From positions 82,015-146,014 of the forward strand of contig CAMTXH010000010.1 of assembly GCA_947085655.1 (NCBI GenBank): a stretch of 64,000 nucleotides of DNA. The letters run 5' to 3'. The notes beneath the pieces are model-generated. The model was not told where the DNA came from, did not search any database, and saw only the letters and a list, made by a program, of their open reading frames with translations. The stretch comes from an uncultured Omnitrophica bacterium (GTDB lineage: Bacteria; Omnitrophota; Gorgyraeia; JACQQV01). Shown one piece after another: positions 1-64,000 of the stretch; within the stretch, counting starts at the first letter, position 1, and the number at the start of each line of letters is the position of its first letter. The translations under genes were made by a program, and so were the position numbers.

Positions 1-106
1 TATAAATTGGCAAGAGATGTTTGTTGGTAACATCCGTCAGGGGATGAAGACGGCTTCCCAAACCTCCAGCAAGAATGATCCCCCGAATATGATCTGGTTT
101 AGCCAT
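1..106 (-). CDS. rmlA: glucose-1-phosphate thymidylyltransferase (RmlA family), 5' portion only; gene continues beyond window start
   Basis: ATG at 104-106 on minus strand; manual translation MAKPDHIRGIILAGGLGSRLHPLTDVTNKHLLPIY, the canonical GxGxRL N-terminus of sugar-1-P nucleotidyltransferases; absent from ORF track because open-ended; 2-nt gap to upstream gene stop at 99-101. Confidence 0.65.
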   Translation of the reverse strand, partial: MAKPDHIRGIILAGGLGSRLHPLTDVTNKHLLPIY

Positions 107-554
107 TTGCACAACTCCAATCATAGGGCACTTCCTTCGAATCAAAAGGAAGGCGGTATTCATCCGGTTTTTCATAATGGTAAGGCTCCGAGGAGACATT
201 GATCAGCAAAACCTCCTCGTCACCCACCGCCTTAAAGCCGTGGTAGACCCAAGGGGGGATTTGGACCAAAATCGGATGGTGTGGGCCCATCGAAAACTCA
301 TTGATTTCCCGATGGGTTGGAGAGTCCTTTCGTGCGTCATACAGAACCAAAAGCATCTTCCCGCTCACACAGACAAAGTGATCGTACTGGATTTTGTGAT
401 AGTGCCAGCCCTTCACGACGCCCGGATTCGCCGTGGTCAGGTAAACCTGTCCAAAGTTTCGGAAAATTTCATCGTCGTTCCTCAGCATCTCCATCAAGCG
501 CCCCCGGTCATCCGGCATCACCTTCAGTTCCTTGACCATCACGTTCTCGATCAT
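99..554 (-). CDS. rmlC: dTDP-4-keto-6-deoxyhexose 3,5-epimerase-like cupin (RmlC family)
   Basis: ORF 99..611 trimmed to internal Met (MIENV...) giving ATGA overlap with upstream stop at 551-554; motifs DDRGRLMEM, KGWHYHK, DSPT, IPPWVYHGF parallel RmlC DERGFFMET/RGLHYQ/SSPTFG/IPEGFAHGF. Confidence 0.55.
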   Translation of the reverse strand: MIENVMVKELKVMPDDRGRLMEMLRNDDEIFRNFGQVYLTTANPGVVKGWHYHKIQYDHFVCVSGKMLLVLYDARKDSPTHREINEFSMGPHHPILVQIPPWVYHGFKAVGDEEVLLINVSSEPYHYEKPDEYRLPFDSKEVPYDWSCANG

Positions 555-2386
555 GCCGTTCCTCCATTTCCATCGTCTTGAATATTGATGACATAGGGCA
601 TCCGGTGGCAAAGAATGTTGTTTCGCTGGCAGTTCTCATACACATCCGCCAACTGCTTATCAGAAACAGAGGGAATGGCGATGAGCACCTCCTCAACCCT
701 TTCCTGCCTGGCAATCGTGACCAAATCATGGCGGGTTCCCAAAACAGGGATGCCGTGGATGAGATGGTCGCGTTTCTTCTTGTCGTCGTCTATAAAGCCG
801 ACCAGTTTGTAATTCAGTCGGCGATTGTTCCGGATTTCACGGAGGGCCAGTTCCCCCGCATCCCCCGCCCCCATAATCAGGATCCGTTTGCCATGCTCTC
901 CCAAGGAAATGAAAAATTCCCGAAAGAATCGGAGGACAACCCGGGAGCCGGCCACCAACACAAGGAGGAGAAGCCCATCGATGACGAAGACGGCGCGGGA
1001 ATATCCCTCAAATCGGAAAAGATACACCAAGTACAGAACGGCTACAATTTGACCCACCACCACCGCCTTGAAAATAGCCATAAGATCATTCAAACTGACG
1101 TATCGCCAAACTCCCCGATAAAGGCCGAAGGTGAAAAAAGAAATGATTTTGATGCCGATCAGAACAGGAAGAGACTCCAAGATCAACTGATGGTTGATTT
1201 CTGAAATGACCCCCTCAAACCGGAGGAGAAACGCCGAAAAATAGGCAAGGCAAATCAGCGAAAGATCCACCAACACCTCGACAATCCGCCGCTTGTGATA
1301 CAGAATGCCATCGAGAAAAATCCATCCTGTTTTCTCTCCGTTCGCCTTCAACTTTTCCTCGTCTGTATAGACTTTGATTTCGCCAAGAAATCTCCCGAAG
1401 GAAAAAAGTCCGATGGCGGCGAGCCCCACCAGAACCACCATTACCGCAGGATTTAACTTCGTATAAAGAAGGGTCAGCCCCCCAAACAAAAGACTCACAA
1501 TATAAAGCGTGAGGACTGCCTTCCGTTCCGACAAACCAAAGGCGACCAAACGGTGGGAGGCATGATCGCGTCCGCCATGGGAGATGGGGCGTTGGTTCAG
1601 TCTCCGTGCAAGCGTCACGAGAGTCGTATCCAAGATTGGGACGGAAAGGGCCAAGACCGGAAGGGCGAAAATGACGACCAAATTCGATATTCCCTGATCG
1701 ATTTGAAGAATTGCCCCGACTGCCAAAAGATAACCCAACAGCATACTCCCGCAGTCCCCCATAAAGATTTGGGCAGGGGTGAAGTTATACCGGAGAAACG
1801 CAAGGGTCGCACCAATGAGCAAAGCCATCAGGATAGCAACGTGGGGATGGCCATTCATCAGGGTGTTCCCGAGAAGCGTCAAGGCGGAAATGACCGCGAT
1901 CCCGCCCGCCAGACCGTCCATGTTGTCCAGAAGATTTACTGCATTCATCAACCCCACAATCCAAAGAATCGTCAAGGGGATGCTGACTAGCGGTGAAATG
2001 CTCCCCGCGAACCGGACACCGAACCCGATGGTGACACAGGCGATCACGATTTGACCGATCAACTTGGAGGAGGGTTTGATCCGGATGAGATCATCCGCAA
2101 GACCCAATGCAACCGAAAGAGAACTTCCCAAAAGGATCATCCAAAAAATCATGCCGTCCCGGAGAAAGAGAAGAAACGAAACCAGAAAAGCGAGGAAGAT
2201 GGCGACCCCTCCCAAAAGAGGGGTCGGCCTCGAGTGCCAGCGATCCTGTTTCGGAAGGGAAACGCAATGAATCTTTAGGGCAAAGCGTTTGACCAGAGGT
2301 GTCAGTCCTAGAGCCAGAAAAAAACTAAAGGCGAACGCTGCTCCGACGGCGATAAGAGGGCTACTGTTTAAAATAGTCGATGACAC
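551..2386 (-). CDS. polyprenyl-phosphate HexNAc-1-phosphate transferase (WecA/WbpL/MraY family, GT4-like) fused to a CapD/PglF-type N-terminal membrane + CoA-binding-like module
   Basis: N-terminal 330 aa multi-TM with NAVNLLDNMDGLAGG MraY/WecA motif; C-terminal GLYRGVWRYVSLNDL 4-TM motif then ILIMGAGDAGELALREI...VGFIDDD...IHGIPVLG Rossmann-like segment typical of WbpM/PglF/WcaJ N-termini; no dehydratase domain. Confidence 0.7.
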   Translation of the reverse strand: MSSTILNSSPLIAVGAAFAFSFFLALGLTPLVKRFALKIHCVSLPKQDRWHSRPTPLLGGVAIFLAFLVSFLLFLRDGMIFWMILLGSSLSVALGLADDLIRIKPSSKLIGQIVIACVTIGFGVRFAGSISPLVSIPLTILWIVGLMNAVNLLDNMDGLAGGIAVISALTLLGNTLMNGHPHVAILMALLIGATLAFLRYNFTPAQIFMGDCGSMLLGYLLAVGAILQIDQGISNLVVIFALPVLALSVPILDTTLVTLARRLNQRPISHGGRDHASHRLVAFGLSERKAVLTLYIVSLLFGGLTLLYTKLNPAVMVVLVGLAAIGLFSFGRFLGEIKVYTDEEKLKANGEKTGWIFLDGILYHKRRIVEVLVDLSLICLAYFSAFLLRFEGVISEINHQLILESLPVLIGIKIISFFTFGLYRGVWRYVSLNDLMAIFKAVVVGQIVAVLYLVYLFRFEGYSRAVFVIDGLLLLVLVAGSRVVLRFFREFFISLGEHGKRILIMGAGDAGELALREIRNNRRLNYKLVGFIDDDKKKRDHLIHGIPVLGTRHDLVTIARQERVEEVLIAIPSVSDKQLADVYENCQRNNILCHRMPYVINIQDDGNGGTA

Positions 2387-3362
2387 TCTTCAAAATCTCC
2401 TCAAGGTTCATTTTCGGTTTGTAGCCGAGTAGCGAATGTATTTTTTCAATGTTCGGCGTCCGCCGCTGCATATCCTCAAAACCCTCTCCATAGGCCTCCT
2501 CATAGGGAACATATTCAATCGGCGAGGCAGAACCAGTCATTTCCTTGACTCGTTTTGCCAGATCTTCGATCGTAATTTCTTCACCGTTTCCAACATTGAA
2601 GACGTCCCCTTCCGCCTTCGGCTCGTTCATCAGGGCAATCAATGCCGCGACGGTGTCGGAAACATGGTTAAAACTGCGCGATTGCTTTCCGTCTCCGTGG
2701 ACACGAATCGACTGTCCCAGGAGTGCCGCCTGAACAAAATTCGGAAGAACCATCCCGTACTGGCCTGTCTGCCGCGGCCCGACGGTGTTGAAAATCCTTG
2801 CAATCACGACCGGAAGCTTTTTCTCGATGTGGTATGCAAGGGCCAGGAACTCATCGATCGTCTTAGAGGAGGCGTAGGCCCAGCGTCTTTTCTTGACCGG
2901 CCCCAAGATCCGGTTGTCGTCCTCACGTAATGTATGCTCGACATGATTTCCGTAAATCTCCGAGGTAGAAGCCAGAAGAACTTTGCGTTTGTACTTATTC
3001 GCAATCTTCAGGACAATCTCAGTGCCTTTGACATTGGTCTCGATGGTTTCAATCGGTTTGTCCATAATGAGCCGGACGCCGACGGCTGCTGCCAGATGAT
3101 AAATTTGTTCAACGTTTTTAATCAGTTTGTCCATCACATCCTCGTTCATGATGCTATCTACGGTAAGGTGAAACTTCGGATGATGGACGATTCCTTCCAA
3201 ATTCTGCAATCTTCCTGTTGAGAGATTATCGATCACCCAAACCTCGTCTCCCCGCTCAAGGAGCGCTTCTGAAAGATGGGAACCGATAAACCCGGCTCCG
3301 CCCGTCACCAAGATTTTCACGGAATCACCTTCTCTTTCCCCTGTTTTCCAGTAACTCTTCAT
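2361..3362 (-). CDS. NAD-dependent nucleotide-sugar epimerase/dehydratase (extended SDR, GalE/UDP-glucuronate decarboxylase-like)
   Basis: ILVTGGAGFIGSHL glycine-rich NAD motif, YASSK catalytic motif; possible GTG start near 3320 just after upstream stop. Confidence 0.8.
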   Translation of the reverse strand: MKSYWKTGEREGDSVKILVTGGAGFIGSHLSEALLERGDEVWVIDNLSTGRLQNLEGIVHHPKFHLTVDSIMNEDVMDKLIKNVEQIYHLAAAVGVRLIMDKPIETIETNVKGTEIVLKIANKYKRKVLLASTSEIYGNHVEHTLREDDNRILGPVKKRRWAYASSKTIDEFLALAYHIEKKLPVVIARIFNTVGPRQTGQYGMVLPNFVQAALLGQSIRVHGDGKQSRSFNHVSDTVAALIALMNEPKAEGDVFNVGNGEEITIEDLAKRVKEMTGSASPIEYVPYEEAYGEGFEDMQRRTPNIEKIHSLLGYKPKMNLEEILKSVIDYFKQ

Positions 3363-5214
3363 AAAGTATTTTCATGTCCGATATGAGCCGTTCCTTGGAA
3401 TACCGGTCCCGAACCCACTCACGACCCCTTTCCCCAAAGCGAATCCGGATCTCTGCATGATCCAAAAGGAATCCGATTCTGTCGCAGAAAGTCGATCCGT
3501 CCCCCGGCGACACAAGATACCCTGTGACTCCCTCCTGAACAACATCCGGAACCCCGCCCACCCGGGTCGAGACGACCGGCCGGGCCGCCGCCATTGCCTC
3601 AATCAGAGAAACTGGAGTCCCCTCATTTTTTGAGGTCTGAACCACCACATCCAAATCTGGGTAAATCCGCTCAAGGTCCTTCCGCCAGCCAAGAAACGTA
3701 ACGTGCCGTTTTAAACTCCGCCTTTGACATTCTGTCTCCAATGTCTCACGTAATTCGCCATCCCCCACAATGACAAAATGAACATCCTGGTGGCGCTTCA
3801 AAAGTTCCGCCGCGATCGAGAGGAAAAAGGCGTGGTCTTTGACCGGCACCAGCCGACCGACAATCCCGATGAGTCGGATTCCTTCCGAAAGCCCCAATTC
3901 CCTACGGAGAAAACCGCGATGCTTTTCCGCATCCAAAAAGGAGTCCAGATCGAGTCCTAAAGGGATAACCCGGATCTTTTCGGGAGAACCGATGCGGTAT
4001 TTCTGAGAAAGTTCCTGACGGACTTCTTCGCTGACCGCGATGAGGCAGTCGGACCGGCGGGCGAGCCATCGTTCGACGGCGAGGAAAAACCGGGTCTTAG
4101 GTCCGTTGAAATAATCATGAAAGACATGGCCGTGATAGGTATGCACCCGGACCGGAACACCGACCAAAAGCGCTGCCAATCGACCCAATGCCCCCGCCTT
4201 CGCCATATGGGTGTGGACAATATCCGGACGTTCCCGCCTGAAAAGCCGGAGGAGTTTCCAGAAACTAATCCAGTCGGTCACCGGATGAATTTTCCGCCTC
4301 AGTTCCGGAACCGCATGCACCGAAATCCTAGGGTGCCCCTTGAGTTCCAACAAATTCCCCTCCCGGGGTTCGGTAGACCCTGAGACCAAAAGACTTTCAA
4401 ACTGGCCATGGTTCATTCCTTCCGTCAGGAAAAGGGCGTGCAAGGCGGGACCCCCGATATTCATACGGGTCACGACGCGCATGATTTTTCTTCGGCTTCC
4501 GTCCTTTTGACGGCGCCTCAATTCAAGAAGGCCGAGACCGCACTTCCAAACGATCTTAAAGAATTTCAAATGACTTTCTCTCCTGGCGATGGAAACAACA
4601 GGGACTTCGGCAATTCGAAGTCCGGAACGATTTGCCAAAAGGAGTATTTCCAAATCCCAAAGCCAGTCGTTTCGAACGGTCTTTTTCATGAGAGGAAACA
4701 GCGCTTCCCTTCTAAAAGCCTTGAGACCTGCCTGAGTATCACGAATGGACAATTTAAATAAGAAGGACAAGACAAATCGATAAATGGCCTGTACCAGATT
4801 TCTCATCCATCCCCGCTTCGCCTCTCCTCCAGGTACTGCTCTGGATCCAATAGCAATATCAAATCCTTCCTCCAGACGAACAAGCAGGTGTTCCAAATAA
4901 GAGACGTCGATCTCCAAATCGGCATCCAAGAAGGCATAATATTTGCTTTCGCCGTGCAGAAAGCCCTGTTTTAGAATTCCTCCCTTTCCGACGTTTTTTT
5001 CCTGTCTGACCACAACCACCTTCTCCGGATGTTTCAGGGATTCCTTTTGAAGGATTTCGTCAGAACCGTCCGTTGAGCCGTCATCCGCAAGAACCAAAGT
5101 GTAATCGTAACGCTTTTCTTCGAGGAAGGAACGAATTCGGTGAAGATTCGATTCCAGGATATCCCGCTCGTTAAAGATGGGGATCACCAGCGTCAATGTG
5201 TGAAAGGTGTTCAT
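3325..5214 (-). CDS. bifunctional glycosyltransferase: N-terminal GT2 domain fused to C-terminal GT4 (group 1) domain
   Basis: ORF 3325..5262 trimmed to MNTFHTLTLVIPIFNE (ATGA overlap at 5211-5214); GT2 signature VIPIFNE...LADDGSTDGS; GT4 signatures IVHTHMAKAG and NEGTPVSLIEAMAAARPVVSTRVGG (EX7E). Confidence 0.7.
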   Translation of the reverse strand: MNTFHTLTLVIPIFNERDILESNLHRIRSFLEEKRYDYTLVLADDGSTDGSDEILQKESLKHPEKVVVVRQEKNVGKGGILKQGFLHGESKYYAFLDADLEIDVSYLEHLLVRLEEGFDIAIGSRAVPGGEAKRGWMRNLVQAIYRFVLSFLFKLSIRDTQAGLKAFRREALFPLMKKTVRNDWLWDLEILLLANRSGLRIAEVPVVSIARRESHLKFFKIVWKCGLGLLELRRRQKDGSRRKIMRVVTRMNIGGPALHALFLTEGMNHGQFESLLVSGSTEPREGNLLELKGHPRISVHAVPELRRKIHPVTDWISFWKLLRLFRRERPDIVHTHMAKAGALGRLAALLVGVPVRVHTYHGHVFHDYFNGPKTRFFLAVERWLARRSDCLIAVSEEVRQELSQKYRIGSPEKIRVIPLGLDLDSFLDAEKHRGFLRRELGLSEGIRLIGIVGRLVPVKDHAFFLSIAAELLKRHQDVHFVIVGDGELRETLETECQRRSLKRHVTFLGWRKDLERIYPDLDVVVQTSKNEGTPVSLIEAMAAARPVVSTRVGGVPDVVQEGVTGYLVSPGDGSTFCDRIGFLLDHAEIRIRFGERGREWVRDRYSKERLISDMKILYEELLENRGKRR

Positions 5215-6506
5215 GAGGGTATAACCCCCTGTTGAGAGGCAAACAGGGCCAGATAAAGCCAAAGGTGCCTCAAGTGATGAAGATCAACGTAGAAACCTGT
5301 CAGTACCAAACCCAAAAGGGTATACGCCATAACCGGAGAGTAAGTTGCCTCGTTGTGTTTGAAGGCGTTTGGAAAGCGGCGTCTTGCTGTTTTGGCCAAA
5401 TGCATACAGAACATGGCAAAAGCGCCACACCCCAATAAGCCGCGTGTCGCCAGGAGTCCGAGCCAGGTACTGTGAGGCATGGCATAACGGTATCGGTCGT
5501 GAATTTTTTTTTCTGAGACCGCGTTTTGCGTCAGTATTTGAAAACCGCCGGGGCCGACACCAAGCCAGGGATGCTTCCGGAAGCCATCCCATGCAATCCG
5601 CTTCAAAAGGCCGTAGGAGGCAGGGTCAAATGTTATGGAAAATGTGAGTTTTGGAGACCCAACACCGCTTTGATAAAAAGAATACTGCATTTTAGAAGGG
5701 CCCAGGTCCTCACGGGACCAGCGCCATACCACATCTCTTACGACAATGGAGGACGACAATTCCAGGAGCAAAACAAGACCGACCAAGCCAGCAAGAACCA
5801 GCGTTTTATTCCTCCGCCACAGCAAAAGGAAAAGAACCGTTGCCGCAACACCGGCAAAAACCCGGGAATAGGTAAGCCAGAGGGCAAGGAAGGCGAAACC
5901 AAACAAAACGCTCCACTGGAAACGATGGTTTCCGACGGAAACCTTCTGCCATATAAGACTCAAAACAAGTACCAAATAGGTTGCTAACATCGTCGGCGCA
6001 AATTGGGGGCTGCAGAAGGTGGAGAGCAGGCGAACACGCTCCCCAAAAAAAGGCATCAGCGTCACAAAAACAAAAGGATTGTCTACACCCAGCATATGCA
6101 AAAGATACGCCCCCAGCCCGATGCCGGTGACGATGCCTCCCACAACAAGAAAAGTTGTAACGGTCTTTTGGGGCAGGCCCTTTTGTGACAAAACATGCAA
6201 GCTGGAGAAAAATATCAATATCACGTAAAGATCTTTTGTGACCTCAATCCAATGAGCACGCAGGCCTCCCCGAAAGAAGGACGAGACGATGCTGACCATC
6301 AGAAAAATTCCAAGCCATCGCGCATAAGGGTTCCCTAAGCGTCGTTTGTTTTTCTCGCGCATCCACTCCAGACCGGCGACAAGAATGAATATTCCGCCTA
6401 AAAGGTCCACAACCCCTATCAGTACGGGATGCATCAGGAAAGGAACGCTAAAGAGGTATGCCAAAAACAGCTTCCCTGAAAGAGATGTCCGCACGGCGTT
6501 ACACAA
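5211..6506 (-). CDS. O-antigen ligase/polymerase family membrane protein (Wzy_C domain)
   Basis: about 10 predicted TM helices plus periplasmic loop with HSTWLGLLATRGLLG and HPWLGVGPGGF motifs typical of WaaL/Wzy_C. Confidence 0.6.
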   Translation of the reverse strand: MCNAVRTSLSGKLFLAYLFSVPFLMHPVLIGVVDLLGGIFILVAGLEWMREKNKRRLGNPYARWLGIFLMVSIVSSFFRGGLRAHWIEVTKDLYVILIFFSSLHVLSQKGLPQKTVTTFLVVGGIVTGIGLGAYLLHMLGVDNPFVFVTLMPFFGERVRLLSTFCSPQFAPTMLATYLVLVLSLIWQKVSVGNHRFQWSVLFGFAFLALWLTYSRVFAGVAATVLFLLLWRRNKTLVLAGLVGLVLLLELSSSIVVRDVVWRWSREDLGPSKMQYSFYQSGVGSPKLTFSITFDPASYGLLKRIAWDGFRKHPWLGVGPGGFQILTQNAVSEKKIHDRYRYAMPHSTWLGLLATRGLLGCGAFAMFCMHLAKTARRRFPNAFKHNEATYSPVMAYTLLGLVLTGFYVDLHHLRHLWLYLALFASQQGVIPS

Positions 6507-8343
6507 ATCCTTTCAACCAGGAATAAAGAATACCCAGCACCTCGTGAAGCAGTGCCCGAAGTTGACCCATTTGAACCGGCACTTTTTTCCCGTAAAAACT
6601 GCTTTTCGCAACGGGAAGGTAGCGTACCTCAATGTCCGGTGCCACCTTGTGAAATACCATCGATAAGCGCCGCATGTGATAGGGGGCGCTGACCAAAAGG
6701 ATAGAGTCCCATTTCTTTTGTGCAAGGATTTCTTTCACAAATTGAACATTTTCATAGGTGCTAGAAGAATGGGTCTCCAACAAAATTGCATCCTCCGGAA
6801 CGCCGCTTGATGTCGCGATCAATTTCATGTCTTCTGCTTCCTGATAGGAATAGACATAGCCGGATGAGAAGAGAATGGCAGGAGCCCAACCGGCCTTGTA
6901 AAGCTCCGAGGCGTACCGCGCCCGTTCAATGGTGCTGATCCCAGGGTGCCTTGTCTCACCCACCCCACCCCCCAATACGACGATCACATCCGCTTTTTGG
7001 GGAGCTTCTGCAATCTTCAGGGGACTTGCAAGCATCCAGATGAAGGGCGTATAAAAGAAAGCCGCCCAGCTGATTCCCACAACAACCAGGATCGTCGCAA
7101 GTTTCCTTCTTGTCTTCCGGTAGGCCATTTGAAACGCACTCGCCCAATGAGACTCCGAAAATGCCCTCTTTTCCTTTATCCTGTCCGCAATCAGCATGCT
7201 CATGGATTCAATCCGGTTTGTCCAGCTGTTCTGGCGTGCGGCATCAATCCGTCTCTGAACATCAGTCCCATTTGCGGTTTTTAGTGTTTCTTGAACCCGA
7301 CGAAAAAAAGAATCGGGACCGTCCCCGATGGACACCAGTTCCCCGAAATCCCGATTGAAACGGATGACTTCCGGGAGAGGTGTCGAGACAACCGGTTTCC
7401 CCAGAAAAAAATACTCATTCAGCTTGGTCGGATAGACGCACCGGGTATAGTCCGTCAGAACGTAGGGAATGAGTCCCACATCAAACGCCTGAATGTATCC
7501 GGGAAGCTCCTCGTGGGTCCTTCCGCCGACAAAGTGGATGTTCGGCCGTTTTTCCAGAAGACTGACATCCGTCTGCACCGGCCCGACAAGGACAAAGGAA
7601 CAATCCGGCATTTTCCCTGCCAAATGATGCAACAGGTTCTGGTCAATCCACTTGTGGACACCTCCGACATAGCCGATCAAGGGCCGTTTCAGCGCCGCAA
7701 GTTCCGAGGGTTGCCGGGCAGAGGCCTGCTTGGCCTTTTCGAATGTTCTGAGCGAAACGCCGAATGGGAAGAAATGAACAGAGGTGTTAGATGTCTCGCA
7801 GCGGCGTTTCAATTGCTCCGAAGTCACGAAAATCAGATCCGCTCTTTCGCAAAGACGTTTCTCGGAGCGCCTTATTTTTTCGGCGGCGCGGCTGCTGCTG
7901 GCGAAATGGTCGATGCAGTAATAAATAAGGCACTGGTGGTCGATGTGGTCGATGAGATCCAAAACGAGATCTGTCGGCAAAAATGTCCAGATGATCGGTT
8001 TGTCAAATTGGACGGACCGCATCCACCGCCTGAGTGTTCTCAGCAGGATCAAGGAGTTAATCCGCGTCGCAATAGCTGAATACGGGAACGGCAGGGCCAA
8101 GGGGGAAAAGATAAAAAGTCCCTCTGATTTTTTCCGGATTCCCCCCAGTCCTTTTTTCCAATTCAGAAAGCGCTTTTTCAACCTCGGCAAATCCCGCAGG
8201 CCCGGCGTCCGAACACCCAGATTTTCTACAAAGAGGACGCGGTTTCCCTCTTCCGCCAAAGTCGTCATAATTTCTTGGTGGCCCTGCCAAATAAAGTCCC
8301 AATCGATCGAAGAGATACAGAGAATGTTTTCGTTCTTTAACAT
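6499..8343 (-). CDS. GT4 (TuaH-like) glycosyltransferase fused to C-terminal DUF218/YdcF (SanA/ElyC-like) domain
   Basis: ORF 6499..8394 trimmed to MLKNENILC (ATG 8341-8343 right after upstream stop 8337-8339); N-term SSIDWDFIWQGHQ TuaH-like start; C-term ADVIVVLGGGVG...SSTYENVQF...SAPYHMRRL DUF218 signature. Confidence 0.6.
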   Translation of the reverse strand: MLKNENILCISSIDWDFIWQGHQEIMTTLAEEGNRVLFVENLGVRTPGLRDLPRLKKRFLNWKKGLGGIRKKSEGLFIFSPLALPFPYSAIATRINSLILLRTLRRWMRSVQFDKPIIWTFLPTDLVLDLIDHIDHQCLIYYCIDHFASSSRAAEKIRRSEKRLCERADLIFVTSEQLKRRCETSNTSVHFFPFGVSLRTFEKAKQASARQPSELAALKRPLIGYVGGVHKWIDQNLLHHLAGKMPDCSFVLVGPVQTDVSLLEKRPNIHFVGGRTHEELPGYIQAFDVGLIPYVLTDYTRCVYPTKLNEYFFLGKPVVSTPLPEVIRFNRDFGELVSIGDGPDSFFRRVQETLKTANGTDVQRRIDAARQNSWTNRIESMSMLIADRIKEKRAFSESHWASAFQMAYRKTRRKLATILVVVGISWAAFFYTPFIWMLASPLKIAEAPQKADVIVVLGGGVGETRHPGISTIERARYASELYKAGWAPAILFSSGYVYSYQEAEDMKLIATSSGVPEDAILLETHSSSTYENVQFVKEILAQKKWDSILLVSAPYHMRRLSMVFHKVAPDIEVRYLPVAKSSFYGKKVPVQMGQLRALLHEVLGILYSWLKGFV

Positions 8344-9506
8344 GCAAAGACCTCTCGAAGAAGCCCCTCGACCGTCGCGGCACGGTGCTCCCAAGTGTGT
8401 TGGAGGGCGAACTCGACCCTGGACCGTTCCTTGTCTCCTTTTTCCCCCAGTGCTTTTTGGATCTGCAAGATGAATGAAGAACTATCCTCTGCCACGTAGA
8501 CCAATCCGTCCATCTCTTCAAAGCTTCCAAGCGGTGTCGAGACAACCGGTTTTCCGACAGCCAGATATTCAAAGATCTTTAATGTCGAAAGCCCCTCGGT
8601 GAACGGGTCCACGATGAAGGGATGCAGGCACACATCGGCTTCTCTCAAAAACTGGGGAACCCGGCGTCGTTCCTGCTCCCCCAGGTAAAAGACATTGGGA
8701 AGCCGGAAAAGTTCCCGGAAGGCCGTTTTCCCTCTCATCAGCCGCCCGATCAAAAGCAAAGACCAGTCTCTCTTTTGCTGCATCACCTCAACCATAAGAG
8801 GAATGTTAAACTTACGCGCATCAAGATGTCCGGCAAAGGCCAGTCGGGGTGAAGGAATCCGGTGAAGCGCCCCGTTCTCATCCGAAGACGGCATCCGGGA
8901 TTCCCTAAAGAAAATGGTTTCATCAACGGCACTCGGGAGAAAACAGATCCTTCGAGGACTTGCAGGAAAAAGAGCTGCCCGCCGTTCGGACATCGTGAAG
9001 ACAAGATCCGCCCGCCGTAAAAGTTCCGCCTCCACCTCCTGGAGGGTCCTCTGCCGAAGCCAGATGTTTCTCTCCGCCGAGTGACCCTCAAGGGCGTGGT
9101 ACACGACCCCAGCCACATCGCCAAAGGCCGGTATCGCATCAGCCGCCAGGGGCGTATAAGTCCATAGAAGCGGTGTTGTAAAGTGGAGCCGGGACAAAAC
9201 CTGTTTTAATTCATTCACCAGACGCCTCTGGTTCCATTGGTTGATCCGGCGATCATAAGCCCCAAAGGGAAACGACAGGGAGGGTGTGTACACCCAAAGA
9301 GACGGTGCGACACTGCGCAAAGCCCCATTCTTCTTCCATCGTCCCCGCAAAGATTTGTAACGGAAGGGGTGAAGGCAGGATGCCTGATATTCCACAAAGA
9401 GCACGCGACGCTGCCCGGCCAGCCGGCGCATGATCTGCTGCCGGCTGCCGACCGGAAAATCCCAATCCGATGTAGAGAAACAAACAATGTCAAAACTAGG
9501 TGTCAT
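8337..9506 (-). CDS. GT4 (TuaH-like) glycosyltransferase
   Basis: ORF 8337..9644 probably starting at MTPSFDIVCFSTSDWDF; paralogous N-terminus to previous gene; C-terminal VGKPVVSTPLGSFEE GT-B motif. Confidence 0.6.
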   Translation of the reverse strand: MTPSFDIVCFSTSDWDFPVGSRQQIMRRLAGQRRVLFVEYQASCLHPFRYKSLRGRWKKNGALRSVAPSLWVYTPSLSFPFGAYDRRINQWNQRRLVNELKQVLSRLHFTTPLLWTYTPLAADAIPAFGDVAGVVYHALEGHSAERNIWLRQRTLQEVEAELLRRADLVFTMSERRAALFPASPRRICFLPSAVDETIFFRESRMPSSDENGALHRIPSPRLAFAGHLDARKFNIPLMVEVMQQKRDWSLLLIGRLMRGKTAFRELFRLPNVFYLGEQERRRVPQFLREADVCLHPFIVDPFTEGLSTLKIFEYLAVGKPVVSTPLGSFEEMDGLVYVAEDSSSFILQIQKALGEKGDKERSRVEFALQHTWEHRAATVEGLLREVFAC

Positions 9507-10542
9507 CAACAGGGCCGACCTCGCCGTTGAAAGAAACAATTTCGTTGTGCATCTCTGAAAAATGGCATCCTTTGCAAATGTCCAGCGTTCCGGACCAAAC
9601 CTGTTTTCTGTATTCTTGATACGCCTGACTCCTCCAGATTTCACTCAAAGGTTTTTCGAATATATTGCCGATCACATGGCGCCCGTTAAAATCGAGACAG
9701 CAGAGAATCGCTTCGCCGGTCCAGAGAATCACCATCCGATCCAACGGAAAGGGACATACAAAAGCAGGGTCTTTGATAAAACGGACGCGTCCGTCCTGAA
9801 GGTCATAGCGCCGGAATCGAGGCGTTGTCGGCAAAAATTCCTCGGCGTAACGTCCCTTTTCTTCTTCGGTCAGCCAACTTCCCATATTGAGATTCATCGA
9901 TTTCAGAATCATGCGGTCGGCGCCTATTTCCCTTGCCGTACCGATCAATTCCGGAATCTGGTCTTCATTGTACCGCGTGACAATGGTTTGGAGGGATACC
10001 ACAGGCGATTTCGATTTCCTTTTTCTCTTCTCGTCGCATAGAAGTCTTGCGCCTTTCAGGACCTTCTCAAGGTCTGACCCCACACGGTAGCGACCATGCG
10101 CTTCTTGGTTGGCACCGTCCACTTCAATCGTGATGTATTGGAGCCGGGAATCCAGGATGTCGCCGATATACCGCTCCAATAGAACGGCGTTCGTATCGAC
10201 GGTTGATGGAATTCCCCGCTGCCAGGCCCGATAGGCCATTTGATAAAGCATCGGGTTCACCAAGGGCTCTCCCGAAAAAGCAAAGTTCATCAGTTTCGGT
10301 TTCCAATCAATCCGGTCCAGGATCTTCTGAAACGTCTCTATGTTCATGATGCCTTTTGCCCTCTCCATCTTATGGGGCGTGGGACAGAGGGGACATTTGA
10401 TATTACACGTATTCGTCGGTTCGACAACGAGATAACGCGGCAGATGAAAATTCACCAGCTGGGGAAAACGGATGAGGAAAAATTTGGCGGTCCCCCGGAC
10501 CAAGGGGGATGACCACATCCTGTTCAAAATGGCTTTCTTCAT
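9496..10542 (-). CDS. radical SAM protein with C-terminal SPASM/twitch-like Cys cluster
   Basis: CNIKCPLC (CxxxCxxC) near N-terminus; C-terminal CPFPLDRMVILWTGEAILCCLDFNG...CKGCH auxiliary cluster cysteines. Confidence 0.7.
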   Translation of the reverse strand: MKKAILNRMWSSPLVRGTAKFFLIRFPQLVNFHLPRYLVVEPTNTCNIKCPLCPTPHKMERAKGIMNIETFQKILDRIDWKPKLMNFAFSGEPLVNPMLYQMAYRAWQRGIPSTVDTNAVLLERYIGDILDSRLQYITIEVDGANQEAHGRYRVGSDLEKVLKGARLLCDEKRKRKSKSPVVSLQTIVTRYNEDQIPELIGTAREIGADRMILKSMNLNMGSWLTEEEKGRYAEEFLPTTPRFRRYDLQDGRVRFIKDPAFVCPFPLDRMVILWTGEAILCCLDFNGRHVIGNIFEKPLSEIWRSQAYQEYRKQVWSGTLDICKGCHFSEMHNEIVSFNGEVGPVDDT

Positions 10543-12062
10543 CAGAATACCCCTGGATTCACCGGAAAGGCGCGCTGAAGGAGTTTCCTCTCTTCGGCAT
10601 CAAACACCTTTCTGAAGTAAGAGAGGCATAAAAAGACTGCACCCCCGAGAAAAGCCAGCGCAACAATCATGGTCAAGGAAGTCGCGGTCCCGCTCAAAAG
10701 AAAAACAACGCCTCCTGCAAGAGAAGCATGAAGAGCAATCTGGACCAGAGAAAGCCAGGGAGTCTCTAACGAAACGATCTGCTTTGTCATCATATAGTGA
10801 AGAAAAAAGGCGAGGACGGGACTGACACCGCTTGCGATAGCCGTCCCGATCATCCCCCACTTTTTCGTTAGAAACCAGGCAGAAATCAACCAAAATGTTA
10901 CGGCGGGCAAGGATCCTTTTACGATGATAATCGGTTTCTTGAGCGTCCAGATAAAAGTTGCAAGCGGTGCGGCCACAGCCTTAATCAGTCCGAAGAAAGC
11001 AAGGGTCCAGAAGGCAGGCAGAGCGGCCAGATAGTCGGCCTTGAAAAAGCGCTTGATGACCGCGGGCATGAGGACCGCTGAGATCATAATAAAGGGAAAG
11101 AGAATAAAGGCCTGAATTTTACAGTTGATGCGATACAGAAATTTTTGTTCGTCCAAATCCTTTGTCTTGGCGTATTGCCTCAGAAAAAGAGGCGTAATAA
11201 CCGATTTCAGCACGAGTGCCGGAGAAAAAGTGACGAGTGCATTGGCAAGTTGCGCGGCAAAGGCGTACCACCCGGTCGCCGTCGCGCTCAGGAAATGGCT
11301 GACCATGTACAAATCGACGCGGGTGTCCAGAAGGAAATGAAGGAAATTATCGATATGAAGCGCTGCGCCAAACCGGAAAATCTCTCCCTTCCCTCCCTTT
11401 GCCTCCTCCCCTTTGGTCTCACGTTTTCCGAAGAGTAGCGGAAGAACCCTTACCAGATAAACAACCAAAAGAAGCGTTTCTGTTACGATCCACGCGGTGA
11501 AAAGCTTCTCCAAAGCCGCTGACCGGCTGAGAAGCCAGGCAAAAAGAAGGAGTTTGAGTGTCAACGCCGTCACCGTCCCTGTGACCACGTATTTCCGCAG
11601 CAAAAAAGCATTCAAGGTGTTCTCAACGAGCAGGATCGATACCCTAAGGAAACAAAAAATCAAGAGAAACGGCACGAAACGCATCAGTTCGTCATTCCTG
11701 ACCCATTGCGCCAAAATCCTGCTCAAGGGATGAATGACCGGGATGAGCAACACAAAACTTAGAAAGAGGATTGCGTAACAACGTTTGAGGAGCCACCGGC
11801 TCCTCCCCCACTCCTGTTTTTCGACATATTCGGAAACGAAACGCGTCACGACATAAGGCATGCCCCAACTCAACGCAAGCGCAAAGAAAATAAGGGTAGT
11901 GACAACAAGACTGTAAAGTCCAAAGTCTTGAACGGACAAATGTCGGACAAGCAACACCAGGATCAGAAGCGAAAGGAGAGACGAAAAGAAGGTTCCGACA
12001 TAATTGTAGATGGCCCCTTTCAGTGCAAATTGCGGAAATGTGGTCTTTAACCCTTCCTTCAT
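10542..12062 (-). CDS. wzx: Wzx-type polysaccharide flippase (MOP superfamily, polysaccharide biosynthesis protein)
   Basis: 506 aa, about 12-14 hydrophobic segments, typical RfbX/Wzx architecture; location between glycosyltransferases. Confidence 0.7.
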   Translation of the reverse strand: MKEGLKTTFPQFALKGAIYNYVGTFFSSLLSLLILVLLVRHLSVQDFGLYSLVVTTLIFFALALSWGMPYVVTRFVSEYVEKQEWGRSRWLLKRCYAILFLSFVLLIPVIHPLSRILAQWVRNDELMRFVPFLLIFCFLRVSILLVENTLNAFLLRKYVVTGTVTALTLKLLLFAWLLSRSAALEKLFTAWIVTETLLLVVYLVRVLPLLFGKRETKGEEAKGGKGEIFRFGAALHIDNFLHFLLDTRVDLYMVSHFLSATATGWYAFAAQLANALVTFSPALVLKSVITPLFLRQYAKTKDLDEQKFLYRINCKIQAFILFPFIMISAVLMPAVIKRFFKADYLAALPAFWTLAFFGLIKAVAAPLATFIWTLKKPIIIVKGSLPAVTFWLISAWFLTKKWGMIGTAIASGVSPVLAFFLHYMMTKQIVSLETPWLSLVQIALHASLAGGVVFLLSGTATSLTMIVALAFLGGAVFLCLSYFRKVFDAEERKLLQRAFPVNPGVF

Positions 12063-13201
12063 TCCCCCCTCACTGTCGTGGATACCTCCGGTATAGAAAC
12101 GATCTCTTCGGATTTGACACAGCGCGGTTCCACGGAAAAGTTTCTGACAACACTGGCAAGGCGATCCCGATAGATGTGGGAAGTATAACGTTCCTCGATG
12201 GTTCTTCTACCTGCCTCTCCAAACCGCTTCCTGAGAGAGGGGTCCTCAAGCAATAGGGATAATTTTTGAACCCATTCTGCCTCCGTGGAAGCCAGAAATC
12301 CGTTGACGCCGTCCTGAACCACCTCGCCGTTCATTCCGATGGGCGAGGCGATCACCGGGACTCCCGCCGTCATATATTGAATCGTCTTGAAAGCCGCTTT
12401 GCCGCGGGCCCAGGGATCGTCCGGCAGCGGATGGACCCCGATATCCAGACCCAGAAAACAGTGCCATTCTTCCGTCAACGACCACTCACGGTTTTCCACC
12501 CACACCCCCGGAATCTCGAATGCCCTGGAAGCCCCGACGACTCTCAGCACAAAGGGATGCTTCTGCGCCAATGTTTGGAAGACCGGCAGGATCCGCTCAA
12601 GATACCCGGAGGTGGAGGGGGTCCCGATCCAGCCGATCACCGGTGGTCCCTCCTGTTCCCTCTCCCGCCTCATCCGAAGGTACTCCGGATCTACCACGGT
12701 CGGAATCACCCACACCCTCTCATGGTACCGCCTGACATATACCGCGAGCGTGTGGTTGGCTACGAGGACAGCCCGGCTTATGCGAATCGTCTGACCCACC
12801 TTCCAGGAACATTTCAAAAAACGCCACGCGGGGCTCAACCGGCTGGTGTCCGATAAAAAGATGGCGTCGTCAAAATCAAAGATCACCGGCTTCCCCATCA
12901 ACCAGCAGCACCACTCAAAGAGGGGAGGTCCCACCGGCGCTGCCTCCCGGTGAATGAAAATGACATCCGAACGAAATGCCCAAAAAAGGTCTCCTGTCCG
13001 CTTCAGGCAGGCGCCGAGAAAATAAAATGCTTTTTTGAGAAGTTGGCCCCTTCGGTGGAGAAGCCGGTAAAATGCCCGTGTCATAAAGGGGCGTATCTGG
13101 CACCGGATGCCCTGTTCTTCCAGATAGGGCAAATATTGCTCTACCCTGTAGCGATTACTCGCGCCTTCGGTCGGATAAGGCACAATAAAAAGAACTTTCA
13201 T
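12059..13201 (-). CDS. GT4 (group 1) glycosyltransferase
   Basis: ORF trimmed to MKVLFIVPYP (ATGA overlap 13198-13201); C-terminal AGVPVIASPIGMNGEVVQDGVNGFL EX7E-type motif. Confidence 0.75.
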   Translation of the reverse strand: MKVLFIVPYPTEGASNRYRVEQYLPYLEEQGIRCQIRPFMTRAFYRLLHRRGQLLKKAFYFLGACLKRTGDLFWAFRSDVIFIHREAAPVGPPLFEWCCWLMGKPVIFDFDDAIFLSDTSRLSPAWRFLKCSWKVGQTIRISRAVLVANHTLAVYVRRYHERVWVIPTVVDPEYLRMRREREQEGPPVIGWIGTPSTSGYLERILPVFQTLAQKHPFVLRVVGASRAFEIPGVWVENREWSLTEEWHCFLGLDIGVHPLPDDPWARGKAAFKTIQYMTAGVPVIASPIGMNGEVVQDGVNGFLASTEAEWVQKLSLLLEDPSLRKRFGEAGRRTIEERYTSHIYRDRLASVVRNFSVEPRCVKSEEIVSIPEVSTTVRGE

Positions 13202-14412
13202 GATTTTTCCAGGAGGGACAGATACATCTGATGGTATCTCCTCGCCCCCTCTTCCAGGGAAAGTTGTGAGGCGGCCACGCGGCGGCATCTTTCGGAAAGC
13301 TCCTTCCCCTCTCTTAAAAGCGCGGTCAGGGCATCCGCGGCACGTTGATAACTTTCCCCCGAGAAATCGGAAACGACGACGCCTACACTGTTTTCCCGAA
13401 TGAGTGCTTCGGTATCCCCCACATCCGCATTCAGGACTACGGGAAGCCCCGCAGCAAGGTATTCACCCACCTTGGTGGGGCTGGAGGCCATTTTTGAGAA
13501 GACCGGTTTGATAAACGAAATCCCCGCCTGGGCCGATAAGAGCGTTTTGGGGACGTCTTCGTAGGAACTTTGCCGGATGATGAGCCCGTTTCCTGAATGG
13601 CGGCGGAGTCTCTCCCACAATTTTCGGTCACCGGTTTGGGTTAAAATCTGAAATGAGGCATTCGGAATCCTCGTCTTCAAAACCCGATAAAAATCAAGCA
13701 TCGGTTCCAGAAGATACCACGTACCGAGTGACCCCACATACACCAGAACAACCCCTTCCTGAACCGCAGACACCCTTGCCGGGCCTGCTTCCTCAAATCG
13801 CCTCACATCCACGCAGCAAGGAATCACGGCGACCGGCACCTGGTCACGAGTGGCCCTTTTCTGTTTGAGGTAGGCGGCGGCGCGATGGGTGAGCACAACC
13901 ACGCCATCCGCCGACTTCAAAAAGCGCTGCTCGAGGGCGGAGACAAGTCTGTACATCACTCCATGGCGCTTCCAAATTCCGCCATCCGCATATTCCTCCG
14001 CCAGAAAACCCCTCACATCAAATAAAAAGGGTCTTTTTTGCAGCCGTGAAATCATCCATCCGATACTGGCCGGAATGGTCCCCCGCGCATGGATCATCTC
14101 CACGGCATGCCTTTGCGCCAAACGCCGAGCCACCGCAAAACCGGTTACAAGATCCATCGATGTCGACAAAAGAGGGGGAAATTTATGGTACCGGCACCAG
14201 GTCCATCGGATGCCCCCTTCTGCGAGCTCCTCACGGAAACGACGCATCCCGGATTTCCCCAACCGCACGCAGTCTTCCTTTTTCTCAAAGGTCAAGAGGA
14301 TGATCTCAATCCCCTTTTGTGCAAGTCTCCTCAGGTACGGCAAACCCTGCGACTTAAAAATCGGCTCAAGCGCCCCGTTGTAAGAGAGAAATAAAACGCG
14401 TTTAACTGTCAT
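13198..14412 (-). CDS. GT4 (group 1) glycosyltransferase
   Basis: ORF trimmed to MTVKRVLFLSYNG (ATG 14410-14412 after upstream stop); C-terminal GEYLAAGLPVVLNADVGDTEALIRENSVGVVV. Confidence 0.7.
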   Translation of the reverse strand: MTVKRVLFLSYNGALEPIFKSQGLPYLRRLAQKGIEIILLTFEKKEDCVRLGKSGMRRFREELAEGGIRWTWCRYHKFPPLLSTSMDLVTGFAVARRLAQRHAVEMIHARGTIPASIGWMISRLQKRPFLFDVRGFLAEEYADGGIWKRHGVMYRLVSALEQRFLKSADGVVVLTHRAAAYLKQKRATRDQVPVAVIPCCVDVRRFEEAGPARVSAVQEGVVLVYVGSLGTWYLLEPMLDFYRVLKTRIPNASFQILTQTGDRKLWERLRRHSGNGLIIRQSSYEDVPKTLLSAQAGISFIKPVFSKMASSPTKVGEYLAAGLPVVLNADVGDTEALIRENSVGVVVSDFSGESYQRAADALTALLREGKELSERCRRVAASQLSLEEGARRYHQMYLSLLEKS

Positions 14413-15853
14413 GGCGCCGAACCTCCCAAAGCGGACCCTGAGGAATAAGGGTAAAACGTTTCTCCAATTCGCGAATGCTATAGTAATTTTCCTCGTTATC
14501 CGCAAGATAAACCGGACGGCGTCCGGTTTCCCTTTCAATCAACCGGTAAAGCTCCTCCCTTTTTTCGGGGAAAAAGACATACCGGTCAATCGTGGCGTCA
14601 ATGGAGACGTCCGGCCGCAGGCCTTCTATCTCTTGGTAATAGAGGAGAACCATCATCGGCGTAAAATCGCCGATGATTAAACTGCCCGGTTTTACGACTT
14701 CGAGAGATGCCAAACCGTACTGCCTCGGTCCGAATTCGCTGCGCTTGACGGGATTGAGGTAAAAGCGGTTATTGTCCCGGAAGGCGAGCTGCCGGCCGCG
14801 TACAAAGTCGATTTGATAACGTTTCGAAAAATGTGGCAGACTGAGGTACAATCCGACCGGCAGGATGACCAAAAGAGCCAGGGCCCCCAGCGCGAAGGAG
14901 GGATGGCTCGCTCCTTTGGATGCCATCGCTCCTCTTAGGCCAAAACCGATCCAGACCGCGAAGAGGACGTAAGTGGGAAGCATCAGAAAAAAATTTCGCT
15001 GCCGCATATAACCACAGGCAAGGAGGATATTCAGGAAAAACACCGTCAGCAAAACCCAGAAGAACTTCCCTCTTTCCCGAACCATCTTCCTGGTGCCCAG
15101 AAGACCCAATCCGAATCCAACAAAAGGAAACTGGTAAAAGAGGTAGGCGGGATAAAGACTCAGTTCCGATAACAGGTCGCCGGGCCTCAAAAACCATCTG
15201 TTCGCTCCCAAGTCCAAAGGGGCGTTCCTGAACGCCAAAATCAGCATCGGAGAACATCCGAGGAGAAAACAAACAATGCCCAACAGACCCCGGTCGCTCA
15301 AAAGCCACCGCCTCCCCCGTTCCAGAAGCAGGAGATAGAAAAAGGTTGCGATAATCATCAATCCGGACAAGAGGTTATTGAGAAGGGCCACCCCCATCAG
15401 AAAAAAATGCAGGATAAGATAGACGTCTTTTCTTTTCTCCTCCCATGTCAACAGGAGGAAAAAGCCGGTTGTAAAAAAAAAGATGCAAAGTGAATAAGAC
15501 TCGTTGATCACCGAGGCCAGCCAGAAGGTGTGCGAAAGCCCCAGACAGACCGTCGCCAAAAACGCCGCGGCTTCGTGCTGCAGAAGCCGGCGCATCGCCA
15601 GGTAAAAGAACCAGAGGGCCAAAATCCCAAAAAAGGCGGACATGAGGTTTTGCCTGTAGGCAAAGTCGCCGAAGGGCAACCAACTGAAGAGTTTCCCGAT
15701 GAGCGTGTGAAGCATATGGTTCCCTACCGGATCAAACACGATGGTCATTTCCTTGACATAGATCGCCAGTTTTGCTGAATCCCCCCAGAGAACGGTCGGG
15801 GCGAGGGTGTACCAATACAGGACGGCGAAAACGCTGACCGCTAAAAGTCCCAT
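14402..15853 (-). CDS. GT-C fold membrane glycosyltransferase, DUF2723/TMEM260-like
   Basis: N-terminal YWYTLAPTVLWGDSAKL motif resembling DUF2723 start, multi-TM N-half plus soluble C-terminal domain; immediately downstream of a DPM1-like GT2. Confidence 0.45.
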   Translation of the reverse strand: MGLLAVSVFAVLYWYTLAPTVLWGDSAKLAIYVKEMTIVFDPVGNHMLHTLIGKLFSWLPFGDFAYRQNLMSAFFGILALWFFYLAMRRLLQHEAAAFLATVCLGLSHTFWLASVINESYSLCIFFFTTGFFLLLTWEEKRKDVYLILHFFLMGVALLNNLLSGLMIIATFFYLLLLERGRRWLLSDRGLLGIVCFLLGCSPMLILAFRNAPLDLGANRWFLRPGDLLSELSLYPAYLFYQFPFVGFGLGLLGTRKMVRERGKFFWVLLTVFFLNILLACGYMRQRNFFLMLPTYVLFAVWIGFGLRGAMASKGASHPSFALGALALLVILPVGLYLSLPHFSKRYQIDFVRGRQLAFRDNNRFYLNPVKRSEFGPRQYGLASLEVVKPGSLIIGDFTPMMVLLYYQEIEGLRPDVSIDATIDRYVFFPEKREELYRLIERETGRRPVYLADNEENYYSIRELEKRFTLIPQGPLWEVRRHDS

Positions 15854-16548
15854 CAGTCGACAAACCTGTATTTCAGAAGAGCCCAGAGCGCCAAAAAGCC
15901 GTCGGTCCAGTGAATCTTTTTCCCTTCAGCATAGGTCCTGCCGTAATAGGAAATGGGAATTTCATACACCCGCCACTTGCGCTTAAAAATTTTTGCTGTG
16001 AGCTCCGGCTCGATCCGAAAATCGCTCGAACGGAGCGTCATCCCCTGAATCACCTCCCGGCGAAACACTTTATATCCCGTCTCCATGTCACTGAGGGTCG
16101 TGTTGTAGAGAAAACCGGTCACGAAGGTGAGAAAATTGTTTCCCAGTTTATGCCAAAAGAGATAAACGCGCTGTGGTTTGGCGGCGGAAAGCCGGGAGCC
16201 GTACACCACATCGGCAACCCCTTGTTGAATCGGTTCAATCAGTTCGGGGTACTCCGAAGGATCGTACTCCAAATCGGCATCCTGGGTCAGAATAATCTCT
16301 CCCGTTGCATGTCTGAAACCTGTCCGAAGGGCCGCTCCCTTTCCGAGGTTTTTCTCATGGTAAAACACCTTCACCCCCTCATCCCCCAAAGACGCTTCTA
16401 TCGCCTTCAGTCTGCGGCGGGTCTCCTCGGAAGAGCCGTCGTCTACAATGAGAATCTCCTTCTCCAAAGGCACTTCCCTCACTCTCCGAACGATCTCCTC
16501 GACCGTGTCGGTTTCATTGAAAACAGGCATGATCACCGAAATCTTCAT
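15853..16548 (-). CDS. GT2 polyprenyl-phosphate sugar synthase (DPM1/GtrB-like, soluble 231 aa)
   Basis: ISVIMPVFNE...LIVDDGSSEET...TQDADLEYDP signature of dolichyl/undecaprenyl-phosphate glycosyltransferases. Confidence 0.8.
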   Translation of the reverse strand: MKISVIMPVFNETDTVEEIVRRVREVPLEKEILIVDDGSSEETRRRLKAIEASLGDEGVKVFYHEKNLGKGAALRTGFRHATGEIILTQDADLEYDPSEYPELIEPIQQGVADVVYGSRLSAAKPQRVYLFWHKLGNNFLTFVTGFLYNTTLSDMETGYKVFRREVIQGMTLRSSDFRIEPELTAKIFKRKWRVYEIPISYYGRTYAEGKKIHWTDGFLALWALLKYRFVD

Positions 16549-17906
16549 AGAGGAACCTCTTGGACGTCCTGGCTGGATTTCTCCGCATGGGACAACCCGA
16601 CCGCAAGAAAGATCAGGGCGTAATAGAGCGTCATGGCACGGTGCCGGAACAACGTCCCAAGATTCGAGTCGATAAGGCCCATGAACAAAGAGAAGCCTAT
16701 AAAAATGAAGAGCATCAAATGGGTTTCTCTGCGCGCGTAGTGCAACGCCTGACGCATTCCCTGGATGATAAACGGAACGCAGAAGTAGAGGACGGAGATC
16801 TCGATGGCCCCGATGAAGAAAAAGGTGCTCCCGATCTGCCAGGGGAAGGGTGCGAAGAGGGCATAGACGATCCCAAGGGGGGCGAATAAGAGAAGGCCCC
16901 TGATGTCGGACAGACGCGACTCCTCCAAAAAGGAGGACGTTCCATAGGCCCTCACCGTCCTAAGATAATTAAACCACTCGAGCGGAGAACTCTTCTCCAC
17001 AAAAAAGGTCTTGAGCATCGTTTCCTGCGTCCCTACATGATAGACATGATATAAATAAGCAAGGGGCGCCACCGAGATAGCGACAAGGATGATGAGCAGG
17101 ATGCACAAGAATTTCATCTTTCTCCAGAGCAGGGTCGATCCTAAAAACCAAACTGTGCCAAAGAGCAGAATAAGGCCCAAGGCGGGTGCCCTCAGCAAGA
17201 AAAGCAGATACGCAAGGACCAGGCCGGCCAAGAGAGACGGCACCTTAAGGCGCTTCCGATTCTCGATCAGGCACCAGACCAGGAGGAAAACCATTATATT
17301 GACCGCAGGATCCCGAAGGTTTAGAGTCGACCAGAATAAAAGCGACGGCCAGAAGGCGGAGAAGATCAAGGCGAGACGGGCCGGTCTTGGACCGAAAAAC
17401 TTCTGTGTGAAGAGATAGACGAAAATGGCAGACCAGGTCCCGATCAAGGCATTGATAAACAAGAGGGACAATGGGCTCTTGCCGGTTACGGCGTAGAGAG
17501 CCGCATTCCAGGCTTCAAAAGGACCGGGATTGGTATCTGTCTGACTCTTAAATAACATGGACTCTTCATGGAAGACCCCCCGCTCACGCAACATCAGCAT
17601 CTGCCAGGCGTTTTCGCTGTACGCGTATCCGTCATTTGCGAAATAAAAGCCGGGCCGGAAGCCCATGTCAGCATAGGAAAGGATGTTAAAGGGCAGGATG
17701 AGACTGACGCGAAGGAGGATTGCAAGGAGGAAAATATGAATCACTTGGCCTCTTTTTTCCTGGGAGACGCCCATAGAGACGAATGCAATCCCGGCGAGGA
17801 TCCCGGCTAACAATATCAGCCAGGGGCTGATCCACCCCAACCCAAAGCCCAGCTCCGAAACCCATCCCTGCAGAGGAAAATCCCCCAACAGAAAATCTCG
17901 CATCAT
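16545..17906 (-). CDS. polytopic integral membrane protein, possible GT-C glycosyltransferase or polymerase
   Basis: 453 aa, more than 10 hydrophobic segments, no recognisable soluble domain; operon position next to GT2/GT-C pair. Confidence 0.35.
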   Translation of the reverse strand: MMRDFLLGDFPLQGWVSELGFGLGWISPWLILLAGILAGIAFVSMGVSQEKRGQVIHIFLLAILLRVSLILPFNILSYADMGFRPGFYFANDGYAYSENAWQMLMLRERGVFHEESMLFKSQTDTNPGPFEAWNAALYAVTGKSPLSLLFINALIGTWSAIFVYLFTQKFFGPRPARLALIFSAFWPSLLFWSTLNLRDPAVNIMVFLLVWCLIENRKRLKVPSLLAGLVLAYLLFLLRAPALGLILLFGTVWFLGSTLLWRKMKFLCILLIILVAISVAPLAYLYHVYHVGTQETMLKTFFVEKSSPLEWFNYLRTVRAYGTSSFLEESRLSDIRGLLLFAPLGIVYALFAPFPWQIGSTFFFIGAIEISVLYFCVPFIIQGMRQALHYARRETHLMLFIFIGFSLFMGLIDSNLGTLFRHRAMTLYYALIFLAVGLSHAEKSSQDVQEVPL

Positions 17907-19585
17907 TTGAAAACCTCAGCCGGTCGGCCCTTTTCAAAATGCCGCACCCACTCCCGCCAACCATCACCCTCCGTGACCTGGGCGCCTTTCCGGGCCTGCG
18001 AAAAGAGCTCCGAGGGGGTAAAATAACGCGCGCCCGGAATGTGCAGATCCGAAAATTTCTCACCGAGTAGAACACTGGAGGACGCCGAGTCCCTCTTCTC
18101 CAGCCGATCCCGAACCCAAACAGAGCCCGCCTCTACAAAGCGGACCTCTCGTTCGAACCCGAAATGTTTACCCCGGTTATTTTGAATCAGCAGACGTCGC
18201 AAGAAACGTTTGAGCGGGAAGGCGACCGGTGCCCTGAGACTCGATAACCAGCCGACGATGCGCAGCACAAAAAGCTTCCATGTAGAAAGGAGGTGCGTCT
18301 TGCGGTGAAAACAGGATCCTGTCACCCGAAATCCATTGGGATGGACTTCTACCCGGCACTTAGGATCCAAAACACCGGCGATACTGGTTCCGGAAGCGCT
18401 CTTCGCAACGATTCCGGCATCGTACAAAACCTCGTTCCCCTTTTTGGAAAACCACTTGAAGGTCCCGCCTTTTCCCAGGTTCGCCACCAGATACCCTTCA
18501 GGATCCCCATGAACCAGAAGCTGGGCACTTGGGAAATAGCGGTGGAAATTTTCGACCTCACAGGGCAACTGTTCAATGCCCGTAAGGGACAGGCTGCCCG
18601 ATGTCTCCGCCGCTTGAAGAAAGGGGTAGGCGATATAACAAAGATACCGGTCATCCAGATCGTATAGGCCGATCAGGGTCCGCTTTTCCAACCCTTCTCT
18701 CACAAACGCTGCCATACGGGCCGCCACTACGCTGTAGGGGGCAAGGATCTCGATCCCGTGGGGAATCAGGTACTCGGTATTCCGGCTGCCATACTCCCCT
18801 CCCGCGGTGCCGTTCGGATGGAGGAAGTGACTGAGGAATTGCAGGGATTTTTCCAAAACAGGAAGCAGCGATGGGTCCTGAACCTTCTGGAAATACTTGG
18901 CCAGGTAATCCACCGTCAAGGAGAGATAGCCGATATCAGGGCCTCCGTATTCTTGAAACCACCCTTCTTCACTCTGATGTCTCAACAAGAAATCGATTTT
19001 CTGGCGCGCGCCCCTTTCAAATTGCCGATCCTTTGTAACAAGAAAGAGGTTCTGGAGGGCCGCGGCGGCCCCTGCTTCCTGATTGAGTACGTCGTGTTCG
19101 TCATGTTTCAGAAGCCAGGCCCCTGCCCGCGCCAGCGCTTCCACACCCTCCTGACACTGAATCTCGTCATCCAGCGCAAGGAGGGCCTCTGAAACGGCGT
19201 ATGAAGAAAAAGCGGTCGCCACAAAGCTCTTCTCCCCCGGATACCACTCGCTGAAGGAGCCATCGCGCGCTTGGATCTGACACCAAAAATGAAGGGCTGC
19301 TTCGACCCAACGTTTCAGAAGCGGGTTTCCCTCGTAAGGAGGGTAGCCGGATCCTTTTCTGTAAAGGAGGGCAAGCGTCAAGGCCGCCTCCTGAAAGCGG
19401 ACCCCTGCAAAGTCCGTCATCTTGTAATGCCAAAAGGTCCTGTCAAAACAACCGTACGTTGTGGAACCCGGATGCCGGTCCAGGAGACTCAAAAGACGCG
19501 GGACCTGCTCCAAGACTTGAAGTCGGTAAACGTCCCCGCTCTCCTGCTTGGACTCTCTCATCTCATCAAGGGATATCGGTCGCAT
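17903..19585 (-). CDS. uncharacterised soluble protein, paralogue of 41949..42923 with 240-aa C-terminal extension
   Basis: shares TYGCFDRTFWHYKMTDF...QEAALTLALLY and EWYPGEKSFVATAFSSYAVSEA blocks with the 324-aa paralogue; no recognised catalytic motif. Confidence 0.4.
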   Translation of the reverse strand: MRPISLDEMRESKQESGDVYRLQVLEQVPRLLSLLDRHPGSTTYGCFDRTFWHYKMTDFAGVRFQEAALTLALLYRKGSGYPPYEGNPLLKRWVEAALHFWCQIQARDGSFSEWYPGEKSFVATAFSSYAVSEALLALDDEIQCQEGVEALARAGAWLLKHDEHDVLNQEAGAAAALQNLFLVTKDRQFERGARQKIDFLLRHQSEEGWFQEYGGPDIGYLSLTVDYLAKYFQKVQDPSLLPVLEKSLQFLSHFLHPNGTAGGEYGSRNTEYLIPHGIEILAPYSVVAARMAAFVREGLEKRTLIGLYDLDDRYLCYIAYPFLQAAETSGSLSLTGIEQLPCEVENFHRYFPSAQLLVHGDPEGYLVANLGKGGTFKWFSKKGNEVLYDAGIVAKSASGTSIAGVLDPKCRVEVHPNGFRVTGSCFHRKTHLLSTWKLFVLRIVGWLSSLRAPVAFPLKRFLRRLLIQNNRGKHFGFEREVRFVEAGSVWVRDRLEKRDSASSSVLLGEKFSDLHIPGARYFTPSELFSQARKGAQVTEGDGWREWVRHFEKGRPAEVFK

Positions 19586-19590
19586 CGGTC

Positions 19591-20304
19591 TCAGTTATAA
19601 AATTTCTTCTCGAAACGTTTGGCCAAGGGATAAAGATATTTTCGCTTGGGGCACAAATAATAGAGCTGTCGCAGAATCCGCCGGGTGAGAATCCGCCAGT
19701 CAATCAAAGGCAACTTCGGTTTCTTAAAATCGAAGGTGTTGTAAGCGTAGACATCCTGAAGCGTGTATTTCAATTCGTGGGGCCGGAGTTCGTATGAATA
19801 ATAGCCCATCGACACAAAGGCCACAGGGTCATAGGTCCTCGGGATTTTGAACATTCTTCTTAACTCCCGTTTCGGAGGCAGGTGAAGCACCCAGCAGCAG
19901 CCGATATTGTAACAATGGGCCATGAGAATCATATTCTGAACGGCGGCAGCCGCACTCTGAACAGGATCCTGGTAGGTCACATTATCGGTCCTGTTTTCGT
20001 AGCAGACCAGGATCCCTTGCGGTGCATCCCGCAGGAAGGTTGCGCCCCCCCGGTCGAACATCTCCTGAATGAGCCGTCTGTCATTGACAACGATAAATTT
20101 CCATCCCTGGATGTTGCAGGCGGTGGGCGTATGGACCGCCGCCTCAATCAGTTTCTGGATGATGTGATCGTCAATCAAATCCTGCCGATAACGCCTGACC
20201 GAGCGACGCCCCTTGATCACCTCAAGGAGTCGCCGCGCCTTTTCAGGAAGGTCGGATGCAGATACTTTCTCGTTGTCCCTTGTCATGACCATCGAGGCCT
20301 TCAT
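19591..20304 (-). CDS. nitroreductase-family NAD(P)H/FMN oxidoreductase
   Basis: ORF trimmed to MKASMVM (ATGA overlap 20301-20304); RRSVRRY...AVHTPTACNIQGWKFIVV nitroreductase signature. Confidence 0.65.
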   Translation of the reverse strand: MKASMVMTRDNEKVSASDLPEKARRLLEVIKGRRSVRRYRQDLIDDHIIQKLIEAAVHTPTACNIQGWKFIVVNDRRLIQEMFDRGGATFLRDAPQGILVCYENRTDNVTYQDPVQSAAAAVQNMILMAHCYNIGCCWVLHLPPKRELRRMFKIPRTYDPVAFVSMGYYSYELRPHELKYTLQDVYAYNTFDFKKPKLPLIDWRILTRRILRQLYYLCPKRKYLYPLAKRFEKKFYN

Positions 20305-20963
20305 CTCCTTGGCCCCATCCCCACACAAATGGTCCACGGAAACGAGCTGATGTTCCGGATCTCTCTGAAATAAGGTTTGATCATTTTAATGAAAGCTGCC
20401 TGATTCCAGAATTGAACATGCTCCGGGTCCCGTCCCAACCGGGCGAGATGTTTTCCCCTGGCGAAATTCCCCAAACTAAATAGCGGTTCATTGGGAACGC
20501 TTACAATGACTGTATGGCGGCTCACCCGACACAGTTCTGTTAGAGCCCGTATGGGCTCCTTGAGGTGCTCCAAGATCTCAAGCGCCATGACCAGGTCGAA
20601 ACTTTGTGCGGCAAAATGGAGAGAAGTGACATTTCCCTCGGAAAATGAGACTCCCGGATTGAGTTCGCTTGCTATTGCCAGGGCTTCTGCGTTTCTATCC
20701 ACGCCCTCGAAACGGGCCTTGATGCCGTGACGGCGCAAATGAGAAATAACAAACCCTTCGCCACAGCCTATTTCTAAGACATCGTCACAATGAAGCATGG
20801 AGACTGTTTCAAGAATCTTGTCGAGAAACCGGCCTATTAAAAAACGGGCCAAACGGTTTTTTGTTAGATATTTATTGTAATTACTTGAGGAGTAGGTTGC
20901 TCGGTGACGAACCGTTTCAAAATATTTCACATTTTCCAGAACTTCCATTCCTTCAGACTCCAT
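20301..20963 (-). CDS. class I SAM-dependent methyltransferase
   Basis: VLEIGCGEGFV motif I, DLVMALEILEHL motif II/III region. Confidence 0.7.
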   Translation of the reverse strand: MESEGMEVLENVKYFETVRHRATYSSSNYNKYLTKNRLARFLIGRFLDKILETVSMLHCDDVLEIGCGEGFVISHLRRHGIKARFEGVDRNAEALAIASELNPGVSFSEGNVTSLHFAAQSFDLVMALEILEHLKEPIRALTELCRVSRHTVIVSVPNEPLFSLGNFARGKHLARLGRDPEHVQFWNQAAFIKMIKPYFREIRNISSFPWTICVGMGPRR

Positions 20964-20987
20964 GCGAAAACGTTTCGGGCCGTTTCG

Positions 20988-21974
20988 TCACCCTATCCTC
21001 TCCTTTTCTTCAACCGGCTGCCCGGTGGAGGCGTATTCCCCCCCTCCCTCCAGGAACGGGGACCCTTGATGAAAATGATGCACAATCAATTCACCCAAAA
21101 GCCCCACGCAGAAAAATTGAATGCCCGATAAAATCAGGAGAATCCCGAGGAAAAGGAGGGGCCTATTGCCGATCGGCCGTTGACCCATGAACCATAGAAG
21201 AGATAAGTAACTACAAATCAAAACGCCCAAGCCCCCTGTAATCAATCCCGGCCGGCCCAGAAAATGGAGGGGCCGCTTCAGATACTGGGTTAAAAAAAGG
21301 ACCGTCAGGAGGTCCAAAAAACCCTCCACATAACGCCCGGGCCCAAACTTCGTCTTTCCGAATTTCCGCGCGCGATGCCGCACTTTGGCTTCGGAGACGC
21401 GAAATCCCTTCTGATGCGCCAAGACCGCGATGAACCGGTGGAGCTGGCCATACAGTCTCAGTTCTTTGACGACTTCCCGCCGGTAGCATTTCATTCCGCA
21501 GTTAAAATCGTGGAGCGGGATGCCGGTCATGGATGCCGTGACACGGTTGAAAAATTTCGAGGAGATCTTTTTCAGGAAGGGGTCTTGTCGGTTTGTCTTC
21601 CAACCCGAGACAAGGTCATACCCCTCCTCGAGCTTCCTGAGCAGAACCGGAATTTCGTGCGGATCATCCTGAAGATCCCCATCGAGGGTGACCACCACAT
21701 CCCCCCGTGCCTCCTCAAAACCCTTCTGCATGGCAGCAGATTTCCCAAAATTCCTCCTGAAACGGATTACCTTCAAAGAGTCGAAGTTCTCCTTGAGCGA
21801 CTGGAGACGTTGAGGGGTATCATCGGTGCTGCCATCGTCCACGAGAACGATCTCATAGTCGTCCACGGAAAGACTCAGGAAAACCTCGGAGATCTCCTGA
21901 AGCAGCGGCGCCAGACTGTCGGCTTCGTTAAAGACCGGGACAACAACCGAAAGACGAGGGGCTTTCTGTTTCAT
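20988..21974 (-). CDS. GT2 polyprenyl-phosphate sugar transferase (ArnC/GtrB-like with C-terminal TM helices)
   Basis: LSVVVPVFNE...VLVDDGSTDDT...TLDGDLQDDP; two hydrophobic C-terminal helices (LLTVLFLTQY..., LLFLGILLILSGIQFFCVGLLGEL). Confidence 0.8.
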   Translation of the reverse strand: MKQKAPRLSVVVPVFNEADSLAPLLQEISEVFLSLSVDDYEIVLVDDGSTDDTPQRLQSLKENFDSLKVIRFRRNFGKSAAMQKGFEEARGDVVVTLDGDLQDDPHEIPVLLRKLEEGYDLVSGWKTNRQDPFLKKISSKFFNRVTASMTGIPLHDFNCGMKCYRREVVKELRLYGQLHRFIAVLAHQKGFRVSEAKVRHRARKFGKTKFGPGRYVEGFLDLLTVLFLTQYLKRPLHFLGRPGLITGGLGVLICSYLSLLWFMGQRPIGNRPLLFLGILLILSGIQFFCVGLLGELIVHHFHQGSPFLEGGGEYASTGQPVEEKERIG

Positions 21975-23725
21975 CTTCTTCCCCGCTTGGCCGATGGGTG
22001 TAAGGCGTAAATTTTAATGGTCGGACCAGGTCGATTGAAACGATAAAGACCCTCAAAGGGACCGTGCACTCCGTAGAGAACGGCAACAGTCTCTTTCTCG
22101 TTCCGGAAAGGATGGAAAACTTTCACCAATTCGGCCTTTTCATCCAACTTTTGGTAAAAGCGGGAAATTTTCGGGGAGTTTGTGACACGGTCTCTCCAGA
22201 AGCTGGAAAGGACCACGTAGTCGACCCCCCGTGCCCTTAAGGCATCGAAGTCATAATGGTTTTCATATTTTGGGAAATAGGATTCCCGGTCGGAAATATC
22301 GATCAGTTCATACCGGGGCCCCGCTATCTGGAAACGCTGCAGCGCTTCCCGTGTTTTCCCTTTCAATGGATTTTGCAATTTCAGTTCCTTCAAAATCGCC
22401 TCGTTTTGCCCGGAAGTCTCCGCCAAAGGCGGAACCCACGCCTGGATCGCCAGGTACCGCTCCAGGGCAATGACGGAATGGGGAGGGATATGGGTCTCAA
22501 TCCACTCTTTGGCGGAGGTCCTGGTGTCCTTTTGAGAGAGGAGATAATTGTGATAGATGTCGCTGGCCGCCGAAGGAAAAATCAGGGCTCCGGCCAAGGA
22601 ACCGGTCAAAACCGTTTTCCAAAATTGGGGGAGAGTGAGTCGGGAACAACAGGCCTCCACCGCAACAGCTGCGAGAATACATAAGAAAGGTGTTAGGGGC
22701 ATTACATAAGGAGGGAGTTTGCTTTCTAGATTTTCAAAGACAAGATAATAGATGAGGGGGAAGAGAATAAGAAAGATCGCTTTCTTTTCAGGGTGTCCTA
22801 GGACAAAAACGAGGCCCAGACATGCCGCAATCAGAAAAGCCCATCCCACCCCGATAGGCAAAATCTCTTTGGCATAGGCCAGATTGAACGACCATCCCGC
22901 AGACGAGCCAGGGCCAAGAGCACGGTTGACCAAAAGGCCGAATTCCTTGAAAACGGAAGGGAAATCCAAAAAGACAAAAGGACTCGTCATAAAAAGACCC
23001 AGGCCCATCATCAAGAGACCGCCAAACAGCAAGGGGTGCCAAAAGGACATTCTCTCTGGCTGAGAGCGGTCAAAGACCCGAAGAAGATGTGCCACCCCAT
23101 ACAGAGGGACGAGGAGCAGCGCATTCCAGTTGGCCGAAATGGCTAACCCCGTCAGGAATCCGCTTCCCAAATAGGCTGCCCGTCGACCCCCGGAAACCAT
23201 ACCGAGATACGCTGCGACACAACAGGTGATGAAAAAGGTAACAGGGACGTCATGCCGCATGTAATGGGAATTCCGGACATGGAGAAACGGGAGAGCCATG
23301 AAGAAAGCGGAAAGGAGCGCCACCCGCCGGGAAAAGACTTTTCGTGCCAAGGTGTAGGTGGCCCAAATGGTAGCGGTCCCGAAAAGGACGCCCATCACAA
23401 AACGACCGATGAGGTAAAAGGAGGATGGATTTGTAAAAAAGAGCCGCTCAAAGTCCGACAGAGAGGCAAACCAACCCAGCCCCTTCCCTAAGAGAAAATA
23501 ACACCCATAGATAAAGAATAGGGAGTAATGGATGAGGTGGGGATGCCAGAAATAGTGAGGATGGAGGTCGCCGGTTCCAAACCCCAATGTCACGTTCATT
23601 GTCATCCCTTCATCCTGGTGGTAAAGATAGGGCAGGCCAAAATCAATTCCCCATAGACGCACCAAAAAACCTCCGATCAGAATGAAAATCAAATAAAGGT
23701 TATATGGAGAACCGTTTCTGAACAT
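21971..23725 (-). CDS. GT-C glycosyltransferase of the ArnT/PMT (GT39/GT83-like) family
   Basis: 584 aa polytopic; N-terminal loop motif YLYHQDEGM; overlaps (4 nt) the preceding ArnC-like GT2, the classical ArnC/ArnT or GtrB/GtrC arrangement. Confidence 0.6.
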   Translation of the reverse strand: MFRNGSPYNLYLIFILIGGFLVRLWGIDFGLPYLYHQDEGMTMNVTLGFGTGDLHPHYFWHPHLIHYSLFFIYGCYFLLGKGLGWFASLSDFERLFFTNPSSFYLIGRFVMGVLFGTATIWATYTLARKVFSRRVALLSAFFMALPFLHVRNSHYMRHDVPVTFFITCCVAAYLGMVSGGRRAAYLGSGFLTGLAISANWNALLLVPLYGVAHLLRVFDRSQPERMSFWHPLLFGGLLMMGLGLFMTSPFVFLDFPSVFKEFGLLVNRALGPGSSAGWSFNLAYAKEILPIGVGWAFLIAACLGLVFVLGHPEKKAIFLILFPLIYYLVFENLESKLPPYVMPLTPFLCILAAVAVEACCSRLTLPQFWKTVLTGSLAGALIFPSAASDIYHNYLLSQKDTRTSAKEWIETHIPPHSVIALERYLAIQAWVPPLAETSGQNEAILKELKLQNPLKGKTREALQRFQIAGPRYELIDISDRESYFPKYENHYDFDALRARGVDYVVLSSFWRDRVTNSPKISRFYQKLDEKAELVKVFHPFRNEKETVAVLYGVHGPFEGLYRFNRPGPTIKIYALHPSAKRGRR

Positions 23726-23737
23726 GGAGAAACACCG

Positions 23738-24988
23738 TTACCAAATTCCAGTGATGTGTAAGGAAGATGCCAAAAGTCGCTTAAAGGGTTCTGAAAAAGC
23801 CGCCAAGGTTGCATGGATGACCAAAAAAACTGAAACGATCGCCCATCCCATAGAACGCCGCGGAAGTTTCTGAAAGAGTTCCAGAAGACCAAAGGCACCC
23901 AGTATCACGATAAAAGGCTCGATGGGCAGCCGAAACCTCGGAGACCCATAAAAAAGAAGGGCCATCCCCTGGAAATAAAGAATGGGGACCAGAAAAAAAA
24001 GACGTTTCCCTTTCGCCAGGAACAGGCCGAGGAGGAAAAAAGGGAAGATGAAACCGTACAAGATATGATAACGGCCGTCCCCCAAAATTTCCCAGTCAAA
24101 AGGCGCCCAGAAATAAAGAAATTTCAGCAATTCCAAACGGATGAGGGAAGCCGGGCTTTCACGGATATCCTCAATCGTCTTTTGAAAAAGATAGGCGCTC
24201 ATTTCTGTTTCGGATCCGAGTTGTCTTGCAAAAGCTGTTCTCTCATCCTTGACGTTCACTCCAAAAACCTTGCCGTCCACGGGATGGTAGGCGCTATAAA
24301 AAGCGTATCCGCCCTGTGTCGAGACCGGCACAAAGGTTCGATGCACATAGAAGTTTCGTATCGCGAGAGGTAAAAGGCAGAGAAGGAATATTCCCAACAA
24401 AACCATCCCTTTCTTAAACCCTTTGCGGCCGTGCAGGAAAATAAGATACCCCGCCGCAACAAATGGCAAGAGAAAGGTCATCCCCTTTATCAAAGTCGCT
24501 ATGCCGAAGAAAAATCCTGAAAAGACAATGTCCGTCTGAGTCCCCTTTTGCAACGAAAAGAAAGCTCCTAAAAAGCAGAGGGTGAAGAGACATTCCGTCA
24601 AGAGAAGGGTGCTCGTCGCGATAGAGGGGAAATTCACAAGCATCAAGACCGATGCAAGAAGCGCGACAGCCGAGCCAAAGGGTCTTCTTGCCATTTCATA
24701 GACCAGATTGCAAACCAACGCACCCAAAAGGGCCTGTATGACATAAACGGCTTTCAGGTTGCCTCTCCCAAAGAGGCGATACACAGAGGCAACAAACATG
24801 GGGTAAAGGGGTGGCCGGGTATAGGTTTGCTCCTCGCTCCGGTAACCCCTTCCCTCCTCAAGCGAAACCGCGAAGGCATGGTAGTCACTCTCATCGCCGC
24901 GGAGTTGCGGCTCGGCAGGAATCATCCAGAGCCGGAGCGCCACTGCCACCCCCCAAAGAATCAAGTGAAACCAAATTATTTTCCCGCG
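23738..24988 (-). CDS. GT-C glycosyltransferase, ArnT-like (PMT_2 family)
   Basis: ORF 23738..25051 trimmed to MRGKIIWFHL; first-loop motif RGDESDYHAFAVSLEEGRGY typical of ArnT-like enzymes; C-terminus GSPRFRLPIEP shared with paralogue at 29321..30619. Confidence 0.6.
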   Translation of the reverse strand, partial: RGKIIWFHLILWGVAVALRLWMIPAEPQLRGDESDYHAFAVSLEEGRGYRSEEQTYTRPPLYPMFVASVYRLFGRGNLKAVYVIQALLGALVCNLVYEMARRPFGSAVALLASVLMLVNFPSIATSTLLLTECLFTLCFLGAFFSLQKGTQTDIVFSGFFFGIATLIKGMTFLLPFVAAGYLIFLHGRKGFKKGMVLLGIFLLCLLPLAIRNFYVHRTFVPVSTQGGYAFYSAYHPVDGKVFGVNVKDERTAFARQLGSETEMSAYLFQKTIEDIRESPASLIRLELLKFLYFWAPFDWEILGDGRYHILYGFIFPFFLLGLFLAKGKRLFFLVPILYFQGMALLFYGSPRFRLPIEPFIVILGAFGLLELFQKLPRRSMGWAIVSVFLVIHATLAAFSEPFKRLLASSLHITGIW

Positions 24989-24996
24989 CATGGTCA

Positions 24997-25725
24997 CTAT
25001 TTCCTGAGGCCCAATCCGAGATAAACAATCGGTTTCAACATACTCCACCATCCTGTGATCGGCTTCATCTTTGTATAACCCAGCTTCTTCGGAGGATAAA
25101 TTTTCGTTGCCGGAACTTCTTTTACACGGTATCCGAGCCGGATGCTCTTATAATAGAGGTAAGGTTCCAGTTCATACTGGTTCAACCAATCCTGATCGAT
25201 CCGAATCCGATCGTCCCGAAGGAGCGATAAACGAAAAGCCCTGAAGCCGTTGGTGCTGTCGGTGATCCAACGCCTTGTGATGAGCGAAAAAAGAAAGGGA
25301 TGGATATAGCGTGTTGCCGCGATCCGGTAAAGGGGCATCGCTCCAAATCTTCCTCCGTTCAGATAACGGGATCCCTGCACGAAATCGTAATCTTCCTGAA
25401 AAAGTGCCTCCAGAAGTTGGGGTATTTCAGAGGGATTGTCTTTGTCGTTTCCGGCGAGAACAACGACCGCATCCGCGTTTTTCTGTTGTGCATAGCGGAG
25501 ACCTGTTCGTAACGCAGTGCCGACACCCCTTGTTTGTGGATGGGAAATAATATAAGCCCCTTCCCGCCTTGCCTCTTCAGATGTCCCATCGGAGGAGCCG
25601 TCGTCCACCACCACAACCTCATTCACCGGAGGGCGCGGGATTTTGGAGACGACTTTCCCAATCTTCCGGGATTCGTTAAACGCCGGAATCAGAGCAACAA
25701 CATAAGGATGAGATGGACCGTCCAA
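24997..25725 (-). CDS. GT2 polyprenyl-phosphate sugar synthase (DPM1-like)
   Basis: VVALIPAFNE...VVVVDDGSSDGT...VLAGNDKDNP. Confidence 0.8.
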   Translation of the reverse strand: MDGPSHPYVVALIPAFNESRKIGKVVSKIPRPPVNEVVVVDDGSSDGTSEEARREGAYIISHPQTRGVGTALRTGLRYAQQKNADAVVVLAGNDKDNPSEIPQLLEALFQEDYDFVQGSRYLNGGRFGAMPLYRIAATRYIHPFLFSLITRRWITDSTNGFRAFRLSLLRDDRIRIDQDWLNQYELEPYLYYKSIRLGYRVKEVPATKIYPPKKLGYTKMKPITGWWSMLKPIVYLGLGLRK

Positions 25726-25752
25726 ATGAGAATTCCCTCTTTCAAAAACACT

Positions 25753-26349
25753 TTACCTTTTCTGCAGAGCTCCCCGAACCTGTGCAGGGTTTCCGTAAGC
25801 GACAACCTCCTCTGGAATGTCGCGAGTGACAACACTCCCTGAGCCAATCAAACTCCCTGCACCCACATGGATGCCCGGCAGGAGAATAACCCCCGCACCA
25901 ATTTTTGCTCCCCGGTGAATATGAGGCCCAGGGAAGTTCTTTAAGGCGATATACTTGTCATTGGTCGTCACCACGCCGGGACCGATAAAAACGTCGTCCT
26001 CCACAACGGTATATTGTGCGAGATAGACCTGATTATGAAGTTTGACGCGATTTCCGATCCGGCATCCATAGTCAATGATTGAATGACTCCAAATGCAGAC
26101 CTCGTCGCCAATCTGGTTTTCTTCGCGGATGACAACATGATGTCCAGTCGCAAGCTTTGCACCGATGCGTGTGCCCGCATAGATGACGGTTCCGGAACGG
26201 AGGATGGCGGCATCCCCGATGAATGTCTCCTTGTTTGCAATCTGCCGCGAGGGGAGGCATCCGATCAGGACGTCCGGATCCATCTGGACATCCTTTCCCA
26301 GCACCACATGAGAACCAAAGGATCGAGAAGGCCGTGTTTTCTTTCTCAT
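25753..26349 (-). CDS. left-handed beta-helix sugar N-acetyltransferase (WbpD/PglD/NeuD-like hexapeptide transferase)
   Basis: repeated hexapeptide [LIV]-G-x-x-x-x pattern (IGDAAIL, IGAKLATG, IGNRVKL, IGPGVVT, IGAGVIL, VGAGSLIGSGSVV). Confidence 0.7.
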   Translation of the reverse strand: MRKKTRPSRSFGSHVVLGKDVQMDPDVLIGCLPSRQIANKETFIGDAAILRSGTVIYAGTRIGAKLATGHHVVIREENQIGDEVCIWSHSIIDYGCRIGNRVKLHNQVYLAQYTVVEDDVFIGPGVVTTNDKYIALKNFPGPHIHRGAKIGAGVILLPGIHVGAGSLIGSGSVVTRDIPEEVVAYGNPAQVRGALQKR

Positions 26350-27380
26350 GCGAAGACCTTTACCGGAAGTCCCTTTTTCCGGATAGACTTCTGAATGGCC
26401 TCAAGAATCTGAACTACTTTCACCCCCATTTGGCCATCGCTAATCGGTTTTTTGCCGTTTGTAATCGATGATAGAAACGCCTCTGCCTGAACCTGAAGCG
26501 GTTCAGCCAAATAGACCTTTGGAATCAGCACGTCTCCGTCGCGCGATAAAAAATGAAACTCGCCGAATGTCCTGTAGTTCTGTGACCGCATCACGCCTTT
26601 ATCGTAGATCCGTATGGGCTCGATGGGGTTCATGTCGTCCCAGATGGCCATCTTTTCACTTCCTACAACAGTAATCTCCCGAACCTTCCGGGGGTCTAGC
26701 CAGCTGACCTGGACATTTGCGATGATATTGTGAGGATACGTCAAGGTAACGACCGCGATATCCTCTATCCGTGGCTGGATAAAGGTCGCCCCTTTGGCCG
26801 TCACCTCCGTCGGTGTGACGCCAAGTAAATACGATAAGATTGAGATATCATGGGCAGCCAAATCCCAAACGACGTTCACATCCTTCCGGATGGGCCCGAG
26901 ATTCGTCCGAAGAGACCGGATATAACAAGGTTTACCAAGAGTCCCCTTCTGAATATAGTCATGCAGCCGTTGGATCCCCAGATTGAAAAGAAAGGTGTGT
27001 CCGACGAAGAGGAGACGCCTCTTCTTTTTGGCAAGGGTCACCAACTTTTTGGCCTTTTCAGAGGTGGTGGTCAAAGGTTTCTCGCAAAGTACATGCTTTC
27101 CGTGCTCAAGACAGGTTTTGACAATGTCAAAATGGGTTGACGTCGGCGTGGCAACGACGACGGCCTCCACATCAGTGCGTTTCAAAAGAGACCTATAGTC
27201 CGAGACCGTCTCCAGGGACGGATAAAGCTCCTTCACCAAATTTTGACGGGAGGGGTCCCTGTCTGCACAAACAACGACCCGGCCGCCAGAGACTTGTGAA
27301 AAAATCCGAATGTGATTTTTCCCCCATTCTCCGCAACCGATGATCCCAATATTGATTCGTTCCCGGTTATTCGTTCGCAT
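26346..27380 (-). CDS. Gfo/Idh/MocA-family NAD(P)-dependent oxidoreductase (WbpB-like nucleotide-sugar dehydrogenase)
   Basis: ORF trimmed to MRTNNRERINIGIIGCGEWGKNH Rossmann start; C-terminal alpha/beta domain. Confidence 0.7.
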   Translation of the reverse strand: MRTNNRERINIGIIGCGEWGKNHIRIFSQVSGGRVVVCADRDPSRQNLVKELYPSLETVSDYRSLLKRTDVEAVVVATPTSTHFDIVKTCLEHGKHVLCEKPLTTTSEKAKKLVTLAKKKRRLLFVGHTFLFNLGIQRLHDYIQKGTLGKPCYIRSLRTNLGPIRKDVNVVWDLAAHDISILSYLLGVTPTEVTAKGATFIQPRIEDIAVVTLTYPHNIIANVQVSWLDPRKVREITVVGSEKMAIWDDMNPIEPIRIYDKGVMRSQNYRTFGEFHFLSRDGDVLIPKVYLAEPLQVQAEAFLSSITNGKKPISDGQMGVKVVQILEAIQKSIRKKGLPVKVFA

Positions 27381-29310
27381 ATGAATAGGTCGTTGCAGGG
27401 CGCTCTTCGGCCGGCCTCCGATCGATAAAGGTTCGGTGCCACAGTTCAAGATTGAGAAGCGCCCAGAGCCGGAACCTGTGGTCCCGACGTCTTTCGCGAT
27501 GCTCCCTCAAAAGCTTTTCGATGGCGCTCCGCTTAAACAGACCCCGCCGCAGCGTCACAGGGTCGAGAAGGACCTCTTCAACCAACCTCCTCAGACTGGA
27601 ACGGAACCAATGGTCGATCGGAACCGCAAAGCCCATTTTTCGTCTGTTCAGGACAGCGCGAGGCAGACGATCCGAGACGATTTCCCTTAACAGAAATTTT
27701 GTCTGAAATCGATGAAGTTTAAAATCAGCCGGCATCTGGGCAATGGTCTCCAAAAAAATATGGTCTAGGAAGGGCGATCGAATTTCCAGTCCATGCGCCA
27801 TACTGGCGATATCCATCTTCACCAGTAGGTCTTCAGGAAGATACGATTGAGTATCCGCTTTAAGAAGCTGATCCACCACCGATGTCGTCTCTGTGCGGCG
27901 TAAGATTTCCAGGAGAAACTGGCCTGCAACACGATCCCTCACGTGGGCGTTGAAATGATCGGCATAGAGCTGTTCCTTCTCGCGGGTTGAAAAAATGCTC
28001 ACCCAACGCAGATAGCGTTCTTCCGAATTGGGAAACTCCACCAAGGCCTCCAGAAAATTGAGGGGGCGGCGCCAACGCTTTGGATCACTCCTCGGTCCAT
28101 GATCTGCAAGCCATTGACAAAGAGACCTTGCCGATCGGAGCACGGGACGTGGGAGGCGGCTGAGGGCCATTGCCAATTGCGCCCCCCGGTACCGGTCATA
28201 TCCTGCGAAGGCCTCATCCCCCCCATCCCCGCTCAAGGCGACCTTCACATGCCGGCGCGTCAACTGTGAGACATAGTAAGTCGGGATGCAGGAGGAATCT
28301 CCGAAGGGCTCATTATAGTGCCAGATCAATTTCGGAAGGATCGCAGCCGCATCGGGCCGAACAATCAGCTCATGGTGCTCCGTCCCGAAGTGCCGTGCCA
28401 CTTCCCGGGCGAATTTTAATTCACTGTAATCCGACTCCTCGAATCCGATGCTGAACGTCCGGACGGATTGGCCGGAGCATTCACGGATCAGGGCAACGAT
28501 TGTGCTTGAATCAAGGCCGCCGCTCAAAAGAACCCCAAGGGGCACATCACTCCGCAGCCGGAGCCGGACCGCCTCCGAAAGAAGGGACCAGATCTTCTCC
28601 CGCCAGGCCTCCCGCGAATGTATTTGCTTGGGCTCATAGGACAGAGACCAGTATCGCTGGACCGTCACGCCATGACGATCACAACGCATCCAGTGGGCCG
28701 GTGGAAGCTTCATAATTCCTTCAAACATGGTGAAGGGAGACGGTGTATATCCGTACGTCAGATAATCGTCGATCGAGGCGGGCCGGGTCGTGCGGCTCAC
28801 GTCAGGCGACTCCAGAATCGCCTTGATCTCCGAGCCGAAAAAAAGGGTGCCGTTTCGGACTGCGTAAAAAAGCGGCTTCTTGCCAAGCCGGTCGCGCGCC
28901 AAAAAGAGCTGGCGGCTGTCCGAATCCCAGATGGCAAAGGCAAACATGCCTCTGGCCTCCTCCAGGCAATCGGATCCCTTGTCGCGGTAGAGATTCAAAA
29001 GGACCTCCGTATCACTCTGCGTCCGGAAGCGATAACCCTTCGAAAGGAGCGTTTCTTTCAGTTCACAATAGTTGTAGATCTCTCCGTTAAAGACAATGGT
29101 GAAGCGCCCCGTCTCATCCTGCATCGGCTGTTTGCCGCCGGAGAGGTCGATAATGGAGAGTCGTCTGTGTCCCAGTCCGATCCGGCCGTCCACAAAAATG
29201 TCCTCATCGTCCGGTCCCCGGTGGGAGAGGACCCGGGCCATGCGCCGGACGAACGCAGGGTCTACCGGCTGCTCATTCTGGAAATTAAACTGTCCCGCAA
29301 TGCCGCACAC
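27367..29310 (-). CDS. asparagine synthase (glutamine-hydrolysing) family amidotransferase (AsnB/WbpS-like)
   Basis: GTG at 29308-29310 directly precedes CGIAGQF (the obligatory N-terminal Cys of class II glutamine amidotransferases); SGGLDSS PP-loop motif. Confidence 0.8.
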   Translation of the reverse strand: MCGIAGQFNFQNEQPVDPAFVRRMARVLSHRGPDDEDIFVDGRIGLGHRRLSIIDLSGGKQPMQDETGRFTIVFNGEIYNYCELKETLLSKGYRFRTQSDTEVLLNLYRDKGSDCLEEARGMFAFAIWDSDSRQLFLARDRLGKKPLFYAVRNGTLFFGSEIKAILESPDVSRTTRPASIDDYLTYGYTPSPFTMFEGIMKLPPAHWMRCDRHGVTVQRYWSLSYEPKQIHSREAWREKIWSLLSEAVRLRLRSDVPLGVLLSGGLDSSTIVALIRECSGQSVRTFSIGFEESDYSELKFAREVARHFGTEHHELIVRPDAAAILPKLIWHYNEPFGDSSCIPTYYVSQLTRRHVKVALSGDGGDEAFAGYDRYRGAQLAMALSRLPRPVLRSARSLCQWLADHGPRSDPKRWRRPLNFLEALVEFPNSEERYLRWVSIFSTREKEQLYADHFNAHVRDRVAGQFLLEILRRTETTSVVDQLLKADTQSYLPEDLLVKMDIASMAHGLEIRSPFLDHIFLETIAQMPADFKLHRFQTKFLLREIVSDRLPRAVLNRRKMGFAVPIDHWFRSSLRRLVEEVLLDPVTLRRGLFKRSAIEKLLREHRERRRDHRFRLWALLNLELWHRTFIDRRPAEERPATTYSYANE

Positions 29311-29320
29311 AAACGTTCTC

Positions 29321-30619
29321 CTACCAAAGTCCCAGACGCGCCGCGAATGCCGACGCCTGGAGACGGATGGCATCTGAATTCACAAAGAGAAGTGACATCG
29401 CCCCGAGCCAGCCGCCCGAAAGAACCGACGGAACCCACTTCCGCGAGAAAAACGAAAAGAATCTCGCCAGCGCGACGGCACCGAAGAGAATCAAAACCGG
29501 TTCAAAGGGCAACCGGTACCGCGGCGTCCCTTGAAAAACAAGACTGACGACGTGAAGATAGAGGAGCGGAACATACAACACCCACAAGTCCTGAAAATGC
29601 CTGAGCGATGCCGCCATCCCCCACAGGATAAAAGGCAGAAGAAATCCGTAGGTCGGGTTAAACATCCCTCCCCCTAAAACCTCCCAGTCAAACGGCGACC
29701 AGAGCAAACCGATTTTTAACGCCTCAAGGCGGGGTATCCGGCCGGGGTTCTCACGGATAAACCGCCATCCCTCCCGAAACAGAAAACGGCTCCTGTCGAT
29801 TTCAGAGTCGAAATGAGCGTTGGCATAATGTGTCGTCTCATCATGTGTGATGAATCCGAGGAGTTTCCCTTCAGGCGGCCGATAAGAGGAATAAAAGGTA
29901 ACCCCTCCGTTTGTAGAGATCGGGGTCCATTGTCCGTATCGATGAAGATTCCGAAGCTCCCAGGGAAGGAGAACAAGATAGAAGGCCAAAAACATTCCCA
30001 AGGAAAGACCGAATCGTCTGTGCCACGACCACGAACGCCTTGTGAGGATTCCCCCCATGAGAAACACTGGAAAGAGGACGATGCTTGTTTTGGTTAGACT
30101 CGCCAATCCCAGACAAATCCCCAATACGCCCGATGTCCTCCAGCCATCTCCCTGATAGACCCGGAGAAGAAGATAGAGTGCTGTGATGAAGAGAAAGGTA
30201 AAAAGAGACTCCGACAGAACCATCGAAGAGACCTTAATCAATGAAAGGGAAAACACGCACAAAAGAAGCGACAAAAGCGCAAGCCGCGGTCCCAAAATCC
30301 TCTTTCCGATCAGATAGGTCAAGGCACAGGTTGCGGTTCCCAAGAACGCCTGAATGATCAGAACAGGAAACAGATTCCGTCCGAATACTCTGTATATGAG
30401 AGAGAGGAAGATCGGGTACAAGGGGGGATGGAAGAAATCGAGTTCCCTGAGATCTTCCCCGCCCGAAGCCAGCAACCAGCCGGTGGCATCGTACCAGGTC
30501 GCATCTCCCTGGAGGGTCTGGCCGGCATGCATGCCGGCGCTCCATAGCCGCAGAAAAAGTGCAAGGCCCAGCAGAAACATCACCCCCCACCCCTCCTTTT
30601 TCCGGAACAAGGTCTCCAT
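29321..30619 (-). CDS. GT-C glycosyltransferase, ArnT-like (PMT_2 family); paralogue of 23738..24988
   Basis: polytopic; QGDATWYDATGWLLASG first-loop motif; C-terminal GTPRYRLPFEP matches paralogue. Confidence 0.6.
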   Translation of the reverse strand: METLFRKKEGWGVMFLLGLALFLRLWSAGMHAGQTLQGDATWYDATGWLLASGGEDLRELDFFHPPLYPIFLSLIYRVFGRNLFPVLIIQAFLGTATCALTYLIGKRILGPRLALLSLLLCVFSLSLIKVSSMVLSESLFTFLFITALYLLLRVYQGDGWRTSGVLGICLGLASLTKTSIVLFPVFLMGGILTRRSWSWHRRFGLSLGMFLAFYLVLLPWELRNLHRYGQWTPISTNGGVTFYSSYRPPEGKLLGFITHDETTHYANAHFDSEIDRSRFLFREGWRFIRENPGRIPRLEALKIGLLWSPFDWEVLGGGMFNPTYGFLLPFILWGMAASLRHFQDLWVLYVPLLYLHVVSLVFQGTPRYRLPFEPVLILFGAVALARFFSFFSRKWVPSVLSGGWLGAMSLLFVNSDAIRLQASAFAARLGLW

Positions 30620-30622
30620 TTC

Positions 30623-31573
30623 TCACACCTTCTCGGCGAACACGATCATCTTGGTAAAAGGAACGATGTAATAGGTCTTGTCATAGAACCCCAAAAGGCG
30701 GCTTGCGCTCTGGAGAAATCTGGCCGTCCCCTTGTGATAGAACTCCCAGCGCCTCAGGATCTTGCCGACCTTGAAATGACGGCCATACTGATGCACCTTC
30801 AAGACACGGAAACCGGTCTTTTGAAGCATCAAGGTCAGAGTTTTCTCTGAGAACAAGTAAAGGTGCTCCTTGACCCGTCGCATATCTTCCCACCTGCCTC
30901 CGAGGAGTCGCGCCAGAAGACTCCCCGCATTCGGGGTGGCGATGGTCACAACACCGCCGGGTCTTAAAAGGGCATGGACCTTCTGAAGGGCCGAGAAAGG
31001 ATCGTGGAAGTGTTCAATGACATCCAAAAGAACTCCTGCATCGAATGAGATGGGCGGCAGAACCTGCTCCTCAAATGATCCCTGGACAACATCGAGCCCC
31101 AGCCTGTGTCTGGCGTAGCGGACGGCGGCCTCAGAGATCTCCATACCGGTCACTTCCCACCCATGCCGTCTTGCAACTTCGAGAAAATACCCCGGGCCAC
31201 ATCCGATATCGAAGAGGTGGCCGGGCGACGTCAAAACTTGCAACCGCTGGACGACCTTTTCAAAGGACCGCTCGATCTCCTGACGTTCAGAGATATATTC
31301 GGCATACCCATACATGTAACCGTCAAATTGATAGAACTTCGGATTATGAAAATATTCCGACTGGGAATAGATCTTTTCAACTTCCTCCCGGACGAGGCGT
31401 GGATTCACGTAGATCAACCCGCATTTTCGGCAGCGCACGATTTGGAAACCGTCGATGCGGTAAAGCCGTGTCGCATCCTCTGCACCGCAGAGGTTGCAGG
31501 GGACGATTTCCAGTCGTTGCTGGCCTTCTTTTGTCCGGAGCGCCTTTTCCTTTATCGTCGTTTCAGGCATCAT
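30623..31573 (-). CDS. class I SAM-dependent methyltransferase with N-terminal Cys4 zinc ribbon
   Basis: CNLCGAEDA...CRKCG ribbon; LFDIGCGPGYF motif I; LLDVIEHFHDP motif II. Confidence 0.7.
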   Translation of the reverse strand: MMPETTIKEKALRTKEGQQRLEIVPCNLCGAEDATRLYRIDGFQIVRCRKCGLIYVNPRLVREEVEKIYSQSEYFHNPKFYQFDGYMYGYAEYISERQEIERSFEKVVQRLQVLTSPGHLFDIGCGPGYFLEVARRHGWEVTGMEISEAAVRYARHRLGLDVVQGSFEEQVLPPISFDAGVLLDVIEHFHDPFSALQKVHALLRPGGVVTIATPNAGSLLARLLGGRWEDMRRVKEHLYLFSEKTLTLMLQKTGFRVLKVHQYGRHFKVGKILRRWEFYHKGTARFLQSASRLLGFYDKTYYIVPFTKMIVFAEKV

Positions 31574-32793
31574 GGTTTTGTCCCTACCGTTGCGGCCTCT
31601 TCCTCAAAAGTCTTCGCCTCCTTTAAGGAAGAGGGTTCCCATCGGTGCCTCTTTCCATTTCGCAATGTCTCATAGAGAGATTCCAAGCGGCGGGCGGCTT
31701 GAAGTGCAGAAAACTTTCTCTGCACATAAGACCGGCCCTCCTGGGCCATTCTTTGCAACTGATCGGGATGGGACAACATCATCTCGAGTTTGGCTTCTAA
31801 GGCATGGCTATCTCCCGGAGGAACCAGAAAGCCGGTCTGTCCGTCCTGTATCGCTTCCTGATTCGGACCGATATTGGTTGCAAGGACCGGCCGTCCGGAG
31901 GCCATCGCCTCCAAAAGGCAAAAAGGCATTCCCTCGCTCAGCGTCGGGAAGACAAAGCCGTCACACGCACTCAAAAGATTCTTGACATCAAGACGCCGTC
32001 CCAAAAAGGAGACGGCATTCTGTAATCCGAGGGACTGCACCAGATCTTCCAATGTCTTGCGAAAGGACCCCTCTCCGACGATCCAGAGCCGCACGTGGGG
32101 ATGGCGCCGGAAAACCCCTGCAAAGGCGCGAATCAAAAAAGGGTGGCCCTTATCCGGGTGGAGCTTCCCCACGGTCACAAACAGAAAGGCGTCCCCCCTC
32201 AACCCCCACGCAGCCCGATGTCGTCTCCGCTCCTCTTCGGGCATCGTCGAAAAGGCCTCTTCGCCGATCGCGTTATAGATGACAGAGATCTGCCCAGGAT
32301 CGACCCGGAGATGTCGCATGATGGAATCGCGCACCGTTTCTGAAACGGCAACAAAGTGTTGGCACCACCGCGCACTCCAACGGTCGAGCCATAAACGCTT
32401 CTGCGAATAGAGTGACAAGTGCCTGTTGTCATAAACCGTTGACTGGACTGTGGAGATCGCAAGGGGAGTCCTTGAAAATCGTCCCGCCAGTCGGCCGTAA
32501 AGATCCGCCCAGAAAAGCTGGGTGTGGAGGATGTGGGGACGGTATCGGCGAATCAACCGAACGAGGCCCGAAACAATACGGGCTCCGTCGGAAGGATGGG
32601 ATGCCGACATCCCCACCGTAGAAACCCCCAGACGCTCAAAATCCTTTTTCAGGTCATCCTCCTTTGTCAGAAAACAGACAACAGGCTCAAAACGGGACCG
32701 GTCTAAATTCTCCATGTCTATCAGGAGGCGCTTCTCGGCCCCCCCCAGTCCCAAACTTTCGATCAGATAGAAGATGCGACATCGATCAACCAT
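31570..32793 (-). CDS. GT4 (group 1) glycosyltransferase
   Basis: FVFPTLSEGMPFCLLEAMASGRPVLATNIGPNQEAIQDGQTGFLV EX7E motif. Confidence 0.8.
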   Translation of the reverse strand: MVDRCRIFYLIESLGLGGAEKRLLIDMENLDRSRFEPVVCFLTKEDDLKKDFERLGVSTVGMSASHPSDGARIVSGLVRLIRRYRPHILHTQLFWADLYGRLAGRFSRTPLAISTVQSTVYDNRHLSLYSQKRLWLDRWSARWCQHFVAVSETVRDSIMRHLRVDPGQISVIYNAIGEEAFSTMPEEERRRHRAAWGLRGDAFLFVTVGKLHPDKGHPFLIRAFAGVFRRHPHVRLWIVGEGSFRKTLEDLVQSLGLQNAVSFLGRRLDVKNLLSACDGFVFPTLSEGMPFCLLEAMASGRPVLATNIGPNQEAIQDGQTGFLVPPGDSHALEAKLEMMLSHPDQLQRMAQEGRSYVQRKFSALQAARRLESLYETLRNGKRHRWEPSSLKEAKTFEEEAATVGTKP

Positions 32794-33340
32794 ACGCTTT
32801 TTCGATCGCCCGCAGATAGCCCTTTTCCCACTTTTTTTGAGCCGTGAGGATCAGTCGGATCGTTTCCGCGACGGCACCCTCTCCGCCCTTCTTCCGTGTG
32901 ACGTACCGGGCGGCCTTTTTGACTTCCGGAACCGCGTCGCTGACCGCGACTGGAAAACCGACTCTTTGAAGAACGGGAAGATCCAGAAAATCATCCCCGA
33001 TATAAGCAACCTCCTCATCGCAGAGGTGGTGCTTTTTTTCGACCTCATCCAAAATTTTGAGTTTGTTCAGATTGTTCAGGTAAATGCCGTCCACCTTCAT
33101 TTTTTCCGCGCGCTGTTTGACCACCCTGGAATCCCGGCCCGAAACAAGAACCCGGAGCAGACCCGCTTCCTTCGCGGCCCAGCTCGCCGCACCGTCATGG
33201 ACGCAAAATTCCTTGATCTCATGGAGTCCTTCCCCGTTCAGGGAACCTGCCCAAATAATGCTCGGCTTCGCCAGGACCCCGTCGACATCGATCAGGAATA
33301 ACTTAATTTTTTTTAACCGTGCTCTCAATCCTTGCTTCAC
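32786..33340 (-). CDS. kdsC: 3-deoxy-D-manno-octulosonate 8-phosphate phosphatase (KdsC/YrbI HAD family)
   Basis: KLFLIDVDGVL HAD motif I, IGDDFLDLP motif IV; adjacent to kdsB. Confidence 0.7.
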   Translation of the reverse strand: MKQGLRARLKKIKLFLIDVDGVLAKPSIIWAGSLNGEGLHEIKEFCVHDGAASWAAKEAGLLRVLVSGRDSRVVKQRAEKMKVDGIYLNNLNKLKILDEVEKKHHLCDEEVAYIGDDFLDLPVLQRVGFPVAVSDAVPEVKKAARYVTRKKGGEGAVAETIRLILTAQKKWEKGYLRAIEKAYG

Positions 33341-34073
33341 GAGTCGTGTCCTCTGGTTTTAAGATCTTTCTGACTTCAAAAAGGTCGGAAAGGGTATCGA
33401 CGCTGATCGTCTTACGGCGTGTTTCGACGCCCTTGACCTTAATGCCGTTCTCGACCGCCCGGAGCAGTTCCACCCCTTCCACAAGTTCAAGAGGGGTCGG
33501 GGACATCGACGCAAACTCCAGAAGAAACTCCTTCCGGAAGGCATAAAGCCCTACCTGTTTATAAGCCGTGTAGGCCTGGCGTGTTTTGGGGTAAGGGATC
33601 GGGCTTCTTGAAAAGAAGAGGACATCACCTTTTGTGTCTATGACCGTCTTAACAACGGTGGTATCGATAAAGTCCGCGGGGTCTTCGATCGGAGACATCA
33701 AAGTTGAAACCAAGCAGCCGGGTTCTTTCAAAAGCGGCTGTGCGGCCTGTTCGAGCATCTCAGGATGGACGAGCGGCTCATCCCCTTGAACATTGAGAAT
33801 AATGTCGGCGTCGATATCCAAAACGGCCTCTGCAATCCGGTCGGTTCCGGTCTTGTGTTCGGGACTTGTCAAAATCACCTTGCCACCGAACGCCTCAACG
33901 GCTTTTTGGATTCTCTGATCGTCCGTCGCGACAAAGACATCCTGAATGCCCTTGGCGCGCCCTGCCCCCTTGAACACGTAGTAAATCATCGGTCTGCCAT
34001 GAATCTCTGCAAGCGGTTTCCCCTCAAAACGGGTGGACTGGTAACGTGCCGGAATAACGGCGACGATTTTCAT
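33303..34073 (-). CDS. kdsB: 3-deoxy-manno-octulosonate cytidylyltransferase (CMP-Kdo synthetase)
   Basis: MKIVAVIPARYQSTRFEGKPL...LNVQGDEPL characteristic of KdsB. Confidence 0.85.
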   Translation of the reverse strand: MKIVAVIPARYQSTRFEGKPLAEIHGRPMIYYVFKGAGRAKGIQDVFVATDDQRIQKAVEAFGGKVILTSPEHKTGTDRIAEAVLDIDADIILNVQGDEPLVHPEMLEQAAQPLLKEPGCLVSTLMSPIEDPADFIDTTVVKTVIDTKGDVLFFSRSPIPYPKTRQAYTAYKQVGLYAFRKEFLLEFASMSPTPLELVEGVELLRAVENGIKVKGVETRRKTISVDTLSDLFEVRKILKPEDTTREARIESTVKKN

Positions 34074-35419
34074 TGCAGTATCCTTTCAACCAACTCTTTA
34101 TGTCTGTCGAATGTCTCTTTCTGCCGGCCCACGATCTCACAGGTCCTCCCCCGGAGTCGTTCCATCAGGGATCGGTCTTCCAAAAGCATGGTGACGTTAC
34201 GGACAAGCTCCTCCGCGCTGCCGACCTGCAGGCCGGGCCAGCAATCGAGCAATTGCGCCAGGAACGCCTTGCGTAGATGGATATTCCTTCCAAAGAAAAA
34301 CGGCTTTTCGTGCAGCATCGGCTCCGCAACATTGTGACAAAGGCCTTTCCAATGGGTATCCTCCGTCTCGAGGCTGCTGCCCCCGATAAAGACAAACGTC
34401 GCGAGTCCGTACAGGTATCTCAACTCGCCGTAGGTGTCCAGCAGGATAATGCTGTCCGGTGCCAATCCTTCTTTTTGGATCTTACTTTTCCGAATCGACG
34501 CACATGAAAAATCGCGGAGCCGCCTTTCCATGTCATCCAAATGCTCAATCCAACGGGGTGCGATTAAAAGACGGAGCCGGGGAAATTTCTCCCTGAGTTT
34601 CCGGCAGGCCGAGGCGATGAGGGGAATTTCTTCCGTATGGAGACTGCCCACAACCCATAGGATCTCATCCGGGTGAAGGCCCAGTTCTTTCCGATAGGCG
34701 GCGGTCTGTTCGTCGGAAAGCCGGATGTCCTCCGCGGAAAACTTAAGGTCTCCGAGAACAAAGATACGCCCGGGTTCAACACCCAAACGTTTATATCCTT
34801 CCGCGTCCTCCTCCCCCTTAACGCCAATCCACTGCAGCGCTTCGTAAAAGCGGAGGGACATGGCCCGCTGCATATAACGATTCCCCTCCCAACCTTCCGG
34901 AAAAAAGCCGCTGAGGAGCGCTGTCGGGATTCCTTTCTGGTACGCCGTCTTCAAGCCGAGCGGAAACTTGGCGCTTTCCACCGTAAAAAGCGCTCTCGGC
35001 TTCAGCAGTCGGAACAGACGGCTCACCGGTGCGGGCAAATCCCACGGCGAATGCAAAACAAGATGAAAGAGTCCCTCCTCCTGCGCCTTCTGAAACGCGG
35101 ATTCGTCGCTGGTTGAGCAGACGAGAAGGTCGTCCGGAAAAGAGGCGTTCATCCACCGGCAGAGTGCGCGCATCTGGTAAAGTTCTCCCAAAGATTGGGC
35201 TTCAATCCAGATCGATCTTTTTCCGTTGAGTCTTTGGGCGTCCTCCCGGTTCAAAAATCCCCAACGGTTCCAGAAATAGTCGTGCCAATACCGGTCGCGG
35301 CTTAAAAGAATGCGACTGGTCCAGGTGATCGGCAGATAGGCATAGGCCTTCATGCGATACCCCAGGGGTGATGTAATCGTCAAATATCTCAGGTGTGAAA
35401 ACGAAAGTCTGTTATGCAT
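34070..35419 (-). CDS. waaA: 3-deoxy-D-manno-octulosonic acid transferase (WaaA/KdtA, GT30)
   Basis: IWIEAQSLGELYQMRAL (cf. WaaA IWIHAASVGE), GT-B C-terminal half; adjacent to kdsB/kdsC. Confidence 0.7.
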   Translation of the reverse strand: MHNRLSFSHLRYLTITSPLGYRMKAYAYLPITWTSRILLSRDRYWHDYFWNRWGFLNREDAQRLNGKRSIWIEAQSLGELYQMRALCRWMNASFPDDLLVCSTSDESAFQKAQEEGLFHLVLHSPWDLPAPVSRLFRLLKPRALFTVESAKFPLGLKTAYQKGIPTALLSGFFPEGWEGNRYMQRAMSLRFYEALQWIGVKGEEDAEGYKRLGVEPGRIFVLGDLKFSAEDIRLSDEQTAAYRKELGLHPDEILWVVGSLHTEEIPLIASACRKLREKFPRLRLLIAPRWIEHLDDMERRLRDFSCASIRKSKIQKEGLAPDSIILLDTYGELRYLYGLATFVFIGGSSLETEDTHWKGLCHNVAEPMLHEKPFFFGRNIHLRKAFLAQLLDCWPGLQVGSAEELVRNVTMLLEDRSLMERLRGRTCEIVGRQKETFDRHKELVERILQ

Positions 35420-35434
35420 CCTCTCTCATTCAGG

Positions 35435-36469
35435 TTAGATCCGGCCTATGTACTCAAAAATCGGATCATGCGGCATCTTTTCCGAAAAGAAAAGCCAGCG
35501 TCTCGGGTACGAATTGGGCCTCGTAAAAGCAGGGGAGATTCTGAAGTGGAGTCTCTTCTCCGGGTCCCAAACGGGATAATCCAATAGGGTAATGTCCGAA
35601 TCATAAAGCTGGGACGACTGGACGCGATTCACGGTGAAGAAGAACCTCGCCGTCTTAAAGACGGGGGACTCCATGTAATATTCGAACCACTGCCGCTTCA
35701 TCTCTCCGAAGGAGGTAAAATTCGTCACAAGATCCGACGATTCCCGGCCCAACCGGTCATAACAGGGAATCGGGACAAGGATAAAATCGTACTGCCGAAT
35801 GAAATCTCTTGTGATTTCCTTTTGGTCCAAAAATTCTTTGACCCCCGCGATCCGCGCTTCGGGAAGATAACTTCCCAGAAAGTAGTAGGCCAGAATCAAC
35901 TGCGCCGAGAAATCCACAAGGATGTGATGGGATTGGGGCCATTCCTGCTTGACCAGCCCTGAGAAAACGCCGTAACTGCTCCCGATATCCAGAGTGATAA
36001 AATCATCTGCAAGATGTTTTCCGAGTATTTCCTTGAGAAGACCGGTGAGATAGACATGTTTGAACCACCGGTGGGTGTAGCGATAACCTTGATATTGAAA
36101 GACGCTGGGATTCCCGACGTCGGGGCAAGGGTGTCTTTTTAAAAGGTCGGTATATTTTGCCTCTTCAAGGACCTTAAAACACTCAATCAGATGCCTCCGG
36201 TCGCCGCGTCTGCCGCCGCCCAAAAAATTCCTCGGGTCCAAGGCATGCATGTCATAATTAGGCGTATCCGGCACAAAGATATGCAGCCGCCTGAAATTGG
36301 AAAGGGCCTCTTTGTTCAGCAACCCATCCCGGTGGATGAGGCGATCCGGTTCGCTCTCCAGGCGCTCGCGCCATGTCTCACAAAGGTCTTCCCCGTAGCG
36401 GGCTGCGCCATCCAACGCCCGGTGGCTTTCCAGCTCGGCCTGAATCTGATTGAGGAGGTCGTTTTTCAT
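35435..36469 (-). CDS. methyltransferase-fold protein (possible divergent CmoB-like/FkbM-like transferase), translationally coupled to cmoA-like gene
   Basis: ATGA overlap with cmoA-like stop at 36466-36469; ITLDIGSSYGVF resembles SAM motif I (CmoB ILDVGCGSGY) at equivalent position; otherwise no canonical CmoB blocks. Confidence 0.4.
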   Translation of the reverse strand: MKNDLLNQIQAELESHRALDGAARYGEDLCETWRERLESEPDRLIHRDGLLNKEALSNFRRLHIFVPDTPNYDMHALDPRNFLGGGRRGDRRHLIECFKVLEEAKYTDLLKRHPCPDVGNPSVFQYQGYRYTHRWFKHVYLTGLLKEILGKHLADDFITLDIGSSYGVFSGLVKQEWPQSHHILVDFSAQLILAYYFLGSYLPEARIAGVKEFLDQKEITRDFIRQYDFILVPIPCYDRLGRESSDLVTNFTSFGEMKRQWFEYYMESPVFKTARFFFTVNRVQSSQLYDSDITLLDYPVWDPEKRLHFRISPAFTRPNSYPRRWLFFSEKMPHDPIFEYIGRI

Positions 36470-37239
36470 ACCTCGTCCAACTCAACTCTTGTATTTTTCT
36501 TGAGGCACAAAAAACCGGCAAAATTGTACCACTGAAAAAAGGTATCGACCGCCTGAAACCCGTTTCGCTTGAATAATTGAACATTTTCCTCGATCCGGTA
36601 GGGAACCAGGACATTTTCCAGGGCTTCGCGTTTGCGCCCGATTTCCGCGTCCGAATAGCCGTTTCTCCTTTTGAAGTCATAATACAGTTCCACAAAAAGC
36701 CGGTTCGTATCGGTGTTGTTTGTCAAAATTTTCTCCAAAACCAGCAAAATCCCGTTATCGACCAGAGCGTGGTGAATCGAACGGATCAGACGGTCGCGCA
36801 TGAGCGGCCTGATAAACTGAAGGGTCCAGCACATCGTCACGACACTGGCATTTTGCATCGGGACCTCCCCGTTCAGATCGGCATAGGCGATCTCAACGAC
36901 GCCGTCCAAGCCGATTCGGCTCACCTTTTCTCTCGCCTTTGAGATCATCGGTTCCGAATTGTCATAACCGATCAGGTGTTTTCCCGTTTTCTTCATGTCG
37001 CGGCCGATATTCGTCAAGGTCGTCCCCGTCGAACACCCCAGGTCGTAGATATTCGTCCCCTTGATATAGAACTTCTTGGTGAGTTCCTTAACGATGGCTT
37101 GCTGCTCCAGATAAAAAGGAACGCTCCGGACAAGCATGTCGTCAAAGACCGCCGCTACGTCGGGCCCAAACTCAAAATCACTGACCCGGGATGCTGTTTT
37201 CGCAAAGATCGTGTCTGCTTTCATCGTCTCTGTTTTCAT
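36466..37239 (-). CDS. cmoA: carboxy-S-adenosyl-L-methionine synthase homologue (CmoA family)
   Basis: end-to-end match to E. coli CmoA as recalled: DTIFAKTASRVSDFEFGPDVAAVFDDMLVRSVPFY, YDLGCSTG, LQFI, HHDFKRxNGYS with conserved Arg, FQWYNFAGF; ORF 36466..37257 trimmed to MKAD... Confidence 0.7.
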   Translation of the reverse strand: MKTETMKADTIFAKTASRVSDFEFGPDVAAVFDDMLVRSVPFYLEQQAIVKELTKKFYIKGTNIYDLGCSTGTTLTNIGRDMKKTGKHLIGYDNSEPMISKAREKVSRIGLDGVVEIAYADLNGEVPMQNASVVTMCWTLQFIRPLMRDRLIRSIHHALVDNGILLVLEKILTNNTDTNRLFVELYYDFKRRNGYSDAEIGRKREALENVLVPYRIEENVQLFKRNGFQAVDTFFQWYNFAGFLCLKKNTRVELDEV

Positions 37240-37240
37240 C

Positions 37241-38548
37241 TCATCTCTCCTTTGCATTATGAACCGTTAAACTCTGGATCAGCGCAGTGACCCGCTCATG
37301 TGTTTTACCATCCAAATAGTGGCAGATCCGTTCCTTTAAGGCAGCCCTCTCTTGGCGCTCCAAAGAGGGGTCTTTGAGATACTCATTCACCCTCTGGATC
37401 AACTCAAATTCATCCCTCGCGATCCGGCTCGCCCCTGTCTCGCGGACAGGACGAAAGTGGTACTCCCAGTGTCTTTTGAGAATGTGTGTTTTGAAGGCCC
37501 CCGCATTTTGGGGATCGAAGGCGACATTGACAACGGGCGTGTCCAAAAGGGCTGCCTCGATCGTCACCGTTGAAGCAACGTTGACGAGGACATCGCTGTG
37601 TTTGATCAGATTGGCGACGTGCCTCGATTCCGCCAGGTCAGGATCCCAACCAAGTGTTGGTGAAATACGGCCCTTCAGATCGAGGGTCACATCGGGACAC
37701 GCCGGTAACTCCCACTTCGTCTCCTTCTGGAACATGATCGGATGGAACCGGCAAACCAGTTGCGACGGTTCGGCCAGTTTACCCTCACGCATCGCCCGGC
37801 GCAGGTGTTCGACCACATGAAGGCAATCTCCGCGCAGATTGCGCAGATAATACCCTGCAATCGTAATGAGTTTCTTCCGGGGATCCAATCCAAGCCGCTT
37901 AAAGAAGGCGTCTCTCGACTCAAATGTCTGTTCCTCGTAATAATGGTCAAACTGGAGGGGGCCGACGACCCATATCCGATTTTCCGGAAAGTGCCAAGTC
38001 CGAACGACTTCCTCTTTCATTAATGGATTCCAGACGGCCAGATAACCGGGTCTTACCCGCAGGGTGTCTTTGATCGGACTGAAGTTGTCCCAACTGTGCA
38101 CGACACAGAGCACCGGTATCTTCCAATTCCTTGCCTCCCGGATCAGGGGGAGATCCTGTGTTGTGTGGAGCCCGCATCCCGCCGTAACGAGCAGGGCGGG
38201 TTGATGCTTTTGAAACATTTCCCCATATTGTATCGGCTCCGAACGCGTCGCCAGCCAATGGTGCATCTTCATCGCCAAAAGGTAAGGCGTACGGGAGCCC
38301 CTGAGTCTCCTCCCGCATTTCCATAAAAGAGCCCTGCAGAATCCCTCCTCTTTGTCGGCAGCACCCATCGGCTCAAACAGGACCTGTCCATTTAAGGCGA
38401 ATTCCTTAACGAAAGAAGGGTCACGAGCGGCCGTCGAGACGATAACCGCTCGCATGTCCCGCCTGGATAAAATCCCTGCCAAGAGGCGGCTCCGTAACAG
38501 GGATCTTGCGTAACGTCCGATCGGAATCGAAAAGAAAATGGTCTTCAT
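37241..38548 (-). CDS. GT-B fold transferase, possibly CDP-alcohol/glycerophosphotransferase (TagB/TagF Glyphos_transf-like) or capsule phosphotransferase
   Basis: FHP...then LIKHSDVLVNVASTVTIEAALLDTPVVNV pattern resembling TagF HP ... SDxLITDYSS...KPII; low certainty. Confidence 0.35.
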   Translation of the reverse strand: MKTIFFSIPIGRYARSLLRSRLLAGILSRRDMRAVIVSTAARDPSFVKEFALNGQVLFEPMGAADKEEGFCRALLWKCGRRLRGSRTPYLLAMKMHHWLATRSEPIQYGEMFQKHQPALLVTAGCGLHTTQDLPLIREARNWKIPVLCVVHSWDNFSPIKDTLRVRPGYLAVWNPLMKEEVVRTWHFPENRIWVVGPLQFDHYYEEQTFESRDAFFKRLGLDPRKKLITIAGYYLRNLRGDCLHVVEHLRRAMREGKLAEPSQLVCRFHPIMFQKETKWELPACPDVTLDLKGRISPTLGWDPDLAESRHVANLIKHSDVLVNVASTVTIEAALLDTPVVNVAFDPQNAGAFKTHILKRHWEYHFRPVRETGASRIARDEFELIQRVNEYLKDPSLERQERAALKERICHYLDGKTHERVTALIQSLTVHNAKER

Positions 38549-39474
38549 TTTCTCATGGACCGAAGTGCCACGGAGACCTGATCCGCCAGAAACCCGAAAA
38601 GAATCACCGAGAAGGAGGCGATCAAGACAATGATGGAGGATCCGCGGATTCCTCCGGAAACGATAAAATTCGTCAAACCCAGGAATATGCCGGCGGCACC
38701 CAAGAAAAGCCCCGCCGGCAAAAAGATGCGGAGAGGACTGAACAGCATGACCATCCTCGTGATAATTAGGAGAAAACGCAACCCCTCCCGGAAAGGCCGA
38801 AGCTTGCTTTTGCCCAGGCGCCTCTTTCCGATGGAATCCAAAGGGACATATTTCACAAAGTAGCCCGCCTTCAAAAATGAAAGGGTCGCCGTCGTCGGAT
38901 ACGAGTAAGTATTTGGGAAAAGATGAAGAAACTCCAGGGCCTTCTGTCGCTTGATCGCCCTGAAACCCGAGGTGAGATCCAGAATTTTCGCATCAGAGAG
39001 ATACTCGGCGACTTTAATCAACATCTTGTTCCCCGCCGTACGGAAACGGGAAAGTTCTGCGCGCTTCGTCCGTGCCCCAATCACCATGTCGTATTCACCG
39101 ATGTCTTTGATCAACTCCGGAACCGCCTCCGGAGGATGCTGGCCGTCGCCGTCCATCAACACCACAATATCCCCCTTGGCCCGTTGAATTCCCGTCTTGA
39201 CGGCCGCTCCATTCCCCAAATTGTAGGGGTGACGGACGACGTCCGCACCCGCGGCCTTTGCCCGTGCCGCCGTTTGATCCTCTGATCCGTCGTCGATGAC
39301 CAGCACCTGGTCGGCACAGCCGAGGACGAGGATCCGCTTGACCACCTCGGCAATCGCATCCTCCTCGTTGTAACAGGGAAGGAGGATGCTGATTTCTTTC
39401 TCTTGAGGGGTTTTAGTCCCCTCGGACGGTGAAGTCGACGACTTTTGATCCAGCAATGGCGATTTTTCGAACAT
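38545..39474 (-). CDS. GT2 polyprenyl-phosphate sugar transferase (GtrB/ArnC-like with C-terminal TM helices)
   Basis: ISILLPCYNEE...LVIDDGSEDQT...LMDGDGQHPP; C-terminal hydrophobic helices; 62-nt overlap with upstream ORF suggests alternative internal start. Confidence 0.75.
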   Translation of the reverse strand: MFEKSPLLDQKSSTSPSEGTKTPQEKEISILLPCYNEEDAIAEVVKRILVLGCADQVLVIDDGSEDQTAARAKAAGADVVRHPYNLGNGAAVKTGIQRAKGDIVVLMDGDGQHPPEAVPELIKDIGEYDMVIGARTKRAELSRFRTAGNKMLIKVAEYLSDAKILDLTSGFRAIKRQKALEFLHLFPNTYSYPTTATLSFLKAGYFVKYVPLDSIGKRRLGKSKLRPFREGLRFLLIITRMVMLFSPLRIFLPAGLFLGAAGIFLGLTNFIVSGGIRGSSIIVLIASFSVILFGFLADQVSVALRSMRK

Positions 39475-40915
39475 CTGTCCAGCTCCTTATTCCGAAAAGG
39501 CGCTTTCCGACATAGGAAGGTCTCAGGTAGAAGCGCCGGTAGGCGTCCCGTATATATTTGGCAAGGTCCTCTTTCTTCACAGACGTATAAAGCTCGTTAA
39601 ACAACCCCTCCGTATGCAGGACGGTCAGATCGCTCTGCGAGCCGTCTTTTATCTCCGGATACTTGGCCTGAACTTCGGCAAACAGTGGGGTTCCCGGATA
39701 GGGGGTGCAGATCCCGAAGGTGGCCGTGGTCGGATCGATCTCCATCGTAAATTCGATCGTCCGCTGAATGCTCTCATCCGTATCGTCCGGCATTCCCAGC
39801 ATGATGTGGGCATGGGTGTCAATCCCGACCTCATGCGCCCATTTGAAGGTCTCCACGGTTTGCTCCACCTTAAAACCCTTTTTCACGCGGTCCAGGACAT
39901 TCTGATTTCCCGATTCGACGCCGAACTTCATGACGGAGCATCCTGCCCGCTTCATCCATTCCATCTGTTCTTTGTCCACCAGCCCCACCTTCGCATTGCA
40001 AATCCAGGGAAATTGATAGCCCCGCTCAATGACCCCCTTGCAGAACTCGATGTTGCGCCTTTTATGAACGGTCCATATCTCATCCCGGTAGTAGATCTCC
40101 CGGTAACCGTTCGAGAGAAAGTATTCAACCTCATCGAGCATCCGTTTCGCACTCTGGTATCTGAAATTGGGACCATGGAAAAAAGGCGCCGTACAGAAGG
40201 TGCATTTCGAAGGGCAACCCCTCGTCGTGACCGCCGTAATATAAGGGTACTGAATGACAAGGGGATTAAAATACCCGACATCCTTCGGAAGGAGCGAAAC
40301 ATCGACCATCGGATATTCATCAAGATTATCGATGAAATTCGGCTGAGGCGTTAAGACGGGCTCGCCGTTCTCCTGGAAGCCGATGCCCTTCACCGCCCTC
40401 CACTCCCCATTTCTCCCATGCAGAGCCCGGACAAGTTCTACAACGATTCCCTCGGGCTCATTGAGGACGATGATGTCAACGCCCTCCTTGCTCAAGGCAT
40501 ACTTTGGCATAAACGTGCCGTGGGACCCGAAAAGAATCGTCTTAAGGCGCGGGTTTTCAAGTTTAAACTGACGCAGCGTTTCCGCATCCTCGTTAAAAGT
40601 CATCGTTGCGGCATTCGCAACAATGAGATCGTAATGGTCCATTTTTCCGCGCAAGTCATCCGGGTGAATCCCTTCCGCCTGGGCATCGATCAGCGTCACA
40701 TCGTGACCGTCCTTCTTCAGAACGCTTGCGACGGACAAAAGGAAGTAGGGCGGAACCGTTCCCCCGCCGATCCGCTTCCCCTTGCACCAGCAACCGTAGA
40801 GGACATCCCGTACGATGTTCTTTGTCACGTAACTTGCCGGATTCAATGCAAGAATTCTCATGCCACTCCCCCTTCCTTTCTTAAGCGGACGATTCTCATG
40901 ACACCTTCTGCGCAA
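39413..40915 (-). CDS. B12-binding (class B) radical SAM enzyme
   Basis: N-terminal cobalamin-binding-like domain (MRILALNPASY..., DLIVANAATM), radical SAM CxxxCxxC as GCPSKCTFC; probable real start at MRILALN (about 40861). Confidence 0.75.
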   Translation of the reverse strand: MRRRCHENRPLKKGRGSGMRILALNPASYVTKNIVRDVLYGCWCKGKRIGGGTVPPYFLLSVASVLKKDGHDVTLIDAQAEGIHPDDLRGKMDHYDLIVANAATMTFNEDAETLRQFKLENPRLKTILFGSHGTFMPKYALSKEGVDIIVLNEPEGIVVELVRALHGRNGEWRAVKGIGFQENGEPVLTPQPNFIDNLDEYPMVDVSLLPKDVGYFNPLVIQYPYITAVTTRGCPSKCTFCTAPFFHGPNFRYQSAKRMLDEVEYFLSNGYREIYYRDEIWTVHKRRNIEFCKGVIERGYQFPWICNAKVGLVDKEQMEWMKRAGCSVMKFGVESGNQNVLDRVKKGFKVEQTVETFKWAHEVGIDTHAHIMLGMPDDTDESIQRTIEFTMEIDPTTATFGICTPYPGTPLFAEVQAKYPEIKDGSQSDLTVLHTEGLFNELYTSVKKEDLAKYIRDAYRRFYLRPSYVGKRLFGIRSWTDVRKIAIAGSKVVDFTVRGD

Positions 40916-41819
40916 CGACCCATTGATTCACTTTTTTCCCGGAAAACGACTGCGCAAGATAAATCAGGGCGATTCCGAAACGGACCCACCCGGACACTCC
41001 GATCCGCCCAACCGGATAGTCTTTCGGAATGCAGGCAGTCCGCTCGAAGCCGTTCTCGGTCAAAAGACGGTGCAGCGTTCGCTCTGTGAAGTAATGAAGA
41101 TGATAAGAAGGATAAAGTCTCGTGATTGGAAATTGGATTGTCCCGAAACTCAACCGATAGGACCAATGTCCGATCTGATAGAGAAGATTGTCGATGTTCA
41201 GGGTCTGGGTCATCAAGAGGCCCCCCGGTTTCAGAATTCTCCTGATCTCCACCAGACACGCCAATGGGTCCCGCAGGTGTTCCAAAACGTCCCAAAGCGT
41301 CACCACGTCAAAATGATTTTCCGGAAATGCGGCGTTCTGAAGCGTGCCCTGCGTAATGGAGAGCTCATATTGTTCCCTCGCACGCTGAACCGCGTAGGAG
41401 GAGATTTCGACGCCGCTGGGTCGCCATCCTCTTTTTTGCGCCATGTTCAAAAAGACCCCCATCGCGCAGCCCACATCAAGGAGAGCCCCTTTCGCGGGAG
41501 CGTGCGTCTCCAGAATCTCCAGCGCCTCCTCATAATCTTTGAGGTGCTCTTCACCCGCAATATCCCCCTCCTGATGCTTAAAATAATCCACCTCCCAATA
41601 CGTTTTGTCCTCGTAGAGATGTTTGAGCTCCTCTTCATCCGGCATCGGAAAGAGATACCGATGGCCGCACCGCGGACACGAAACGACGGAGTGGCTACGG
41701 GTCGGAAAGGGACGGATGCTCGGCAAGCGATAGCATGTCCGGTACCGCCCTTCCTGACAAAGGGGACAACTCCCTTTATTTGTTAAGTTCTGAGGGGGTA
41801 AAGTATCTTGAAGAAGCAA
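40896..41819 (-). CDS. class I SAM-dependent methyltransferase with N-terminal zinc ribbon; paralogue of 30623..31573
   Basis: TTG start verified at 41817-41819; CPLCQ...CPRCG ribbon; LLDVGCAMGVF motif I; DVVTLWDVLEHLRDP motif II. Confidence 0.7.
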   Translation of the reverse strand: MLLQDTLPPQNLTNKGSCPLCQEGRYRTCYRLPSIRPFPTRSHSVVSCPRCGHRYLFPMPDEEELKHLYEDKTYWEVDYFKHQEGDIAGEEHLKDYEEALEILETHAPAKGALLDVGCAMGVFLNMAQKRGWRPSGVEISSYAVQRAREQYELSITQGTLQNAAFPENHFDVVTLWDVLEHLRDPLACLVEIRRILKPGGLLMTQTLNIDNLLYQIGHWSYRLSFGTIQFPITRLYPSYHLHYFTERTLHRLLTENGFERTACIPKDYPVGRIGVSGWVRFGIALIYLAQSFSGKKVNQWVVAQKVS

Positions 41820-41948
41820 CGTACTTCTCCTCTCTTGACCGGATGAACCGCCAAACCAGAAACCGCTTCAACAGTTGCGACGCCTCCGGTATTTTCCCCA
41901 ACGTCACAAGATAAAGCCGGAGCAAGAGAAACCGAAAGGGGGTCATTT

Positions 41949-42923
41949 TCATTCTTTTGACTCGTAAGATTCAACCGCTGCACCCACCGCATGCCTTTCG
42001 GAAAGCGCCCAAAGGACCGTTTCCAGATAATCCGTTGTCAGCGGCATAAAATAACGGTCGTCTAACCAAACAGGGTTTAACAAAGTTCCCTCCTCGAGTC
42101 CACGGCATATCCTTTCGAAAACGGGACTTCCGAAAAACGCAACGCCGTACGAATAAAGGAACTGGGTCTTCCGGCTCATCCGGTGATGGTCATAATGTCC
42201 CTTTTCGTCGATTCTCTCCTCCAAAAATCCAAGGGCGCGCTTGAGCGATTCCAAAAGAACGGGATCTTTTGTCCGTTTCCAATAGTGCGCCAGACAACCG
42301 ACAATCAGGGAAAGATAGCCGACGTCAGCCCCTCCGTACTCGGGAAAATACCCTGACGACTCTTGAGAAGAAAGCAGCCTGGACAATTTCTCCTCGGAGG
42401 CACGCAGATAGGGGGTGTTGCTTGTCAAATGGTAAAGATTTAAAAGCGCGCAAGCCGCTGCCGCCATCTGATTGGAAACGTCCGGATTGTTATGGCGCAT
42501 CAGCCACTTTCCCGTTTTTTCAAGACGCTCGCCATCGCTCCTCCGGAGGAGAAGCATCGCTTCCGTGACGGCCCAGCAGGTAAAAGCGGTGGCGCAAAAC
42601 CCCCGTTCGTTCGGGTAGGCCTCATCCACGCTTCCGTCCCGGTGGCGACGCGAAATCCAAAATTCGATCGCCGCCTCTGCCCACTGCTTCACCTGTCCGT
42701 TCTGGTAATAAATGTTCCCGTCAAAATTCCCCTGATAGAGAAGCGCCAAGAGCCAGCACGCTTCCTGATACCGCGTATTCGGAAAGTCGATTGACTTGTA
42801 GTGCCAGTACCCGCGGTCGAAACATCCGAATGTCTCAGAAGAGGGATCCCGGTCGCCCAATCCCAATACGCGGGGCACCTGGCTTAAGACAATTTCATGG
42901 ATTCTCTCGAGAGACTCTTTCAT
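41949..42923 (-). CDS. uncharacterised soluble protein, paralogue of 17903..19585
   Basis: ETFGCFDRGYWHYKSIDFPNTRYQEACWLLALLY and EAYPNERGFCATAFTCWAVTEA blocks shared with the 560-aa paralogue. Confidence 0.4.
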   Translation of the reverse strand: MKESLERIHEIVLSQVPRVLGLGDRDPSSETFGCFDRGYWHYKSIDFPNTRYQEACWLLALLYQGNFDGNIYYQNGQVKQWAEAAIEFWISRRHRDGSVDEAYPNERGFCATAFTCWAVTEAMLLLRRSDGERLEKTGKWLMRHNNPDVSNQMAAAACALLNLYHLTSNTPYLRASEEKLSRLLSSQESSGYFPEYGGADVGYLSLIVGCLAHYWKRTKDPVLLESLKRALGFLEERIDEKGHYDHHRMSRKTQFLYSYGVAFFGSPVFERICRGLEEGTLLNPVWLDDRYFMPLTTDYLETVLWALSERHAVGAAVESYESKE

Positions 42924-44827
42924 GCGGTAACCGCCTCCCGGGGACAGGGAACCTTTTGATCCACAAAAACATCGAGCCAGATCTCAAGAATCAGTAGCGC
43001 CATCAGCTGTTTGTGATAAATGAGCGGTGAGGAATCCGCTTTCTCCAAAAGAGAGCGGAGCGTTTCCCACTCAAACCATCCTCTCCGCTTGATCCGTTCA
43101 ACGGAGAGATAGTCGCTACAGAGCTTTCTGAAAACGCTCTGAAATCTTCCCTCGAGCGGCATAAAGAAGGCCTGCTTCCTGCGTCTGGTCGTTTCGGGCG
43201 GAAGGATTCCTTTGAAGGCGCGCCGGAGCAGGATCTTGTTGACCCCCCCATGAATCTTCAAATGAAACGGAACGCGCCCCATCAATTCAACAATGCGATG
43301 ATCCAGATAAGGAACGCGCCCCTCCACGGAGTGCGCCATGGTCAGCTTATCCTGTTTAAAAAGGATATTGTCCGGAAGCCAAGAGGTCAGTTCCTGGCGC
43401 AGAAGCCAATTCGGGATGTCGTCTGTTTCGTTATCCATCAAAACATCTTCTGAATCTTTTTCACCTGTAAGAACCTCTTTGAATTGACCGGTATAAAGTC
43501 GATCCTTTTCCGCACCCGTAAAAAGAGAGACGACATGCAGATAGTTTTGCTTCGTATCTCCCAAGTGCCTTAGGAAAAAGGCAAGCCGTTTACGACCCTC
43601 AGTTCCCATCGAAGCGGGGTATTGGAAAAAGCGATCGATCAGAGACACGGGCATTCCTTCGACGAAGCGTCCCAAAGCGCTCCCGATGCGGGGAGGAATC
43701 CGGGATGCCCGGAGAAGTGTGTCCTGATGGACATATCCCCCCAACAATTCATCCGCGCCTTCGCCGGTGAGAACAACTTTGACATGACGGTGGGCGATTT
43801 GAGACAAAAGATAGGTCGGGACAACGATGGCATCCCCGACCGGCTCATCCAGATGCCACACGATCTTCGGAAGGAGAAAAAAGTCGTCGGGCTTGACCTC
43901 AACTTCGTGGTGGTCCGTCGCATACAGATCAGCGATGTGCCTGGCGCTTGCTGTTTCATCCTGTGATGTCCCGAATCCGACGGAGAAAGTCTTTCGGGGC
44001 GCGTGGTCCAGCGCTGCGACCAGGGAAACCACGGCACTCGAATCGAGTCCCCCGCTTAAGAAAGCCCCGATGGGGACGTCGCCCATGAGCTGAAGCCGGA
44101 CGGAATCCTTCAAGAGGTTATAAAACTCCTCCACAAACGCCTCCTCCGACATCTTTCGGTCTTCCTTCATTTCAAAATGCCAGTAAGGGCGCAGGGTCTC
44201 CTTCCCTTCCTGAAACGCCAGAAAATGCGCAGGGGGAAGCTTCCGGATGCCGGCAAAAAAGGTCCTGTTCCCGGGCACATACCGAAACGTCAGGTAATCG
44301 TCAATCGATCTAAAATCGAGTGTGCGATTGACCGCCTCGCACTGAAGGAGCGCTTTGAGTTCCGACGCAAAGAGAAAATCCCCGTTGACCCGCGTATAAT
44401 AGAGCGGTTTAATTCCCAGCCGGTCACGCGCCAAGAAAAACCGGCTCTGTGTTGAGTCCCATATCGCGAAAGCAAACATTCCGTTCAACCGGTCCAGACA
44501 GGATGTCCCGTATTCTTCGTAGGCATGAACAACGACTTCGCTGTCGGTCTTCGTGACAAAGCGATGGCCTTTTTGGGTCAGGAGTTCCCGTAGCTCGAGG
44601 TGGTTATAGATTTCGCCGTTAAAGACAAGTACCAAAGAACGGTCTTCATTAAAGAGGGGCTGACTTCCTGTTTGAAGATCCACGATGCTCAACCGGACAT
44701 TGCCTACGCCGGTTCCCTCCCTGTAGAAAAATCCTGATTCGTCAGGTCCGCGGTGGGCCATCGTTCCCGCCATGACCTTCAGCAGTTCCTCCGGGTAATC
44801 TCCCCTAAAACCGAAAATGCCGCACAT
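42920..44827 (-). CDS. asparagine synthase (glutamine-hydrolysing) family amidotransferase, second copy
   Basis: internal start MCGIFGF (ATG 44825-44827 overlapping upstream stop as TGATG); SGGLDSS PP-loop; long ORF 42920..45040 is an N-terminal over-extension. Confidence 0.8.
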   Translation of the reverse strand: MCGIFGFRGDYPEELLKVMAGTMAHRGPDESGFFYREGTGVGNVRLSIVDLQTGSQPLFNEDRSLVLVFNGEIYNHLELRELLTQKGHRFVTKTDSEVVVHAYEEYGTSCLDRLNGMFAFAIWDSTQSRFFLARDRLGIKPLYYTRVNGDFLFASELKALLQCEAVNRTLDFRSIDDYLTFRYVPGNRTFFAGIRKLPPAHFLAFQEGKETLRPYWHFEMKEDRKMSEEAFVEEFYNLLKDSVRLQLMGDVPIGAFLSGGLDSSAVVSLVAALDHAPRKTFSVGFGTSQDETASARHIADLYATDHHEVEVKPDDFFLLPKIVWHLDEPVGDAIVVPTYLLSQIAHRHVKVVLTGEGADELLGGYVHQDTLLRASRIPPRIGSALGRFVEGMPVSLIDRFFQYPASMGTEGRKRLAFFLRHLGDTKQNYLHVVSLFTGAEKDRLYTGQFKEVLTGEKDSEDVLMDNETDDIPNWLLRQELTSWLPDNILFKQDKLTMAHSVEGRVPYLDHRIVELMGRVPFHLKIHGGVNKILLRRAFKGILPPETTRRRKQAFFMPLEGRFQSVFRKLCSDYLSVERIKRRGWFEWETLRSLLEKADSSPLIYHKQLMALLILEIWLDVFVDQKVPCPREAVTA

Positions 44828-46545
44828 CAGCCCGAACGCCCCATCCGCCCCTTCGGACAGTAGATTTTGATGCCGTAGTAAGGAAAATAACCGCCTATTT
44901 CCCGGTACGTAAATTTGGGCGCAAAAGCAGTCGCATCGCCCAGTTCCCTTGCAAGCACATAATGTTCCTCGATAAAGTCGAAGAGTCTCCTTCGAGAACT
45001 GGTGTAAGGAAAGTAGGTGACGGGAGTGACAATGATGCATTTCGGCCGTTTCAATCGGATCTGGTTGATTAAATCCTCTTCGATCTCCGTTCTTTCATCC
45101 GGTGTGAGGCCTGCGAATTTAAATTTTTTGTCCTCCACTATGCCTGCTCGAAGGGTCACAAATTCATCCTTCACAACCGGATCTCTTTGAGAAAGAAAGT
45201 AATAGATGGGCTCGATGCTGACGACAAAAATTCCGTCTTGGGGTGCTGTTTGTTGCCTGATATACGTAACCGTATCTTCGTACATTTTTTTAATATGGGG
45301 GGGGACCTGAATCCCCCTCGCCACATTGATGGAAAGTGGAACCTTTCCACGCATTTTCTGAAGGGGCATATCAACATAGCTGCTGAAGAGAATAAAGTAG
45401 CCCACAAAGCAGGCAATGCCTGCTTGAAGCAGGCGAAGGGCACTCGGTCTGGAAAGAAGGGTCTGGAGATTCCAGAGCCGGTAAAAGAAATAAATCAACA
45501 GCACAAAAGGAACCTGGAGCAGAAAACCGATTCCGTTCGAACCTGTGATGAGCGGTTGGGCGTAAATAAGAACCGAGAAAAGGGAAAGAAAAAGAACCGC
45601 GCGGTCCTTCCTGAAGAAAAGGAAACCCGCCCCGGCACAGACAACAGGGGACCACCAGAGAGACACCACAACCAGGTGCCAGACCGCCTCCTTGACCTTG
45701 GGGAAAAACCCCGAAAGATGCGCCAACCCGGACCAAAATGTCTCGCTGAACAGGTTCGGATAGGACGCATGATAACGCCATACGCCCACACCGGAAGTGG
45801 TCGGAAAGAGATTCATCAAGAGTTTCTGTGCGGGCATGTGGGTCAGGAGATAGATGAGAAAAGGAGCCACTAGACAGAAAGCGCCTAAACCATAATATCC
45901 GAGAAGCGGCATCGCGTTGAAAGTTCTCGGATTTCTTTTAATTTGATCGATGAGCTCCGTGATCACCACAAATAAAATGACGGATCCAAAAATGCCGACG
46001 CCCATGGGAAGCGGTTTCGTCAAAAGTCCCACCCCTGCGCCAAGTCCCATCCAAAAAGGCCGGCTCCTTCCCCCGGGACGTTTCAGAACCGAAAGAAAAA
46101 GGGCGACCACCCAAAGCGCTGAAAGCGTCCCAAAAATATGGTTGTAGGAGTGGGGGGGCAGAGAAAGATATGAAAAGGATGCCAAGCTTGCGATGCCCGC
46201 CCAAAAAGGAGGCATGAAAAAGCGGGCGATCCGGAAGGCAAGACCCACACCAATGGCTCCGACAAAAATATAGACAAGTCTCACCAGTTGCACGCTGACG
46301 CCGAACCAATTGAACAGGGTTCCAAAAATAAAAGGGGCCAAAGGGCCGTAATTCCAGCTGAAATCGCGGTAAACCAATTCCCCAAGACTCGCCCGCCAGA
46401 AGACAAAAAGGTTCACCCCTTCATCGCCCGTAAAAAGGTCGTATTGAAAAATAAGGAGTTTTCCCAACAGAAAAAGTCCGACGGCGGCAAATAACACAAA
46501 CCTATCTTTCATTTCCGACCTTTCTTGCGACGATTGTAAAATCAT
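44827..46545 (-). CDS. polytopic membrane protein with C-terminal soluble domain, possible GT-C glycosyltransferase
   Basis: 572 aa; about 12 hydrophobic segments in first 400 aa, hydrophilic C-terminal 150 aa; no diagnostic motif found. Confidence 0.35.
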   Translation of the reverse strand: MILQSSQERSEMKDRFVLFAAVGLFLLGKLLIFQYDLFTGDEGVNLFVFWRASLGELVYRDFSWNYGPLAPFIFGTLFNWFGVSVQLVRLVYIFVGAIGVGLAFRIARFFMPPFWAGIASLASFSYLSLPPHSYNHIFGTLSALWVVALFLSVLKRPGGRSRPFWMGLGAGVGLLTKPLPMGVGIFGSVILFVVITELIDQIKRNPRTFNAMPLLGYYGLGAFCLVAPFLIYLLTHMPAQKLLMNLFPTTSGVGVWRYHASYPNLFSETFWSGLAHLSGFFPKVKEAVWHLVVVSLWWSPVVCAGAGFLFFRKDRAVLFLSLFSVLIYAQPLITGSNGIGFLLQVPFVLLIYFFYRLWNLQTLLSRPSALRLLQAGIACFVGYFILFSSYVDMPLQKMRGKVPLSINVARGIQVPPHIKKMYEDTVTYIRQQTAPQDGIFVVSIEPIYYFLSQRDPVVKDEFVTLRAGIVEDKKFKFAGLTPDERTEIEEDLINQIRLKRPKCIIVTPVTYFPYTSSRRRLFDFIEEHYVLARELGDATAFAPKFTYREIGGYFPYYGIKIYCPKGRMGRSG

Positions 46546-48019
46546 CCCAATAAAAGGGCTTCAAATCTAAACCTCTGTTCTTCTCGGGGGCTTCAACCGT
46601 TTCAACCACCTGTAATCCCAGGTGTTCAAGAACCGGTTTCAGCGATTGCGGCGTCCAGTAGGAAAAATGCCGCCAGCCCGGTTTCCCCTTGGGGTGAAAA
46701 ACCCCGTGTCTTTGTCCCTCCCAAAAGGAGCGCGAGGAAGTCGCGGGATTTTCGTCGTCTGTCTCTGTAAGGTCCAATCTTTCTCTTTCCAGAAGTTCCT
46801 TGAGAGTCGTCTCAGCAGCACGGTTATCTGTTGGGATTGGGACGTAGCGCTTATCCGGAACAATCAGAAAGAGGACTCCCCCCGGTCTCATCACCCGTTT
46901 CCATTCCTTCAGCGCTTTCAGGGGATTGATCAAGTGTTCCAAGAGGTGCGAAGTGATTACGAAATCGCGGCTTTCGTCTTTTAGAAAAGAGAGGTCATAG
47001 GCAGAAGCAATCACATCCGGTTTCGGATAGACTCTCTCCTTAAAATCGGTGTAGAGATCAACGGAGACGGCATTGATATTCGGAAAACGATTGGATCCTG
47101 CGCCGATTTCAACGCCGCGTCCGATACAGTACCGATAGGCAAGTTTCAGGTCAGCCCGTTTCCGCTGGGTCCACCCGCTCACTCTCACTTTCTTGAATCC
47201 CAACTGAATCAGTTTCCCCGACATTCTGGATTTCAGTTTTGGGATAATTCCACGGCTGAGGACCGCCCGCGGCGGACGCTCTTTCCGGTCAAAATAAAAT
47301 CCTCCTCCATTTACTTCATAATTCTTGCCGTCTTGGAAGTGATAAGCGAAACTCTCCATCACCCGTTTGTATTCCAAGCCCCTCTTCCACAGGATCCGCC
47401 GGAAAAGAGTGTCGTTCGGATAGGGAAACGGCCTCCGGTCAGGCCAGCGGCCGAGGGCATTGAATAATGTTTTATGGATCACCGTCGGAACAAAGAAACC
47501 GTCAATGGCCAACCGCTCTTCAGCATGACGTTTCACAAAATCAATAAAACCTGCCTCTTCGAATTCATCTGCCCTCAGCCCAAAATTCCTAATGAGGTTC
47601 GCGTGGTAAGGTCGGATGATCCCCGGCTCAACTGTCTGCGCCGTCAGAACATTCTTTGGCGTGAGATACTTTACGATAGCCCTGTCCCAATCGGGGGCAA
47701 AATAGATGTCCTGTGTGGTAAAACATAAGATGCCCTTCGAGGCAAGCCGGGCACCCCGATTCCAACTCCCGTACGGGCCCAAATTTTTCGGATTTTTAAA
47801 GACACGCACATGTGAATGACGCGACAGGATGTCGATATCCTGCTGGGTGTAAGAGGCGCTATGCCGGTCCGGATCGACGAGTGCAATGATTTCATGAGGG
47901 AGGCGGCTATTTTTTTGAAGACTGCCAATACAGACCTCCAATTCAGCCCCGCCCTTAAAAACAGGGATGATGATCGAAAATGAGTTATCCAACTTTTTCC
48001 CCAAGACCTTGAATCGCAA
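46502..48019 (-). CDS. bifunctional GT2 glycosyltransferase / SAM-dependent methyltransferase fusion
   Basis: N-term SIIIPVFKGGAELEVC GT2 start; C-term LEHLINPLKALKEWKRVMRPGGVLFLIVPD methyltransferase motif II/III region. Confidence 0.6.
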   Translation of the reverse strand: MRFKVLGKKLDNSFSIIIPVFKGGAELEVCIGSLQKNSRLPHEIIALVDPDRHSASYTQQDIDILSRHSHVRVFKNPKNLGPYGSWNRGARLASKGILCFTTQDIYFAPDWDRAIVKYLTPKNVLTAQTVEPGIIRPYHANLIRNFGLRADEFEEAGFIDFVKRHAEERLAIDGFFVPTVIHKTLFNALGRWPDRRPFPYPNDTLFRRILWKRGLEYKRVMESFAYHFQDGKNYEVNGGGFYFDRKERPPRAVLSRGIIPKLKSRMSGKLIQLGFKKVRVSGWTQRKRADLKLAYRYCIGRGVEIGAGSNRFPNINAVSVDLYTDFKERVYPKPDVIASAYDLSFLKDESRDFVITSHLLEHLINPLKALKEWKRVMRPGGVLFLIVPDKRYVPIPTDNRAAETTLKELLERERLDLTETDDENPATSSRSFWEGQRHGVFHPKGKPGWRHFSYWTPQSLKPVLEHLGLQVVETVEAPEKNRGLDLKPFYWDDFTIVARKVGNER

Positions 48020-49583
48020 GGCGCTGTTTGAACAGAGTCAATGCGATCTGGACCTCTTCAAGGCGAAGCTGCCGGAGCGTCACAACGAAAACAAGAAAGC
48101 CGGTACCCCCAATCACCGCCAACTCAAACAGAGACATCTTCAGTCCTTTTTCAGGCCCCAAATACCGGAGTATTTCCTTCATTCCGAAGAGGGTGGCACC
48201 GCATGCAAGCGCCGCAGCCGACAGTTTCATGTAAAAGGAACTGACAAATATTTTGGCCGTCTCCGGCATTGCCCTTGAAAGAGCCGCCCAGTAGACCATG
48301 GCGATGGTTAGTGTCATGAGCGAAGAAGAGAGGGCAACACCCAAATAGCCGAGGGGGCCGATCAGAAGCAAAATGAAAAAGAGATGGATCACTTCCCCCA
48401 AGATTTGAATGCCGGCGACCTGAAAGGGCCTCTTCAGTGCGTAGAGCCCCCGTCTAAAGATGCCCACCGCGCCTTCCGCCATCAATCCCAATGCATAACA
48501 GGCAAGGGCATTCGCAAGCAGGACCGTGTCCGACGACTGGAATCGTCCCCTCTCAAAAATGATTGCAGTAATGGGCGTCCGGAGAAGAACTAAAAAGAGT
48601 GTCATAGGAAGGCAAATCAGGAAAATGACACGGAGGACCTTCCCCATGACCACCCTCAGCTGATCAAGTTTCTGTATAGCGGCAGCGGCTAGACTCGGAT
48701 AGACTACCGTCTGCACAGGGACAATGCTCAAGCCGCACAATTTGGCATAAATGTTGGAAGTATATTGCAAAATCGCCAGACTCCCCTGCGGGAGAAAAGA
48801 AATTAAGGCGGTCATGGCAACAATCTTCGCCTGAACCGCTACTTTACTCACAACAAAAGGGCTGACAGACTTGATGGTTTCCCGCACTGCAGGATTTTTC
48901 CAGTCAAAAGAGAACGTGTAACGGAAGCCGTTTCCAAGGAGAGCACCCAATAGAAAAAGAAAGCGGGTCAGGGCGCCTGTCATGAGGGCGACGGGAAGAC
49001 TCCAGAGGCCGATGGAGGGGGCCAAAAGAGAGAGAGCCAATAGCCCCAAACCGGGCGAGAGGACCGAATCCGTCACCTCCACCCACACAAACCTCCGCAG
49101 GGCGTGGAGAACGGCGGTTACGAAATTGCCGAGAACCACAAGGGTCAGCATCGGAAGGAGAAAACGGGTCATGGAGATGATCGTTCCTCTGGCCGATGCT
49201 TCAAAACCGGGCACGACGAACGGGATGATCCAGGGGGCAAGATAAAAGACAATCCCTCCGATCAGCAGGGTGAGGCCTGCAAGCACATTAAAGAGATTGG
49301 ATGTAATGATCCACGCCTCTTTGTAATCTTTTTTCGCCCACCGCTCCGTAAAGATCGGAAGAAAAACCGTGGCAACTGTCCCTCCCAGAAAAAACTTGTT
49401 GGTCGTCGTGAAAAGGACAGATGCCGCGAAAAAGATATCCATTTCCCTTCCGGCACCAAAGAAAAAGGCATAAAGGGCCATTTGAACAAATGAGAGAACA
49501 AGACCTATCGCACGGAGGGCGCTGATCCAGCCGACCGAGCGGGCCGCCCTCTCGTAAACGCCCAGCTGCTCAGGTTCACCCAT
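47985..49583 (-). CDS. MurJ/MviN-family (MOP superfamily) lipid-linked oligosaccharide flippase
   Basis: ORF 47985..49664 trimmed to MGEPEQ...; FFGAGREMDIFFAASVLFTT resembles MurJ N-terminal signature; 14 hydrophobic segments. Confidence 0.65.
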   Translation of the reverse strand: MGEPEQLGVYERAARSVGWISALRAIGLVLSFVQMALYAFFFGAGREMDIFFAASVLFTTTNKFFLGGTVATVFLPIFTERWAKKDYKEAWIITSNLFNVLAGLTLLIGGIVFYLAPWIIPFVVPGFEASARGTIISMTRFLLPMLTLVVLGNFVTAVLHALRRFVWVEVTDSVLSPGLGLLALSLLAPSIGLWSLPVALMTGALTRFLFLLGALLGNGFRYTFSFDWKNPAVRETIKSVSPFVVSKVAVQAKIVAMTALISFLPQGSLAILQYTSNIYAKLCGLSIVPVQTVVYPSLAAAAIQKLDQLRVVMGKVLRVIFLICLPMTLFLVLLRTPITAIIFERGRFQSSDTVLLANALACYALGLMAEGAVGIFRRGLYALKRPFQVAGIQILGEVIHLFFILLLIGPLGYLGVALSSSLMTLTIAMVYWAALSRAMPETAKIFVSSFYMKLSAAALACGATLFGMKEILRYLGPEKGLKMSLFELAVIGGTGFLVFVVTLRQLRLEEVQIALTLFKQRLAIQGLGEKVG

Positions 49584-50763
49584 GAAGGACTCGTTCAAAA
49601 AGACCCTCCTCCCACTCTGGGGTGGGTGTCCTACCTTCTCGAAGCGTTGACACAAGCGTCTCAAAACGCCGTCTTGAATTTTCGTAGGAGAAAGATTCGA
49701 CTTTCTCCATCGCCTTTCTTTGGATCTCCCGATAGAATAAAGGGTCGGCCATCAGTTGTTCCGCCAGCGCTATCCCCTTCCGGACACCCTCAATATCTGA
49801 GACGGCAAGATCCGGAAAGCATTCCGATTGTCCGTTCGAATTGCAGCCGATGCACGGGGTGCCGACCGCGGCTGCGTCCAGAGCAACCCTCCCATTGGTC
49901 CACCAGATGTCCGTGTTCAAAATCATGAATGCCTTGGCGGTTTCCTGAAGGTAGGGCTGCCAGGCGGTCCTGGGAAGGACTTCGTAGTGTGTCCCCCGCA
50001 GGGGTTCGAGATTCATATCCCCCCAATCCGTCAATCGAATCAGAAATTCAGGATGGCGTCTCTGCAGTTCCCGGGCTACGAGGAGACTCGCCATGATATC
50101 CAGTCGGTCTGTCTTTCCGGCAATGTAGAGGATTTTCTCTTTTCCTTCCAGAGGTCTGTAGAATGATTTGGCGAATTCGGTTGGATAGAAAGGCGGAGCA
50201 TAGGCAATCGGTTTTTCGGACACCAACTGCAGATAACCGAGTGCGGCGCGGTTCACAATCAGGAAAAGATCCGACGCATTCACAAATTCCGCAAAAGAAC
50301 GGTACCAACCGGGATCCCTCCACCATTCCCGAACGCGGCCCAAATTGTAGGTTCCGTGTGTTCCCAAGAAAAGGACCTCCGGCGTCGCAGATTTGGCCTC
50401 TTTGAGAAATTGTAGAAGGTCGTCATGACGCTCAAGAAAATGACAGACCAAAATCACGTCGAAGCGCTTGACATAGGAGAGGTTTTTAAATCGCAAAGGG
50501 CGTTTGAGCCGGCGCCGCATAGAAAATTTTATTCGATCCGGAAAAGAAACCGGCTCATGGACACCGGGCCTTTCTTTCCCGTCCTCAAACCAGTGAAGCG
50601 GAATATGCTCTCCGTTTAGGGCACTGGTCCAGCAGCCGAAGGAATTGACGTCGATTTCCCGGCGCTGATCGCAGAAGTAATTCGGCCTTTCCGGCGTCGG
50701 TCTCCAGATGCCGCCCGATTTTGTATTCCATTCCACGCAGGCAAATCTCACCATGCCGTCCAA
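49576..50763 (-). CDS. hypothetical protein with GT-B-like C-terminal half, candidate glycosyltransferase of the nonulosonate module
   Basis: C-terminal AVGTPCIGCNSNGQSECFPDL...ALAEQLMADP resembles GT-B donor-binding domain; no firm family assignment. Confidence 0.3.
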   Translation of the reverse strand: MDGMVRFACVEWNTKSGGIWRPTPERPNYFCDQRREIDVNSFGCWTSALNGEHIPLHWFEDGKERPGVHEPVSFPDRIKFSMRRRLKRPLRFKNLSYVKRFDVILVCHFLERHDDLLQFLKEAKSATPEVLFLGTHGTYNLGRVREWWRDPGWYRSFAEFVNASDLFLIVNRAALGYLQLVSEKPIAYAPPFYPTEFAKSFYRPLEGKEKILYIAGKTDRLDIMASLLVARELQRRHPEFLIRLTDWGDMNLEPLRGTHYEVLPRTAWQPYLQETAKAFMILNTDIWWTNGRVALDAAAVGTPCIGCNSNGQSECFPDLAVSDIEGVRKGIALAEQLMADPLFYREIQRKAMEKVESFSYENSRRRFETLVSTLREGRTPTPEWEEGLFERVLHG

Positions 50764-51590
50764 CCCCCGTCCACCACGAGATTCGCCCCTGTCATATACG
50801 AAGAGGCATCCGAAGCGAGGAAAAGGATTGCTCCTTTGTATTCGTCCCGATCCGCCATCCGGCCGAGGGGAACACGCCAGGAATAATTTTTGACAAAGGT
50901 CTCATCATGGCCGTCGTAGACACCCCCCGGCGAAAGAGAATTGACCCGAATTTTTTTCTCCGCCCAATAGGTGGCCAGGTACCGGGTAAAATTGATCACA
51001 CCCGCTTTTGTCGTTGAATAGGAAACCGGCATGTTGAAGGGCTTGCCGCTGTAAGGGCTCTTGACTCCCTCATAGATCCGGTGGTCAGGACCGACCATTC
51101 CCGCCATGGAGGCGATGTTGATGATGACACCACCCCCCTGTTTGACCATGACTTTTCCGACGGCCTGGGTGCATAAAAACATCCCGGTCAGATTGACTCC
51201 CAACGCTTCCTCCCAAAGTTCCAGCGGGTAATTCTCGAATTCGGAAAAATAGCCGTTGAGCTCCTCGCTTCCTTTCTTGACCGTCAAGGCCGCATTGTTG
51301 ATGAGGACATCGATGCGCGGAAATTTTTCCAGAATTTCCTTGACCATGGCCGTGACGTCCGCTTTTTTTGTGATGTCCGCCCGGATTCCGAGTGTCTTCA
51401 CGTTGAAGGCCCGGCCGATCTCGTCGGTTGCTTGATCAAGACGCTTCCGGTCAAGGTCCACCAATACCGGCTGGCCTCCTGCTTCCGCAATCGCCTCCGC
51501 ATGCATCCTCCCGAGCATGCCGGCCCCGCCGGTAATAACCGCGGTCCTCCCTGTCAGGTCAAACGCCTTCTTGACAGATTTTGTCTTCAT
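50748..51590 (-). CDS. classical short-chain dehydrogenase/reductase (SDR)
   Basis: TAVITGGAGMLG cofactor motif, YSTTKAG (YxxxK) catalytic motif. Confidence 0.8.
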   Translation of the reverse strand: MKTKSVKKAFDLTGRTAVITGGAGMLGRMHAEAIAEAGGQPVLVDLDRKRLDQATDEIGRAFNVKTLGIRADITKKADVTAMVKEILEKFPRIDVLINNAALTVKKGSEELNGYFSEFENYPLELWEEALGVNLTGMFLCTQAVGKVMVKQGGGVIINIASMAGMVGPDHRIYEGVKSPYSGKPFNMPVSYSTTKAGVINFTRYLATYWAEKKIRVNSLSPGGVYDGHDETFVKNYSWRVPLGRMADRDEYKGAILFLASDASSYMTGANLVVDGGWTAW

Positions 51591-52620
51591 AGAGTGAAAT
51601 CACCTCTCCGGTCTCAAGGGATTGCTTCGCGGCAAGGGCGATTCTTAGGCTGTCGGCGCCTTCCCGAAGCGAAACGAGCGGCGTTTCTTCGCCCCGGACA
51701 GATGCCAAAAAATGCCTCATTTCGTCCAGGAAAAGTTGGTTTCTCTCAAATCCCTCCAGACGGCGTGTCTCCGGCTCCTCTTTGCCTCCCTGCCACACGG
51801 TCAATGTCCCGCCGTGATGATCCCAAATGATCTTTCCCGAATCCCCGATGATTTCGCAGCGCCGGCTCGGCGGCCTCTGGAGATAATCCTGGAGAATGTG
51901 AACCGGCAGGATATTTCCGTTCCACCGACATTCCATCAGAATGCTCGCGGTATCTTCTACATCGAGTTCTAAACGGCTCAACTTTCCTCCGAGGGCAAAC
52001 AGACGCTGGGGCATCCCGAAAAGAGAATAGGCATAATCGAACTCGTGGATTTGGGAAAGAATCACGCCGCCGCCCAGATTTTTTCTTGAAGCATACATCT
52101 TCCGGTAATCTTCGTACGGATGCCATCCGGGGAGGTACTCGCCCACCTCCAGACGGACGGATAAGAGCTTACCGATCGCCTCTTCCTTGAGGAGATTCCG
52201 GATCCAGCCGAGACAGGGATGGAACCGAAGTTGAAACCCGACCATGGCGGTAAGCCCCTTTTTCTCGACGATGGAGATCAATTCGTCCACACCCTCCAGA
52301 GAATCGGATAACGGTTTTTCGATAAAAAGGTGGCACCCGGCCTTTGCCGCCTCAAGGGCCGCGGGGATGTGGAGACTGCTCGGGTTGGTGATGAATGCCA
52401 CCTCCGGCTTTTCTGCCAGCGCTTTGTCCAGTTCACCAAAAACATGGATGTTGTACTTCTCTTCGATGGAAGCACCCGGCTCAACAGTCAAAGTCGGAGT
52501 CATCACTGTCTGCAGGCGGCGGACGCGGTAGGCCAAAATCTCCGTTTCCGGAACCAGGGTCTTGAGGTTCCTCAAGTGGCGCTGCCCGATTCCGCCCAGT
52601 CCGATGAAGAGTGCCTTCAT
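51559..52620 (-). CDS. Gfo/Idh/MocA-family oxidoreductase
   Basis: MKALFIGLGGIGQRHLRNL Rossmann start, EKPL motif (FIEKPLSDS). Confidence 0.75.
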   Translation of the reverse strand: MKALFIGLGGIGQRHLRNLKTLVPETEILAYRVRRLQTVMTPTLTVEPGASIEEKYNIHVFGELDKALAEKPEVAFITNPSSLHIPAALEAAKAGCHLFIEKPLSDSLEGVDELISIVEKKGLTAMVGFQLRFHPCLGWIRNLLKEEAIGKLLSVRLEVGEYLPGWHPYEDYRKMYASRKNLGGGVILSQIHEFDYAYSLFGMPQRLFALGGKLSRLELDVEDTASILMECRWNGNILPVHILQDYLQRPPSRRCEIIGDSGKIIWDHHGGTLTVWQGGKEEPETRRLEGFERNQLFLDEMRHFLASVRGEETPLVSLREGADSLRIALAAKQSLETGEVISLYEDKICQEGV

Positions 52621-53381
52621 GCGGGGTGTCTCCGCTCCCCTGTCGACACTGAAAGCGTTTCTTTGGCATTCATCGAGGCCAACAACTTTTCTGCCTCCTG
52701 AAAACTCTCTTCATAATCAATTTCGATGTAGGGCTCCTGGATGACAAAAGGCAGGATTTTTCGCCCCGACATCGCCCCCTCCAGGATGACCCGGGGCCGC
52801 AGAATATCAACGTAACCGTTCTGCCAATAGACTTCCGGAAGGAGTTGCCGCGGCATGTTGTAAGGTTCCTCCATTCCCGGCACCGTCACCAGCGGTTCCA
52901 AATAACCCTCTGGATTCATGCGCCACATCTTATAAGGGGTTTGGGACGGCCAGAGGACTGATTTGAGGGAATCCGCCTCCGGATGCACCATCAGGGTGCG
53001 GATCGCGGCTTCAACCGTCTCCACACGCCGGATCGGTCCCGTCGGACGCAGATCGACGATCAGTTCAGGAGTATAGTCTTCGTTTTCCTTCAGCCACTTG
53101 AGCGCATGCTGAAACACGGGAAGGTCAGGACTTAAATCCTGGGCCAGTTCCGGAGGCCGCATAAACGGCACCTCCGCCCCGAATTTCCTGGCAATCTCGG
53201 CAATTTCCCGATCCTCCGTGGAAACAATGACCCGTTGAATGAGATCGGATTGCCGGGCGCACGCAATGGTATAGGCAATCAGGGGCTTCCCGGCAAGCGG
53301 CCGAATGTTTTTCCGGGGAATGCTCTTGGACCCTCCCCGGGCCGGAATCAGGCATAGAATTTCAGGGATTTTGTTCCGCAT
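52617..53381 (-). CDS. CMP-nonulosonate/ulosonate cytidylyltransferase (NeuA/CTP_transf_3 family)
   Basis: LCLIPARGGSKSIPRKNIRPLAGKPLIAYTI signature of acylneuraminate cytidylyltransferases. Confidence 0.75.
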   Translation of the reverse strand: MRNKIPEILCLIPARGGSKSIPRKNIRPLAGKPLIAYTIACARQSDLIQRVIVSTEDREIAEIARKFGAEVPFMRPPELAQDLSPDLPVFQHALKWLKENEDYTPELIVDLRPTGPIRRVETVEAAIRTLMVHPEADSLKSVLWPSQTPYKMWRMNPEGYLEPLVTVPGMEEPYNMPRQLLPEVYWQNGYVDILRPRVILEGAMSGRKILPFVIQEPYIEIDYEESFQEAEKLLASMNAKETLSVSTGERRHPA

Positions 53382-54213
53382 ACTTACAGGATTCCTGCAA
53401 ATGGCGTTTCACAAATTCAAGATAGCGCCTCGCCGTTTCTTCTTCAATGCCGTCCCGGGCACCCTGCAGGATGTAAGGACCTTCGAAGCCCGCCGCCTGC
53501 AAGGCCTGAAATGTCCCCGTAAAATCGACATCGCCGGTCCCGAGCGGCACCGTGGAGCCCCCCCGTTTTCTGTCTTTGACATGAACACCGGAAATCCAAG
53601 TCCCGAGTTTTGGGATTTCCGTCTCCGGACGATGTCCCGTCGCGACACGGTTTCCGATATCATAATAAATGCGGATCAGCGGATGATCGAACGCCTCCAT
53701 CAACGCCTCATACGACTCGACCGGCAGATTGGATTCGATGGCAAGTTCAATGCCATGCGTCTCTGCAATCGGCAACACGGCGCGCAGGCATTGGATCAGC
53801 TGGCGCTGGTCGGTTTCTGTTTGAATTTCGACCTCCTCCAAAACAGGCAGAAGGACCCTCCGGATGCCCAAACGCGCCCCCTGTTCAATCAGGTGCCTGA
53901 GCGTTTGAATAGAATTTGACTGCGCCTCGGGTGAAGTCCGGAAGAAAGGGTATCGCATGAAGTAATCAGCGCAGATCGAAGGGACTGCAACCCCGTGGAC
54001 CTCAGAGACAGTCCGAATCCGTTTGATTCCCTCCCTTGTCCAAAGCGGGTTCTTCCGATGGCCGTCGGCTTCAAAAACCCATTCCAAAGCATCAAACCCG
54101 CACCGCCTTGCTTTCGGAAACTCCTCCTCCCATGTCTCTACCGGAAACGCCTGCAATCTTCCCTTGAGAGGAGGAGAAAGTCTCCCTTGAAGGATCCCGA
54201 TGACGTTCTTCAC
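53362..54213 (-). CDS. sugar phosphate isomerase/epimerase (xylose isomerase-like TIM barrel, AP_endonuc_2 family)
   Basis: 283 aa alternating beta/alpha pattern, FDALEW, HGVAVPSICADYF, His/Glu/Asp-rich metal-site-like segments; family call tentative. Confidence 0.5.
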   Translation of the reverse strand: MKNVIGILQGRLSPPLKGRLQAFPVETWEEEFPKARRCGFDALEWVFEADGHRKNPLWTREGIKRIRTVSEVHGVAVPSICADYFMRYPFFRTSPEAQSNSIQTLRHLIEQGARLGIRRVLLPVLEEVEIQTETDQRQLIQCLRAVLPIAETHGIELAIESNLPVESYEALMEAFDHPLIRIYYDIGNRVATGHRPETEIPKLGTWISGVHVKDRKRGGSTVPLGTGDVDFTGTFQALQAAGFEGPYILQGARDGIEEETARRYLEFVKRHLQESCKYAEQNP

Positions 54214-54752
54214 GAATGAATCCGGGTCATCCTGGAGGGTTCTGTCGGTTTTTCTGCCTCCAATGTCCTTAAAACCATGCCGCAGACCTCTCGGACAGCT
54301 CCTTGGCCTCCTTTTTCACTCAGAACGATCTTGGCCTTCGAGATCACAGAGGGATCCGCGTCCTTCACCGCGATACCCAATCCCGCCCAGGCCATACACG
54401 CCAGATCATTCTCGTCGTTTCCCACATAAACCACATCTTCCGGACGGAGTCCTTGGGCAGTCGCCAAAGATTTCAGTTGCACCAACTTGTCCGGAAGTCC
54501 CTGATAACAGGGTAACCCCAATTTTCTGCACCTCGCCGAAACAACGGGGTTCCCTTCCGTCGAGAGGACTGCCATCGGAATGCCTTGTTCCTTCAGCCGG
54601 GCAATTCCCAATCCGTCCCCTCGATGGCAAAAAACGGATTCCGTCCCATCCTGGTGGACCAGAACGCGGTTATCCGTCAATACACCGTCGAAGTCAAACA
54701 CAACAAGCTTGGGGATTCTCGGGAGGATTCCCTTTTTGACAGGCATCGTCAC
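54210..54752 (-). CDS. HAD-superfamily phosphatase, KdsC/YrbI subfamily (ulosonate-phosphate phosphatase)
   Basis: KLVVFDFDGVLTDN motif I, YVGNDENDL motif IV. Confidence 0.7.
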   Translation of the reverse strand: MTMPVKKGILPRIPKLVVFDFDGVLTDNRVLVHQDGTESVFCHRGDGLGIARLKEQGIPMAVLSTEGNPVVSARCRKLGLPCYQGLPDKLVQLKSLATAQGLRPEDVVYVGNDENDLACMAWAGLGIAVKDADPSVISKAKIVLSEKGGQGAVREVCGMVLRTLEAEKPTEPSRMTRIHS

Positions 54753-55618
54753 ACCCGGCGTAATTTTGCCAGAATCGGCTTCTCGCTTTCATACACCTCT
54801 TTCACACCGTTGCCGATCGCCTTCTCAATCAGGCGGATGTCTTTCACCAGGTGCCTGAATCCTTGGGGTTCGACCGAAGCAGCTTGGTCGCTGCCCCACA
54901 TGCTGCGATCCAGGGTAATATGACGCTCAACCACGCAGGCGCCAAGGGTTACGGCAGCCACTGTGGAGGCCAGACCCACTTCATGCCCGGAGTATCCGAC
55001 CGGGCAGTCGAAACTCCTTTGCAGCGTCTGAATCATCCGGAGGTTTAACTCTTCCGGTTGGGAAGGGTAGGTGCTGGTGCAATGCAACAGGATGAGATCC
55101 TCAGGACCAAGAATTTCCACCGCATGAATAATCTGCTCCATGGTGCTCATCCCGGTGGAAAGGATAATCGGTTTTCCTTTGGTTCTTTGGTAACGGAGGA
55201 GGTTATCGTCGGTCAGGGAAGCGGAGGCGATTTTGTAACAAGGGGCGTTAAATTGTGCGATAAAATCAACGCTTTCTTCGTCCCAACAGGAAGCAAACCA
55301 GAGAATCCCCTTCTGCTTGGCATAGCGATCGATCTCGCAATATTCCTTAAAACCGAACTCGAGCCCCCTTTTTAAATCGCCATTGGTCGGGCCAAACGGG
55401 TTTTCCCGGGGGCGTGCGAGTTCTTCGGGGGAGTAGACCACCTCCACCGCCCGTTTCTGGAATTTTACCGCATCCGCCCCTGCCTCCTTGGCCGCATCCA
55501 TCAGGGACTTTGCAAGCGCAAGATCCCCGTTGTGATTGATGCCGATCTCGGCTACGATAAATGCGGGATGCCCTTCTCCGATCAGACGATCCCCGATGCG
55601 TACCTCCCTTGCGCTCAT
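54749..55618 (-). CDS. NeuB-family PEP-condensing nonulosonate/ulosonate-phosphate synthase lacking C-terminal SAF domain
   Basis: IVAEIGINHNGDLALAKSLMDAAKEAGADAVKFQKR N-terminal signature of NeuB/PseI/LegI; 289 aa ends before antifreeze-like domain. Confidence 0.7.
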   Translation of the reverse strand: MSAREVRIGDRLIGEGHPAFIVAEIGINHNGDLALAKSLMDAAKEAGADAVKFQKRAVEVVYSPEELARPRENPFGPTNGDLKRGLEFGFKEYCEIDRYAKQKGILWFASCWDEESVDFIAQFNAPCYKIASASLTDDNLLRYQRTKGKPIILSTGMSTMEQIIHAVEILGPEDLILLHCTSTYPSQPEELNLRMIQTLQRSFDCPVGYSGHEVGLASTVAAVTLGACVVERHITLDRSMWGSDQAASVEPQGFRHLVKDIRLIEKAIGNGVKEVYESEKPILAKLRRV

Positions 55619-55635
55619 TCCCCGCTCCTTTCACA

Positions 55636-56337
55636 TCACTTGGATTCTGTTAAGATTTCCTCCGCATCCGCCGTCACGGTCTTGCGCCGCTCTTCCTCCT
55701 TCCACACCGTCCTGAAATAGTCGAGGAAGAAAAAGAAGAAGTAGCCCCCTACCCCGGAAGCGAGCAGGGCACTCAGAACCTTCTTGAGGGTGTGCCTGGG
55801 ATTGGGACCTTGCGGTGGTAATGCGCGATCAATCACCTTCAACATCGGCTTTTCGGCTGTCAGACCAAGCTGTTCGTTGATGACATTGAGATGGTCAACG
55901 CAGAAATTGGCAAGCGCCGCCGAAAAGTCCGGATCTTCTGTGGTTGCCTGAACCATGAAAAGCGTCCCTTGGGAGACGTCGTGTCCGCTGATCATCAAGG
56001 GAACCTTCCGAAGCACCGCCTCCCTTGTTGCCCCATACCTTTGAGTCAGATCAAAATGGTCCACCACCCCCTCGGCCATTCGTCGCGTTTTCAAGAGGTA
56101 GCTTAATGACGTCACGGAGGTGGGCGTGCCGCCTCCCACTGAAATTCCCAACACCGGAGCCCCCTTGAGCGTCTGCTCGGGGGCAGGCGGAAAGGTACTG
56201 ACTCTTGCGGTGTATGTTCTCGGCGTGATCATCGTAATCGATGCCACGATGACCACCGAGATCGTCATCATAACAAAAAGGTACCCCTTGTATTTCCGGG
56301 CAACCTTCCCGTAGGTCAAAAGTGTAATATCAGCCAT
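55636..56337 (-). CDS. Wzz-like polysaccharide co-polymerase (chain-length determinant, small PCP)
   Basis: ORF 55636..56514 trimmed to MADITLL...; N-terminal TM (YLFVMMTISVVIVASITMI), periplasmic segment, C-terminal TM (LSALLASGVGGYFFFFF). Confidence 0.5.
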   Translation of the reverse strand: MADITLLTYGKVARKYKGYLFVMMTISVVIVASITMITPRTYTARVSTFPPAPEQTLKGAPVLGISVGGGTPTSVTSLSYLLKTRRMAEGVVDHFDLTQRYGATREAVLRKVPLMISGHDVSQGTLFMVQATTEDPDFSAALANFCVDHLNVINEQLGLTAEKPMLKVIDRALPPQGPNPRHTLKKVLSALLASGVGGYFFFFFLDYFRTVWKEEERRKTVTADAEEILTESK

Positions 56338-56341
56338 GTTT

Positions 56342-59300
56342 TTAATCGACCGCGGCGATCGCGATCGCTCCAAAGGCGACTTTGAAGAAGAAGTCGGCCG
56401 TTTCTTTGACAAAATTAAACCTCGCGGACTTGTACCGGAACGCTTCCGGAACCACGATGGTGTCTCCCCGTTCCACCTTTTTGAGCCGGATAAACTGGCT
56501 GTAGGCCTCGCCATTGGCCTTGACGAGATAAATCCTCTTCTCGTCTGCGCCTTTGGTCAGGTCACCCGCTTTGCGGAGATAAAACTCGACATTTTTGCCC
56601 TCCGCAAAGGAGACGGCCGTGGGATTGTAGACATTCCCGACCACGAGAACAGAAGAGGGGACCGGTGGAACCTTAAGAGAATCCCCGTCTTCAAGAACAA
56701 AATCATCCGGTGTCCCTTCGAGTTGATCAGGTTCGGCGAGCTTGACGATCATCCTTCCCAAATATTCTTTATTCTTGATCTGTTCCATGAGTCTCTCGTG
56801 ATATTGAGCAAGATCCATCCTGGACTGTTTTTGTCCAGGATCAAACCCCGCTCCCAGCGAGGCCACTTCCTGAAGGAGCGCCAATTGCTCCGACTCAAGG
56901 AAAAGCTTCGCCCGTTCCTTCTCTTCCTTCCGCAACGACTCGCGGGTAAAGACAGTCCCCTTCAGAAAGGCCTGATCCGTAAAACCGCCGGCGCGCTGAA
57001 TGACGGAGCTGAGTCGCTCGCCCTGGCGGATGACGTACTCTCCGGGATAAAGAAACTCGCCGGAAAGTGTCACGGTTGCCGGCTGACGATCCAAATGGGA
57101 TTGGTGGATAAAGAGGCGGTCTCCTTCTGAGAGGTAAAGATCCTTCTCGGCCGCGGTGCCTTCAAGAATTCCCCGGACGTCCAGGGGAATCATGGTGAGG
57201 GAAGTCTCTCCCGGTTTGAGGCGGAAAAGTTCCGCATTCTCCAAAGCGGCCGTCGGCTTGAATCCTCCCGCGCGGAAGAGAAGGTCGCTCAACCGCATTT
57301 GATCCGTCAGTTCATATTTTCCTTCTTGGCGGACCGCCCCGTGGATTTCGACAAACGGGGTCATCACCACGTCACTTCTCGAATAGATTCTCACAATATC
57401 CCATTCCTCCAAGAGGATATTCTGGGAGGGTTCTCCCCGAATGGCGTCTCCGAGATTCACCCGGATGATCCTGCGCATGTTGTCCGCTTGAAAACGGGAG
57501 ACGTCGGCCCGGTCAAAATAGGTCCCTTTCCGAAGACCCCCTCCTTTTTCGATCAGATCTAAAATCCGCATTTGTCCCTTCAACTCATAGTCTCCGGGGC
57601 GAACGACATTGCCTGCGAGTGAGATATACTGATGCCGTCCCGGCGAAATAGGCGAAATCAGCACCAGATCCCCATCCCAAAGCCGGACTTCGTCCCCCAA
57701 ACGCGCCAGTTCACGCGACCCCTTAAATTCAAGATCGAGTACCACCTTTCTTTCCCGGTCTTGGACCCGTTCGATTTGGATCCTCTGAAGATATCCGATC
57801 GCGGTGGGGCCGCCTGCCATCTCCACCAGTTCGTCGAGATGAATCGAAGAGGTCACTTCATAAATGGCAGGACGTTTAACGCTTCCGGCAATGCCGATCA
57901 CCTCGCCGATGGGCGGAACCAGAATCGTGTCATTCGCCTCCAAGGGGATATCACCCTCCTTCTCGCCTTTCAAAAGGAGTTTGTAAAGATCGAAGGTCGA
58001 CTCCTCGTGACCTTCCCGCAACAGTTTGATCCCTCGCAACGTTCCCAATTTCGTCGGGCCCCCGGCTGCATAGAGCGCATGAAACGCGGTAGATTGTGGG
58101 TTGAGAAGGTAAGCCCCCGGCCGTTTCACCTCTCCCAGAACAAAGATCCGGATCGTGCGGAGTCTTCCCATCGTGATACTGAGATTGACATTCGAGTAGT
58201 GTTCGGTGAGACTCTTCTTGAGGAGTTCTTCCGCCTCTCCGAACGTCAATCCCCAAACATAAACGGGCCCGACCTTGGGCAAGAGGATTTTTCCATCCCG
58301 ATCCACGGTCACCGGAAAGGTTCCCTGCATGGCACCCCACATGCTGACGACAATGGTATCCTCCGGGCCCAACACATAATCGGAAGCAACCGGGACGCTC
58401 GATGCCCCCGCACTAAAGGTGTCGAGACTGTCAAAGCTGGATTGGGGGACCTGTTTTCCCATTTCACCCCCGAGGAGAGACCCGGTCAACTGCGAAAAAA
58501 CATTGGAAAAGGAAGAACCCCTCCCGAGAGCCCCTTCCTGTCTGAGAAAGGGTGATGTCAGTTTCTGTGATTCCGGAAAAATATCGTAGCCAAACTGCCG
58601 GATATTCCGGGGGATGCCCAGCGAGATTTCCTCCGAAAACATCATTTCGATGCGGGATAATTCCAGAGGCCGGGTCTCCGGCGCGCGGGCACCGCCGAGC
58701 AGCGCCTCTTCTCCCCGGGGTCCTTGGGGAATCCCTGCCTGTCTGACAATATTTTCCGCCGCAGACTCAAACGCCTCGCCCGTAAAAGGCGAGAACAGTT
58801 TCATTTGCTCCAAGGGATCGACCATGGCCTTGAAGAAGCGTCCATCGGTGGGACTTCTGAAGGTGGTCATGCTGAAGTTTTCACGCAGTTCATCCATCGT
58901 CAGTTGATTCACGCTCAACCGGAATTCGGTGCCGTCATAAGGGCAGCGGAGTATCTGTCCCCCTTCCCCACTTAAAAGGGCGCCGATCTCCAATTCCGCT
59001 TTGAAGATTTTCCCGTCCACGGGACAACGGACATCATAGACACCCTTCTCCGCTTTCTGCTTGAAGCCGGGCATCGGAGTATAAAATTCGTAACCGTCAT
59101 AAGGACAGGTAACCCGCATATTTCCCGCACGGAATGCCTCCTCTGATTTGTCCACTTCGATTTCAAACATCCTGCCGTCCCGCGGACAGGTCACTGTGGT
59201 GAACTCGACATCTTCCAGAGCTCTCCTGCCGAGTGCGTCCGTGACCCTCTGCTGAGGAAGTTTCGGTAATAGACCCTCCTGCGCTTCCAGGGAAACACCG

Positions 59301-59386
59301 ATTTCTCCCAAAAGAAGGACTCCTATACTGAAAACGATTCCCAGACACCGTCTTGCAACAGCACTTTTCTGATTCCGGGCACTCAT
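56342..59386 (-). CDS. outer-membrane polysaccharide export protein (OPX/Wza family) with N-terminal 27-residue tandem repeats and multiple SLBB domains
   Basis: signal peptide MSARNQKSAVARRCLGIVFSIGVLLLG; Poly_export signature PVASDYVLGPEDTIVVSMWG near aa 333; repeated ...GD.L.I. SLBB-like units to aa 1014. Confidence 0.75.
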   Translation of the reverse strand: MSARNQKSAVARRCLGIVFSIGVLLLGEIGVSLEAQEGLLPKLPQQRVTDALGRRALEDVEFTTVTCPRDGRMFEIEVDKSEEAFRAGNMRVTCPYDGYEFYTPMPGFKQKAEKGVYDVRCPVDGKIFKAELEIGALLSGEGGQILRCPYDGTEFRLSVNQLTMDELRENFSMTTFRSPTDGRFFKAMVDPLEQMKLFSPFTGEAFESAAENIVRQAGIPQGPRGEEALLGGARAPETRPLELSRIEMMFSEEISLGIPRNIRQFGYDIFPESQKLTSPFLRQEGALGRGSSFSNVFSQLTGSLLGGEMGKQVPQSSFDSLDTFSAGASSVPVASDYVLGPEDTIVVSMWGAMQGTFPVTVDRDGKILLPKVGPVYVWGLTFGEAEELLKKSLTEHYSNVNLSITMGRLRTIRIFVLGEVKRPGAYLLNPQSTAFHALYAAGGPTKLGTLRGIKLLREGHEESTFDLYKLLLKGEKEGDIPLEANDTILVPPIGEVIGIAGSVKRPAIYEVTSSIHLDELVEMAGGPTAIGYLQRIQIERVQDRERKVVLDLEFKGSRELARLGDEVRLWDGDLVLISPISPGRHQYISLAGNVVRPGDYELKGQMRILDLIEKGGGLRKGTYFDRADVSRFQADNMRRIIRVNLGDAIRGEPSQNILLEEWDIVRIYSRSDVVMTPFVEIHGAVRQEGKYELTDQMRLSDLLFRAGGFKPTAALENAELFRLKPGETSLTMIPLDVRGILEGTAAEKDLYLSEGDRLFIHQSHLDRQPATVTLSGEFLYPGEYVIRQGERLSSVIQRAGGFTDQAFLKGTVFTRESLRKEEKERAKLFLESEQLALLQEVASLGAGFDPGQKQSRMDLAQYHERLMEQIKNKEYLGRMIVKLAEPDQLEGTPDDFVLEDGDSLKVPPVPSSVLVVGNVYNPTAVSFAEGKNVEFYLRKAGDLTKGADEKRIYLVKANGEAYSQFIRLKKVERGDTIVVPEAFRYKSARFNFVKETADFFFKVAFGAIAIAAVD

Positions 59387-59413
59387 GTCCTTTCCTCCTT
59401 CTTTTTGTTTGAG

Positions 59414-61051
59414 TTAAAAACGAAACACAGTTTTCAGGGAAAAGATGTGGTTGTGGGAATCGATACCCGTGGATCCCCTAAAATTGTTGACATCCTCAAA
59501 TTGATAAGCAAAAATCAAATCCACTTTGTCCGAGAATTCATACAGAAAATCCACTTGGACCTCGTTTTTGGCCAGGGCCGATTGTCCGAACTGAAGCGCT
59601 TCTCCCGAAATACCCCGGCGCTCCCGGTCAAACTGAAACCCCGCTACAACCCGCTTCCCCAGGACGTCAAAGACCTGACTCAATCGGAAAAAGAAATCAT
59701 CCGAATCCGGTCCCGCATGGTGTCCGAGAAATTCGTTCTTGAAACGGTGTCCCGAGGTATGAACAAAATGCTCATAGGCGTTTTTATGGACTCTCACCCC
59801 CTCAAAACGGAAATCAAGACCTGGCCAGGAGAAAAGGTCTGTGATCAGGAAGCCGCCCAGATAACTCACAAACTCGGGAATATAAATCCCTTTTGTGTCC
59901 TCGCCGAAGAACTCGCCGTACAGTTCAAGGCCGCTTCCCACTTTGATCCACCTGGCCAACTCAGCAAGAAAAATCCGAAGATCCGCACCAAAAAGATGAT
60001 TCGCTCTCTCCTCGGTCGCACCCCCCTCGGTGGGATCGAGGGCATTCAAAAAATCAATGAAGCCCTCCTCTTCGCCTTCGCCGCCGAAGAGAGCCAGATG
60101 GGAAGCCCCCACCACCAGACGTCGTGTCGGAGACCACTCAAACCGGGTTCCCGTCAGAAAAGACTCCTTCACGGTCCGTTTTTCCTCAAGCCGCGCTCCG
60201 ATGAGCTGGGCCTCCCATTTTCCGAGCTTCTCCAGCTTCCATGGAAGCCGAAAACCCCGCAGGGTCCTCAGGGAAAAGGCCCGAAGGGGTCGGGGGTTGT
60301 TCGTCAACAGAAGGTCTCCGTGGTACCCGGGACCCCACCAGAAATTCAGAAGCCCCCCTTTCAACTCCAGATTCCAGTAGGCCAGTTTGGCCGACGCCTC
60401 TTCCAGATCCAGATCAATGTCCGAATCCTCCTCGCTCCCCCGAAGACCCGGATTGAATGTCGCCGCAAACCAATCCCCCAGACTGAGCCAGGACGGGAGC
60501 GTCCCTCTTCCGTTGAAGCCGTCTTTGAGCCGAAGGCCTTGAGAATTCTCAATGAGGGAGGTGCTGTTCTGGCGATCAAATGAGGTCAGAAATTTTTCAC
60601 CCACCAGCATCGTCCCGAACATCGCTTCCTTCCACTGAAACGGCTGGCCCGGCCTGCGGGCCTCACCCCTCTCCCCCGCTTCCGCGACGCCGAGAGCGCG
60701 AAGTTCCGGAGCAAACGTCTCGGAAAGGCGGAGGAGATCCTCTTCGATCTGATAGGCCATCTCCGATGAGAGGTTCAGGTCTTTCTCTTCGATGGTTTGA
60801 ATCGCTTCCGCGACCCGCCGGGCGACCCAGTCTCGTGTCGCAGGACGCAACCCCAAGCCAAGCCCCTCACACAGACCTCTCGCCGCCAGGCGCTCGACCG
60901 CTTCGATGCTCCAGTCGCGCACAGACAGGTCAACCGGCGCCGCCGAAGCCTCGGCACCAAACAGAAGAAGACCCAGAAGAAAAGACCAGCGGATGAAGGC
61001 GCAAGGATGTCGAAAGATCAAGAGATCTCCTTTGCCAAAGAACGAAACCAC
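59414..61051 (-). CDS. putative outer-membrane beta-barrel protein (Wzi-like or OPX partner)
   Basis: N-terminal signal-like hydrophobic stretch WSFLLGLLLFGAEASA; amphipathic alternating strands; C-terminus ...IFSLKTVFRF ending in Phe as in OMP beta-signal. Confidence 0.4.
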   Translation of the reverse strand: MVSFFGKGDLLIFRHPCAFIRWSFLLGLLLFGAEASAAPVDLSVRDWSIEAVERLAARGLCEGLGLGLRPATRDWVARRVAEAIQTIEEKDLNLSSEMAYQIEEDLLRLSETFAPELRALGVAEAGERGEARRPGQPFQWKEAMFGTMLVGEKFLTSFDRQNSTSLIENSQGLRLKDGFNGRGTLPSWLSLGDWFAATFNPGLRGSEEDSDIDLDLEEASAKLAYWNLELKGGLLNFWWGPGYHGDLLLTNNPRPLRAFSLRTLRGFRLPWKLEKLGKWEAQLIGARLEEKRTVKESFLTGTRFEWSPTRRLVVGASHLALFGGEGEEEGFIDFLNALDPTEGGATEERANHLFGADLRIFLAELARWIKVGSGLELYGEFFGEDTKGIYIPEFVSYLGGFLITDLFSWPGLDFRFEGVRVHKNAYEHFVHTSGHRFKNEFLGHHAGPDSDDFFFRLSQVFDVLGKRVVAGFQFDRERRGISGEALQFGQSALAKNEVQVDFLYEFSDKVDLIFAYQFEDVNNFRGSTGIDSHNHIFSLKTVFRF

Positions 61052-61965
61052 TCCACGGTCCGCCGGAGTCCCTCCTCAAAGTGAACCGGCGTATTGCATT
61101 TGAGAAGACGCGTTGCCTTGGAGACATCCGCCAGGGTCTTTCGGACATCCCCCCGGCGTGCCGGCCCGAATTTGGGAGAAACTTTTTTGCGCAAAATTTG
61201 GTTGACCGTCTCGAGAACGTCCAGAACACTCCGCCCTTCCCCGCAAGCGATATTGAAAACCTCACCCGAGACATTCGGTTGAACCGCTGCCTGCAAATTG
61301 GCCTCAACGACATTGTCGATATAGGTGAAATCGCGCGATTGTCTTCCATCTCCATCCACGGTCGGAGATTCATTTTCAAGAATTTTCAGGATGAATTTTG
61401 GGATCACGGCGGCATATTCCGACGCCGGGTCCTGACGGGGGCCGAAGACGTTGAAATAGCGGAGACTGACCGTCTCAAGCCCATAGGCGTGGGTAAAGAG
61501 TTTACAATAGATTTCACCGGCAACCTTTGAAGCGGCGTAAGGAGAGAGAGGATTGAGGGGAAGATATTCCGTTTCGGGAAAATGGTCCGTATTCCCGTAG
61601 ACGGAACTCGATGAAGCAAAGACGACGCGTTTGACCTTTGCTTCGACGGCGGCCAGCAGAACCTGAAGGGTGCCGCCGACATTGACGTCGTTCGTCTCCG
61701 CCGGGTTGTCAAAGGATTTGGGAACCGAGCGGAGGGCGGCCTGATGGAAAACGACATCGACCCCCTTGAGGGCCCTGCTCAGGCATTCCGGGTCACGGAT
61801 GTCTCCTTCGACCAGCTCAAGGGAATCGCTTATGCCTTCCAGGTTCTCACGGCGGCCCTCAACAAAGTTGTCCAGAACCCGCACCCGCTCTCCCCGGCCA
61901 ACAAGTGCTCTGGCAATATGAGAACCGATAAACCCAGCGCCACCCGTGACTAGTTTAACGCCCAT
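61018..61965 (-). CDS. NAD-dependent nucleotide-sugar 4-epimerase (extended SDR, WbpP/CapD-like)
   Basis: KLVTGGAGFIGSHIA, YAASK catalytic motif; first gene after the intergenic promoter region. Confidence 0.8.
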   Translation of the reverse strand: MGVKLVTGGAGFIGSHIARALVGRGERVRVLDNFVEGRRENLEGISDSLELVEGDIRDPECLSRALKGVDVVFHQAALRSVPKSFDNPAETNDVNVGGTLQVLLAAVEAKVKRVVFASSSSVYGNTDHFPETEYLPLNPLSPYAASKVAGEIYCKLFTHAYGLETVSLRYFNVFGPRQDPASEYAAVIPKFILKILENESPTVDGDGRQSRDFTYIDNVVEANLQAAVQPNVSGEVFNIACGEGRSVLDVLETVNQILRKKVSPKFGPARRGDVRKTLADVSKATRLLKCNTPVHFEEGLRRTVEWFRSLAKEIS

Positions 61966-62144
61966 CCACCCCCATAGCCTTCTGTTGCGGTACGGTAGCG
62001 AATTGAAATGTGAACTTTAGACTTTTCCCTAATCCATTATAGGGATGAGAGTTATGTAATTACGGCTGAGCTTTTTGGAGAAACCGAACCCTTCTTAATG
62101 GGCACCCAATCGGAGCAGAAAAAAGCCTGACAAACGCGATAATC

Positions 62145-62173
62145 ATCTTATAAAGTGGATATCTGTTTGTCAA
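62145..62173 (-). promoter_or_regulatory. candidate sigma70-like promoter for the minus-strand cluster (TTGACA-17 nt-TAAGAT read on minus strand)
   Basis: plus-strand tgtcaa at 62168-62173 and atctta at 62145-62150, 17-nt spacer, within the only AT-rich non-coding region (61966-62382), about 180 nt upstream of first gene. Confidence 0.3.
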
Positions 62174-62382
62174 TATTTATCTTCGGGAGTAAATGTTTTC
62201 TAAATTACCCCCGAGATGTTACAATAATTCTCATGAAATATTGCTACATTCCAACTCGCCGTTGACCGGGTTCCGCTTGTCCTGGGAGCATTGAGTCCAC
62301 GGGGTCTCTTTACAGAGACGCCCAATTTATTTAAAATGGTTTGCCTTTGCCATCGGATCCATTGAGGGGGGATGTCAGGTAG

Positions 62383-63246
62383 ATGAAATTGGTCGTTCAC
62401 GCGGATGACTTCGGGCTCACCCGGGAAACAACAGAGGGGGTCTTAGAGGCCTTTGACCACGGTGCGCTGACCAGCACCAGCATTGTGGCAAACGGAACTT
62501 TTTTTGATGAGGCGATGGAGGAATACCTTAAGAGGAAAAATTTCAGACTCGCCATTCACCTGAATCTGGCTGAGGGAAAACCTGTCTCCGCCCCAAACCG
62601 CATCCCGTTACTCGTGAATACACAAGGAGAGCTTTCCCGAACATTTTTGGGCTTGTGGAAAAATTTTATGCTGAGCAGTCCAGAGGAACGCCTTCAGTTA
62701 AAGCAACAGGTGAAACATGAATTATCGGCCCAAATTCTCAAAGTCAAAAAATGGACGGGGGGACAACCCATAGAGGCTGATGGGCATCTGCATTACCATA
62801 TGATCCCTTTTATCTTTGATGCGCTGGTGGAGCTCAAAAACGAGTTGAATATTTCTTACATTCGTCTGCCCTATGAAAAATTTTTCTTTTGTCTGGATTC
62901 GGTTAAATGCCTCAAGAACTATTTCGGACCCAATATGATCAAGCACATCTTGCTGAATCGCTTGAGCCGGGAAGGAAAAAAAGTGCTGGACCGGCATGGC
63001 ATCCGGCATTGTGACTTTTTTATCGGTGTTTTATTTACCGGCAATATGTCGGAGTCGATCGTGAGATCCGCACTGAGCCGTCTTTCACCCCAGGAAAAGG
63101 AGCCTGCGACGATCGAGGTACTTTTTCATCCGCACAAATCGGGTCGGGAAAAGCGGTCGTTGAAAGAACTCGCGGAGCTGAAAAAGGAAACATTCAAAAA
63201 CTTGGTGGGGGAGTGTGTCAAAAATGCGGCTTTTTCTCGTCATTGA
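62383..63246 (+). CDS. YdjC/ChbG/HpnK-family carbohydrate deacetylase
   Basis: MKLVVHADDFGLTRETTEGVLEAFDHGALTSTSIVANG N-terminal YdjC signature. Confidence 0.75.
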   Translation: MKLVVHADDFGLTRETTEGVLEAFDHGALTSTSIVANGTFFDEAMEEYLKRKNFRLAIHLNLAEGKPVSAPNRIPLLVNTQGELSRTFLGLWKNFMLSSPEERLQLKQQVKHELSAQILKVKKWTGGQPIEADGHLHYHMIPFIFDALVELKNELNISYIRLPYEKFFFCLDSVKCLKNYFGPNMIKHILLNRLSREGKKVLDRHGIRHCDFFIGVLFTGNMSESIVRSALSRLSPQEKEPATIEVLFHPHKSGREKRSLKELAELKKETFKNLVGECVKNAAFSRH

Positions 63247-64000
63247 CGAAACGAGATTTTTTCATCCTGATTTCTCGGCCAGGTTGATCGAAAAAACGCT
63301 TGACGACGTCGTGGGAGCCGCTTTGGTCACAAAGGTGCTGCCCAAAAATAATATCACCCGCTACTTAAGGAAACATTGGTATTATTTGAAAGTGCCGGAA
63401 ATTTTAAAACTTGTCTATCAAAATGGCAGGATGGGTGTTCAAGACCGTCTCTCAAAGAAAATGAGAGGGGGGCACTTCCATTCCGTCAGATCTGTCCTTC
63501 GGTTTTTCGACGTCGATTTCATTGAGGTGGAATACAATATCAACCAGGACCGTTACTTAAAGTTCATTGAAGAAAAAAAACCGGATGTCATCCTTTCTTC
63601 GAATTCCTTATATTTCGGCGATGTGCTATTGCGCATTCCGGCGTTCGGATGCATCAACCGCCATTCTGCGCTGCTGCCTTCCTATGGGGGGTTGCTGCCG
63701 GTCTTCCAGGCCTTTCGCAGCGGCGAGAAATATACCGGCGTCACGGTCCACAAGATGGAAAAGCGACAGGATAGGGGGCCCATCCTCGCACAACGCAAAA
63801 TTGAGATAAGCGGGAGTGCGACGGTTTTTGATTTATACAAGAGATGTTTCGAAATGAGTCCGGATGTGGTGTTGGAGGCCCTGGAAAAGATAAGGAAAAA
63901 TCAGGCCACCTGTGCCTCAGAGAATGTCCAAGAGTCCTACTTCTCCTTCCCTTCGGAGGAACATTGGAATGAATTTAGACAGCGAAAAGGCCGACTTATT
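63224..64000 (+). CDS. formyltransferase-domain protein (Fmt/ArnA-N/sugar N-formyltransferase family), 3' end beyond window
   Basis: manual translation from ATG 63224-63226 open to window end: ...NRHSALLPSYGGLLPVFQAFRSGEKYTGVTVHKME...; HxSLLPxxxG and downstream Asp-containing segment are the catalytic hallmarks of formyl_transf_N; not in ORF track because open-ended. Confidence 0.6.
   Translation, partial: MRLFLVIDETRFFHPDFSARLIEKTLDDVVGAALVTKVLPKNNITRYLRKHWYYLKVPEILKLVYQNGRMGVQDRLSKKMRGGHFHSVRSVLRFFDVDFIEVEYNINQDRYLKFIEEKKPDVILSSNSLYFGDVLLRIPAFGCINRHSALLPSYGGLLPVFQAFRSGEKYTGVTVHKMEKRQDRGPILAQRKIEISGSATVFDLYKRCFEMSPDVVLEALEKIRKNQATCASENVQESYFSFPSEEHWNEFRQRKGRLI

Follow-up and report, generated by a model that had tools for sequence, protein, structure and literature searches.

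A widely distributed family of B12-binding-domain radical SAM proteins with a conserved, polyprenyl-phosphate sugar synthase-like glycosyltransferase partner

Locus and gene content

The radical SAM gene studied here lies within a surface-glycan operon on the minus strand, which extends over about 61 kb and fills nearly the whole of the 64-kb stretch of DNA analysed (hereafter the window) from an Omnitrophota-like MAG (Table 1). The glycan setting given in the original prediction was thus confirmed, and Pfam also supported the two flanking genes named there, a GT2 glycosyltransferase on one side and a Zn-ribbon SAM methyltransferase on the other. The GT2 gene overlaps the 3' end of the radical SAM gene by 62 nt, and its product revealed hydrophobic segments at about residues 234-304. 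The Zn ribbon of the methyltransferase (CPLC...CPRC) is conserved in a paralogue encoded in the window (30623-31573).

The next gene encodes a protein with an (alpha/alpha)6-toroid fold (AF2, pLDDT 94), for which Pfam yielded only weak Pec_lyase and LanC-like matches and which has a paralogue in the window (17903-19585). Since its Foldseek matches were weak and heterogeneous, namely GH76, GH88, AGE epimerase, polysaccharide lyase, and AprG (E of about 3e-4, TM 0.5-0.6), no specific role was assigned to it. It is followed by genes for an AsnB-type glutamine amidotransferase and a polytopic membrane protein. The latter showed no Pfam match, and BLASTP against the PMT_2 paralogues of the window resulted in E values of 0.059 and 0.24. 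Altogether, the window holds at least five PMT_2-type proteins and several small GT2s. Near the radical SAM gene, promoter-like sites that could indicate internal promoters were at or below shuffle expectation, while 31 terminator-like sites were counted versus about 15.5 in shuffles, all of them short, weak stems located mostly within coding sequence.

Table 1. Features of the radical SAM locus (positions in the window; domain positions in residues of the 482-aa protein)
Feature	Position	Strand	Basis or remark
GT2 glycosyltransferase, two C-terminal TM helices, candidate polyprenyl-phosphate sugar synthase type	38545..39474	-	PF00535, 101 bits
B12-binding-domain radical SAM protein, 482 aa	39413..40861	-	PF02310 and PF04055 above cutoff; RBS before ATG
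Radical SAM core, residues 211-371	39749..40231	-	PF04055
Cluster motif G215-CPSKCTFC-223, residues 215-223	40193-40219	-	translation
B12-binding (Rossmann-like) domain, residues 33-143	40433..40765	-	PF02310
Family-specific N-terminal motif RDVLYGCWCKGKRIGG, residues 18-33	40763..40810	-	invariant in alignment
Class I SAM methyltransferase, N-terminal 4-Cys Zn ribbon	40896..41819	-	Methyltransf_23, 98 bits
(alpha/alpha)6-toroid protein, 324 aa	41949..42923	-	AF2 fold; no Pfam family
AsnB-type glutamine amidotransferase, 635 aa in public record	42920..44827	-	mechanical ORF to 45040
Polytopic membrane protein, about 10 TM helices and C-terminal soluble domain, DE motif after TM1	44827..46545	-	TM segments

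Start codon and domain architecture

The original prediction had placed the gene at 39413-40915. An ORF of this extent is present on the minus strand and its translation carries GCPSKCTFC, but its 5' end probably needs to be shortened. While the mechanical ORF reaches a TTG at 40915, an ATG at 40861 is preceded by a GGAAGGGGGAG ribosome-binding site, homologues have 480-485 aa and are alignable from MRIL/MKIL, and the public record gives 482 aa for the protein. The true start is likely the ATG at 40861 and not the TTG at 40915. An identical 482-aa protein was found in assembly GCA_964374045.1.

Both predicted domains, the B12-binding-like domain at the N-terminus and the radical SAM core, were recovered by Pfam above the curated cutoffs (PF02310, 41.1 bits versus 32.1, E 1.8e-10; PF04055 Radical_SAM, 77.9 bits versus 29.5). 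The three cysteines of the cluster motif, C216-x3-C220-x2-C223 (CxxxCxxC), were invariant among 35 aligned sequences, which places the protein in the radical SAM superfamily. Its AF2 model (mean pLDDT 89.6) displayed a Rossmann-like N-terminal domain and a TIM-barrel-type core, and a Foldseek search with this model matched AprD4, MgmA, TsrM, TokK, OxsB, and CysS, the alignments to the last five of which span both domains, as in the class B architecture. The N-terminal RDVLYGCWCKGKRIGG motif, within which residues 19-28 were modelled with a pLDDT below 50, is absent from HpnJ-like paralogues of about 470 aa, and these align only from about residue 30-37.

The B12-binding domain

Since cobalamin sits base-off and His-off in class B enzymes (PMC12931638), no diagnostic sequence motif for its binding is available. 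By profile alignment, the loop T86-M87-x-F89-x-E91-D92 of the B12-binding domain corresponds to the loop at the lower face of cobalamin in TokK and OxsB. In this alignment, M87 is placed at TokK W76 and S85 at OxsB N186; M87, E91, and D92 are invariant in the family. A hydrophobic residue below the lower face of cobalamin is typical of radical methylases, e.g., Trp76 of TokK and Leu322 of Mmp10 (PMC12931638).

Similar N-terminal domains can occur without cobalamin, as described for AprD4 and ArsL (PMC12931638). A fragment of the cobalamin-free AprD4, which was rebuilt from residue 40 and is slightly truncated, gave no match to PF02310 at E<=1, whereas the radical SAM protein passes. Neither a cobalamin riboswitch, or a member of any other Rfam family, nor cobamide genes were detected in the 64-kb window, and the CPR and DPANN carriers of the family are unlikely to make cobamides themselves. 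From the PF02310 match and the loop alignment we infer that the N-terminal domain would bind cobalamin, while the missing riboswitch and cobamide genes and the CPR and DPANN carriers speak against it.

Relationship to named families and solved structures

The protein reached the cutoff of no named NCBIfam family. HpnJ (TIGR03471) was the best named match (236.6 bits, E 5e-70, residues 54-456; equivalog cutoff 577.6), followed by BchE (TIGR02026, 187.1 bits versus 481.35), the anaerobic Mg-protoporphyrin IX monomethyl ester cyclase. Further partial matches were obtained with ApyD (143.5 bits), AprD4 (NF033070, 131.2 bits versus 500), PhpK (109.3 bits), and HpnR (98.7 bits). An identity with any of these families, with the ladderane enzyme, or with the Mmp10 type was rejected, all scores being far under the cutoffs. 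Likewise, the names "BchE cyclase", carried by several homologues at JGI, and "YgiQ" were regarded as transfer artefacts. A role in hopanoid synthesis or as BchE was also rejected based on gene content, as neither shc, hpnH, hpnI, nor hpnK was present among the roughly 50 annotated ORFs of the window, and bch or other (bacterio)chlorophyll genes were not found there. The gene is thus not a misplaced HpnJ or BchE; a porphyrin or hopanoid methylase located here by chance had been raised as a possibility together with the original prediction. The sole hopanoid-type candidate in the window is a YdjC-like ORF (62383-63246), which lies at a distance of 21 kb and in the opposite orientation.

Among solved structures, AprD4 (PDB 6fd2), a radical SAM 1,2-diol dehydratase of apramycin biosynthesis, was closest (Foldseek E 1.5e-25, TMq 0.76, about 20-21% identity), and it was also found by sequence, with E values of 4e-28 for the single protein (phmmer) and 1.6e-43 with a profile. 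The nearest named relatives mix non-methylases (HpnJ, BchE, AprD4) and methylases (PhpK, HpnR, and ApyD, which is a methylase as well). HpnJ and BchE do not methylate (PMC9204698), and AprD4, whose substrate is a sugar, is free of cobalamin (PMC12931638). The step from the domain pair to a methyltransferase, as originally taken, does not hold against these relatives. However, the methylases MoeK5 and Fom3 are reported to be located beside HpnJ in similarity networks (PMC9204698), so that the reaction cannot be read from closeness to HpnJ either. Literature searches on radical SAM enzymes of the B12 type in connection with O-antigens, polysaccharides, or polyprenyl phosphate yielded no characterised homologue.

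Distribution and conserved gene neighbourhood

Searches revealed more than 1000 homologues, 120 of them above 560 bits, and the gene is therefore considered real and conserved. At least 196 species carry the family. It is spread very widely, though patchily, over more than 15 bacterial phyla, CPR bacteria, and the DPANN and Methanosarcinales archaea, with at least one cultured carrier (Thalassospira lucentensis Mv1, NZ_CP191544.1). The next-closest paralogue representatives are also mostly HpnJ-like (75 of 82), within an HpnJ/BchE-like clade for which a threshold of E<=1e-30 gives about 20,000 representative clusters. The radical SAM protein thus belongs to a discrete, widely distributed, uncharacterised family with a B12-binding domain.

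For analysis of the gene neighbourhood, 80 loci were compared, 57 of which had full flanks. An orthologue of the GT2 was present in 68 of the 80, at a distance of up to 3 kb from the radical SAM gene in 64, with a median gap of 322 bp, and it shared the strand of that gene in 67 of the 68. Of the 57 loci with full flanks, 51, from many bacterial and archaeal phyla, carried it no more than 5 kb away; the remaining six, cultured Thalassospira among them, had no GT2. Judged by gene neighbourhood, the radical SAM gene has its conserved partner in the GT2, and the association made in the original prediction holds far beyond this locus. Its best NCBIfam matches were AglJ (132.9 bits), PpgS (91.4), PgfS (84.6), a Dol-P-hexose transferase (84.2), and ArnC (67.2), all below the equivalog cutoffs, while HpnI gave no match and HpnB a weak one. 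In sequence it resembles polyprenyl-phosphate sugar synthases of the GtrB/ArnC/AglJ/PpgS type, with an architecture that would fit.

The (alpha/alpha)6 protein was the second most conserved partner (36 of 80 loci, 35 within 3 kb), and the AsnB-type amidotransferase was identified in 30 loci, in 24 of them within 5 kb. The Zn-ribbon methyltransferase, which had served as supporting context for methylation in the original prediction, was matched in just 26 of 80 loci with a median of 30.6 bits. It is not orthologously conserved and was dismissed as co-evidence. Operon genes of the Kdo, CmoA, NanM, and MurJ type were also rejected as conserved partners (0 to 2 matches in 80 loci). Some loci have deacetylases (Polysacc_deac_1, PIG-L) next to the radical SAM gene, NAD-dependent epimerase/dehydratase genes were present in nine of the 80 (median distance about 4 kb), and aminotransferases in eight. 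An AprD3-type reductase was not found as a conserved neighbour across the 80 loci.

In other lineages, GT-C proteins adjoin the radical SAM/GT2 pair: three archaeal loci have STT3/AglB, bacterial ones YfhO, PMT/PMT_2, or DUF2079. Because YfhO, PMT_2, DUF2079, or STT3 flank the pair elsewhere, the membrane protein of the window may, by conjecture, be considered a candidate GT-C-type transferase.

Proposed function

Since the gene adjoins the same candidate lipid-carrier sugar transferase across many phyla, a sugar of a surface glycan would most likely be modified by radical chemistry, and radical tailoring of the sugar handled by the partner GT2 is our best reading of the enzyme. In its specific form, the radical SAM enzyme and the AglJ/GtrB/ArnC-like GT2 would modify the sugar loaded by the latter, most likely by class B C-methylation, which we consider quite possible, if a little short of probable. 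On the cytoplasmic side of the membrane, the GT2, with its GT-A domain and two C-terminal membrane helices, would load a sugar on undecaprenyl or dolichyl phosphate. The radical SAM enzyme would cleave SAM reductively at the [4Fe-4S] cluster held by C216, C220, and C223, and the resulting 5'-deoxyadenosyl radical would abstract hydrogen at an unactivated carbon of this sugar. Most likely, the substrate radical would then be quenched by a methyl group from methylcobalamin in the N-terminal domain. In many loci, the AsnB-type amidotransferase and the (alpha/alpha)6 protein would also act on the lipid-linked unit, a possible product being a branched uronamide comparable to the moenuronamide formed by MoeF5 and MoeK5, before the modified unit would be flipped and moved to a surface glycan by a GT-C enzyme of the PMT_2, YfhO, or AglB type. 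The sugar substrate, its lipid linkage, and the methylation reaction are what we infer from sequence, and a nucleotide sugar or the finished glycan could be the substrate instead.

Several observations argue for this reading as a whole. The fold is close to the cobalamin-bound class B enzymes MgmA, TsrM, TokK, OxsB, and CysS, PF02310 is passed, unlike by the slightly truncated AprD4 fragment, and the invariant Met87 takes the position of TokK Trp76 in the profile alignment. The gene order adds the closely linked GT2 with its membrane helices, the GT-C proteins beside the pair in other lineages, and the recurring AsnB and (alpha/alpha)6 genes. Related enzymes (HpnJ, MoeK5, AprD4) act on lipid-anchored or aminoglycoside sugars. 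Against it stand the two best NCBIfam matches and the best structural match, all non-methylases, the six full-flank loci without a GT2, and the lack of a cobalamin riboswitch or cobamide genes in the window.

A non-methylating radical rearrangement of the GT2-delivered sugar of the HpnJ or OxsB type, e.g., a ring contraction, carbocyclisation, or other skeletal change in which cobalamin, if bound, would not donate a methyl group, appears unlikely but is the strongest competitor. HpnI (GT2) and HpnJ turn glucosamine on bacteriohopanetetrol into a cyclitol ether, and the pairing of a GT2 with a radical SAM gene recalls this couple. HpnJ and, after it, BchE are the best named families and both are non-methylases, the next-closest paralogues are mostly HpnJ-like, deacetylases adjoin the gene in some loci, and the window contains the YdjC-like gene mentioned above. 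Nevertheless, the HpnJ score is far under its cutoff, hopanoid genes are absent from the window, and the GT2 is not matched by HpnI and only weakly by HpnB. Moreover, methylases also cluster beside HpnJ, and a hydrophobic Met at the position of TokK Trp76, as placed by profile alignment, fits methylases better (criterion of PMC12931638).

An AprD4-like, cobalamin-independent dehydratase, which would convert a vicinal diol into a deoxy-keto sugar to be reduced or aminated by another enzyme and would keep its N-terminal domain as a structural Rossmann remnant, is improbable. AprD4 is indeed the closest solved structure by both sequence and fold, acts on a sugar without cobalamin (PMC12931638), and resembles the protein in its EDAE segment and, weakly, in a stretch near the N-terminus. 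The identity is just 20-21%, however, the AprD4 model reaches about a quarter of its cutoff, PF02310 separates the protein from the AprD4 fragment, and a conserved AprD3-like reductase is lacking, with epimerase/dehydratase and aminotransferase genes in few loci.

B12-type radical SAM enzymes acting on lipids include Gmm and GrsA/B for archaeal tetraethers and HpnP and HpnR for hopanoids. That the lipid carrier or another lipid is the target here, e.g., by methylation or cyclisation of a polyprenyl or isoprenoid chain, is very improbable. In its favour, archaeal lipids are methylated by B12-type radical SAM relatives of MoeK5 (PMC11214058), a lipid would be at hand because the candidate partner GT2 would use polyprenyl phosphate, and archaea as well as bacteria with unusual envelopes are among the carriers of the family. 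However, every conserved partner is of carbohydrate type (GT2, (alpha/alpha)6 protein with its carbohydrate-active-like fold, AsnB, GT-C), isoprenoid biosynthesis genes were not found nearby, and HpnR scored just 98.7 bits.

Returning to radical tailoring of the GT2-loaded sugar, we tentatively, and with more doubt than confidence, extend it to a widespread, so far unrecognised module. Here the GT2 would make a polyprenyl-phosphate sugar, a radical SAM enzyme that depends on cobalamin and bears the family-specific, Cys-rich N-terminal motif would remodel it on the carrier by C-methylation or skeletal rearrangement, AsnB and the (alpha/alpha)6 protein would often join, and a GT-C enzyme (AglB, YfhO, or PMT_2) would transfer the unit to proteins or glycans. 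Should a C-methyl or rearranged sugar indeed be built on a lipid carrier by such a module, radical chemistry would join the known decorations of envelopes and N-/O-glycans, unusual branched sugars would be indicated in uncultured phyla, and the structure of surface glycans would depend on cobamide supply. A function would also be assigned to one branch within the very large clade of HpnJ/BchE-like proteins.

Comparison with characterised systems

The characterised sugar-acting B12-type radical SAM enzymes belong to antibiotic (GenK, GenD1, Fms7, MoeK5) and hopanoid (HpnJ) pathways. We know of none with a characterised role in cell-surface glycans, and full-text literature searches revealed none. 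New here, at the level of sequence and gene order, is a family in at least 196 species with a conserved GT2 partner that resembles polyprenyl-phosphate sugar synthases, which offers a clear and testable genomic partner.

Moenomycin unit F is a 4-C-methyl uronamide on a lipid-phosphoglycerate, MoeK5 C-methylating and MoeF5 carboxamidating the same sugar. The set of MoeK5, MoeF5, and MoeGT1 is analogous to the genes described here (glycosyltransferase on a lipid-phosphate acceptor, AsnB-like carboxamidation, B12-type radical SAM), the likeness of MoeK5 (WP_026084738.1) being one of gene set and network position. Moenomycin, however, is an actinomycete antibiotic, whereas the present genes belong to a surface-glycan operon and the glycosyltransferase is a GT2 of the candidate polyprenyl-phosphate synthase type.

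HpnJ has the same two-domain architecture and works with HpnI and HpnK on a lipid-attached sugar after a GT2 step (PMC9204698). In contrast to the family, it lacks the N-terminal YGCWCKGKR motif, the match starting at residue 54, and it contracts a ring; the partner GT2 here is AglJ/PpgS-like, not HpnI-like. AprD4 shares the sugar substrate and the layout of N-terminal domain and radical SAM core, but it belongs to secondary metabolism and not to surface-glycan synthesis, binds no cobalamin, and has an N-terminal domain without PF02310. Compared by description, GenK, GenD1, and Fms7 also combine B12-binding and radical SAM domains and methylate unactivated sugar carbons, the reaction originally predicted for this gene, though on soluble pseudo-oligosaccharides and within antibiotic clusters.

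Gene start, domains, and family

The mechanical ORF (39413..40915, minus strand) was present with an uninterrupted translation, and the B12-binding and radical SAM domains predicted for its product were both borne out by Pfam scores above cutoff and by fold matches. Translation almost certainly begins at the ATG at 40861, since a ribosome-binding site (GGAAGGGGGAG) lies ahead of it, close homologues are all 480–485 aa long and align from the Met encoded there, and an identical protein is annotated as 482 aa in GCA_964374045.1; the stop codon of the upstream gene lies at 40896–40898. Alignment of 35 family members (44–86% identity) revealed the three cysteines of the GCPSKCTFC motif to be invariant, as are the family hallmarks, N-terminal motif RDVLYGCWCKGKRIGG and Cys385. 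An AlphaFold2 model built on this alignment was confident (mean pLDDT 89.6, pTM 0.90), with RDVLYGCWCKGKRIGG as its sole low-confidence region, and matched AprD4, MgmA, TsrM, TokK, OxsB, and CysS, in that order, in Foldseek.

At E ≤ 1e-10, a word-indexed search yielded over 1000 relatives; the top 120 were full-length (about 482 aa), from many phyla, and 45–86% identical. In an exhaustive profile search (19,923 representatives in total at E ≤ 1e-30), about two dozen 50%-identity clusters scored above about 450 bits and aligned from residue 1; beneath them followed a continuum of paralogues of about 470 aa (320–390 bits) aligning only from about residue 30–37, 75 of 82 of which matched the HpnJ model at E ≤ 1e-60 (best 5.9e-141, below equivalog level). 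Since the full-length clusters are set off from this HpnJ-like continuum, the family is, judged by sequence, a separate branch within a very large HpnJ/BchE-like clade, most of which is uncharacterised. Some relatives of the family, among the representatives P0271–P0382, sit within giant proteins of 900–2600 aa in which B12-type radical SAM modules occur two to four times, e.g., P0274 (2331 aa) and P0314 (2633 aa).

None of the NCBIfam equivalog cutoffs was reached, namely for HpnJ (236.6 bits, cutoff 577.6), BchE (187.1, 481.35), ApyD (143.5, 750), AprD4 (131.2, 500), PhpK (109.3, 600), and HpnR (98.7, 650). A misplaced HpnJ or BchE was rejected, as both scores lie far below the cutoffs, and with PF02310 above its own cutoff the objection of a spurious B12 domain, foreseen in the original prediction, does not hold.

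Conserved neighbourhood

The main new result is the conserved neighbourhood of this gene. Scanning one genome per species, we found relatives in at least 196 species of bacteria (among them Omnitrophota, Planctomycetota, Latescibacterota, Armatimonadota, Fibrobacterota, Sumerlaeota, Vampirovibrio, Clostridia, Desulfarculaceae, Nitrospinota, Alpha- and Gammaproteobacteria, and CPR bacteria) and archaea (among them Methanosarcinales, Woesearchaeota, Nanoarchaeota, and Aenigmatarchaeota); one carrier, Thalassospira lucentensis Mv1, is cultured. When the window proteins were compared with the ORFs of the 80 loci kept, a GT2 orthologue was detected in 68 (64 within 3 kb, 67/68 on the same strand, median gap 322 bp, median 190 bits), including 51 of the 57 loci with full flanks, the 324-aa protein in 36 (35 within 3 kb, median 238 bits), AsnB in 30 (24 within 5 kb), and a second B12-type radical SAM gene in 11. 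Genes for Kdo (KdsB, KdtA), CmoA, NanM, and MurJ appeared in 0–2 of the 80 loci each, the CmoA-like and NanM genes as partners of the radical SAM gene in none. The adjacent Zn-ribbon methyltransferase, previously read as support for methylation, lost this role: it was matched in 26/80 loci at a median of about 31 bits, too low for orthology. Independent all-against-all clustering left the neighbour ranking unchanged. Common gene orders were (alpha/alpha)6 > rSAM > GT2, membrane protein > GT2 > rSAM > membrane protein, and rSAM > (alpha/alpha)6 > AsnB, and six contexts checked one by one were consistent with these.

B12-type radical SAM paralogues stand side by side, at least two per locus and with methyltransferases between them, in loci L008 (1808–5302), L007 (1666–3285), L068, and L084, the last two with four to five copies; just downstream in L008 (Woesearchaeota) follow a carbamoyltransferase (PF02543) and an OTCase-like gene.

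Partner proteins

In the GT2 partner, two hydrophobic helices (about residues 234–304) come after a GT-A domain. Each of its best partial matches (AglJ, PpgS, a dolichyl-phosphate hexose transferase, PgfS, and ArnC) is a polyprenyl-phosphate monosaccharide synthase. Large membrane proteins adjoining the GT2-rSAM pair are GT-C enzymes in every case that Pfam recognises: YfhO, PMT/PMT_2, and DUF2079 proteins in bacteria, and STT3/AglB directly upstream in three archaeal loci (L057 6037–9063, L064 6013–9024, L065 5547–9029; Nanoarchaeota, Woesearchaeota, Methanosarcinales). The STT3/AglB of L065 additionally carries a PPIC-type rotamase domain as a C-terminal fusion. Within 5 kb, large polytopic proteins occur at about 1.8 times the density seen at 5–10 kb; that the one beside AsnB in the window is a GT-C enzyme is conjecture.

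The 324-aa protein was confidently modelled as an (alpha/alpha)6 toroid (pLDDT 94). Structurally it resembled diverse proteins, each weakly (GH76, GH88 unsaturated glucuronyl hydrolase, N-acylglucosamine 2-epimerase, polysaccharide lyase, AprG, and terpene cyclases), with weak Pec_lyase and LanC-like hints in its sequence; it probably acts on carbohydrates, possibly on uronates. A 560-aa paralogue in the window shares its N-terminal motif QVPR..L.DR...S..GCFDR.YW and matches the same ORFs in 36 loci (median 194 bits); a nitroreductase-family gene comes next after it. AsnB-type enzymes of glycan pathways, e.g., WbpS and MoeF5, amidate carboxylates.

In the public record (L001 5217–5966), the adjacent methyltransferase is called at 249 aa from an internal Met, which cuts off its N-terminal CPLC...CPRC Zn ribbon. 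This ribbon can be aligned both to a window paralogue (E 4e-35, starting at residue 18) and to comparable methyltransferases of other loci, so the TTG, which gives the longer ORF, is probably the right start.

Putative function

In the best-supported picture, a polyprenyl-phosphate sugar synthase (GT2) would be coupled to a radical enzyme tailoring the sugar, which a GT-C enzyme would then transfer. As precedents for modifying a sugar while it is lipid-linked, ArnD acts on Und-P-Ara4FN and MoeK5 on a lipid-phosphoglycerate-bound uronamide. C-methylation is the commonest function of the B12-binding plus radical SAM architecture; on this ground, and given the canonical B12 domain, a hydrophobic Met87, and the AsnB association, which parallels MoeF5/MoeK5, we give it slightly less than an even chance. 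HpnJ, whose substrate is hopanoid-bound glucosamine, is a further lipid-linked precedent (PMC9204698).

HpnJ and BchE are non-methylases, and AprD4 and ArsL belong to B12-type radical SAM similarity networks, yet lack bound cobalamin (PMC9204698, PMC12931638); therefore, the domain pair alone implies neither a methyltransferase nor cobalamin binding. The earlier label of sugar C-methyltransferase is kept as a reasonable leading hypothesis, not as an established function. On two indirect tests we lean towards a genuine cofactor domain in the target, because it passes PF02310 while the AprD4 fragment (residues 40–414 only, rebuilt from the sequence alignment to the target) had no match at E ≤ 1, and because its invariant Met87 aligned in the profile with TokK Trp76, a hydrophobic residue beneath the corrin associated with radical methylases (PMC12931638). 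The polar residue of OxsB, Asn186, falls on a Ser or Ala two positions before Met87. A rearrangement as in HpnJ or OxsB comes second to C-methylation and seems rather unlikely. AprD4 is the nearest solved structure in sequence and fold (E 4e-28, TMq 0.76, about 21% identity), and with its fragment differing in PF02310 an AprD4-like dehydration appears improbable. Other or unforeseen functions are marginally less probable again, and lipid-directed chemistry the least. Architecture, fold, genomic context, and co-occurrence are observed, and substrate, lipid-linked stage, cobalamin binding, and type of reaction are inferred from them. The protein is uncharacterised, of an already known enzyme kind, and its well-defined, conserved partner set together with a cultured carrier, T. 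lucentensis Mv1, makes it experimentally tractable.

Operon context

Nearly the entire window is taken up by a single glycan super-operon, which spans about 61 kb on the minus strand. It encodes a Wzi-like protein, a WbaP/PglC-type initiating transferase, Wzx-type and MurJ-type flippases, a Wzy_C protein, a nonulosonic acid branch (NeuB, cytidylyltransferase, oxidoreductases), a Kdo branch (KdsB, KdsC-like, and KdtA-like proteins), two AsnB, many GT4 and GT2, and at least five GT-C (PMT_2-type) membrane proteins. Overlaps or short gaps separate the genes around the target.

Features of the radical SAM protein and of genes in the window
Feature	Position	Strand	Remarks
SPASM-type radical SAM enzyme	9496-10542	-	PF04055 57.5 bits, PF13186 55.8 bits; between GT4 and Wzx-type flippase
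GT-C/PMT_2-type membrane proteins	14402-15853, 16545-17906, 21971-23725, 23738-25051, 29321-30619	-	
Small GT2	15853-16548, 20988-21974, 24997-25725	-	
560-aa paralogue of 324-aa protein	17903-19585	-	
Nitroreductase family	19591-20337		
Methyltransferase paralogue	30623-31573		
NanM-family putative sugar O-methyltransferase	35435-36469	-	directly downstream of CmoA-like gene
CmoA-like carboxy-S-adenosylmethionine synthase	36466-37257	-	TIGR00740, 232 bits, cutoff 193.3
GT2 partner	38545-39474	-	overlaps rSAM 3' end by 62 nt
B12-type radical SAM protein (rSAM)	39413-40861	-	482 aa
B12-binding domain	residues 33-143 of rSAM		PF02310, 41.1 bits, cutoff 32.1
Radical_SAM domain	residues 211-371 of rSAM		PF04055, 77.9 bits, cutoff 29.5
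GCPSKCTFC	residues 215-223 of rSAM		
Zn-ribbon class I methyltransferase	40896-41819	-	
324-aa (alpha/alpha)6 protein	41949-42923	-	no Pfam family
AsnB	42920-44827	-	
Polytopic membrane protein	44827-46545	-	
YdjC-like deacetylase family	62383-63246	+	PF04794, 154.7 bits

Within the window, no Rfam family, including the cobalamin riboswitch, was found, and no convincing internal promoter flanks the rSAM gene; terminator-like stems (31 observed vs. about 15.5 in shuffles) were short, weak, and mostly within coding sequence. The sole sizeable plus-strand gene, YdjC-like, marks the operon edge, where GC content falls to 0.46; HpnK, the partner of HpnJ, is a member of this family, and the YdjC-like gene lies 21 kb from the rSAM gene. 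The usual role of CmoA is tRNA cmo5U synthesis; the enzyme of this operon may supply carboxy-SAM for carboxymethylating a sugar. Between 14402 and 30619, small GT2 genes are unusually dense and interleaved with GT-C/PMT_2-type genes, which suggests that a single operon holds several lipid-phosphate-sugar decoration systems in parallel.

What the first reader, a model, noticed from the sequence alone, without database searches (positions are those of the whole stretch)
49576..55618. Neu/Kdn-like CMP-ulosonate module with atypical redox and isomerase partners
Seven consecutive genes make up this block. They are a NeuB-family synthase without SAF domain (54749..55618), a KdsC/YrbI-type HAD phosphatase (54210..54752) and a TIM-barrel sugar-phosphate isomerase/epimerase (53362..54213). 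These are followed by a NeuA-type cytidylyltransferase (52617..53381), a Gfo/Idh/MocA oxidoreductase (51559..52620), an SDR (50748..51590) and a GT-B-like protein (49576..50763). The synthase + phosphatase + cytidylyltransferase combination is the logic of the Kdn/Neu5Ac phosphate-dependent pathway. It is not the ManNAc-direct bacterial NeuB route. The two oxidoreductases and the isomerase are not part of any textbook nonulosonate pathway. They suggest a modified or non-standard ulosonic acid.
Basis: partly seen in the sequence, partly recalled or inferred. Interest (0 to 1): 0.6.

Follow-up and report, generated by a model that had tools for sequence, protein, structure and literature searches.

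The report
Tailored CMP-ulosonic acid sugar operon
Six adjacent genes in a very large surface-polysaccharide operon form a widespread but uncharacterised pathway that probably builds a modified sialic-acid-like sugar acid through a phosphorylated intermediate and activates it with CMP; the exact sugar is unknown.

Summary
The seven ORFs are real, co-directional and tightly packed, and each has the stated domain. The 289-aa NeuB homologue has no SAF domain. It keeps all catalytic and metal residues and shares a KFQKR/long-loop signature and an E134S change with the characterised Prymnesium Kdn-9-P synthase. Its YrbI-type phosphatase has the Glu/Arg/Lys residues of Bacteroides Kdn-9-P phosphatase. 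A genuine KdsB/KdsC/WaaA-like set lies 20 kb away in the same window, so this is not housekeeping Kdo.

Across 61 species-level genomes the short NeuB and phosphatase recur as a pair. The pair feeds either a NeuA-type cytidylyltransferase (23 loci) or a ThDP enzyme (28 loci), never both. The TIM barrel, the classical SDR, and either a Gfo/Idh/MocA enzyme or two further SDRs travel together as an optional trio. The trio occurs in both contexts, so it most likely works on the sugar acid or its phosphate, not on the CMP-sugar. Gene fusions link the parts (NeuB-SAF-TIM, TIM-HAD, CTP-HAD, HAD-GmhA).

A GmhA-like isomerase sits in many related loci. This leaves open a ten-carbon product made from heptose-7-phosphate.

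The GT-B protein is GT4-like and is not part of the conserved core.

The product is undetermined.

The parts
54749..55618 (-). Short (SAF-less) NeuB-family PEP:aldose-phosphate condensing enzyme ('NeuBs')
   Evidence: PF03102 scores 273 bits with no SAF domain. It is below the NeuB and PseI equivalog cut-offs. Catalytic and metal residues are conserved. It shares KFQKR, the long beta2-alpha2 loop and E134S with the P. parvum Kdn-9-P synthase, to which it is 36% identical. An NJ tree places it next to that enzyme. Homologues are 65-81% identical in at least 478 species-level genomes.
54210..54752 (-). YrbI/KdsC-type HAD phosphatase of the Kdn-9-P-phosphatase-like lineage
   Evidence: TIGR01670 scores 102.5, just under the cut-off of 106.95. 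It is 34% identical to BT1713 and keeps Glu56/Arg64/Lys67. The window's KdsC paralogue has Arg at position 56. The best PDB match is the Streptomyces avermitilis protein 3MMZ at 143.8 bits. The HAD motifs DFDGVLTD and GNDENDL are present.
53362..54213 (-). UlaE-like AP_endonuc_2 TIM-barrel metalloenzyme; probable enediolate-forming isomerase or eliminase
   Evidence: PF01261 scores 106 bits. The L-ribulose-5-P 3-epimerase models score 84-90 bits against cut-offs of 200-317. The only good PDB match is UlaE at 75 bits. The Glu, Asp and His metal ligands are invariant, but the fourth ligand is Gln in 118 of 120 relatives. A TIM-HAD fusion exists (P0160).
52617..53381 (-). NeuA-type CMP-ulosonate synthetase (cytidylyltransferase)
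   Evidence: CTP_transf_3 domain. PseF TIGR03584 scores 140.6 against a cut-off of 205.7. The best PDB matches are CMP-Neu5Ac synthetases 6IFD (113 bits) and 1EYR; KdsB structures score 34 bits. The PARGGSKSIPRKN motif is present. In variant loci this enzyme is fused to the HAD.
51559..52620 (-). Gfo/Idh/MocA NAD(P) oxidoreductase (probable secondary-alcohol dehydrogenase step)
   Evidence: PF01408, PF02894 and PF22725 all hit. The iolG model scores 118 bits, far below its cut-off. PDB neighbours include inositol dehydrogenases and the sialic-acid oxidoreductases YjhC and RgNanOx at 54-58 bits. It is found only together with the SDRc gene (18 of 18 loci) and is mutually exclusive with two alternative SDRs.
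50748..51590 (-). Classical SDR ('SDRc'), probable keto-reductase acting on a sugar acid or sugar acid phosphate
   Evidence: adh_short scores 151 bits. The closest NCBIfam models are gluconate 5-dehydrogenase (206 bits) and PRK09186 (oxidoreductase; 192 bits), both below cut-off; the named PtmA model NF050062 scores 137. The TGxxxGxG, NNAA and YxxxK motifs are present. It is present in 24 of 24 loci that have the TIM barrel.
49576..50763 (-). GT-B (GT4-like) glycosyltransferase; adjacent to the module but not part of its conserved core
   Evidence: The AlphaFold2 model has pLDDT 92. Foldseek matches TreT, BshA, MshA and glycogen synthase at E about 1e-10. The family is small (57 proteins) with no Pfam model. 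Among the related loci it is shared only with L003. A 41%-identical homologue lies in another NeuB/CTP locus, L087.
37241..38548 (-). TagB/BFO_1060-like transferase in the same operon; best candidate for the CMP-ulosonate transferase
   Evidence: PF04464 scores 38 bits. NF046086 (BFO_1060 family) scores 75.8, below its cut-off of 200. That family contains the Tannerella Pse/Leg transferases (PMC5420450). Proteins 26-30% identical to this one sit beside the module in 14 other loci.
35435..36469 (-). NanM-type sugar O-methyltransferase (operon context; possible tailoring of the ulosonate)
   Evidence: TIGR04371 scores 93.8 bits against a cut-off of 44.

Best explanation
Genes 50748-55618 form a self-contained sub-pathway inside a surface-glycan operon of about 62 kb. 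The sub-pathway makes a CMP-activated, tailored 3-deoxy-2-ulosonic acid by the phosphate-dependent route.

Proposed steps:
1. The SAF-less NeuB condenses PEP with a manno-type aldose phosphate to give an ulosonate omega-phosphate. Chain length is unresolved. My estimates are Man-6-P giving Kdn-9-P about 50%, D-glycero-D-manno-heptose-7-P giving a C10 acid about 30%, and something else about 20%.
2. The Gfo/Idh/MocA enzyme oxidises a secondary hydroxyl.
3. The UlaE-like TIM-barrel metalloenzyme makes an enediolate next to the new ketone. With only one catalytic Glu it would isomerise or eliminate rather than epimerise by a two-base mechanism.
4. The classical SDR reduces the ketone. The net result is an epimeric or deoxy sugar acid.
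5. The YrbI-type phosphatase removes the terminal phosphate.
6. The NeuA-type enzyme makes the CMP-sugar.
7. A TagB/BFO_1060-like transferase elsewhere in the operon probably adds the sugar to the polymer.

Shown by the data: the domain identities, the conserved catalytic residues, the conserved synteny, the fusions, and the separateness from the Kdo genes.

Inferred: the substrate, the order of steps 2-5, the chemistry of the trio, and the transferase.
For: - Domains and catalytic motifs are established.
- NeuBs resembles the characterised Kdn-9-P synthase in lacking SAF and in having KFQKR, the long loop and E134S. It groups with that enzyme in an NJ tree.
- The HAD is present in 56 of 61 loci. 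It has the BT1713-like Glu56/Arg64/Lys67 residues and is often fused to the CTP transferase.
- The CTP enzyme is NeuA-like, not KdsB-like. A true KdsB and KdsC lie elsewhere in the window.
- The six genes recur in Omnitrophota, Chloroflexia, Anaerolineae, Polyangia and Acidobacteriota.
- TIM implies SDRc in 24 of 24 loci. SDRc is accompanied by GFO or by two other SDRs in 26 of 28 loci.
- The trio also occurs in ThDP-type loci that have no cytidylyltransferase: L030, L034, L046, L061, L064. This places the trio before CMP activation.
- The SDR is a classical SDR whose nearest models act on sugar acids. The TIM barrel's only close structure acts on a ketose phosphate.
- Fusions exist between NeuB-SAF and TIM, TIM and HAD, and HAD and a GmhA-like domain.
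- NeuBs from loci with and without the trio are 65-72% identical and interleave in the tree. This suggests a common substrate, with the trio acting afterwards.
- The genes overlap stop to start, and no convincing terminator lies within the block.
Against: - There is no biochemical data for any member of this NeuBs clade, and none was found in the literature that could be searched.
- Every protein scores below the curated cut-off of every NCBIfam equivalog.
- NeuBs is about equally distant from Kdn-9-P synthase (36% identity) and from the Leptospira short NeuB 6NCS, PseI and NeuB (131-160 bits). Substrate therefore cannot be transferred by homology.
- By analogy with PtmA/PtmF, which are assigned to the sugar-phosphate segment of the Leg pathway (PMC4481668), and with UlaE and GmhA, which act on ketose phosphates, the trio could act before the condensation step instead.
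- HAD subtypes do not track the presence of the trio cleanly.
- The co-occurrence statistics are not corrected for phylogeny or for horizontal transfer.
Confidence: 0.6

Rival explanations
1. The module and its end product are the same, but the TIM/GFO/SDR trio acts upstream. It converts a common sugar phosphate (sedoheptulose-7-P, fructose-6-P or a hexose-6-P) into a rare aldose phosphate, which NeuBs then condenses with PEP.
For: - The TIM barrel's only close structural relative, UlaE, acts on a ketose phosphate.
- A GmhA-like ketose-phosphate isomerase is embedded in or fused to the module in many loci.
- The PtmA/PtmF pair of Leg clusters is assigned to the sugar-phosphate building-block segment (PMC4481668).
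- The TIM-HAD fusion is compatible with phosphorylated substrates.
Against: - NeuBs occurs with the HAD alone, or with HAD plus SIS, in most ThDP-type loci and in nine loci with neither partner. Yet it stays 65-72% identical to, and interleaved in the tree with, NeuBs from loci that have the trio. This would be unexpected if the trio defined its substrate.
- The second catalytic Glu of 3-epimerases is Gln in this family.
Confidence: 0.25
2. The block makes ordinary CMP-Kdn, or CMP-Neu5Ac by an animal-like or Leptospira-like route. The TIM/GFO/SDR genes serve a different sugar of the same polysaccharide and merely share the operon.
For: - NeuBs, the HAD and the CTP enzyme alone are sufficient for CMP-Kdn in Bacteroides and Prymnesium (PMC6200933).
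- The operon carries many other sugar-modifying genes.
Against: - The trio follows NeuBs across phyla and into ThDP-type loci. TIM and GFO are found near NeuBs only together with SDRc.
- The TIM gene lies between the HAD and the CTP genes in the window.
- NeuB-SAF-TIM and TIM-HAD fusions exist.
- For Neu5Ac, the 64-kb window has no UDP-GlcNAc 2-epimerase, kinase or aminotransferase.
Confidence: 0.07
3. It is a legionaminic/pseudaminic-type diamino nonulosonate pathway of the PtmA/PtmF/LegF kind.
For: - The gene order CTP-GFO-SDR resembles PtmA-LegF-PtmF in Plesiomonas, Vibrio and Campylobacter (PMC4481668).
- The SDR's nearest NCBIfam models include the named PtmA model NF050062 at 137 bits, below its cut-off.
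Against: - Neither the module nor the window contains a 4,6-dehydratase, aminotransferase, N-acetyltransferase or hydrolysing 2-epimerase set.
- NeuBs lacks SAF and is paired with a phosphatase.
- The LegI/PseI/NeuB equivalog cut-offs are not met, and PtmA NF050062 scores 137 against a cut-off of 350.
Confidence: 0.03
4. It is a duplicate or replacement of the housekeeping Kdo pathway, with NeuBs acting as a KdsA analogue on arabinose-5-P.
For: - The HAD is of the YrbI/KdsC type.
- No KdsA gene is present in the 64-kb window.
- Some Gastranaerophilales loci carry only NeuBs and the HAD.
Against: - KdsB and KdsC pass their curated cut-offs 20 kb away, next to a WaaA-like gene.
- The module's CTP enzyme is NeuA-like: KdsB structures score 34 bits against 113 for CMP-Neu5Ac synthetase.
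- The module's HAD has Glu, not Arg, at position 56.
Confidence: 0.02

Closest known systems
CMP-Kdn pathway of Bacteroides thetaiotaomicron (BT1714 synthase, BT1713 phosphatase, BT1715 synthetase) and Prymnesium parvum
   Same: The logic is the same: a SAF-less NeuB-family synthase acting on a sugar phosphate, then a YrbI-type C0 HAD phosphatase, then a NeuA-type CMP-synthetase. NeuBs shares KFQKR, the long loop and E134S with the P. parvum enzyme. The HAD shares Glu56/Arg64/Lys67 with BT1713.
   Different: NeuBs is only 36% identical to the synthase, and the HAD only 34% identical to BT1713. NeuBs forms its own tight clade. It is obligately accompanied in most CMP-type loci by a TIM barrel and two or three oxidoreductases, and often by a GmhA-like isomerase. 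None of these is part of the Kdn pathway.
Animal-type and proposed Leptospira-type Neu5Ac-9-P route (NANS/NANP; L. interrogans NeuB with a C-terminal 'endonuclease-like' domain, PMC3438082)
   Same: The condensation step is phosphate-dependent. A NeuB is physically linked to an AP_endonuc_2-type domain: the Leptospira fusion and the Chloroflexia NeuB-SAF-TIM fusion.
   Different: The window has no ManNAc-6-P supply genes. The TIM barrel coexists with a dedicated HAD phosphatase and is sometimes fused to it, so it is unlikely to be the phosphatase that the Leptospira authors proposed.
Kdo pathway (KdsD, KdsA, KdsC, KdsB)
   Same: Both use a PEP plus aldose-phosphate condensation, a YrbI-type phosphatase and CMP activation. 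An SIS-type isomerase supplies the aldose phosphate in related loci.
   Different: The synthase belongs to a different family (NeuB, not DAHP_synth_1). The CTP enzyme is NeuA-like. The isomerase is GmhA-like, not KdsD-like. The real KdsB and KdsC are separate genes in the same window.
PtmA (SDR) / PtmF (oxidoreductase) / LegF trio of legionaminic acid clusters
   Same: A classical SDR and a second oxidoreductase flank a CMP-nonulosonate synthetase. The window's SDR scores against the PtmA model NF050062 (137 bits) and against the oxidoreductase model PRK09186 (192 bits).
   Different: Both models score below cut-off (137 against 350, and 192 against 255). The rest of the Leg pathway is absent. 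PtmF could not be compared because no sequence was available.
ThDP-dependent acyl-branched sugar pathways (yersiniose, erwiniose, caryophyllose, gastriose; PMC9306805)
   Same: About half of the related loci pair NeuBs and the HAD with a ThDP enzyme and with genes of the CDP-3,6-dideoxy-4-ketohexose type. This fits a polyhydroxy alpha-keto acid donor.
   Different: The known systems use pyruvate aldolases to make the keto acid, not a NeuB/phosphatase pair. The window itself has no ThDP enzyme and has a cytidylyltransferase instead.
Gfo/Idh/MocA dehydrogenase plus AP_endonuc_2 TIM-barrel pairs (IolG with IolE/IolI; glycoside 3-dehydrogenase with a TIM-barrel lyase). Own knowledge, not tested here.
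   Same: This is a working analogy for the trio: oxidise a secondary alcohol, perform metal-stabilised enediolate chemistry next to the ketone, then reduce.
   Different: The resemblance is at family level only: iolG scores 118 bits against a cut-off of 355, and iolE scores 29.7.

Membership tests
NeuB family (PF03102) PEP-condensing synthases | NeuB TIM-barrel domain with catalytic Glu25, Lys53, Gln55, Lys129, Tyr186, Glu234 and metal ligands His215, His236 (N. meningitidis numbering) | tested here: met
   PF03102 scores 273 bits. All listed residues are conserved in the window protein and in 82-83 of 83 clade members.
N-acetylneuraminate synthase NeuB / pseudaminate synthase PseI (equivalogs) | Score above the curated cut-off, and a C-terminal SAF domain that supplies Arg314 to the N-acetyl pocket | tested here: not met
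   TIGR03569 scores 264 against a cut-off of 399.65. TIGR03586 scores 228 against 340.25. There is no SAF domain; the protein ends at residue 289. Glu134 is replaced by Ser.
Kdn-9-phosphate synthase (B. thetaiotaomicron / P. parvum type) | SAF-less architecture with the KFQK(R/S) motif, an extended beta2-alpha2 loop and Ser at position 134 | tested here: met
   Alignment with the P. parvum enzyme, whose sequence was taken from the supplement of PMC6200933.
Kdn-9-phosphate synthase (B. thetaiotaomicron / P. parvum type) | Specific use of mannose-6-phosphate | not testable with these tools
   Identity is only 36%. GmhA-like genes in related loci raise heptose-7-P as an alternative substrate.
KdsA (Kdo-8-P synthase, PF00793) | DAHP_synth_1 domain | tested here: not met
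   There is only a marginal 17-18 bit similarity to DAHP synthase models.
KdsC Kdo-8-P phosphatase | Score above the curated cut-off; Arg at BT1713 position 56 as in E. coli KdsC (sequence recalled from memory) | tested here: not met
   NF007019 scores 115 against a cut-off of 208. TIGR01670 scores 102.5 against 106.95. Position 56 is Glu. The window's other HAD (32786-33340) passes TIGR01670 at 143.5 and has Arg at position 56.
Kdn-9-P phosphatase lineage (BT1713-like) | A Glu/Lys pair plus the conserved carboxylate-binding Arg, and frequent fusion to the cytidylyltransferase. These criteria are recalled from Lu et al. 2009 and Daughtry et al. 2013; the papers were not retrievable here. | tested here: met
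   Glu56, Arg64 and Lys67 are present in the window HAD and in all HADs of the CMP-type loci. CTP-HAD fusions occur in L083, L086, L005 and others. However, NF058599 scores 82.8 against a cut-off of 180, so this is not an equivalog.
L-ribulose-5-P / L-xylulose-5-P 3-epimerase (UlaE/SgbU) | Score above the curated cut-off, and four metal ligands Glu-Asp-His-Glu in which both Glu residues act as opposite-face acid/base (mechanism from own knowledge) | tested here: not met
   NF009688 scores 90 against a cut-off of 317, and TIGR00542 scores 76 against 272. Glu, Asp and His are conserved, but the fourth ligand is Gln in the window protein and in 118 of 120 relatives.
CMP-nonulosonate synthetases (NeuA/PseF/LegF; CTP_transf_3) | CTP_transf_3 domain with the PARxxSKxxxxKN loop, and closer to NeuA than to KdsB | tested here: met
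   PF02348 hits. 6IFD scores 113 bits against 34 for KdsB structures. PseF TIGR03584 scores 140.6 against a cut-off of 205.7, so this is not a PseF equivalog.
PtmA flagellin-modification SDR | Score above the curated cut-off of NF050062 (FlagModPtmA); PRK09186 (labelled 'oxidoreductase') noted for comparison | tested here: not met
   The scores are 137 against a cut-off of 350, and 192 against 255.
GT-B fold glycosyltransferases (for 49576-50763) | Two Rossmann-like domains that match solved GT-B enzymes | tested here: met
   The model has pLDDT 92 and pTM 0.90. Foldseek matches TreT, BshA, MshA and glycogen synthase at E 1e-10 to 1e-8 with TM about 0.6. None of the 50 matches listed is a sialyl- or Kdo-transferase.

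The most novel reading that the evidence does not exclude
The short NeuB clade condenses PEP with D-glycero-D-manno-heptose-7-phosphate. The substrate would come from a module-encoded or module-fused GmhA-like isomerase, or from the LPS heptose pathway where one exists. The product would be a ten-carbon 3-deoxy-2-ulosonic acid. The TIM/GFO/SDR trio would then epimerise or deoxygenate it. It would finally be either CMP-activated, as in this window, or decarboxylatively grafted onto a 4-keto sugar by a ThDP enzyme. If correct, this is a widespread and undescribed family of higher-carbon sugar acids in environmental bacteria.
Probability: 0.3. Interest if true: 0.85.

Novelty: new variant of a known kind. 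Interest (0 to 1): 0.6.

Why it matters
Surveys of environmental bacteria keep finding ulosonic acids and CMP-sugars that cannot be assigned to known pathways. One 2026 preprint (SugarBase) reports CMP-linked backbones longer than nine carbons.

This module is conserved at 65-81% identity for its synthase across more than ten phyla. It offers a concrete, clonable six-enzyme candidate for one such sugar.

The analysis also shows that a NeuB/phosphatase pair is a portable source of polyhydroxy alpha-keto acids with two alternative fates, CMP activation or ThDP-dependent branching. This links two areas of bacterial glycobiology that have been studied separately.

If the substrate proves to be a heptose phosphate, the known sialic-acid-like family would extend to ten carbons. 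The pathway would then supply enzymes for making such sugars.

Tried and rejected
- **Housekeeping Kdo.** Rejected. A true KdsB and KdsC and a WaaA-like gene are separate genes at 32786-35419.
- **Classical Neu5Ac, Leg or Pse pathway.** Rejected. There is no SAF domain, no NeuC, and no dehydratase/aminotransferase/acetyltransferase set. The equivalog cut-offs are missed.
- **TIM barrel as the phosphatase** (the Leptospira paper's reading). Unlikely. A dedicated HAD is always present and is even fused to the TIM barrel (P0160).
- **TIM barrel as a true 3-epimerase.** Doubtful because of the Glu-to-Gln change.
- **GT-B protein as the ulosonate transferase.** Not favoured. It is GT4-like and poorly conserved with the module, although a homologue does sit in another NeuB/CTP locus (L087).
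- **Substrate-specificity papers for KDN9PP/KDO8PP and the B. thetaiotaomicron Kdn paper.** Not retrievable. Those criteria rest on memory.
- **Literature searches** for the module, for C10 ulosonic acids and for the Streptomyces teichulosonic acid genes. They gave no characterised homologue.
- **Plasmid-collection hits** (Methylomagnum, Nonomuraea, Hymenobacter, Streptomyces). They showed other contexts but no annotated CMP-type module.
- **BT1714, SCO4881, human NANS, LegI and PtmF.** No sequences were obtainable, so they are missing from the tree.
- **Promoter and terminator scans.** Counts were at chance level.

Full report
**Observation**

The window is almost entirely one minus-strand gene array running from about 62 kb to 0.1 kb. 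Pfam and NCBIfam give the following:
- 54749-55618: NeuB domain only, 273 bits, no SAF domain.
- 54210-54752: YrbI/KdsC-type HAD.
- 53362-54213: AP_endonuc_2 (xylose-isomerase-like) TIM barrel.
- 52617-53381: CTP_transf_3.
- 51559-52620: Gfo/Idh/MocA.
- 50748-51590: classical SDR.
- 49576-50763: nothing significant.

An AlphaFold2 model of the last protein, built on 33 homologues, has pLDDT 92. It matches GT4-type GT-B glycosyltransferases, so the 'GT-B-like' call is correct.

The source is contig CAYJWX010000003.1 of MAG GCA_964374045.1. Its public gene calls agree with the ORFs. The nearest relatives are Omnitrophota MAGs.

**Not housekeeping, not classical**

None of the six biosynthetic proteins reaches the curated cut-off of any NCBIfam equivalog. 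The same operon carries three separate genes:
- a bona fide KdsB at 33303-34073 (TIGR00466 scores 184 against a cut-off of 155);
- a KdsC-subfamily HAD at 32786-33340 (143.5 against 106.95);
- a WaaA-like Kdo transferase at 34070-35419.

The module's cytidylyltransferase is closest to CMP-Neu5Ac synthetases (6IFD, 113 bits). It is far from KdsB structures (34 bits). No aminotransferase, UDP-GlcNAc 2-epimerase, kinase, KdsA or SIS gene is present in the 64 kb. Together these exclude a Kdo duplicate and a Neu5Ac/Leg/Pse pathway.

**The synthase**

The 289-aa NeuB homologue keeps every catalytic and metal-binding residue of N. meningitidis NeuB except Glu134, which is Ser. I translated the P. parvum Kdn-9-phosphate synthase from the supplement of PMC6200933.
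- It too lacks SAF and is 36% identical over its full length.
- It shares the KFQKR motif, the extended beta2-alpha2 loop and Ser134.
- These features are absent from NeuB, PseI, SpsE and the Leptospira short NeuB 6NCS.

PMC8208679 cites the alpha2-beta2 loop as favouring phosphorylated substrates in the human enzyme. A neighbour-joining tree places the window protein's clade beside the Kdn-9-P synthase and away from the SAF-bearing enzymes. That tree has no bootstrap values and a limited set of references. The clade is unusually conserved: more than 65% identity across Omnitrophota, Chloroflexota, Acidobacteriota, Planctomycetota, Verrucomicrobiota, Myxococcota, Gemmatimonadota, Melainabacteria, CPR and others. 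It occurs in at least 478 of the species-level genomes scanned.

**The phosphatase**

The HAD is 34% identical to the characterised Kdn-9-P phosphatase BT1713. It has that enzyme's Glu56, Arg64 and Lys67. The window's KdsC paralogue and E. coli KdsC have Arg at position 56 (the E. coli sequence is recalled from memory). From memory of Lu et al. 2009 and Daughtry et al. 2013, a Glu/Lys pair and frequent fusion to the cytidylyltransferase mark the KDN9PP lineage. I could not retrieve those papers. Such CTP-HAD fusions occur in variant loci. The closest solved structure is 3MMZ, which I recall (not shown by the tool output) to be from Streptomyces avermitilis, a genus that makes Kdn-containing teichulosonic acid; it scores 143.8 bits.

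**Comparative genomics**

I fetched 80 species-level loci with the short NeuB and several metagenomic ones. I scored their neighbourhoods with the window proteins and with variant proteins. Among the 61 loci with at least 4 kb on both sides:
- The HAD is present in 56.
- A NeuA-type cytidylyltransferase is present in 23 and a 600-aa ThDP enzyme in 28. No locus has both (Fisher p = 3e-9; not corrected for phylogeny).
- The TIM barrel is present in 24 loci, always with the orthologue of the window SDR ('SDRc').
- SDRc is accompanied either by the Gfo/Idh/MocA enzyme (18 loci) or by two further SDRs (9 loci). These two options never occur together.
- The trio is found in 18 of 23 CMP-type loci.
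- The trio is also found in ThDP-type loci that have no cytidylyltransferase: L030, L034, L046, L061, L064.

The full six-gene set of the window recurs in Omnitrophota (L003, 62-81% identity per protein), Chloroflexia, Anaerolineae, Polyangia and Acidobacteriota.

Gene fusions tie the parts together:
- NeuB-SAF-AP_endonuc_2 in Chloroflexia. This matches the 'endonuclease-like' C-terminus reported for a Leptospira NeuB in PMC3438082.
- TIM-HAD (P0160).
- CTP-HAD.
- HAD fused to a GmhA-like SIS domain.

**What the trio probably does**

Three observations place the trio on the sugar acid, its phosphate or its precursor, not on the CMP-sugar.
- It travels with NeuBs and the HAD whether or not a cytidylyltransferase is present.
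- The SDR is a classical SDR whose nearest models are gluconate-5-, mannonate- and KDG-type dehydrogenases.
- The TIM barrel's only close structure, UlaE, binds a ketose phosphate.

NeuBs from loci with and without the trio are nearly the same protein and interleave in the tree. On that basis I favour action after condensation, at roughly 60:25 over precursor synthesis.

The TIM family keeps the Glu, Asp and His metal ligands of UlaE. The fourth ligand, which I recall to be the second acid/base of 3-epimerases, is Gln in 118 of 120 members. This argues for a one-base enediolate reaction (isomerisation or beta-elimination) rather than a two-base epimerisation. By analogy with known Gfo/Idh/MocA plus TIM-barrel pairs (own knowledge), the likely sequence is oxidation, enediolate chemistry, then reduction. 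The result would be an epimeric or deoxy acid.

**Chain length**

A GmhA-like SIS gene lies within 8 kb of NeuBs in 25 of 61 loci and in 16 of 23 CMP-type loci. It is embedded between SDRc and the next gene in all Chloroflexia loci, lies immediately downstream of NeuBs in two CPR loci, and is fused to the module HAD in seven loci.
- These proteins score 180-198 bits on TIGR00441, against a cut-off of 209.
- In the 22 higher-scoring proteins of the set (all the module-embedded and HAD-fused ones plus three from ThDP-type loci) they keep His61, Glu65, Gln172 and His180 of GmhA (reference sequence and residue numbers from memory).
- In the four loci checked (L004, L012, L020, L038), no heptose kinase or heptose nucleotidyltransferase accompanies them.

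Lineages that carry the SIS gene inside the module are ones not expected to make LPS heptose. The window has no SIS gene, but a GT9 heptosyltransferase-family gene lies just beyond its low-coordinate end, so a housekeeping GmhA is likely in this organism. This pattern fits D-glycero-D-manno-heptose-7-P as the substrate, which would give a C10 product. A GmhA-like enzyme could instead make Man-6-P from Fru-6-P, and the Kdn-like features of the synthase and phosphatase favour C9. I leave this open, with C9 at about 50% and C10 at about 30%.

**Downstream use**

The GT4-like GT-B protein is shared only with the closest relative. It belongs to a 57-member family with no Pfam model. One homologue sits in another NeuB/CTP locus (L087). 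A better candidate for the CMP-ulosonate transferase is 37241-38548, a TagB/PF04464-like protein with partial similarity to the BFO_1060 family. That family includes the Tannerella Pse/Leg transferases (PMC5420450). Proteins 26-30% identical to it flank the module in 14 other loci. Next to it is a NanM-type sugar O-methyltransferase, TIGR04371, above its cut-off.

The surroundings identify the product's destination as an exported surface polysaccharide or LPS-like polymer. They include:
- Wza-, Wzi- and chain-length-determinant-like genes;
- two flippase-type genes and a Wzy_C gene;
- many GT2, GT4 and PMT_2 genes;
- several methyltransferases, two radical-SAM enzymes and two AsnB-like amidotransferases.

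Promoter and terminator scans are at chance level. The only plausible promoter-like site lies in the divergent gap at about 62.15 kb.

**Comparison with what is known, and verdict**

The module works like the Bacteroides/Prymnesium CMP-Kdn pathway, but it is not a member of any curated family. It carries extra enzymes that I could not find characterised anywhere in the searchable literature. The SDR/oxidoreductase/CMP-synthetase arrangement has a partial precedent in PtmA/PtmF/LegF of legionaminic acid clusters (PMC4481668).

I rate it a new variant of a known kind.
- the conserved core is six genes;
- the trio acts before CMP activation;
- the NeuB/phosphatase pair has dual use;
- the product may have ten carbons.

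The product's identity needs biochemistry.

Noticed in passing
Loci L016, L017, L019, L022, L026, L036, L037, L039-L041, L046, L056, L069, L073, L075, L079-L081 (short NeuB at about 10000 in each): In about half of the related genomes the same short NeuB and a small HAD sit next to a 600-aa ThDP enzyme. These loci also carry a Glc-1-P nucleotidyltransferase, a 4,6-dehydratase-like epimerase, a 450-aa DegT (the size of E1/ColD-type 3-dehydratases), FkbM methyltransferases and a GT2. They have no cytidylyltransferase. This looks like an acyl-branched sugar pathway (the scheme of PMC9306805) in which NeuB and the phosphatase replace the pyruvate aldolase as supplier of the alpha-keto acid donor.
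   Followed up: partly
window 32786-35419 (-): A bona fide KdsB (33303-34073), a KdsC-subfamily HAD (32786-33340) and a WaaA-like Kdo transferase (34070-35419) are embedded in the same giant operon. The 64-kb window has no KdsA or KdsD.
   Followed up: partly
L004 12640-13815; L038 14355-15533; also L008, L047, L053, L027, L042: The module's KdsC-like HAD is fused to a GmhA-like sedoheptulose-7-P isomerase domain (TIGR00441 scores 180-198 bits against a cut-off of 209). Standalone GmhA-like genes lie inside the module in all Chloroflexia loci and directly after NeuBs in two CPR loci.
   Followed up: yes
L007 18825-20759; similar in L015 and L020: These are 630-655-aa NeuB-SAF-AP_endonuc_2 fusion proteins, third NeuB paralogues in Chloroflexia loci. 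The Chloroflexia loci with standalone SIS genes also hold a second short NeuB paralogue and two cytidylyltransferases. These organisms may therefore make more than one ulosonate.
   Followed up: partly
L004 11688-12692; L083 4282-5400: A sulfotransferase gene lies inside or beside the short-NeuB module. This hints at sulfated ulosonate-containing glycans.
   Followed up: no
window 56342-59386 (-), N-terminal ~200 residues: The 1014-aa Wza-like exporter (Poly_export plus SLBB domains) has an N-terminal extension with at least five repeats of a CP.DG..F motif (for example VTCPRDGRMF, VTCPYDGYEF, VRCPVDGKIF, LRCPYDGTEF, FRSPTDGRFF). Its function is unknown.
   Followed up: no
window 39413-40915 (-) and 9496-10542 (-); methyltransferases at 46502-48019, 40896-41819, 36466-37257, 35435-36469, 30623-31573, 20301-20963: The glycan operon contains a B12-binding radical-SAM enzyme, a SPASM radical-SAM enzyme and at least six SAM methyltransferase genes or domains, one of them fused to a GT2. 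This suggests a heavily methylated, possibly C-methylated, polysaccharide.
   Followed up: no
L089 (Methylomagnum ishizawai plasmid pRS11DPr1), 4901-13572: A 58%-identical short NeuB and a HAD-IIIA lie with a split transketolase-like ThDP enzyme, a class-III aminotransferase, an SDR, LplT, a GNAT N-acyltransferase and a lysophospholipid acyltransferase. This is a third, lipid-like context for the NeuB/phosphatase pair.
   Followed up: no
window 53362-54213 (-) and 118 of 120 homologues (P0121-P0240): The UlaE-like TIM-barrel family has an invariant Glu-Asp-His metal site. The fourth ligand, which is the second catalytic Glu in UlaE, is replaced by Gln. I know of no characterised AP_endonuc_2 enzyme with this pattern.
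   Followed up: partly
L093 20476-21002 (just beyond the low-coordinate end of the window on the source contig): The operon continues past the window with dTDP-sugar genes, several epimerases, a UDP-glucose dehydrogenase and a Glyco_transf_9 (heptosyltransferase-family) gene. This implies an ADP-heptose pathway, and therefore a GmhA, in this organism.
   Followed up: no

Follow-up and report, generated by a model that had tools for sequence, protein, structure and literature searches.

OPX (outer-membrane polysaccharide export) proteins of class 1 and class 2B have already been catalogued by architecture, with SLBB numbers of up to 14 in class 1 (Saidi et al. 2022, PMC9603273); the catalogued architectures start with Poly_export or, rarely, with GfcC (PMC9603273). 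In E. coli Wza, domain D1 makes the contact to the co-polymerase Wzc (PMC12881504). The MJ0042-type zinc ribbon, in its canonical form, is cytoplasmic and has four Cys ligands, and the domain of this kind in ZitP is a zinc_ribbon_5 protein-binding module (PMC5182065). Here we describe an OPX protein of an uncultured Omnitrophica bacterium that carries, ahead of Poly_export, three tandem units derived from such ribbons. Its gene lies in a window of 64,000 nucleotides (the whole stretch of DNA analysed), and the protein is 100% identical to P0001 in NCBI MAG GCA_964374045.1. The gene and the parts of its product other than the ribbon units are as follows:

56342..59386, minus strand: OPX gene, an open reading frame of 1014 aa that carries the module
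59282..59386, minus strand: predicted Sec signal peptide, residues 1-35 (basic n-region; hydrophobic segment 8-26; AF2 helix 10-26)
58394..58765, minus strand: linker, residues 208-331, mostly disordered (AF2 pLDDT <50 at 218-241, 243-255 and 274-328)
58169..58393, minus strand: Poly_export (PES / Wza D1-like) domain, residues 332-406 (Pfam PF02563)
56447..58150, minus strand: SLBB beta-grasp domains in series with a helical hairpin (816-871), the last domain being GfcC-like, residues 413-980 (Pfam, AF2, Foldseek)
56348..56416, minus strand: C-terminal amphipathic helix, residues 991-1013, sequence NFVKETADFFFKVAFGAIAIAAV (AF2)

With Wza and KpsD of E. coli, the models of class 1 and class 2B, the protein has Poly_export and multiple SLBB domains in common; a putative GfcC-like domain and a predicted C-terminal helix would add to the resemblance, and its predicted signal is of the Sec/SPI type, as in most class 2B members. 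Poly_export (PF02563) is matched at residues 332-406 with 63.9 bits against a Pfam cut-off of 28 (1.6e-17); after it, SLBB matches six stretches (179 bits) and SLBB_2 five (109 bits), Caps_syn_GfcC_C stays under threshold (16.4 bits, cut-off 20), and a Foldseek search with the model recovers Wza (2J58) at ~1e-15 and GfcC (3P42) at 3e-9. Pfam gave no Wza_C match in the protein; by its position and predicted structure, helix 991-1013 is a candidate Wza_C-like outer-membrane-spanning helix. Cleavage of the signal peptide, placed by eye, is likely to fall between SLEA and QEG, and the "A-Q" motif after the hydrophobic stretch is kept in orthologues. Within the linker, conserved SRIEMMF (244-250) and QFGYDIF (264-270) mark the start of the common OPX core; the motif, SxIExxF...QFGYDIF, is present also in long OPX proteins without the ribbon module.

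An earlier reading of the sequence by itself (hereafter the sequence-only reading) had put the protein at 2-3 times the length of characterised Wza, KpsD or GfcE proteins and had noted that these do not feature such an N-terminal repeat module. The length of 1014 aa is mostly ordinary: it comes mostly from several SLBB domains, the helical hairpin, the GfcC-like domain and the C-terminal helix rather than from the repeats, with ~300 residues (ribbons and linker) standing before Poly_export. The second claim was borne out, as the OPX literature searched describes no such module and makes no mention of a zinc-ribbon-like N-terminal array.

Besides Cys14 in the signal peptide, the sole cysteines of the protein are Cys67, Cys94, Cys121 and Cys148, each within CP(R/Y/V/Y)DG..F and spaced exactly 27 residues apart, just as the sequence-only reading had counted them in the open reading frame. 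The two degenerate copies with Ser for Cys that it had noted are likewise present (SPTDG at S178, spacing 30; SPFTG at S199, spacing 21), all copies lie upstream of Poly_export and SLBB, and the stretch to which it had assigned them (58762..59203) corresponds to residues 62-209. The CPxDG repeats are far beyond chance: 0.0013 motifs are expected in a shuffled protein of the same composition, 0 of 20,000 shuffles contained at least two, and in-register 21-mers of the repeats are 19-43% identical, compared with 6.6% for random 21-mer pairs. Tandem Repeats Finder detected no DNA-level repeat in the module; the copies are therefore old and diverged, neither recent duplications nor strain-variable.

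The anatomy of the repeats became clear from orthologues. When the N-terminal 294 residues were the whole query, a word-indexed homology search returned nothing, and orthologues were reached only via the full-length protein; they show 42-53% identity and have the module at the same place, and those that are named are nearly all Candidatus Omnitrophota. The search for the repeat in homologous OPX proteins, proposed with the sequence-only reading, thus found it in 30-odd orthologues, across which the motif positions are conserved. In these proteins CPxC is seen only in odd knuckles, and CPYDG is the signature of even ones: orthologues P0016-P0027 read CPxCG+CPYDG in unit 1, CPxCG+CPYDK in unit 2 and CPxDK+CPYDG in unit 3, and unit 2 is, among orthologues, either CPxCG + CPYD(K/N) or, with both Cys lost jointly, SPFTG + DPYTG. 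When knuckles are paired as (1,2)(3,4)(5,6), 71 pairs have both Cys, 25 have neither and 6 are mixed; under the shifted pairing the counts are 40, 5 and 23. Each of the six "27-residue repeats" is thus one half-site (knuckle), and two of them together make up one of three zinc-ribbon-derived units, which stand in tandem and have ~45 residues each:

59081..59209, minus strand: ribbon unit 1, residues 60-102, knuckles C67-P-R-D70-G and C94-P-Y-D97-G (repeats 1 and 2)
58916..59047, minus strand: ribbon unit 2, residues 114-157, knuckles C121-P-V-D-G and C148-P-Y-D-G (repeats 3 and 4)
58766..58873, minus strand: ribbon unit 3, residues 172-207, Cys-free, knuckles S178-P-T-D-G and S199-P-F-T-G (repeats 5 and 6)

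The predicted fold has the same three units. AF2 folds residues 55-215 (mean pLDDT 77.8), which lie within the stretch 50-220 that the sequence-only reading had proposed for structure prediction, as three hairpin/short-helix/hairpin units, and the full-length model reproduces these elements: strands 60-66/73-79, helix 83-86 and strands 91-93/100-102 in unit 1 (pLDDT 83-88); strands 114-120/127-133, helix 134-138 and strands 144-147/154-157 in unit 2; and strands 172-177/184-189 and 196-198/205-207 in unit 3, whose fold is still confidently predicted although it is free of Cys. The helices are only 4-5 residues long, and the inter-unit segments 107-110 and 160-167 have pLDDT <50. The three-unit model had no significant global Foldseek match in the PDB; the sole meaningful local match was the ZitP zinc finger (2nb9; probability 0.69, TM 0.56). 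PKD and fibronectin type III domains, named in the sequence-only reading as known folds to which the repeats might belong, gave no PKD or fn3 match at E<=10 on the module; the units are ~45-residue hairpin pairs, not an 80-100-residue Ig-like sandwich.

These features bear on the idea, put forward in the sequence-only reading, of inter-repeat disulfides or a beta-solenoid. A continuous solenoid or a disulfide ladder forming a rigid stalk would fit the regular period, the single Cys per repeat and the even number of Cys in the mature protein (four, compatible with two disulfides); we consider it very unlikely, as AF2 yields discrete units joined by low-confidence linkers and no continuous sheet, the spacings between units differ among orthologues (27/29/27), unit 3 has no Cys at all, and one sub-clade has a K/E-rich insert of 80-100 residues in place of the four middle knuckles, keeping the first and last only. 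With the exception of that sub-clade, orthologues always have six knuckle positions, with varying decay, and the varying repeat number that the sequence-only reading had proposed to look for was therefore not found. The solenoid half of the idea receives no support from AF2; the disulfide half may hold, and we return to it below.

The sequence-only reading had taken one Cys per repeat as an argument against a zinc ribbon. The comparison of profiles overturns this, together with the CPxCG odd knuckles of orthologues and the paired loss of Cys: hhalign aligns the unit profile with the repeats of P0129, which is itself a Zn_ribbon_4 array (3e-29, Pfam), at 97.3% probability (E 2.6e-11), with both knuckles in register and with the second-Cys positions of Zn_ribbon_4 taken exactly by Asp70 and Asp97. 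Among orthologues, the module of P0025 scores above the curated thresholds of TIGR02098 MJ0042_CXXC (23.3, cut-off 20.9) and of Pfam Cys_rich_CPXG (25.9, cut-off 25.2), and that of P0017 scores 21.3 on Zn_ribbon_4, under the cut-off of 30.3; the window module reaches none of the zinc-ribbon family thresholds, its best match being Zn_ribbon_5 at E 0.27. The two CxxC motifs of a four-Cys site are replaced in the window protein by C-x2-D + C-x2-D (units 1 and 2) and S-x2-D + S-x2-T (unit 3). None of 34 orthologues has four Cys in one unit, the maximum being three, which means that the module family never has a canonical Cys4 site.

A second family of Cys-containing repeats has to be considered at this point. 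The module shares with tandem C2H2 arrays the CPxCGxxF knuckle and a period of 27-28, which results in significant HMMER scores: its profile matches artificial and natural C2H2 arrays among PDB sequences (2i13 at 7e-8, 1mey at 6e-4), and C2H2 arrays are found also in the tail of a profile search of 1.84 billion representatives. Each 27-residue repeat might accordingly be an independent finger-like unit, comparable to the beta-beta-alpha finger of period 28, with a ligand or metal of its own. We regard this as most improbable, because the matches rest only on the knuckle and the period. C2H2 arrays have His-x3-5-His and a recognition helix, whereas in the module no His pair or other second ligand pair follows any knuckle, and the AF2 model contains hairpin pairs with neither a beta-beta-alpha fold nor a recognition helix; moreover, the knuckles pair: odd repeats are systematically unlike even ones, cysteines disappear two at a time, and the hhalign register places two knuckles in each unit.

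The module has a narrow distribution. In the search of 1.84 billion representatives it was found only at the N-terminus of the Omnitrophota OPX family (~12 clusters at 50% identity, E<1e-18). An exported alphaproteobacterial protein (L006) containing CPYDG...CPTNG was considered as a member of a known zinc-ribbon/TPR family and rejected, having no Pfam match. Within the family, Cys are lost progressively across clades (3, 2, 1, 0 per unit), and long OPX proteins vary greatly in the slot upstream of SxIExxF...QFGYDIF, which in others is filled by acidic low-complexity, helical-repeat or FN3-like sequence. Both observations, together with partner genes that do not differ between loci with and without the module, would suit a decaying relic that serves as a spacer only, a filler between signal peptide and OPX core that many others could replace. 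We consider this unlikely: the module retains sixteen invariant columns and a mean column identity of 53% (27 sequences, 25-41% identical to the window module), CPYDG is kept at knuckle 2 in 33 of the 35 sequences of the knuckle table (the exceptions being P0125 and P0127), and unit 3 is confidently predicted to fold even without Cys, all of which points to a folded domain under purifying selection.

The OPX gene sits inside a large glycan biosynthesis cluster, next to genes for a Wzi-like barrel and a short polysaccharide co-polymerase (PCP):

59414..61051, minus strand: upstream neighbour, Wzi-like outer-membrane beta-barrel protein of 545 aa (Pfam Caps_assemb_Wzi, 4e-60)
55636..56337, minus strand: downstream neighbour, short polysaccharide co-polymerase-like protein of 233 aa (two TM segments; Pro-rich/GxxxG before TM2)

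A Wzi-like gene adjoins the OPX gene in 5/5 related loci, and PCP-like homologues lie downstream of it in L001-L004. The 233-aa protein is called as a gene in the public record and has a weak match to the chain-length-determinant family TIGR03007 (7.6e-7) and no match to Pfam Wzz. OPX relatives that lack the module are flanked by the same Wzi and short Wzz/PCP genes, so a specific partner of the module is not deducible from gene context.

Our analysis establishes how the repeats are built and how their knuckles pair, that they are akin to zinc ribbons, which fold is predicted for them, where in the protein they lie and how narrowly they are distributed. As a whole, these features are probably best explained by three eroded zinc-ribbon mini-domains that act as a flexible, probably clamped periplasmic accessory tail. 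Each unit would comprise two beta-hairpins, each bearing a knuckle, with a short helix between them, of the MJ0042 / Zn_ribbon_4-5 kind; in the lineage of the window the canonical CPxCG knuckles would have been eroded, with Asp taking the place of the second Cys and with Cys wholly lost from unit 3. The predicted order is the array, a disordered stretch of ~35 residues, the SxIExxF...QFGYDIF segment, a further disordered stretch of ~60 residues and Poly_export. Given this location, after the signal peptide and before the disordered linker and Poly_export, the module is expected to hang into the periplasm where the channel has its base; the units would form flexible arms at this inner-membrane-proximal end, the site at which, in E. 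coli, D1 of Wza and the co-polymerase Wzc meet.

Units 1 and 2 would be clamped through Cys67/Cys94 and Cys121/Cys148, by a metal ion or by a disulfide. The putative metal ion, with Asp70/97 and Asp124/151 as further ligands, could well be the clamp, although we hold this reading tentatively; a putative Cys-Cys disulfide is only slightly less likely. Asp at ligand position 4 survives in 17 of 27 Cys-less even knuckles and may therefore form a turn rather than bind metal, and the fold evidently manages without a clamp in the two orthologues that are most distant (P0125 and P0127), which have just one Cys per unit. Searching the literature for zinc ribbons of the periplasm with a disulfide in place of the metal yielded nothing usable.

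By analogy with cytoplasmic ZnR domains that bind proteins, such as that of ZitP, we infer that the array is an accessory tail for docking to a protein or to the envelope and not a part of the conduit; the unrelated inserts that other long OPX proteins have at this position agree with such a role. A stronger version, in which a periplasmic metal-binding (Cys3Asp / Cys2Asp2) or thiol-redox-sensitive module clamps its knuckles reversibly and so gates the long OPX tube's docking to the short co-polymerase or the cell wall, is in our view quite improbable; were it true, polysaccharide export in Omnitrophota would be coupled to the zinc or redox state of the periplasm.

The module is a lineage-specific tail, predicted to lie at the periplasmic end of an Omnitrophota capsule/polysaccharide export channel. 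Long OPX proteins thus have a variable N-terminal slot, in contrast to the published catalogues that start at Poly_export, and in Omnitrophota and close relatives it is occupied by three zinc-ribbon relics in tandem, which are exported. As zinc ribbons are overwhelmingly cytoplasmic, such an array with Cys or Asp kept at all four ligand positions offers a natural series for a metal-clamped fold that adapts or decays in the periplasm. The module also raises the question of what occupies the junction of OPX protein and co-polymerase in exporters with a very long tube and a very short co-polymerase. The practical value is modest, as the organisms are uncultured and the function is only putative.

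In conclusion, the closest relatives of the module are the MJ0042-type ribbons (Zn_ribbon_4, PF13717; Zn_ribbon_5, PF13719; TIGR02098; the ZnR domain of Caulobacter ZitP, 2nb9), which, like its units, consist of two knuckle-bearing beta-hairpins in ~40-45 residues. Both have the signature x-x-(V/I)-x-CPxCGxxFx(V/I)... G...(V/I)xCPxxGxxF, and both typically stand at the N-terminus of the protein. Unlike the MJ0042-type ribbons, the module never has more than three Cys in a unit (in the window protein, two each in units 1 and 2 and none in unit 3) and has Asp at the second ligand position; unlike those cytoplasmic domains, it follows a predicted signal peptide and should thus be periplasmic; and it forms a triple array fused to an exporter.

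The 1014-residue OPX (outer-membrane polysaccharide export) protein is encoded at 56342..59386 on the minus strand, and contains, besides Cys14 in the hydrophobic segment near its N-terminus, just four cysteines: Cys67, Cys94, Cys121 and Cys148, each within a CPxDG..F motif and at an exact 27-residue spacing. Two further copies carry Ser for Cys (SPTDG at 178, spacing 30; SPFTG at 199, spacing 21), and the six copies, here knuckles 1–6, fall within residues 62–209 (58762..59203). Composition alone would give this protein 0.0013 CPxDG motifs; two or more turned up in none of 20,000 shuffles; and in-register 21-mers of the repeats share 19–43% identity, compared with 6.6% for random pairs. The cysteine positions, the period and the Ser-substituted copies thus stand as the sequence-only reading described them. 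Tandem Repeats Finder detected no DNA-level repeat behind the copies, which are therefore ancient.

Pfam places Poly_export at residues 332–406, finds SLBB in six stretches and SLBB_2 in five, and scores the GfcC C-terminal family below threshold; residues 1–330 are without a match. An AlphaFold2 model of the full-length protein (mean pLDDT 79) has the following order:

Residues 10–26: signal-peptide helix
Residues 60–207: repeat region, folded (pLDDT ~78–89)
Residues 218–328: largely disordered stretch
Thereafter: Poly_export domain, then a string of beta-grasp domains
Residues 816–871: long predicted helical hairpin (816–843 and 850–871; window 56774–56941, minus strand) between the SLBB series and the last, GfcC-like domain
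Residues 991–1013: C-terminal helix

Foldseek matches this model to Wza (2J58, ~1e-15), the Myxococcus class-3 OPX protein WzaB and GfcC (3P42, 3e-9). Surveys already list class 1 OPX proteins with 1–14 SLBB domains, and class 2B proteins built of Poly_export, SLBB(n), GfcC and a C-terminal helix, with a median of 824 aa and mostly ordinary Sec signal peptides (PMC9603273); the great length of the window protein is therefore mostly ordinary for its branch. The unusual size claimed earlier holds for the ~300 residues ahead of Poly_export and lapses for the remainder, whose architecture is catalogued (PMC9603273).

A homology search with the N-terminal region alone returned no homologues; the full-length query returned ~30 orthologues covering the N-terminus at 42–53% identity, those with names being Candidatus Omnitrophota/Omnitrophica. 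The knuckles are present in these ~30 orthologues, with all six at the same places except in one sub-clade, and their residues vary by clade:

Knuckle residues in the window protein's orthologues (unit 1, knuckles 1+2; unit 2, knuckles 3+4; unit 3, knuckles 5+6)
Window clade, P0001–P0013: unit 1 CPxDG + CPYDG; unit 2 CPxDG + CPYDG; unit 3 Cys-free
P0016–P0027: unit 1 CPxCG + CPYDG; unit 2 CPxCG + CPYD(K/N); unit 3 CPxD(K) + CPYDG
P0014, P0015, P0022, P0025 and locus L005: unit 1 Cys kept; unit 2 SPFTG + DPYTG, both Cys lost together; unit 3 Cys-free, P0025 instead having CPKCG + CPYDG
P0125, P0127: units 1 and 2 with one Cys per unit; unit 3 Cys-free

The exceptional sub-clade (P0034, P0035, P0037–P0040) retains the first knuckle, as CPxCG, and the last, as CPYDG, and no others; the two are parted by an 80–100-residue Lys/Glu-rich insert; three Cys and one Asp are again present, on knuckles distant in sequence.

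Across 34 sequences, which are not phylogenetically independent, Cys is present in both knuckles of the pairs (1,2), (3,4) and (5,6) in 71 cases, in neither in 25 and in one in 6, versus 40, 5 and 23 for the shifted pairing. Loss of Cys from unit 2 or unit 3 occurs in several separate clades. This coupling argues that the real structural unit is, on sequence grounds, two of the repeats and not one. The single-repeat unit of the sequence-only reading gives way on this and two further counts: an in-register profile alignment and the predicted fold. AlphaFold2 of residues 55–215 (27-sequence alignment; mean pLDDT 77.8) folds the region as hairpin, short helix and hairpin, three times over, with low-confidence linkers between. 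In hhalign, a single-unit profile (81 unit sequences) matches the repeats of P0129, a Pfam Zn_ribbon_4 array (3e-29), with probability 97.3% at E 2.6e-11; the two knuckles align in register, and Asp70 and Asp97 coincide exactly with the positions of the second Cys ligand.

Further searches bear on the kinship with zinc ribbons. The module (the knuckle-bearing region) of the window protein itself has no significant family match (Zn_ribbon_5, E 0.27); orthologue modules with CPxCG, the textbook zinc-knuckle sequence, give many sub-threshold zinc-ribbon matches, and that of P0025 scores above the curated thresholds for TIGR02098 (MJ0042-type zinc finger; 23.3 vs 20.9) and for Pfam Cys_rich_CPXG (25.9 vs 25.2). 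When 1.84 billion representative proteins were searched with the module profile, about a dozen clusters came out at E<1e-18, all with the module at residues ~50–230 of ~1000-residue OPX proteins or their fragments; next came P0129 with its tandem classical ribbons (E 3e-13), followed largely by C2H2 arrays. PDB sequence matches to C2H2 arrays arise from the shared CPxCGxxF knuckle and ~28 period; the repeats lack both a His pair and a recognition helix, and we rejected a C2H2 assignment. Foldseek gave no significant match for the three-bead model overall and one sensible local match, the ZitP zinc finger NMR structure 2nb9 (probability 0.69, target TM 0.56), a zinc_ribbon_5 module whose binding partner is the protein PopZ (PMC5182065). 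Separately, an Alphaproteobacteria MAG (JBFWVF010000003.1; locus L006, 5842–6618, plus strand) encodes a 258-aa protein without a Pfam match, in which a signal-peptide-like N-terminus and two single-Cys knuckles (TCPYDGTVF ... TCPTNGFVF) precede a helical region; this protein may be an independent instance of an exported ribbon whose knuckles carry a single Cys each.

A basic N-terminus, a hydrophobic segment and a conserved A|Q site lie ahead of the module, which should therefore be exported, the signal presumably being cleaved. Our best reading is that the Cys pair of unit 1 and that of unit 2 would each clamp their unit, through either a metal with two Asp or a disulfide. Cys occupies three of the four canonical ligand positions in 32 units, two in 39, one in 6, none in 25 and never all four (34 sequences). 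Two points favour a metal: both ligand positions are Cys or Asp in most Cys-bearing knuckles, and disulfides cannot satisfy the three-Cys units of relatives. Asp nevertheless persists in many Cys-free knuckles, which speaks against it as a ligand. A disulfide would suit a periplasmic module with exactly four Cys in the mature protein, and Cys2Asp2 structural zinc sites appear to be rare.

After the module come a variable disordered linker and the motif SxIExxF...QFGYDIF, which also occurs in long OPX proteins without ribbons. Between signal peptide and motif, the N-terminal 100–230 residues differ completely between long-OPX lineages (P0029–P0065): some ribbon-less proteins have acidic low-complexity sequence, P0033 four tandem helical repeats of ~33 residues each, and P0051 and P0057 an FN3-like segment (Pfam fn3, 18.8 and 13.8 bits, sub-threshold). 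The slot occupied by the ribbons is thus accessory and hypervariable. Wza of E. coli contacts the co-polymerase Wzc through its Poly_export (D1) ring (PMC12881504); judged by position, the ribbon arms would leave the channel at its inner-membrane-proximal end, beside the co-polymerase. The array is best read as a tail for docking or tethering.

The gene lies inside a long glycan-biosynthesis cluster: over ~45 kb (~16500–62000) all genes examined are encoded on the minus strand and are connected with glycan synthesis. The cluster includes:

Glycosyltransferases, several methyltransferases, two AsnB-like amidotransferases and a Kdo-transferase-like protein
At least five PMT_2/ArnT-like membrane glycosyltransferases, a B12-binding radical SAM enzyme and a MurJ-like flippase
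A NeuB / HAD phosphatase / cytidylyltransferase set, which suggests a nonulosonic acid
61018–61965, minus: NAD-epimerase, overlapping the next ORF by 34 nt
59414–61051, minus: Wzi-like beta-barrel, directly upstream of the OPX gene
55636–56337, minus: 233-residue PCP-like (co-polymerase-like) protein, directly downstream, with two TM segments, a Pro-rich/GxxxG motif and a weak chain-length-determinant match

No Wzc-type tyrosine kinase was found among the ORFs scanned in the window. Two Pfam-less ORFs of 324 aa (41949–42923, minus) and 560 aa (17903–19585, minus) have clearly similar N-terminal regions (…VPR(V/L)L.L.DR.P.S.T(F/Y)GCFDR..WHYK..DF…) and this similarity suggests that they are paralogues from one unannotated family in the cluster.

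The cassette of epimerase, Wzi-like barrel, long OPX protein and very short (~230 aa) PCP-like protein is kept across related loci, with the Wzi-OPX pair in 5/5 (L001–L005) and the PCP-like gene directly after OPX in three and ~2 kb farther away in L003. The cassette combines an OPX tube of great length with a co-polymerase that is unusually short. The barrel and short co-polymerase also adjoin OPX genes of module-less relatives.

The MAG GCA_964374045.1 (NCBI) includes a contig identical to the window. A scan of GTDB species recovered the module from four Omnitrophota MAGs and from one labelled Planctomycetia, the latter with the same epimerase/Wzi/OPX synteny. A search of the literature library returned no paper linking zinc ribbons, or Omnitrophota, with OPX proteins. 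The ribbon-bearing OPX protein is not a new kind of system; what is new is the domain combination, along with the eroded and exported form of a fold already known, carried by an exporter of a familiar type.
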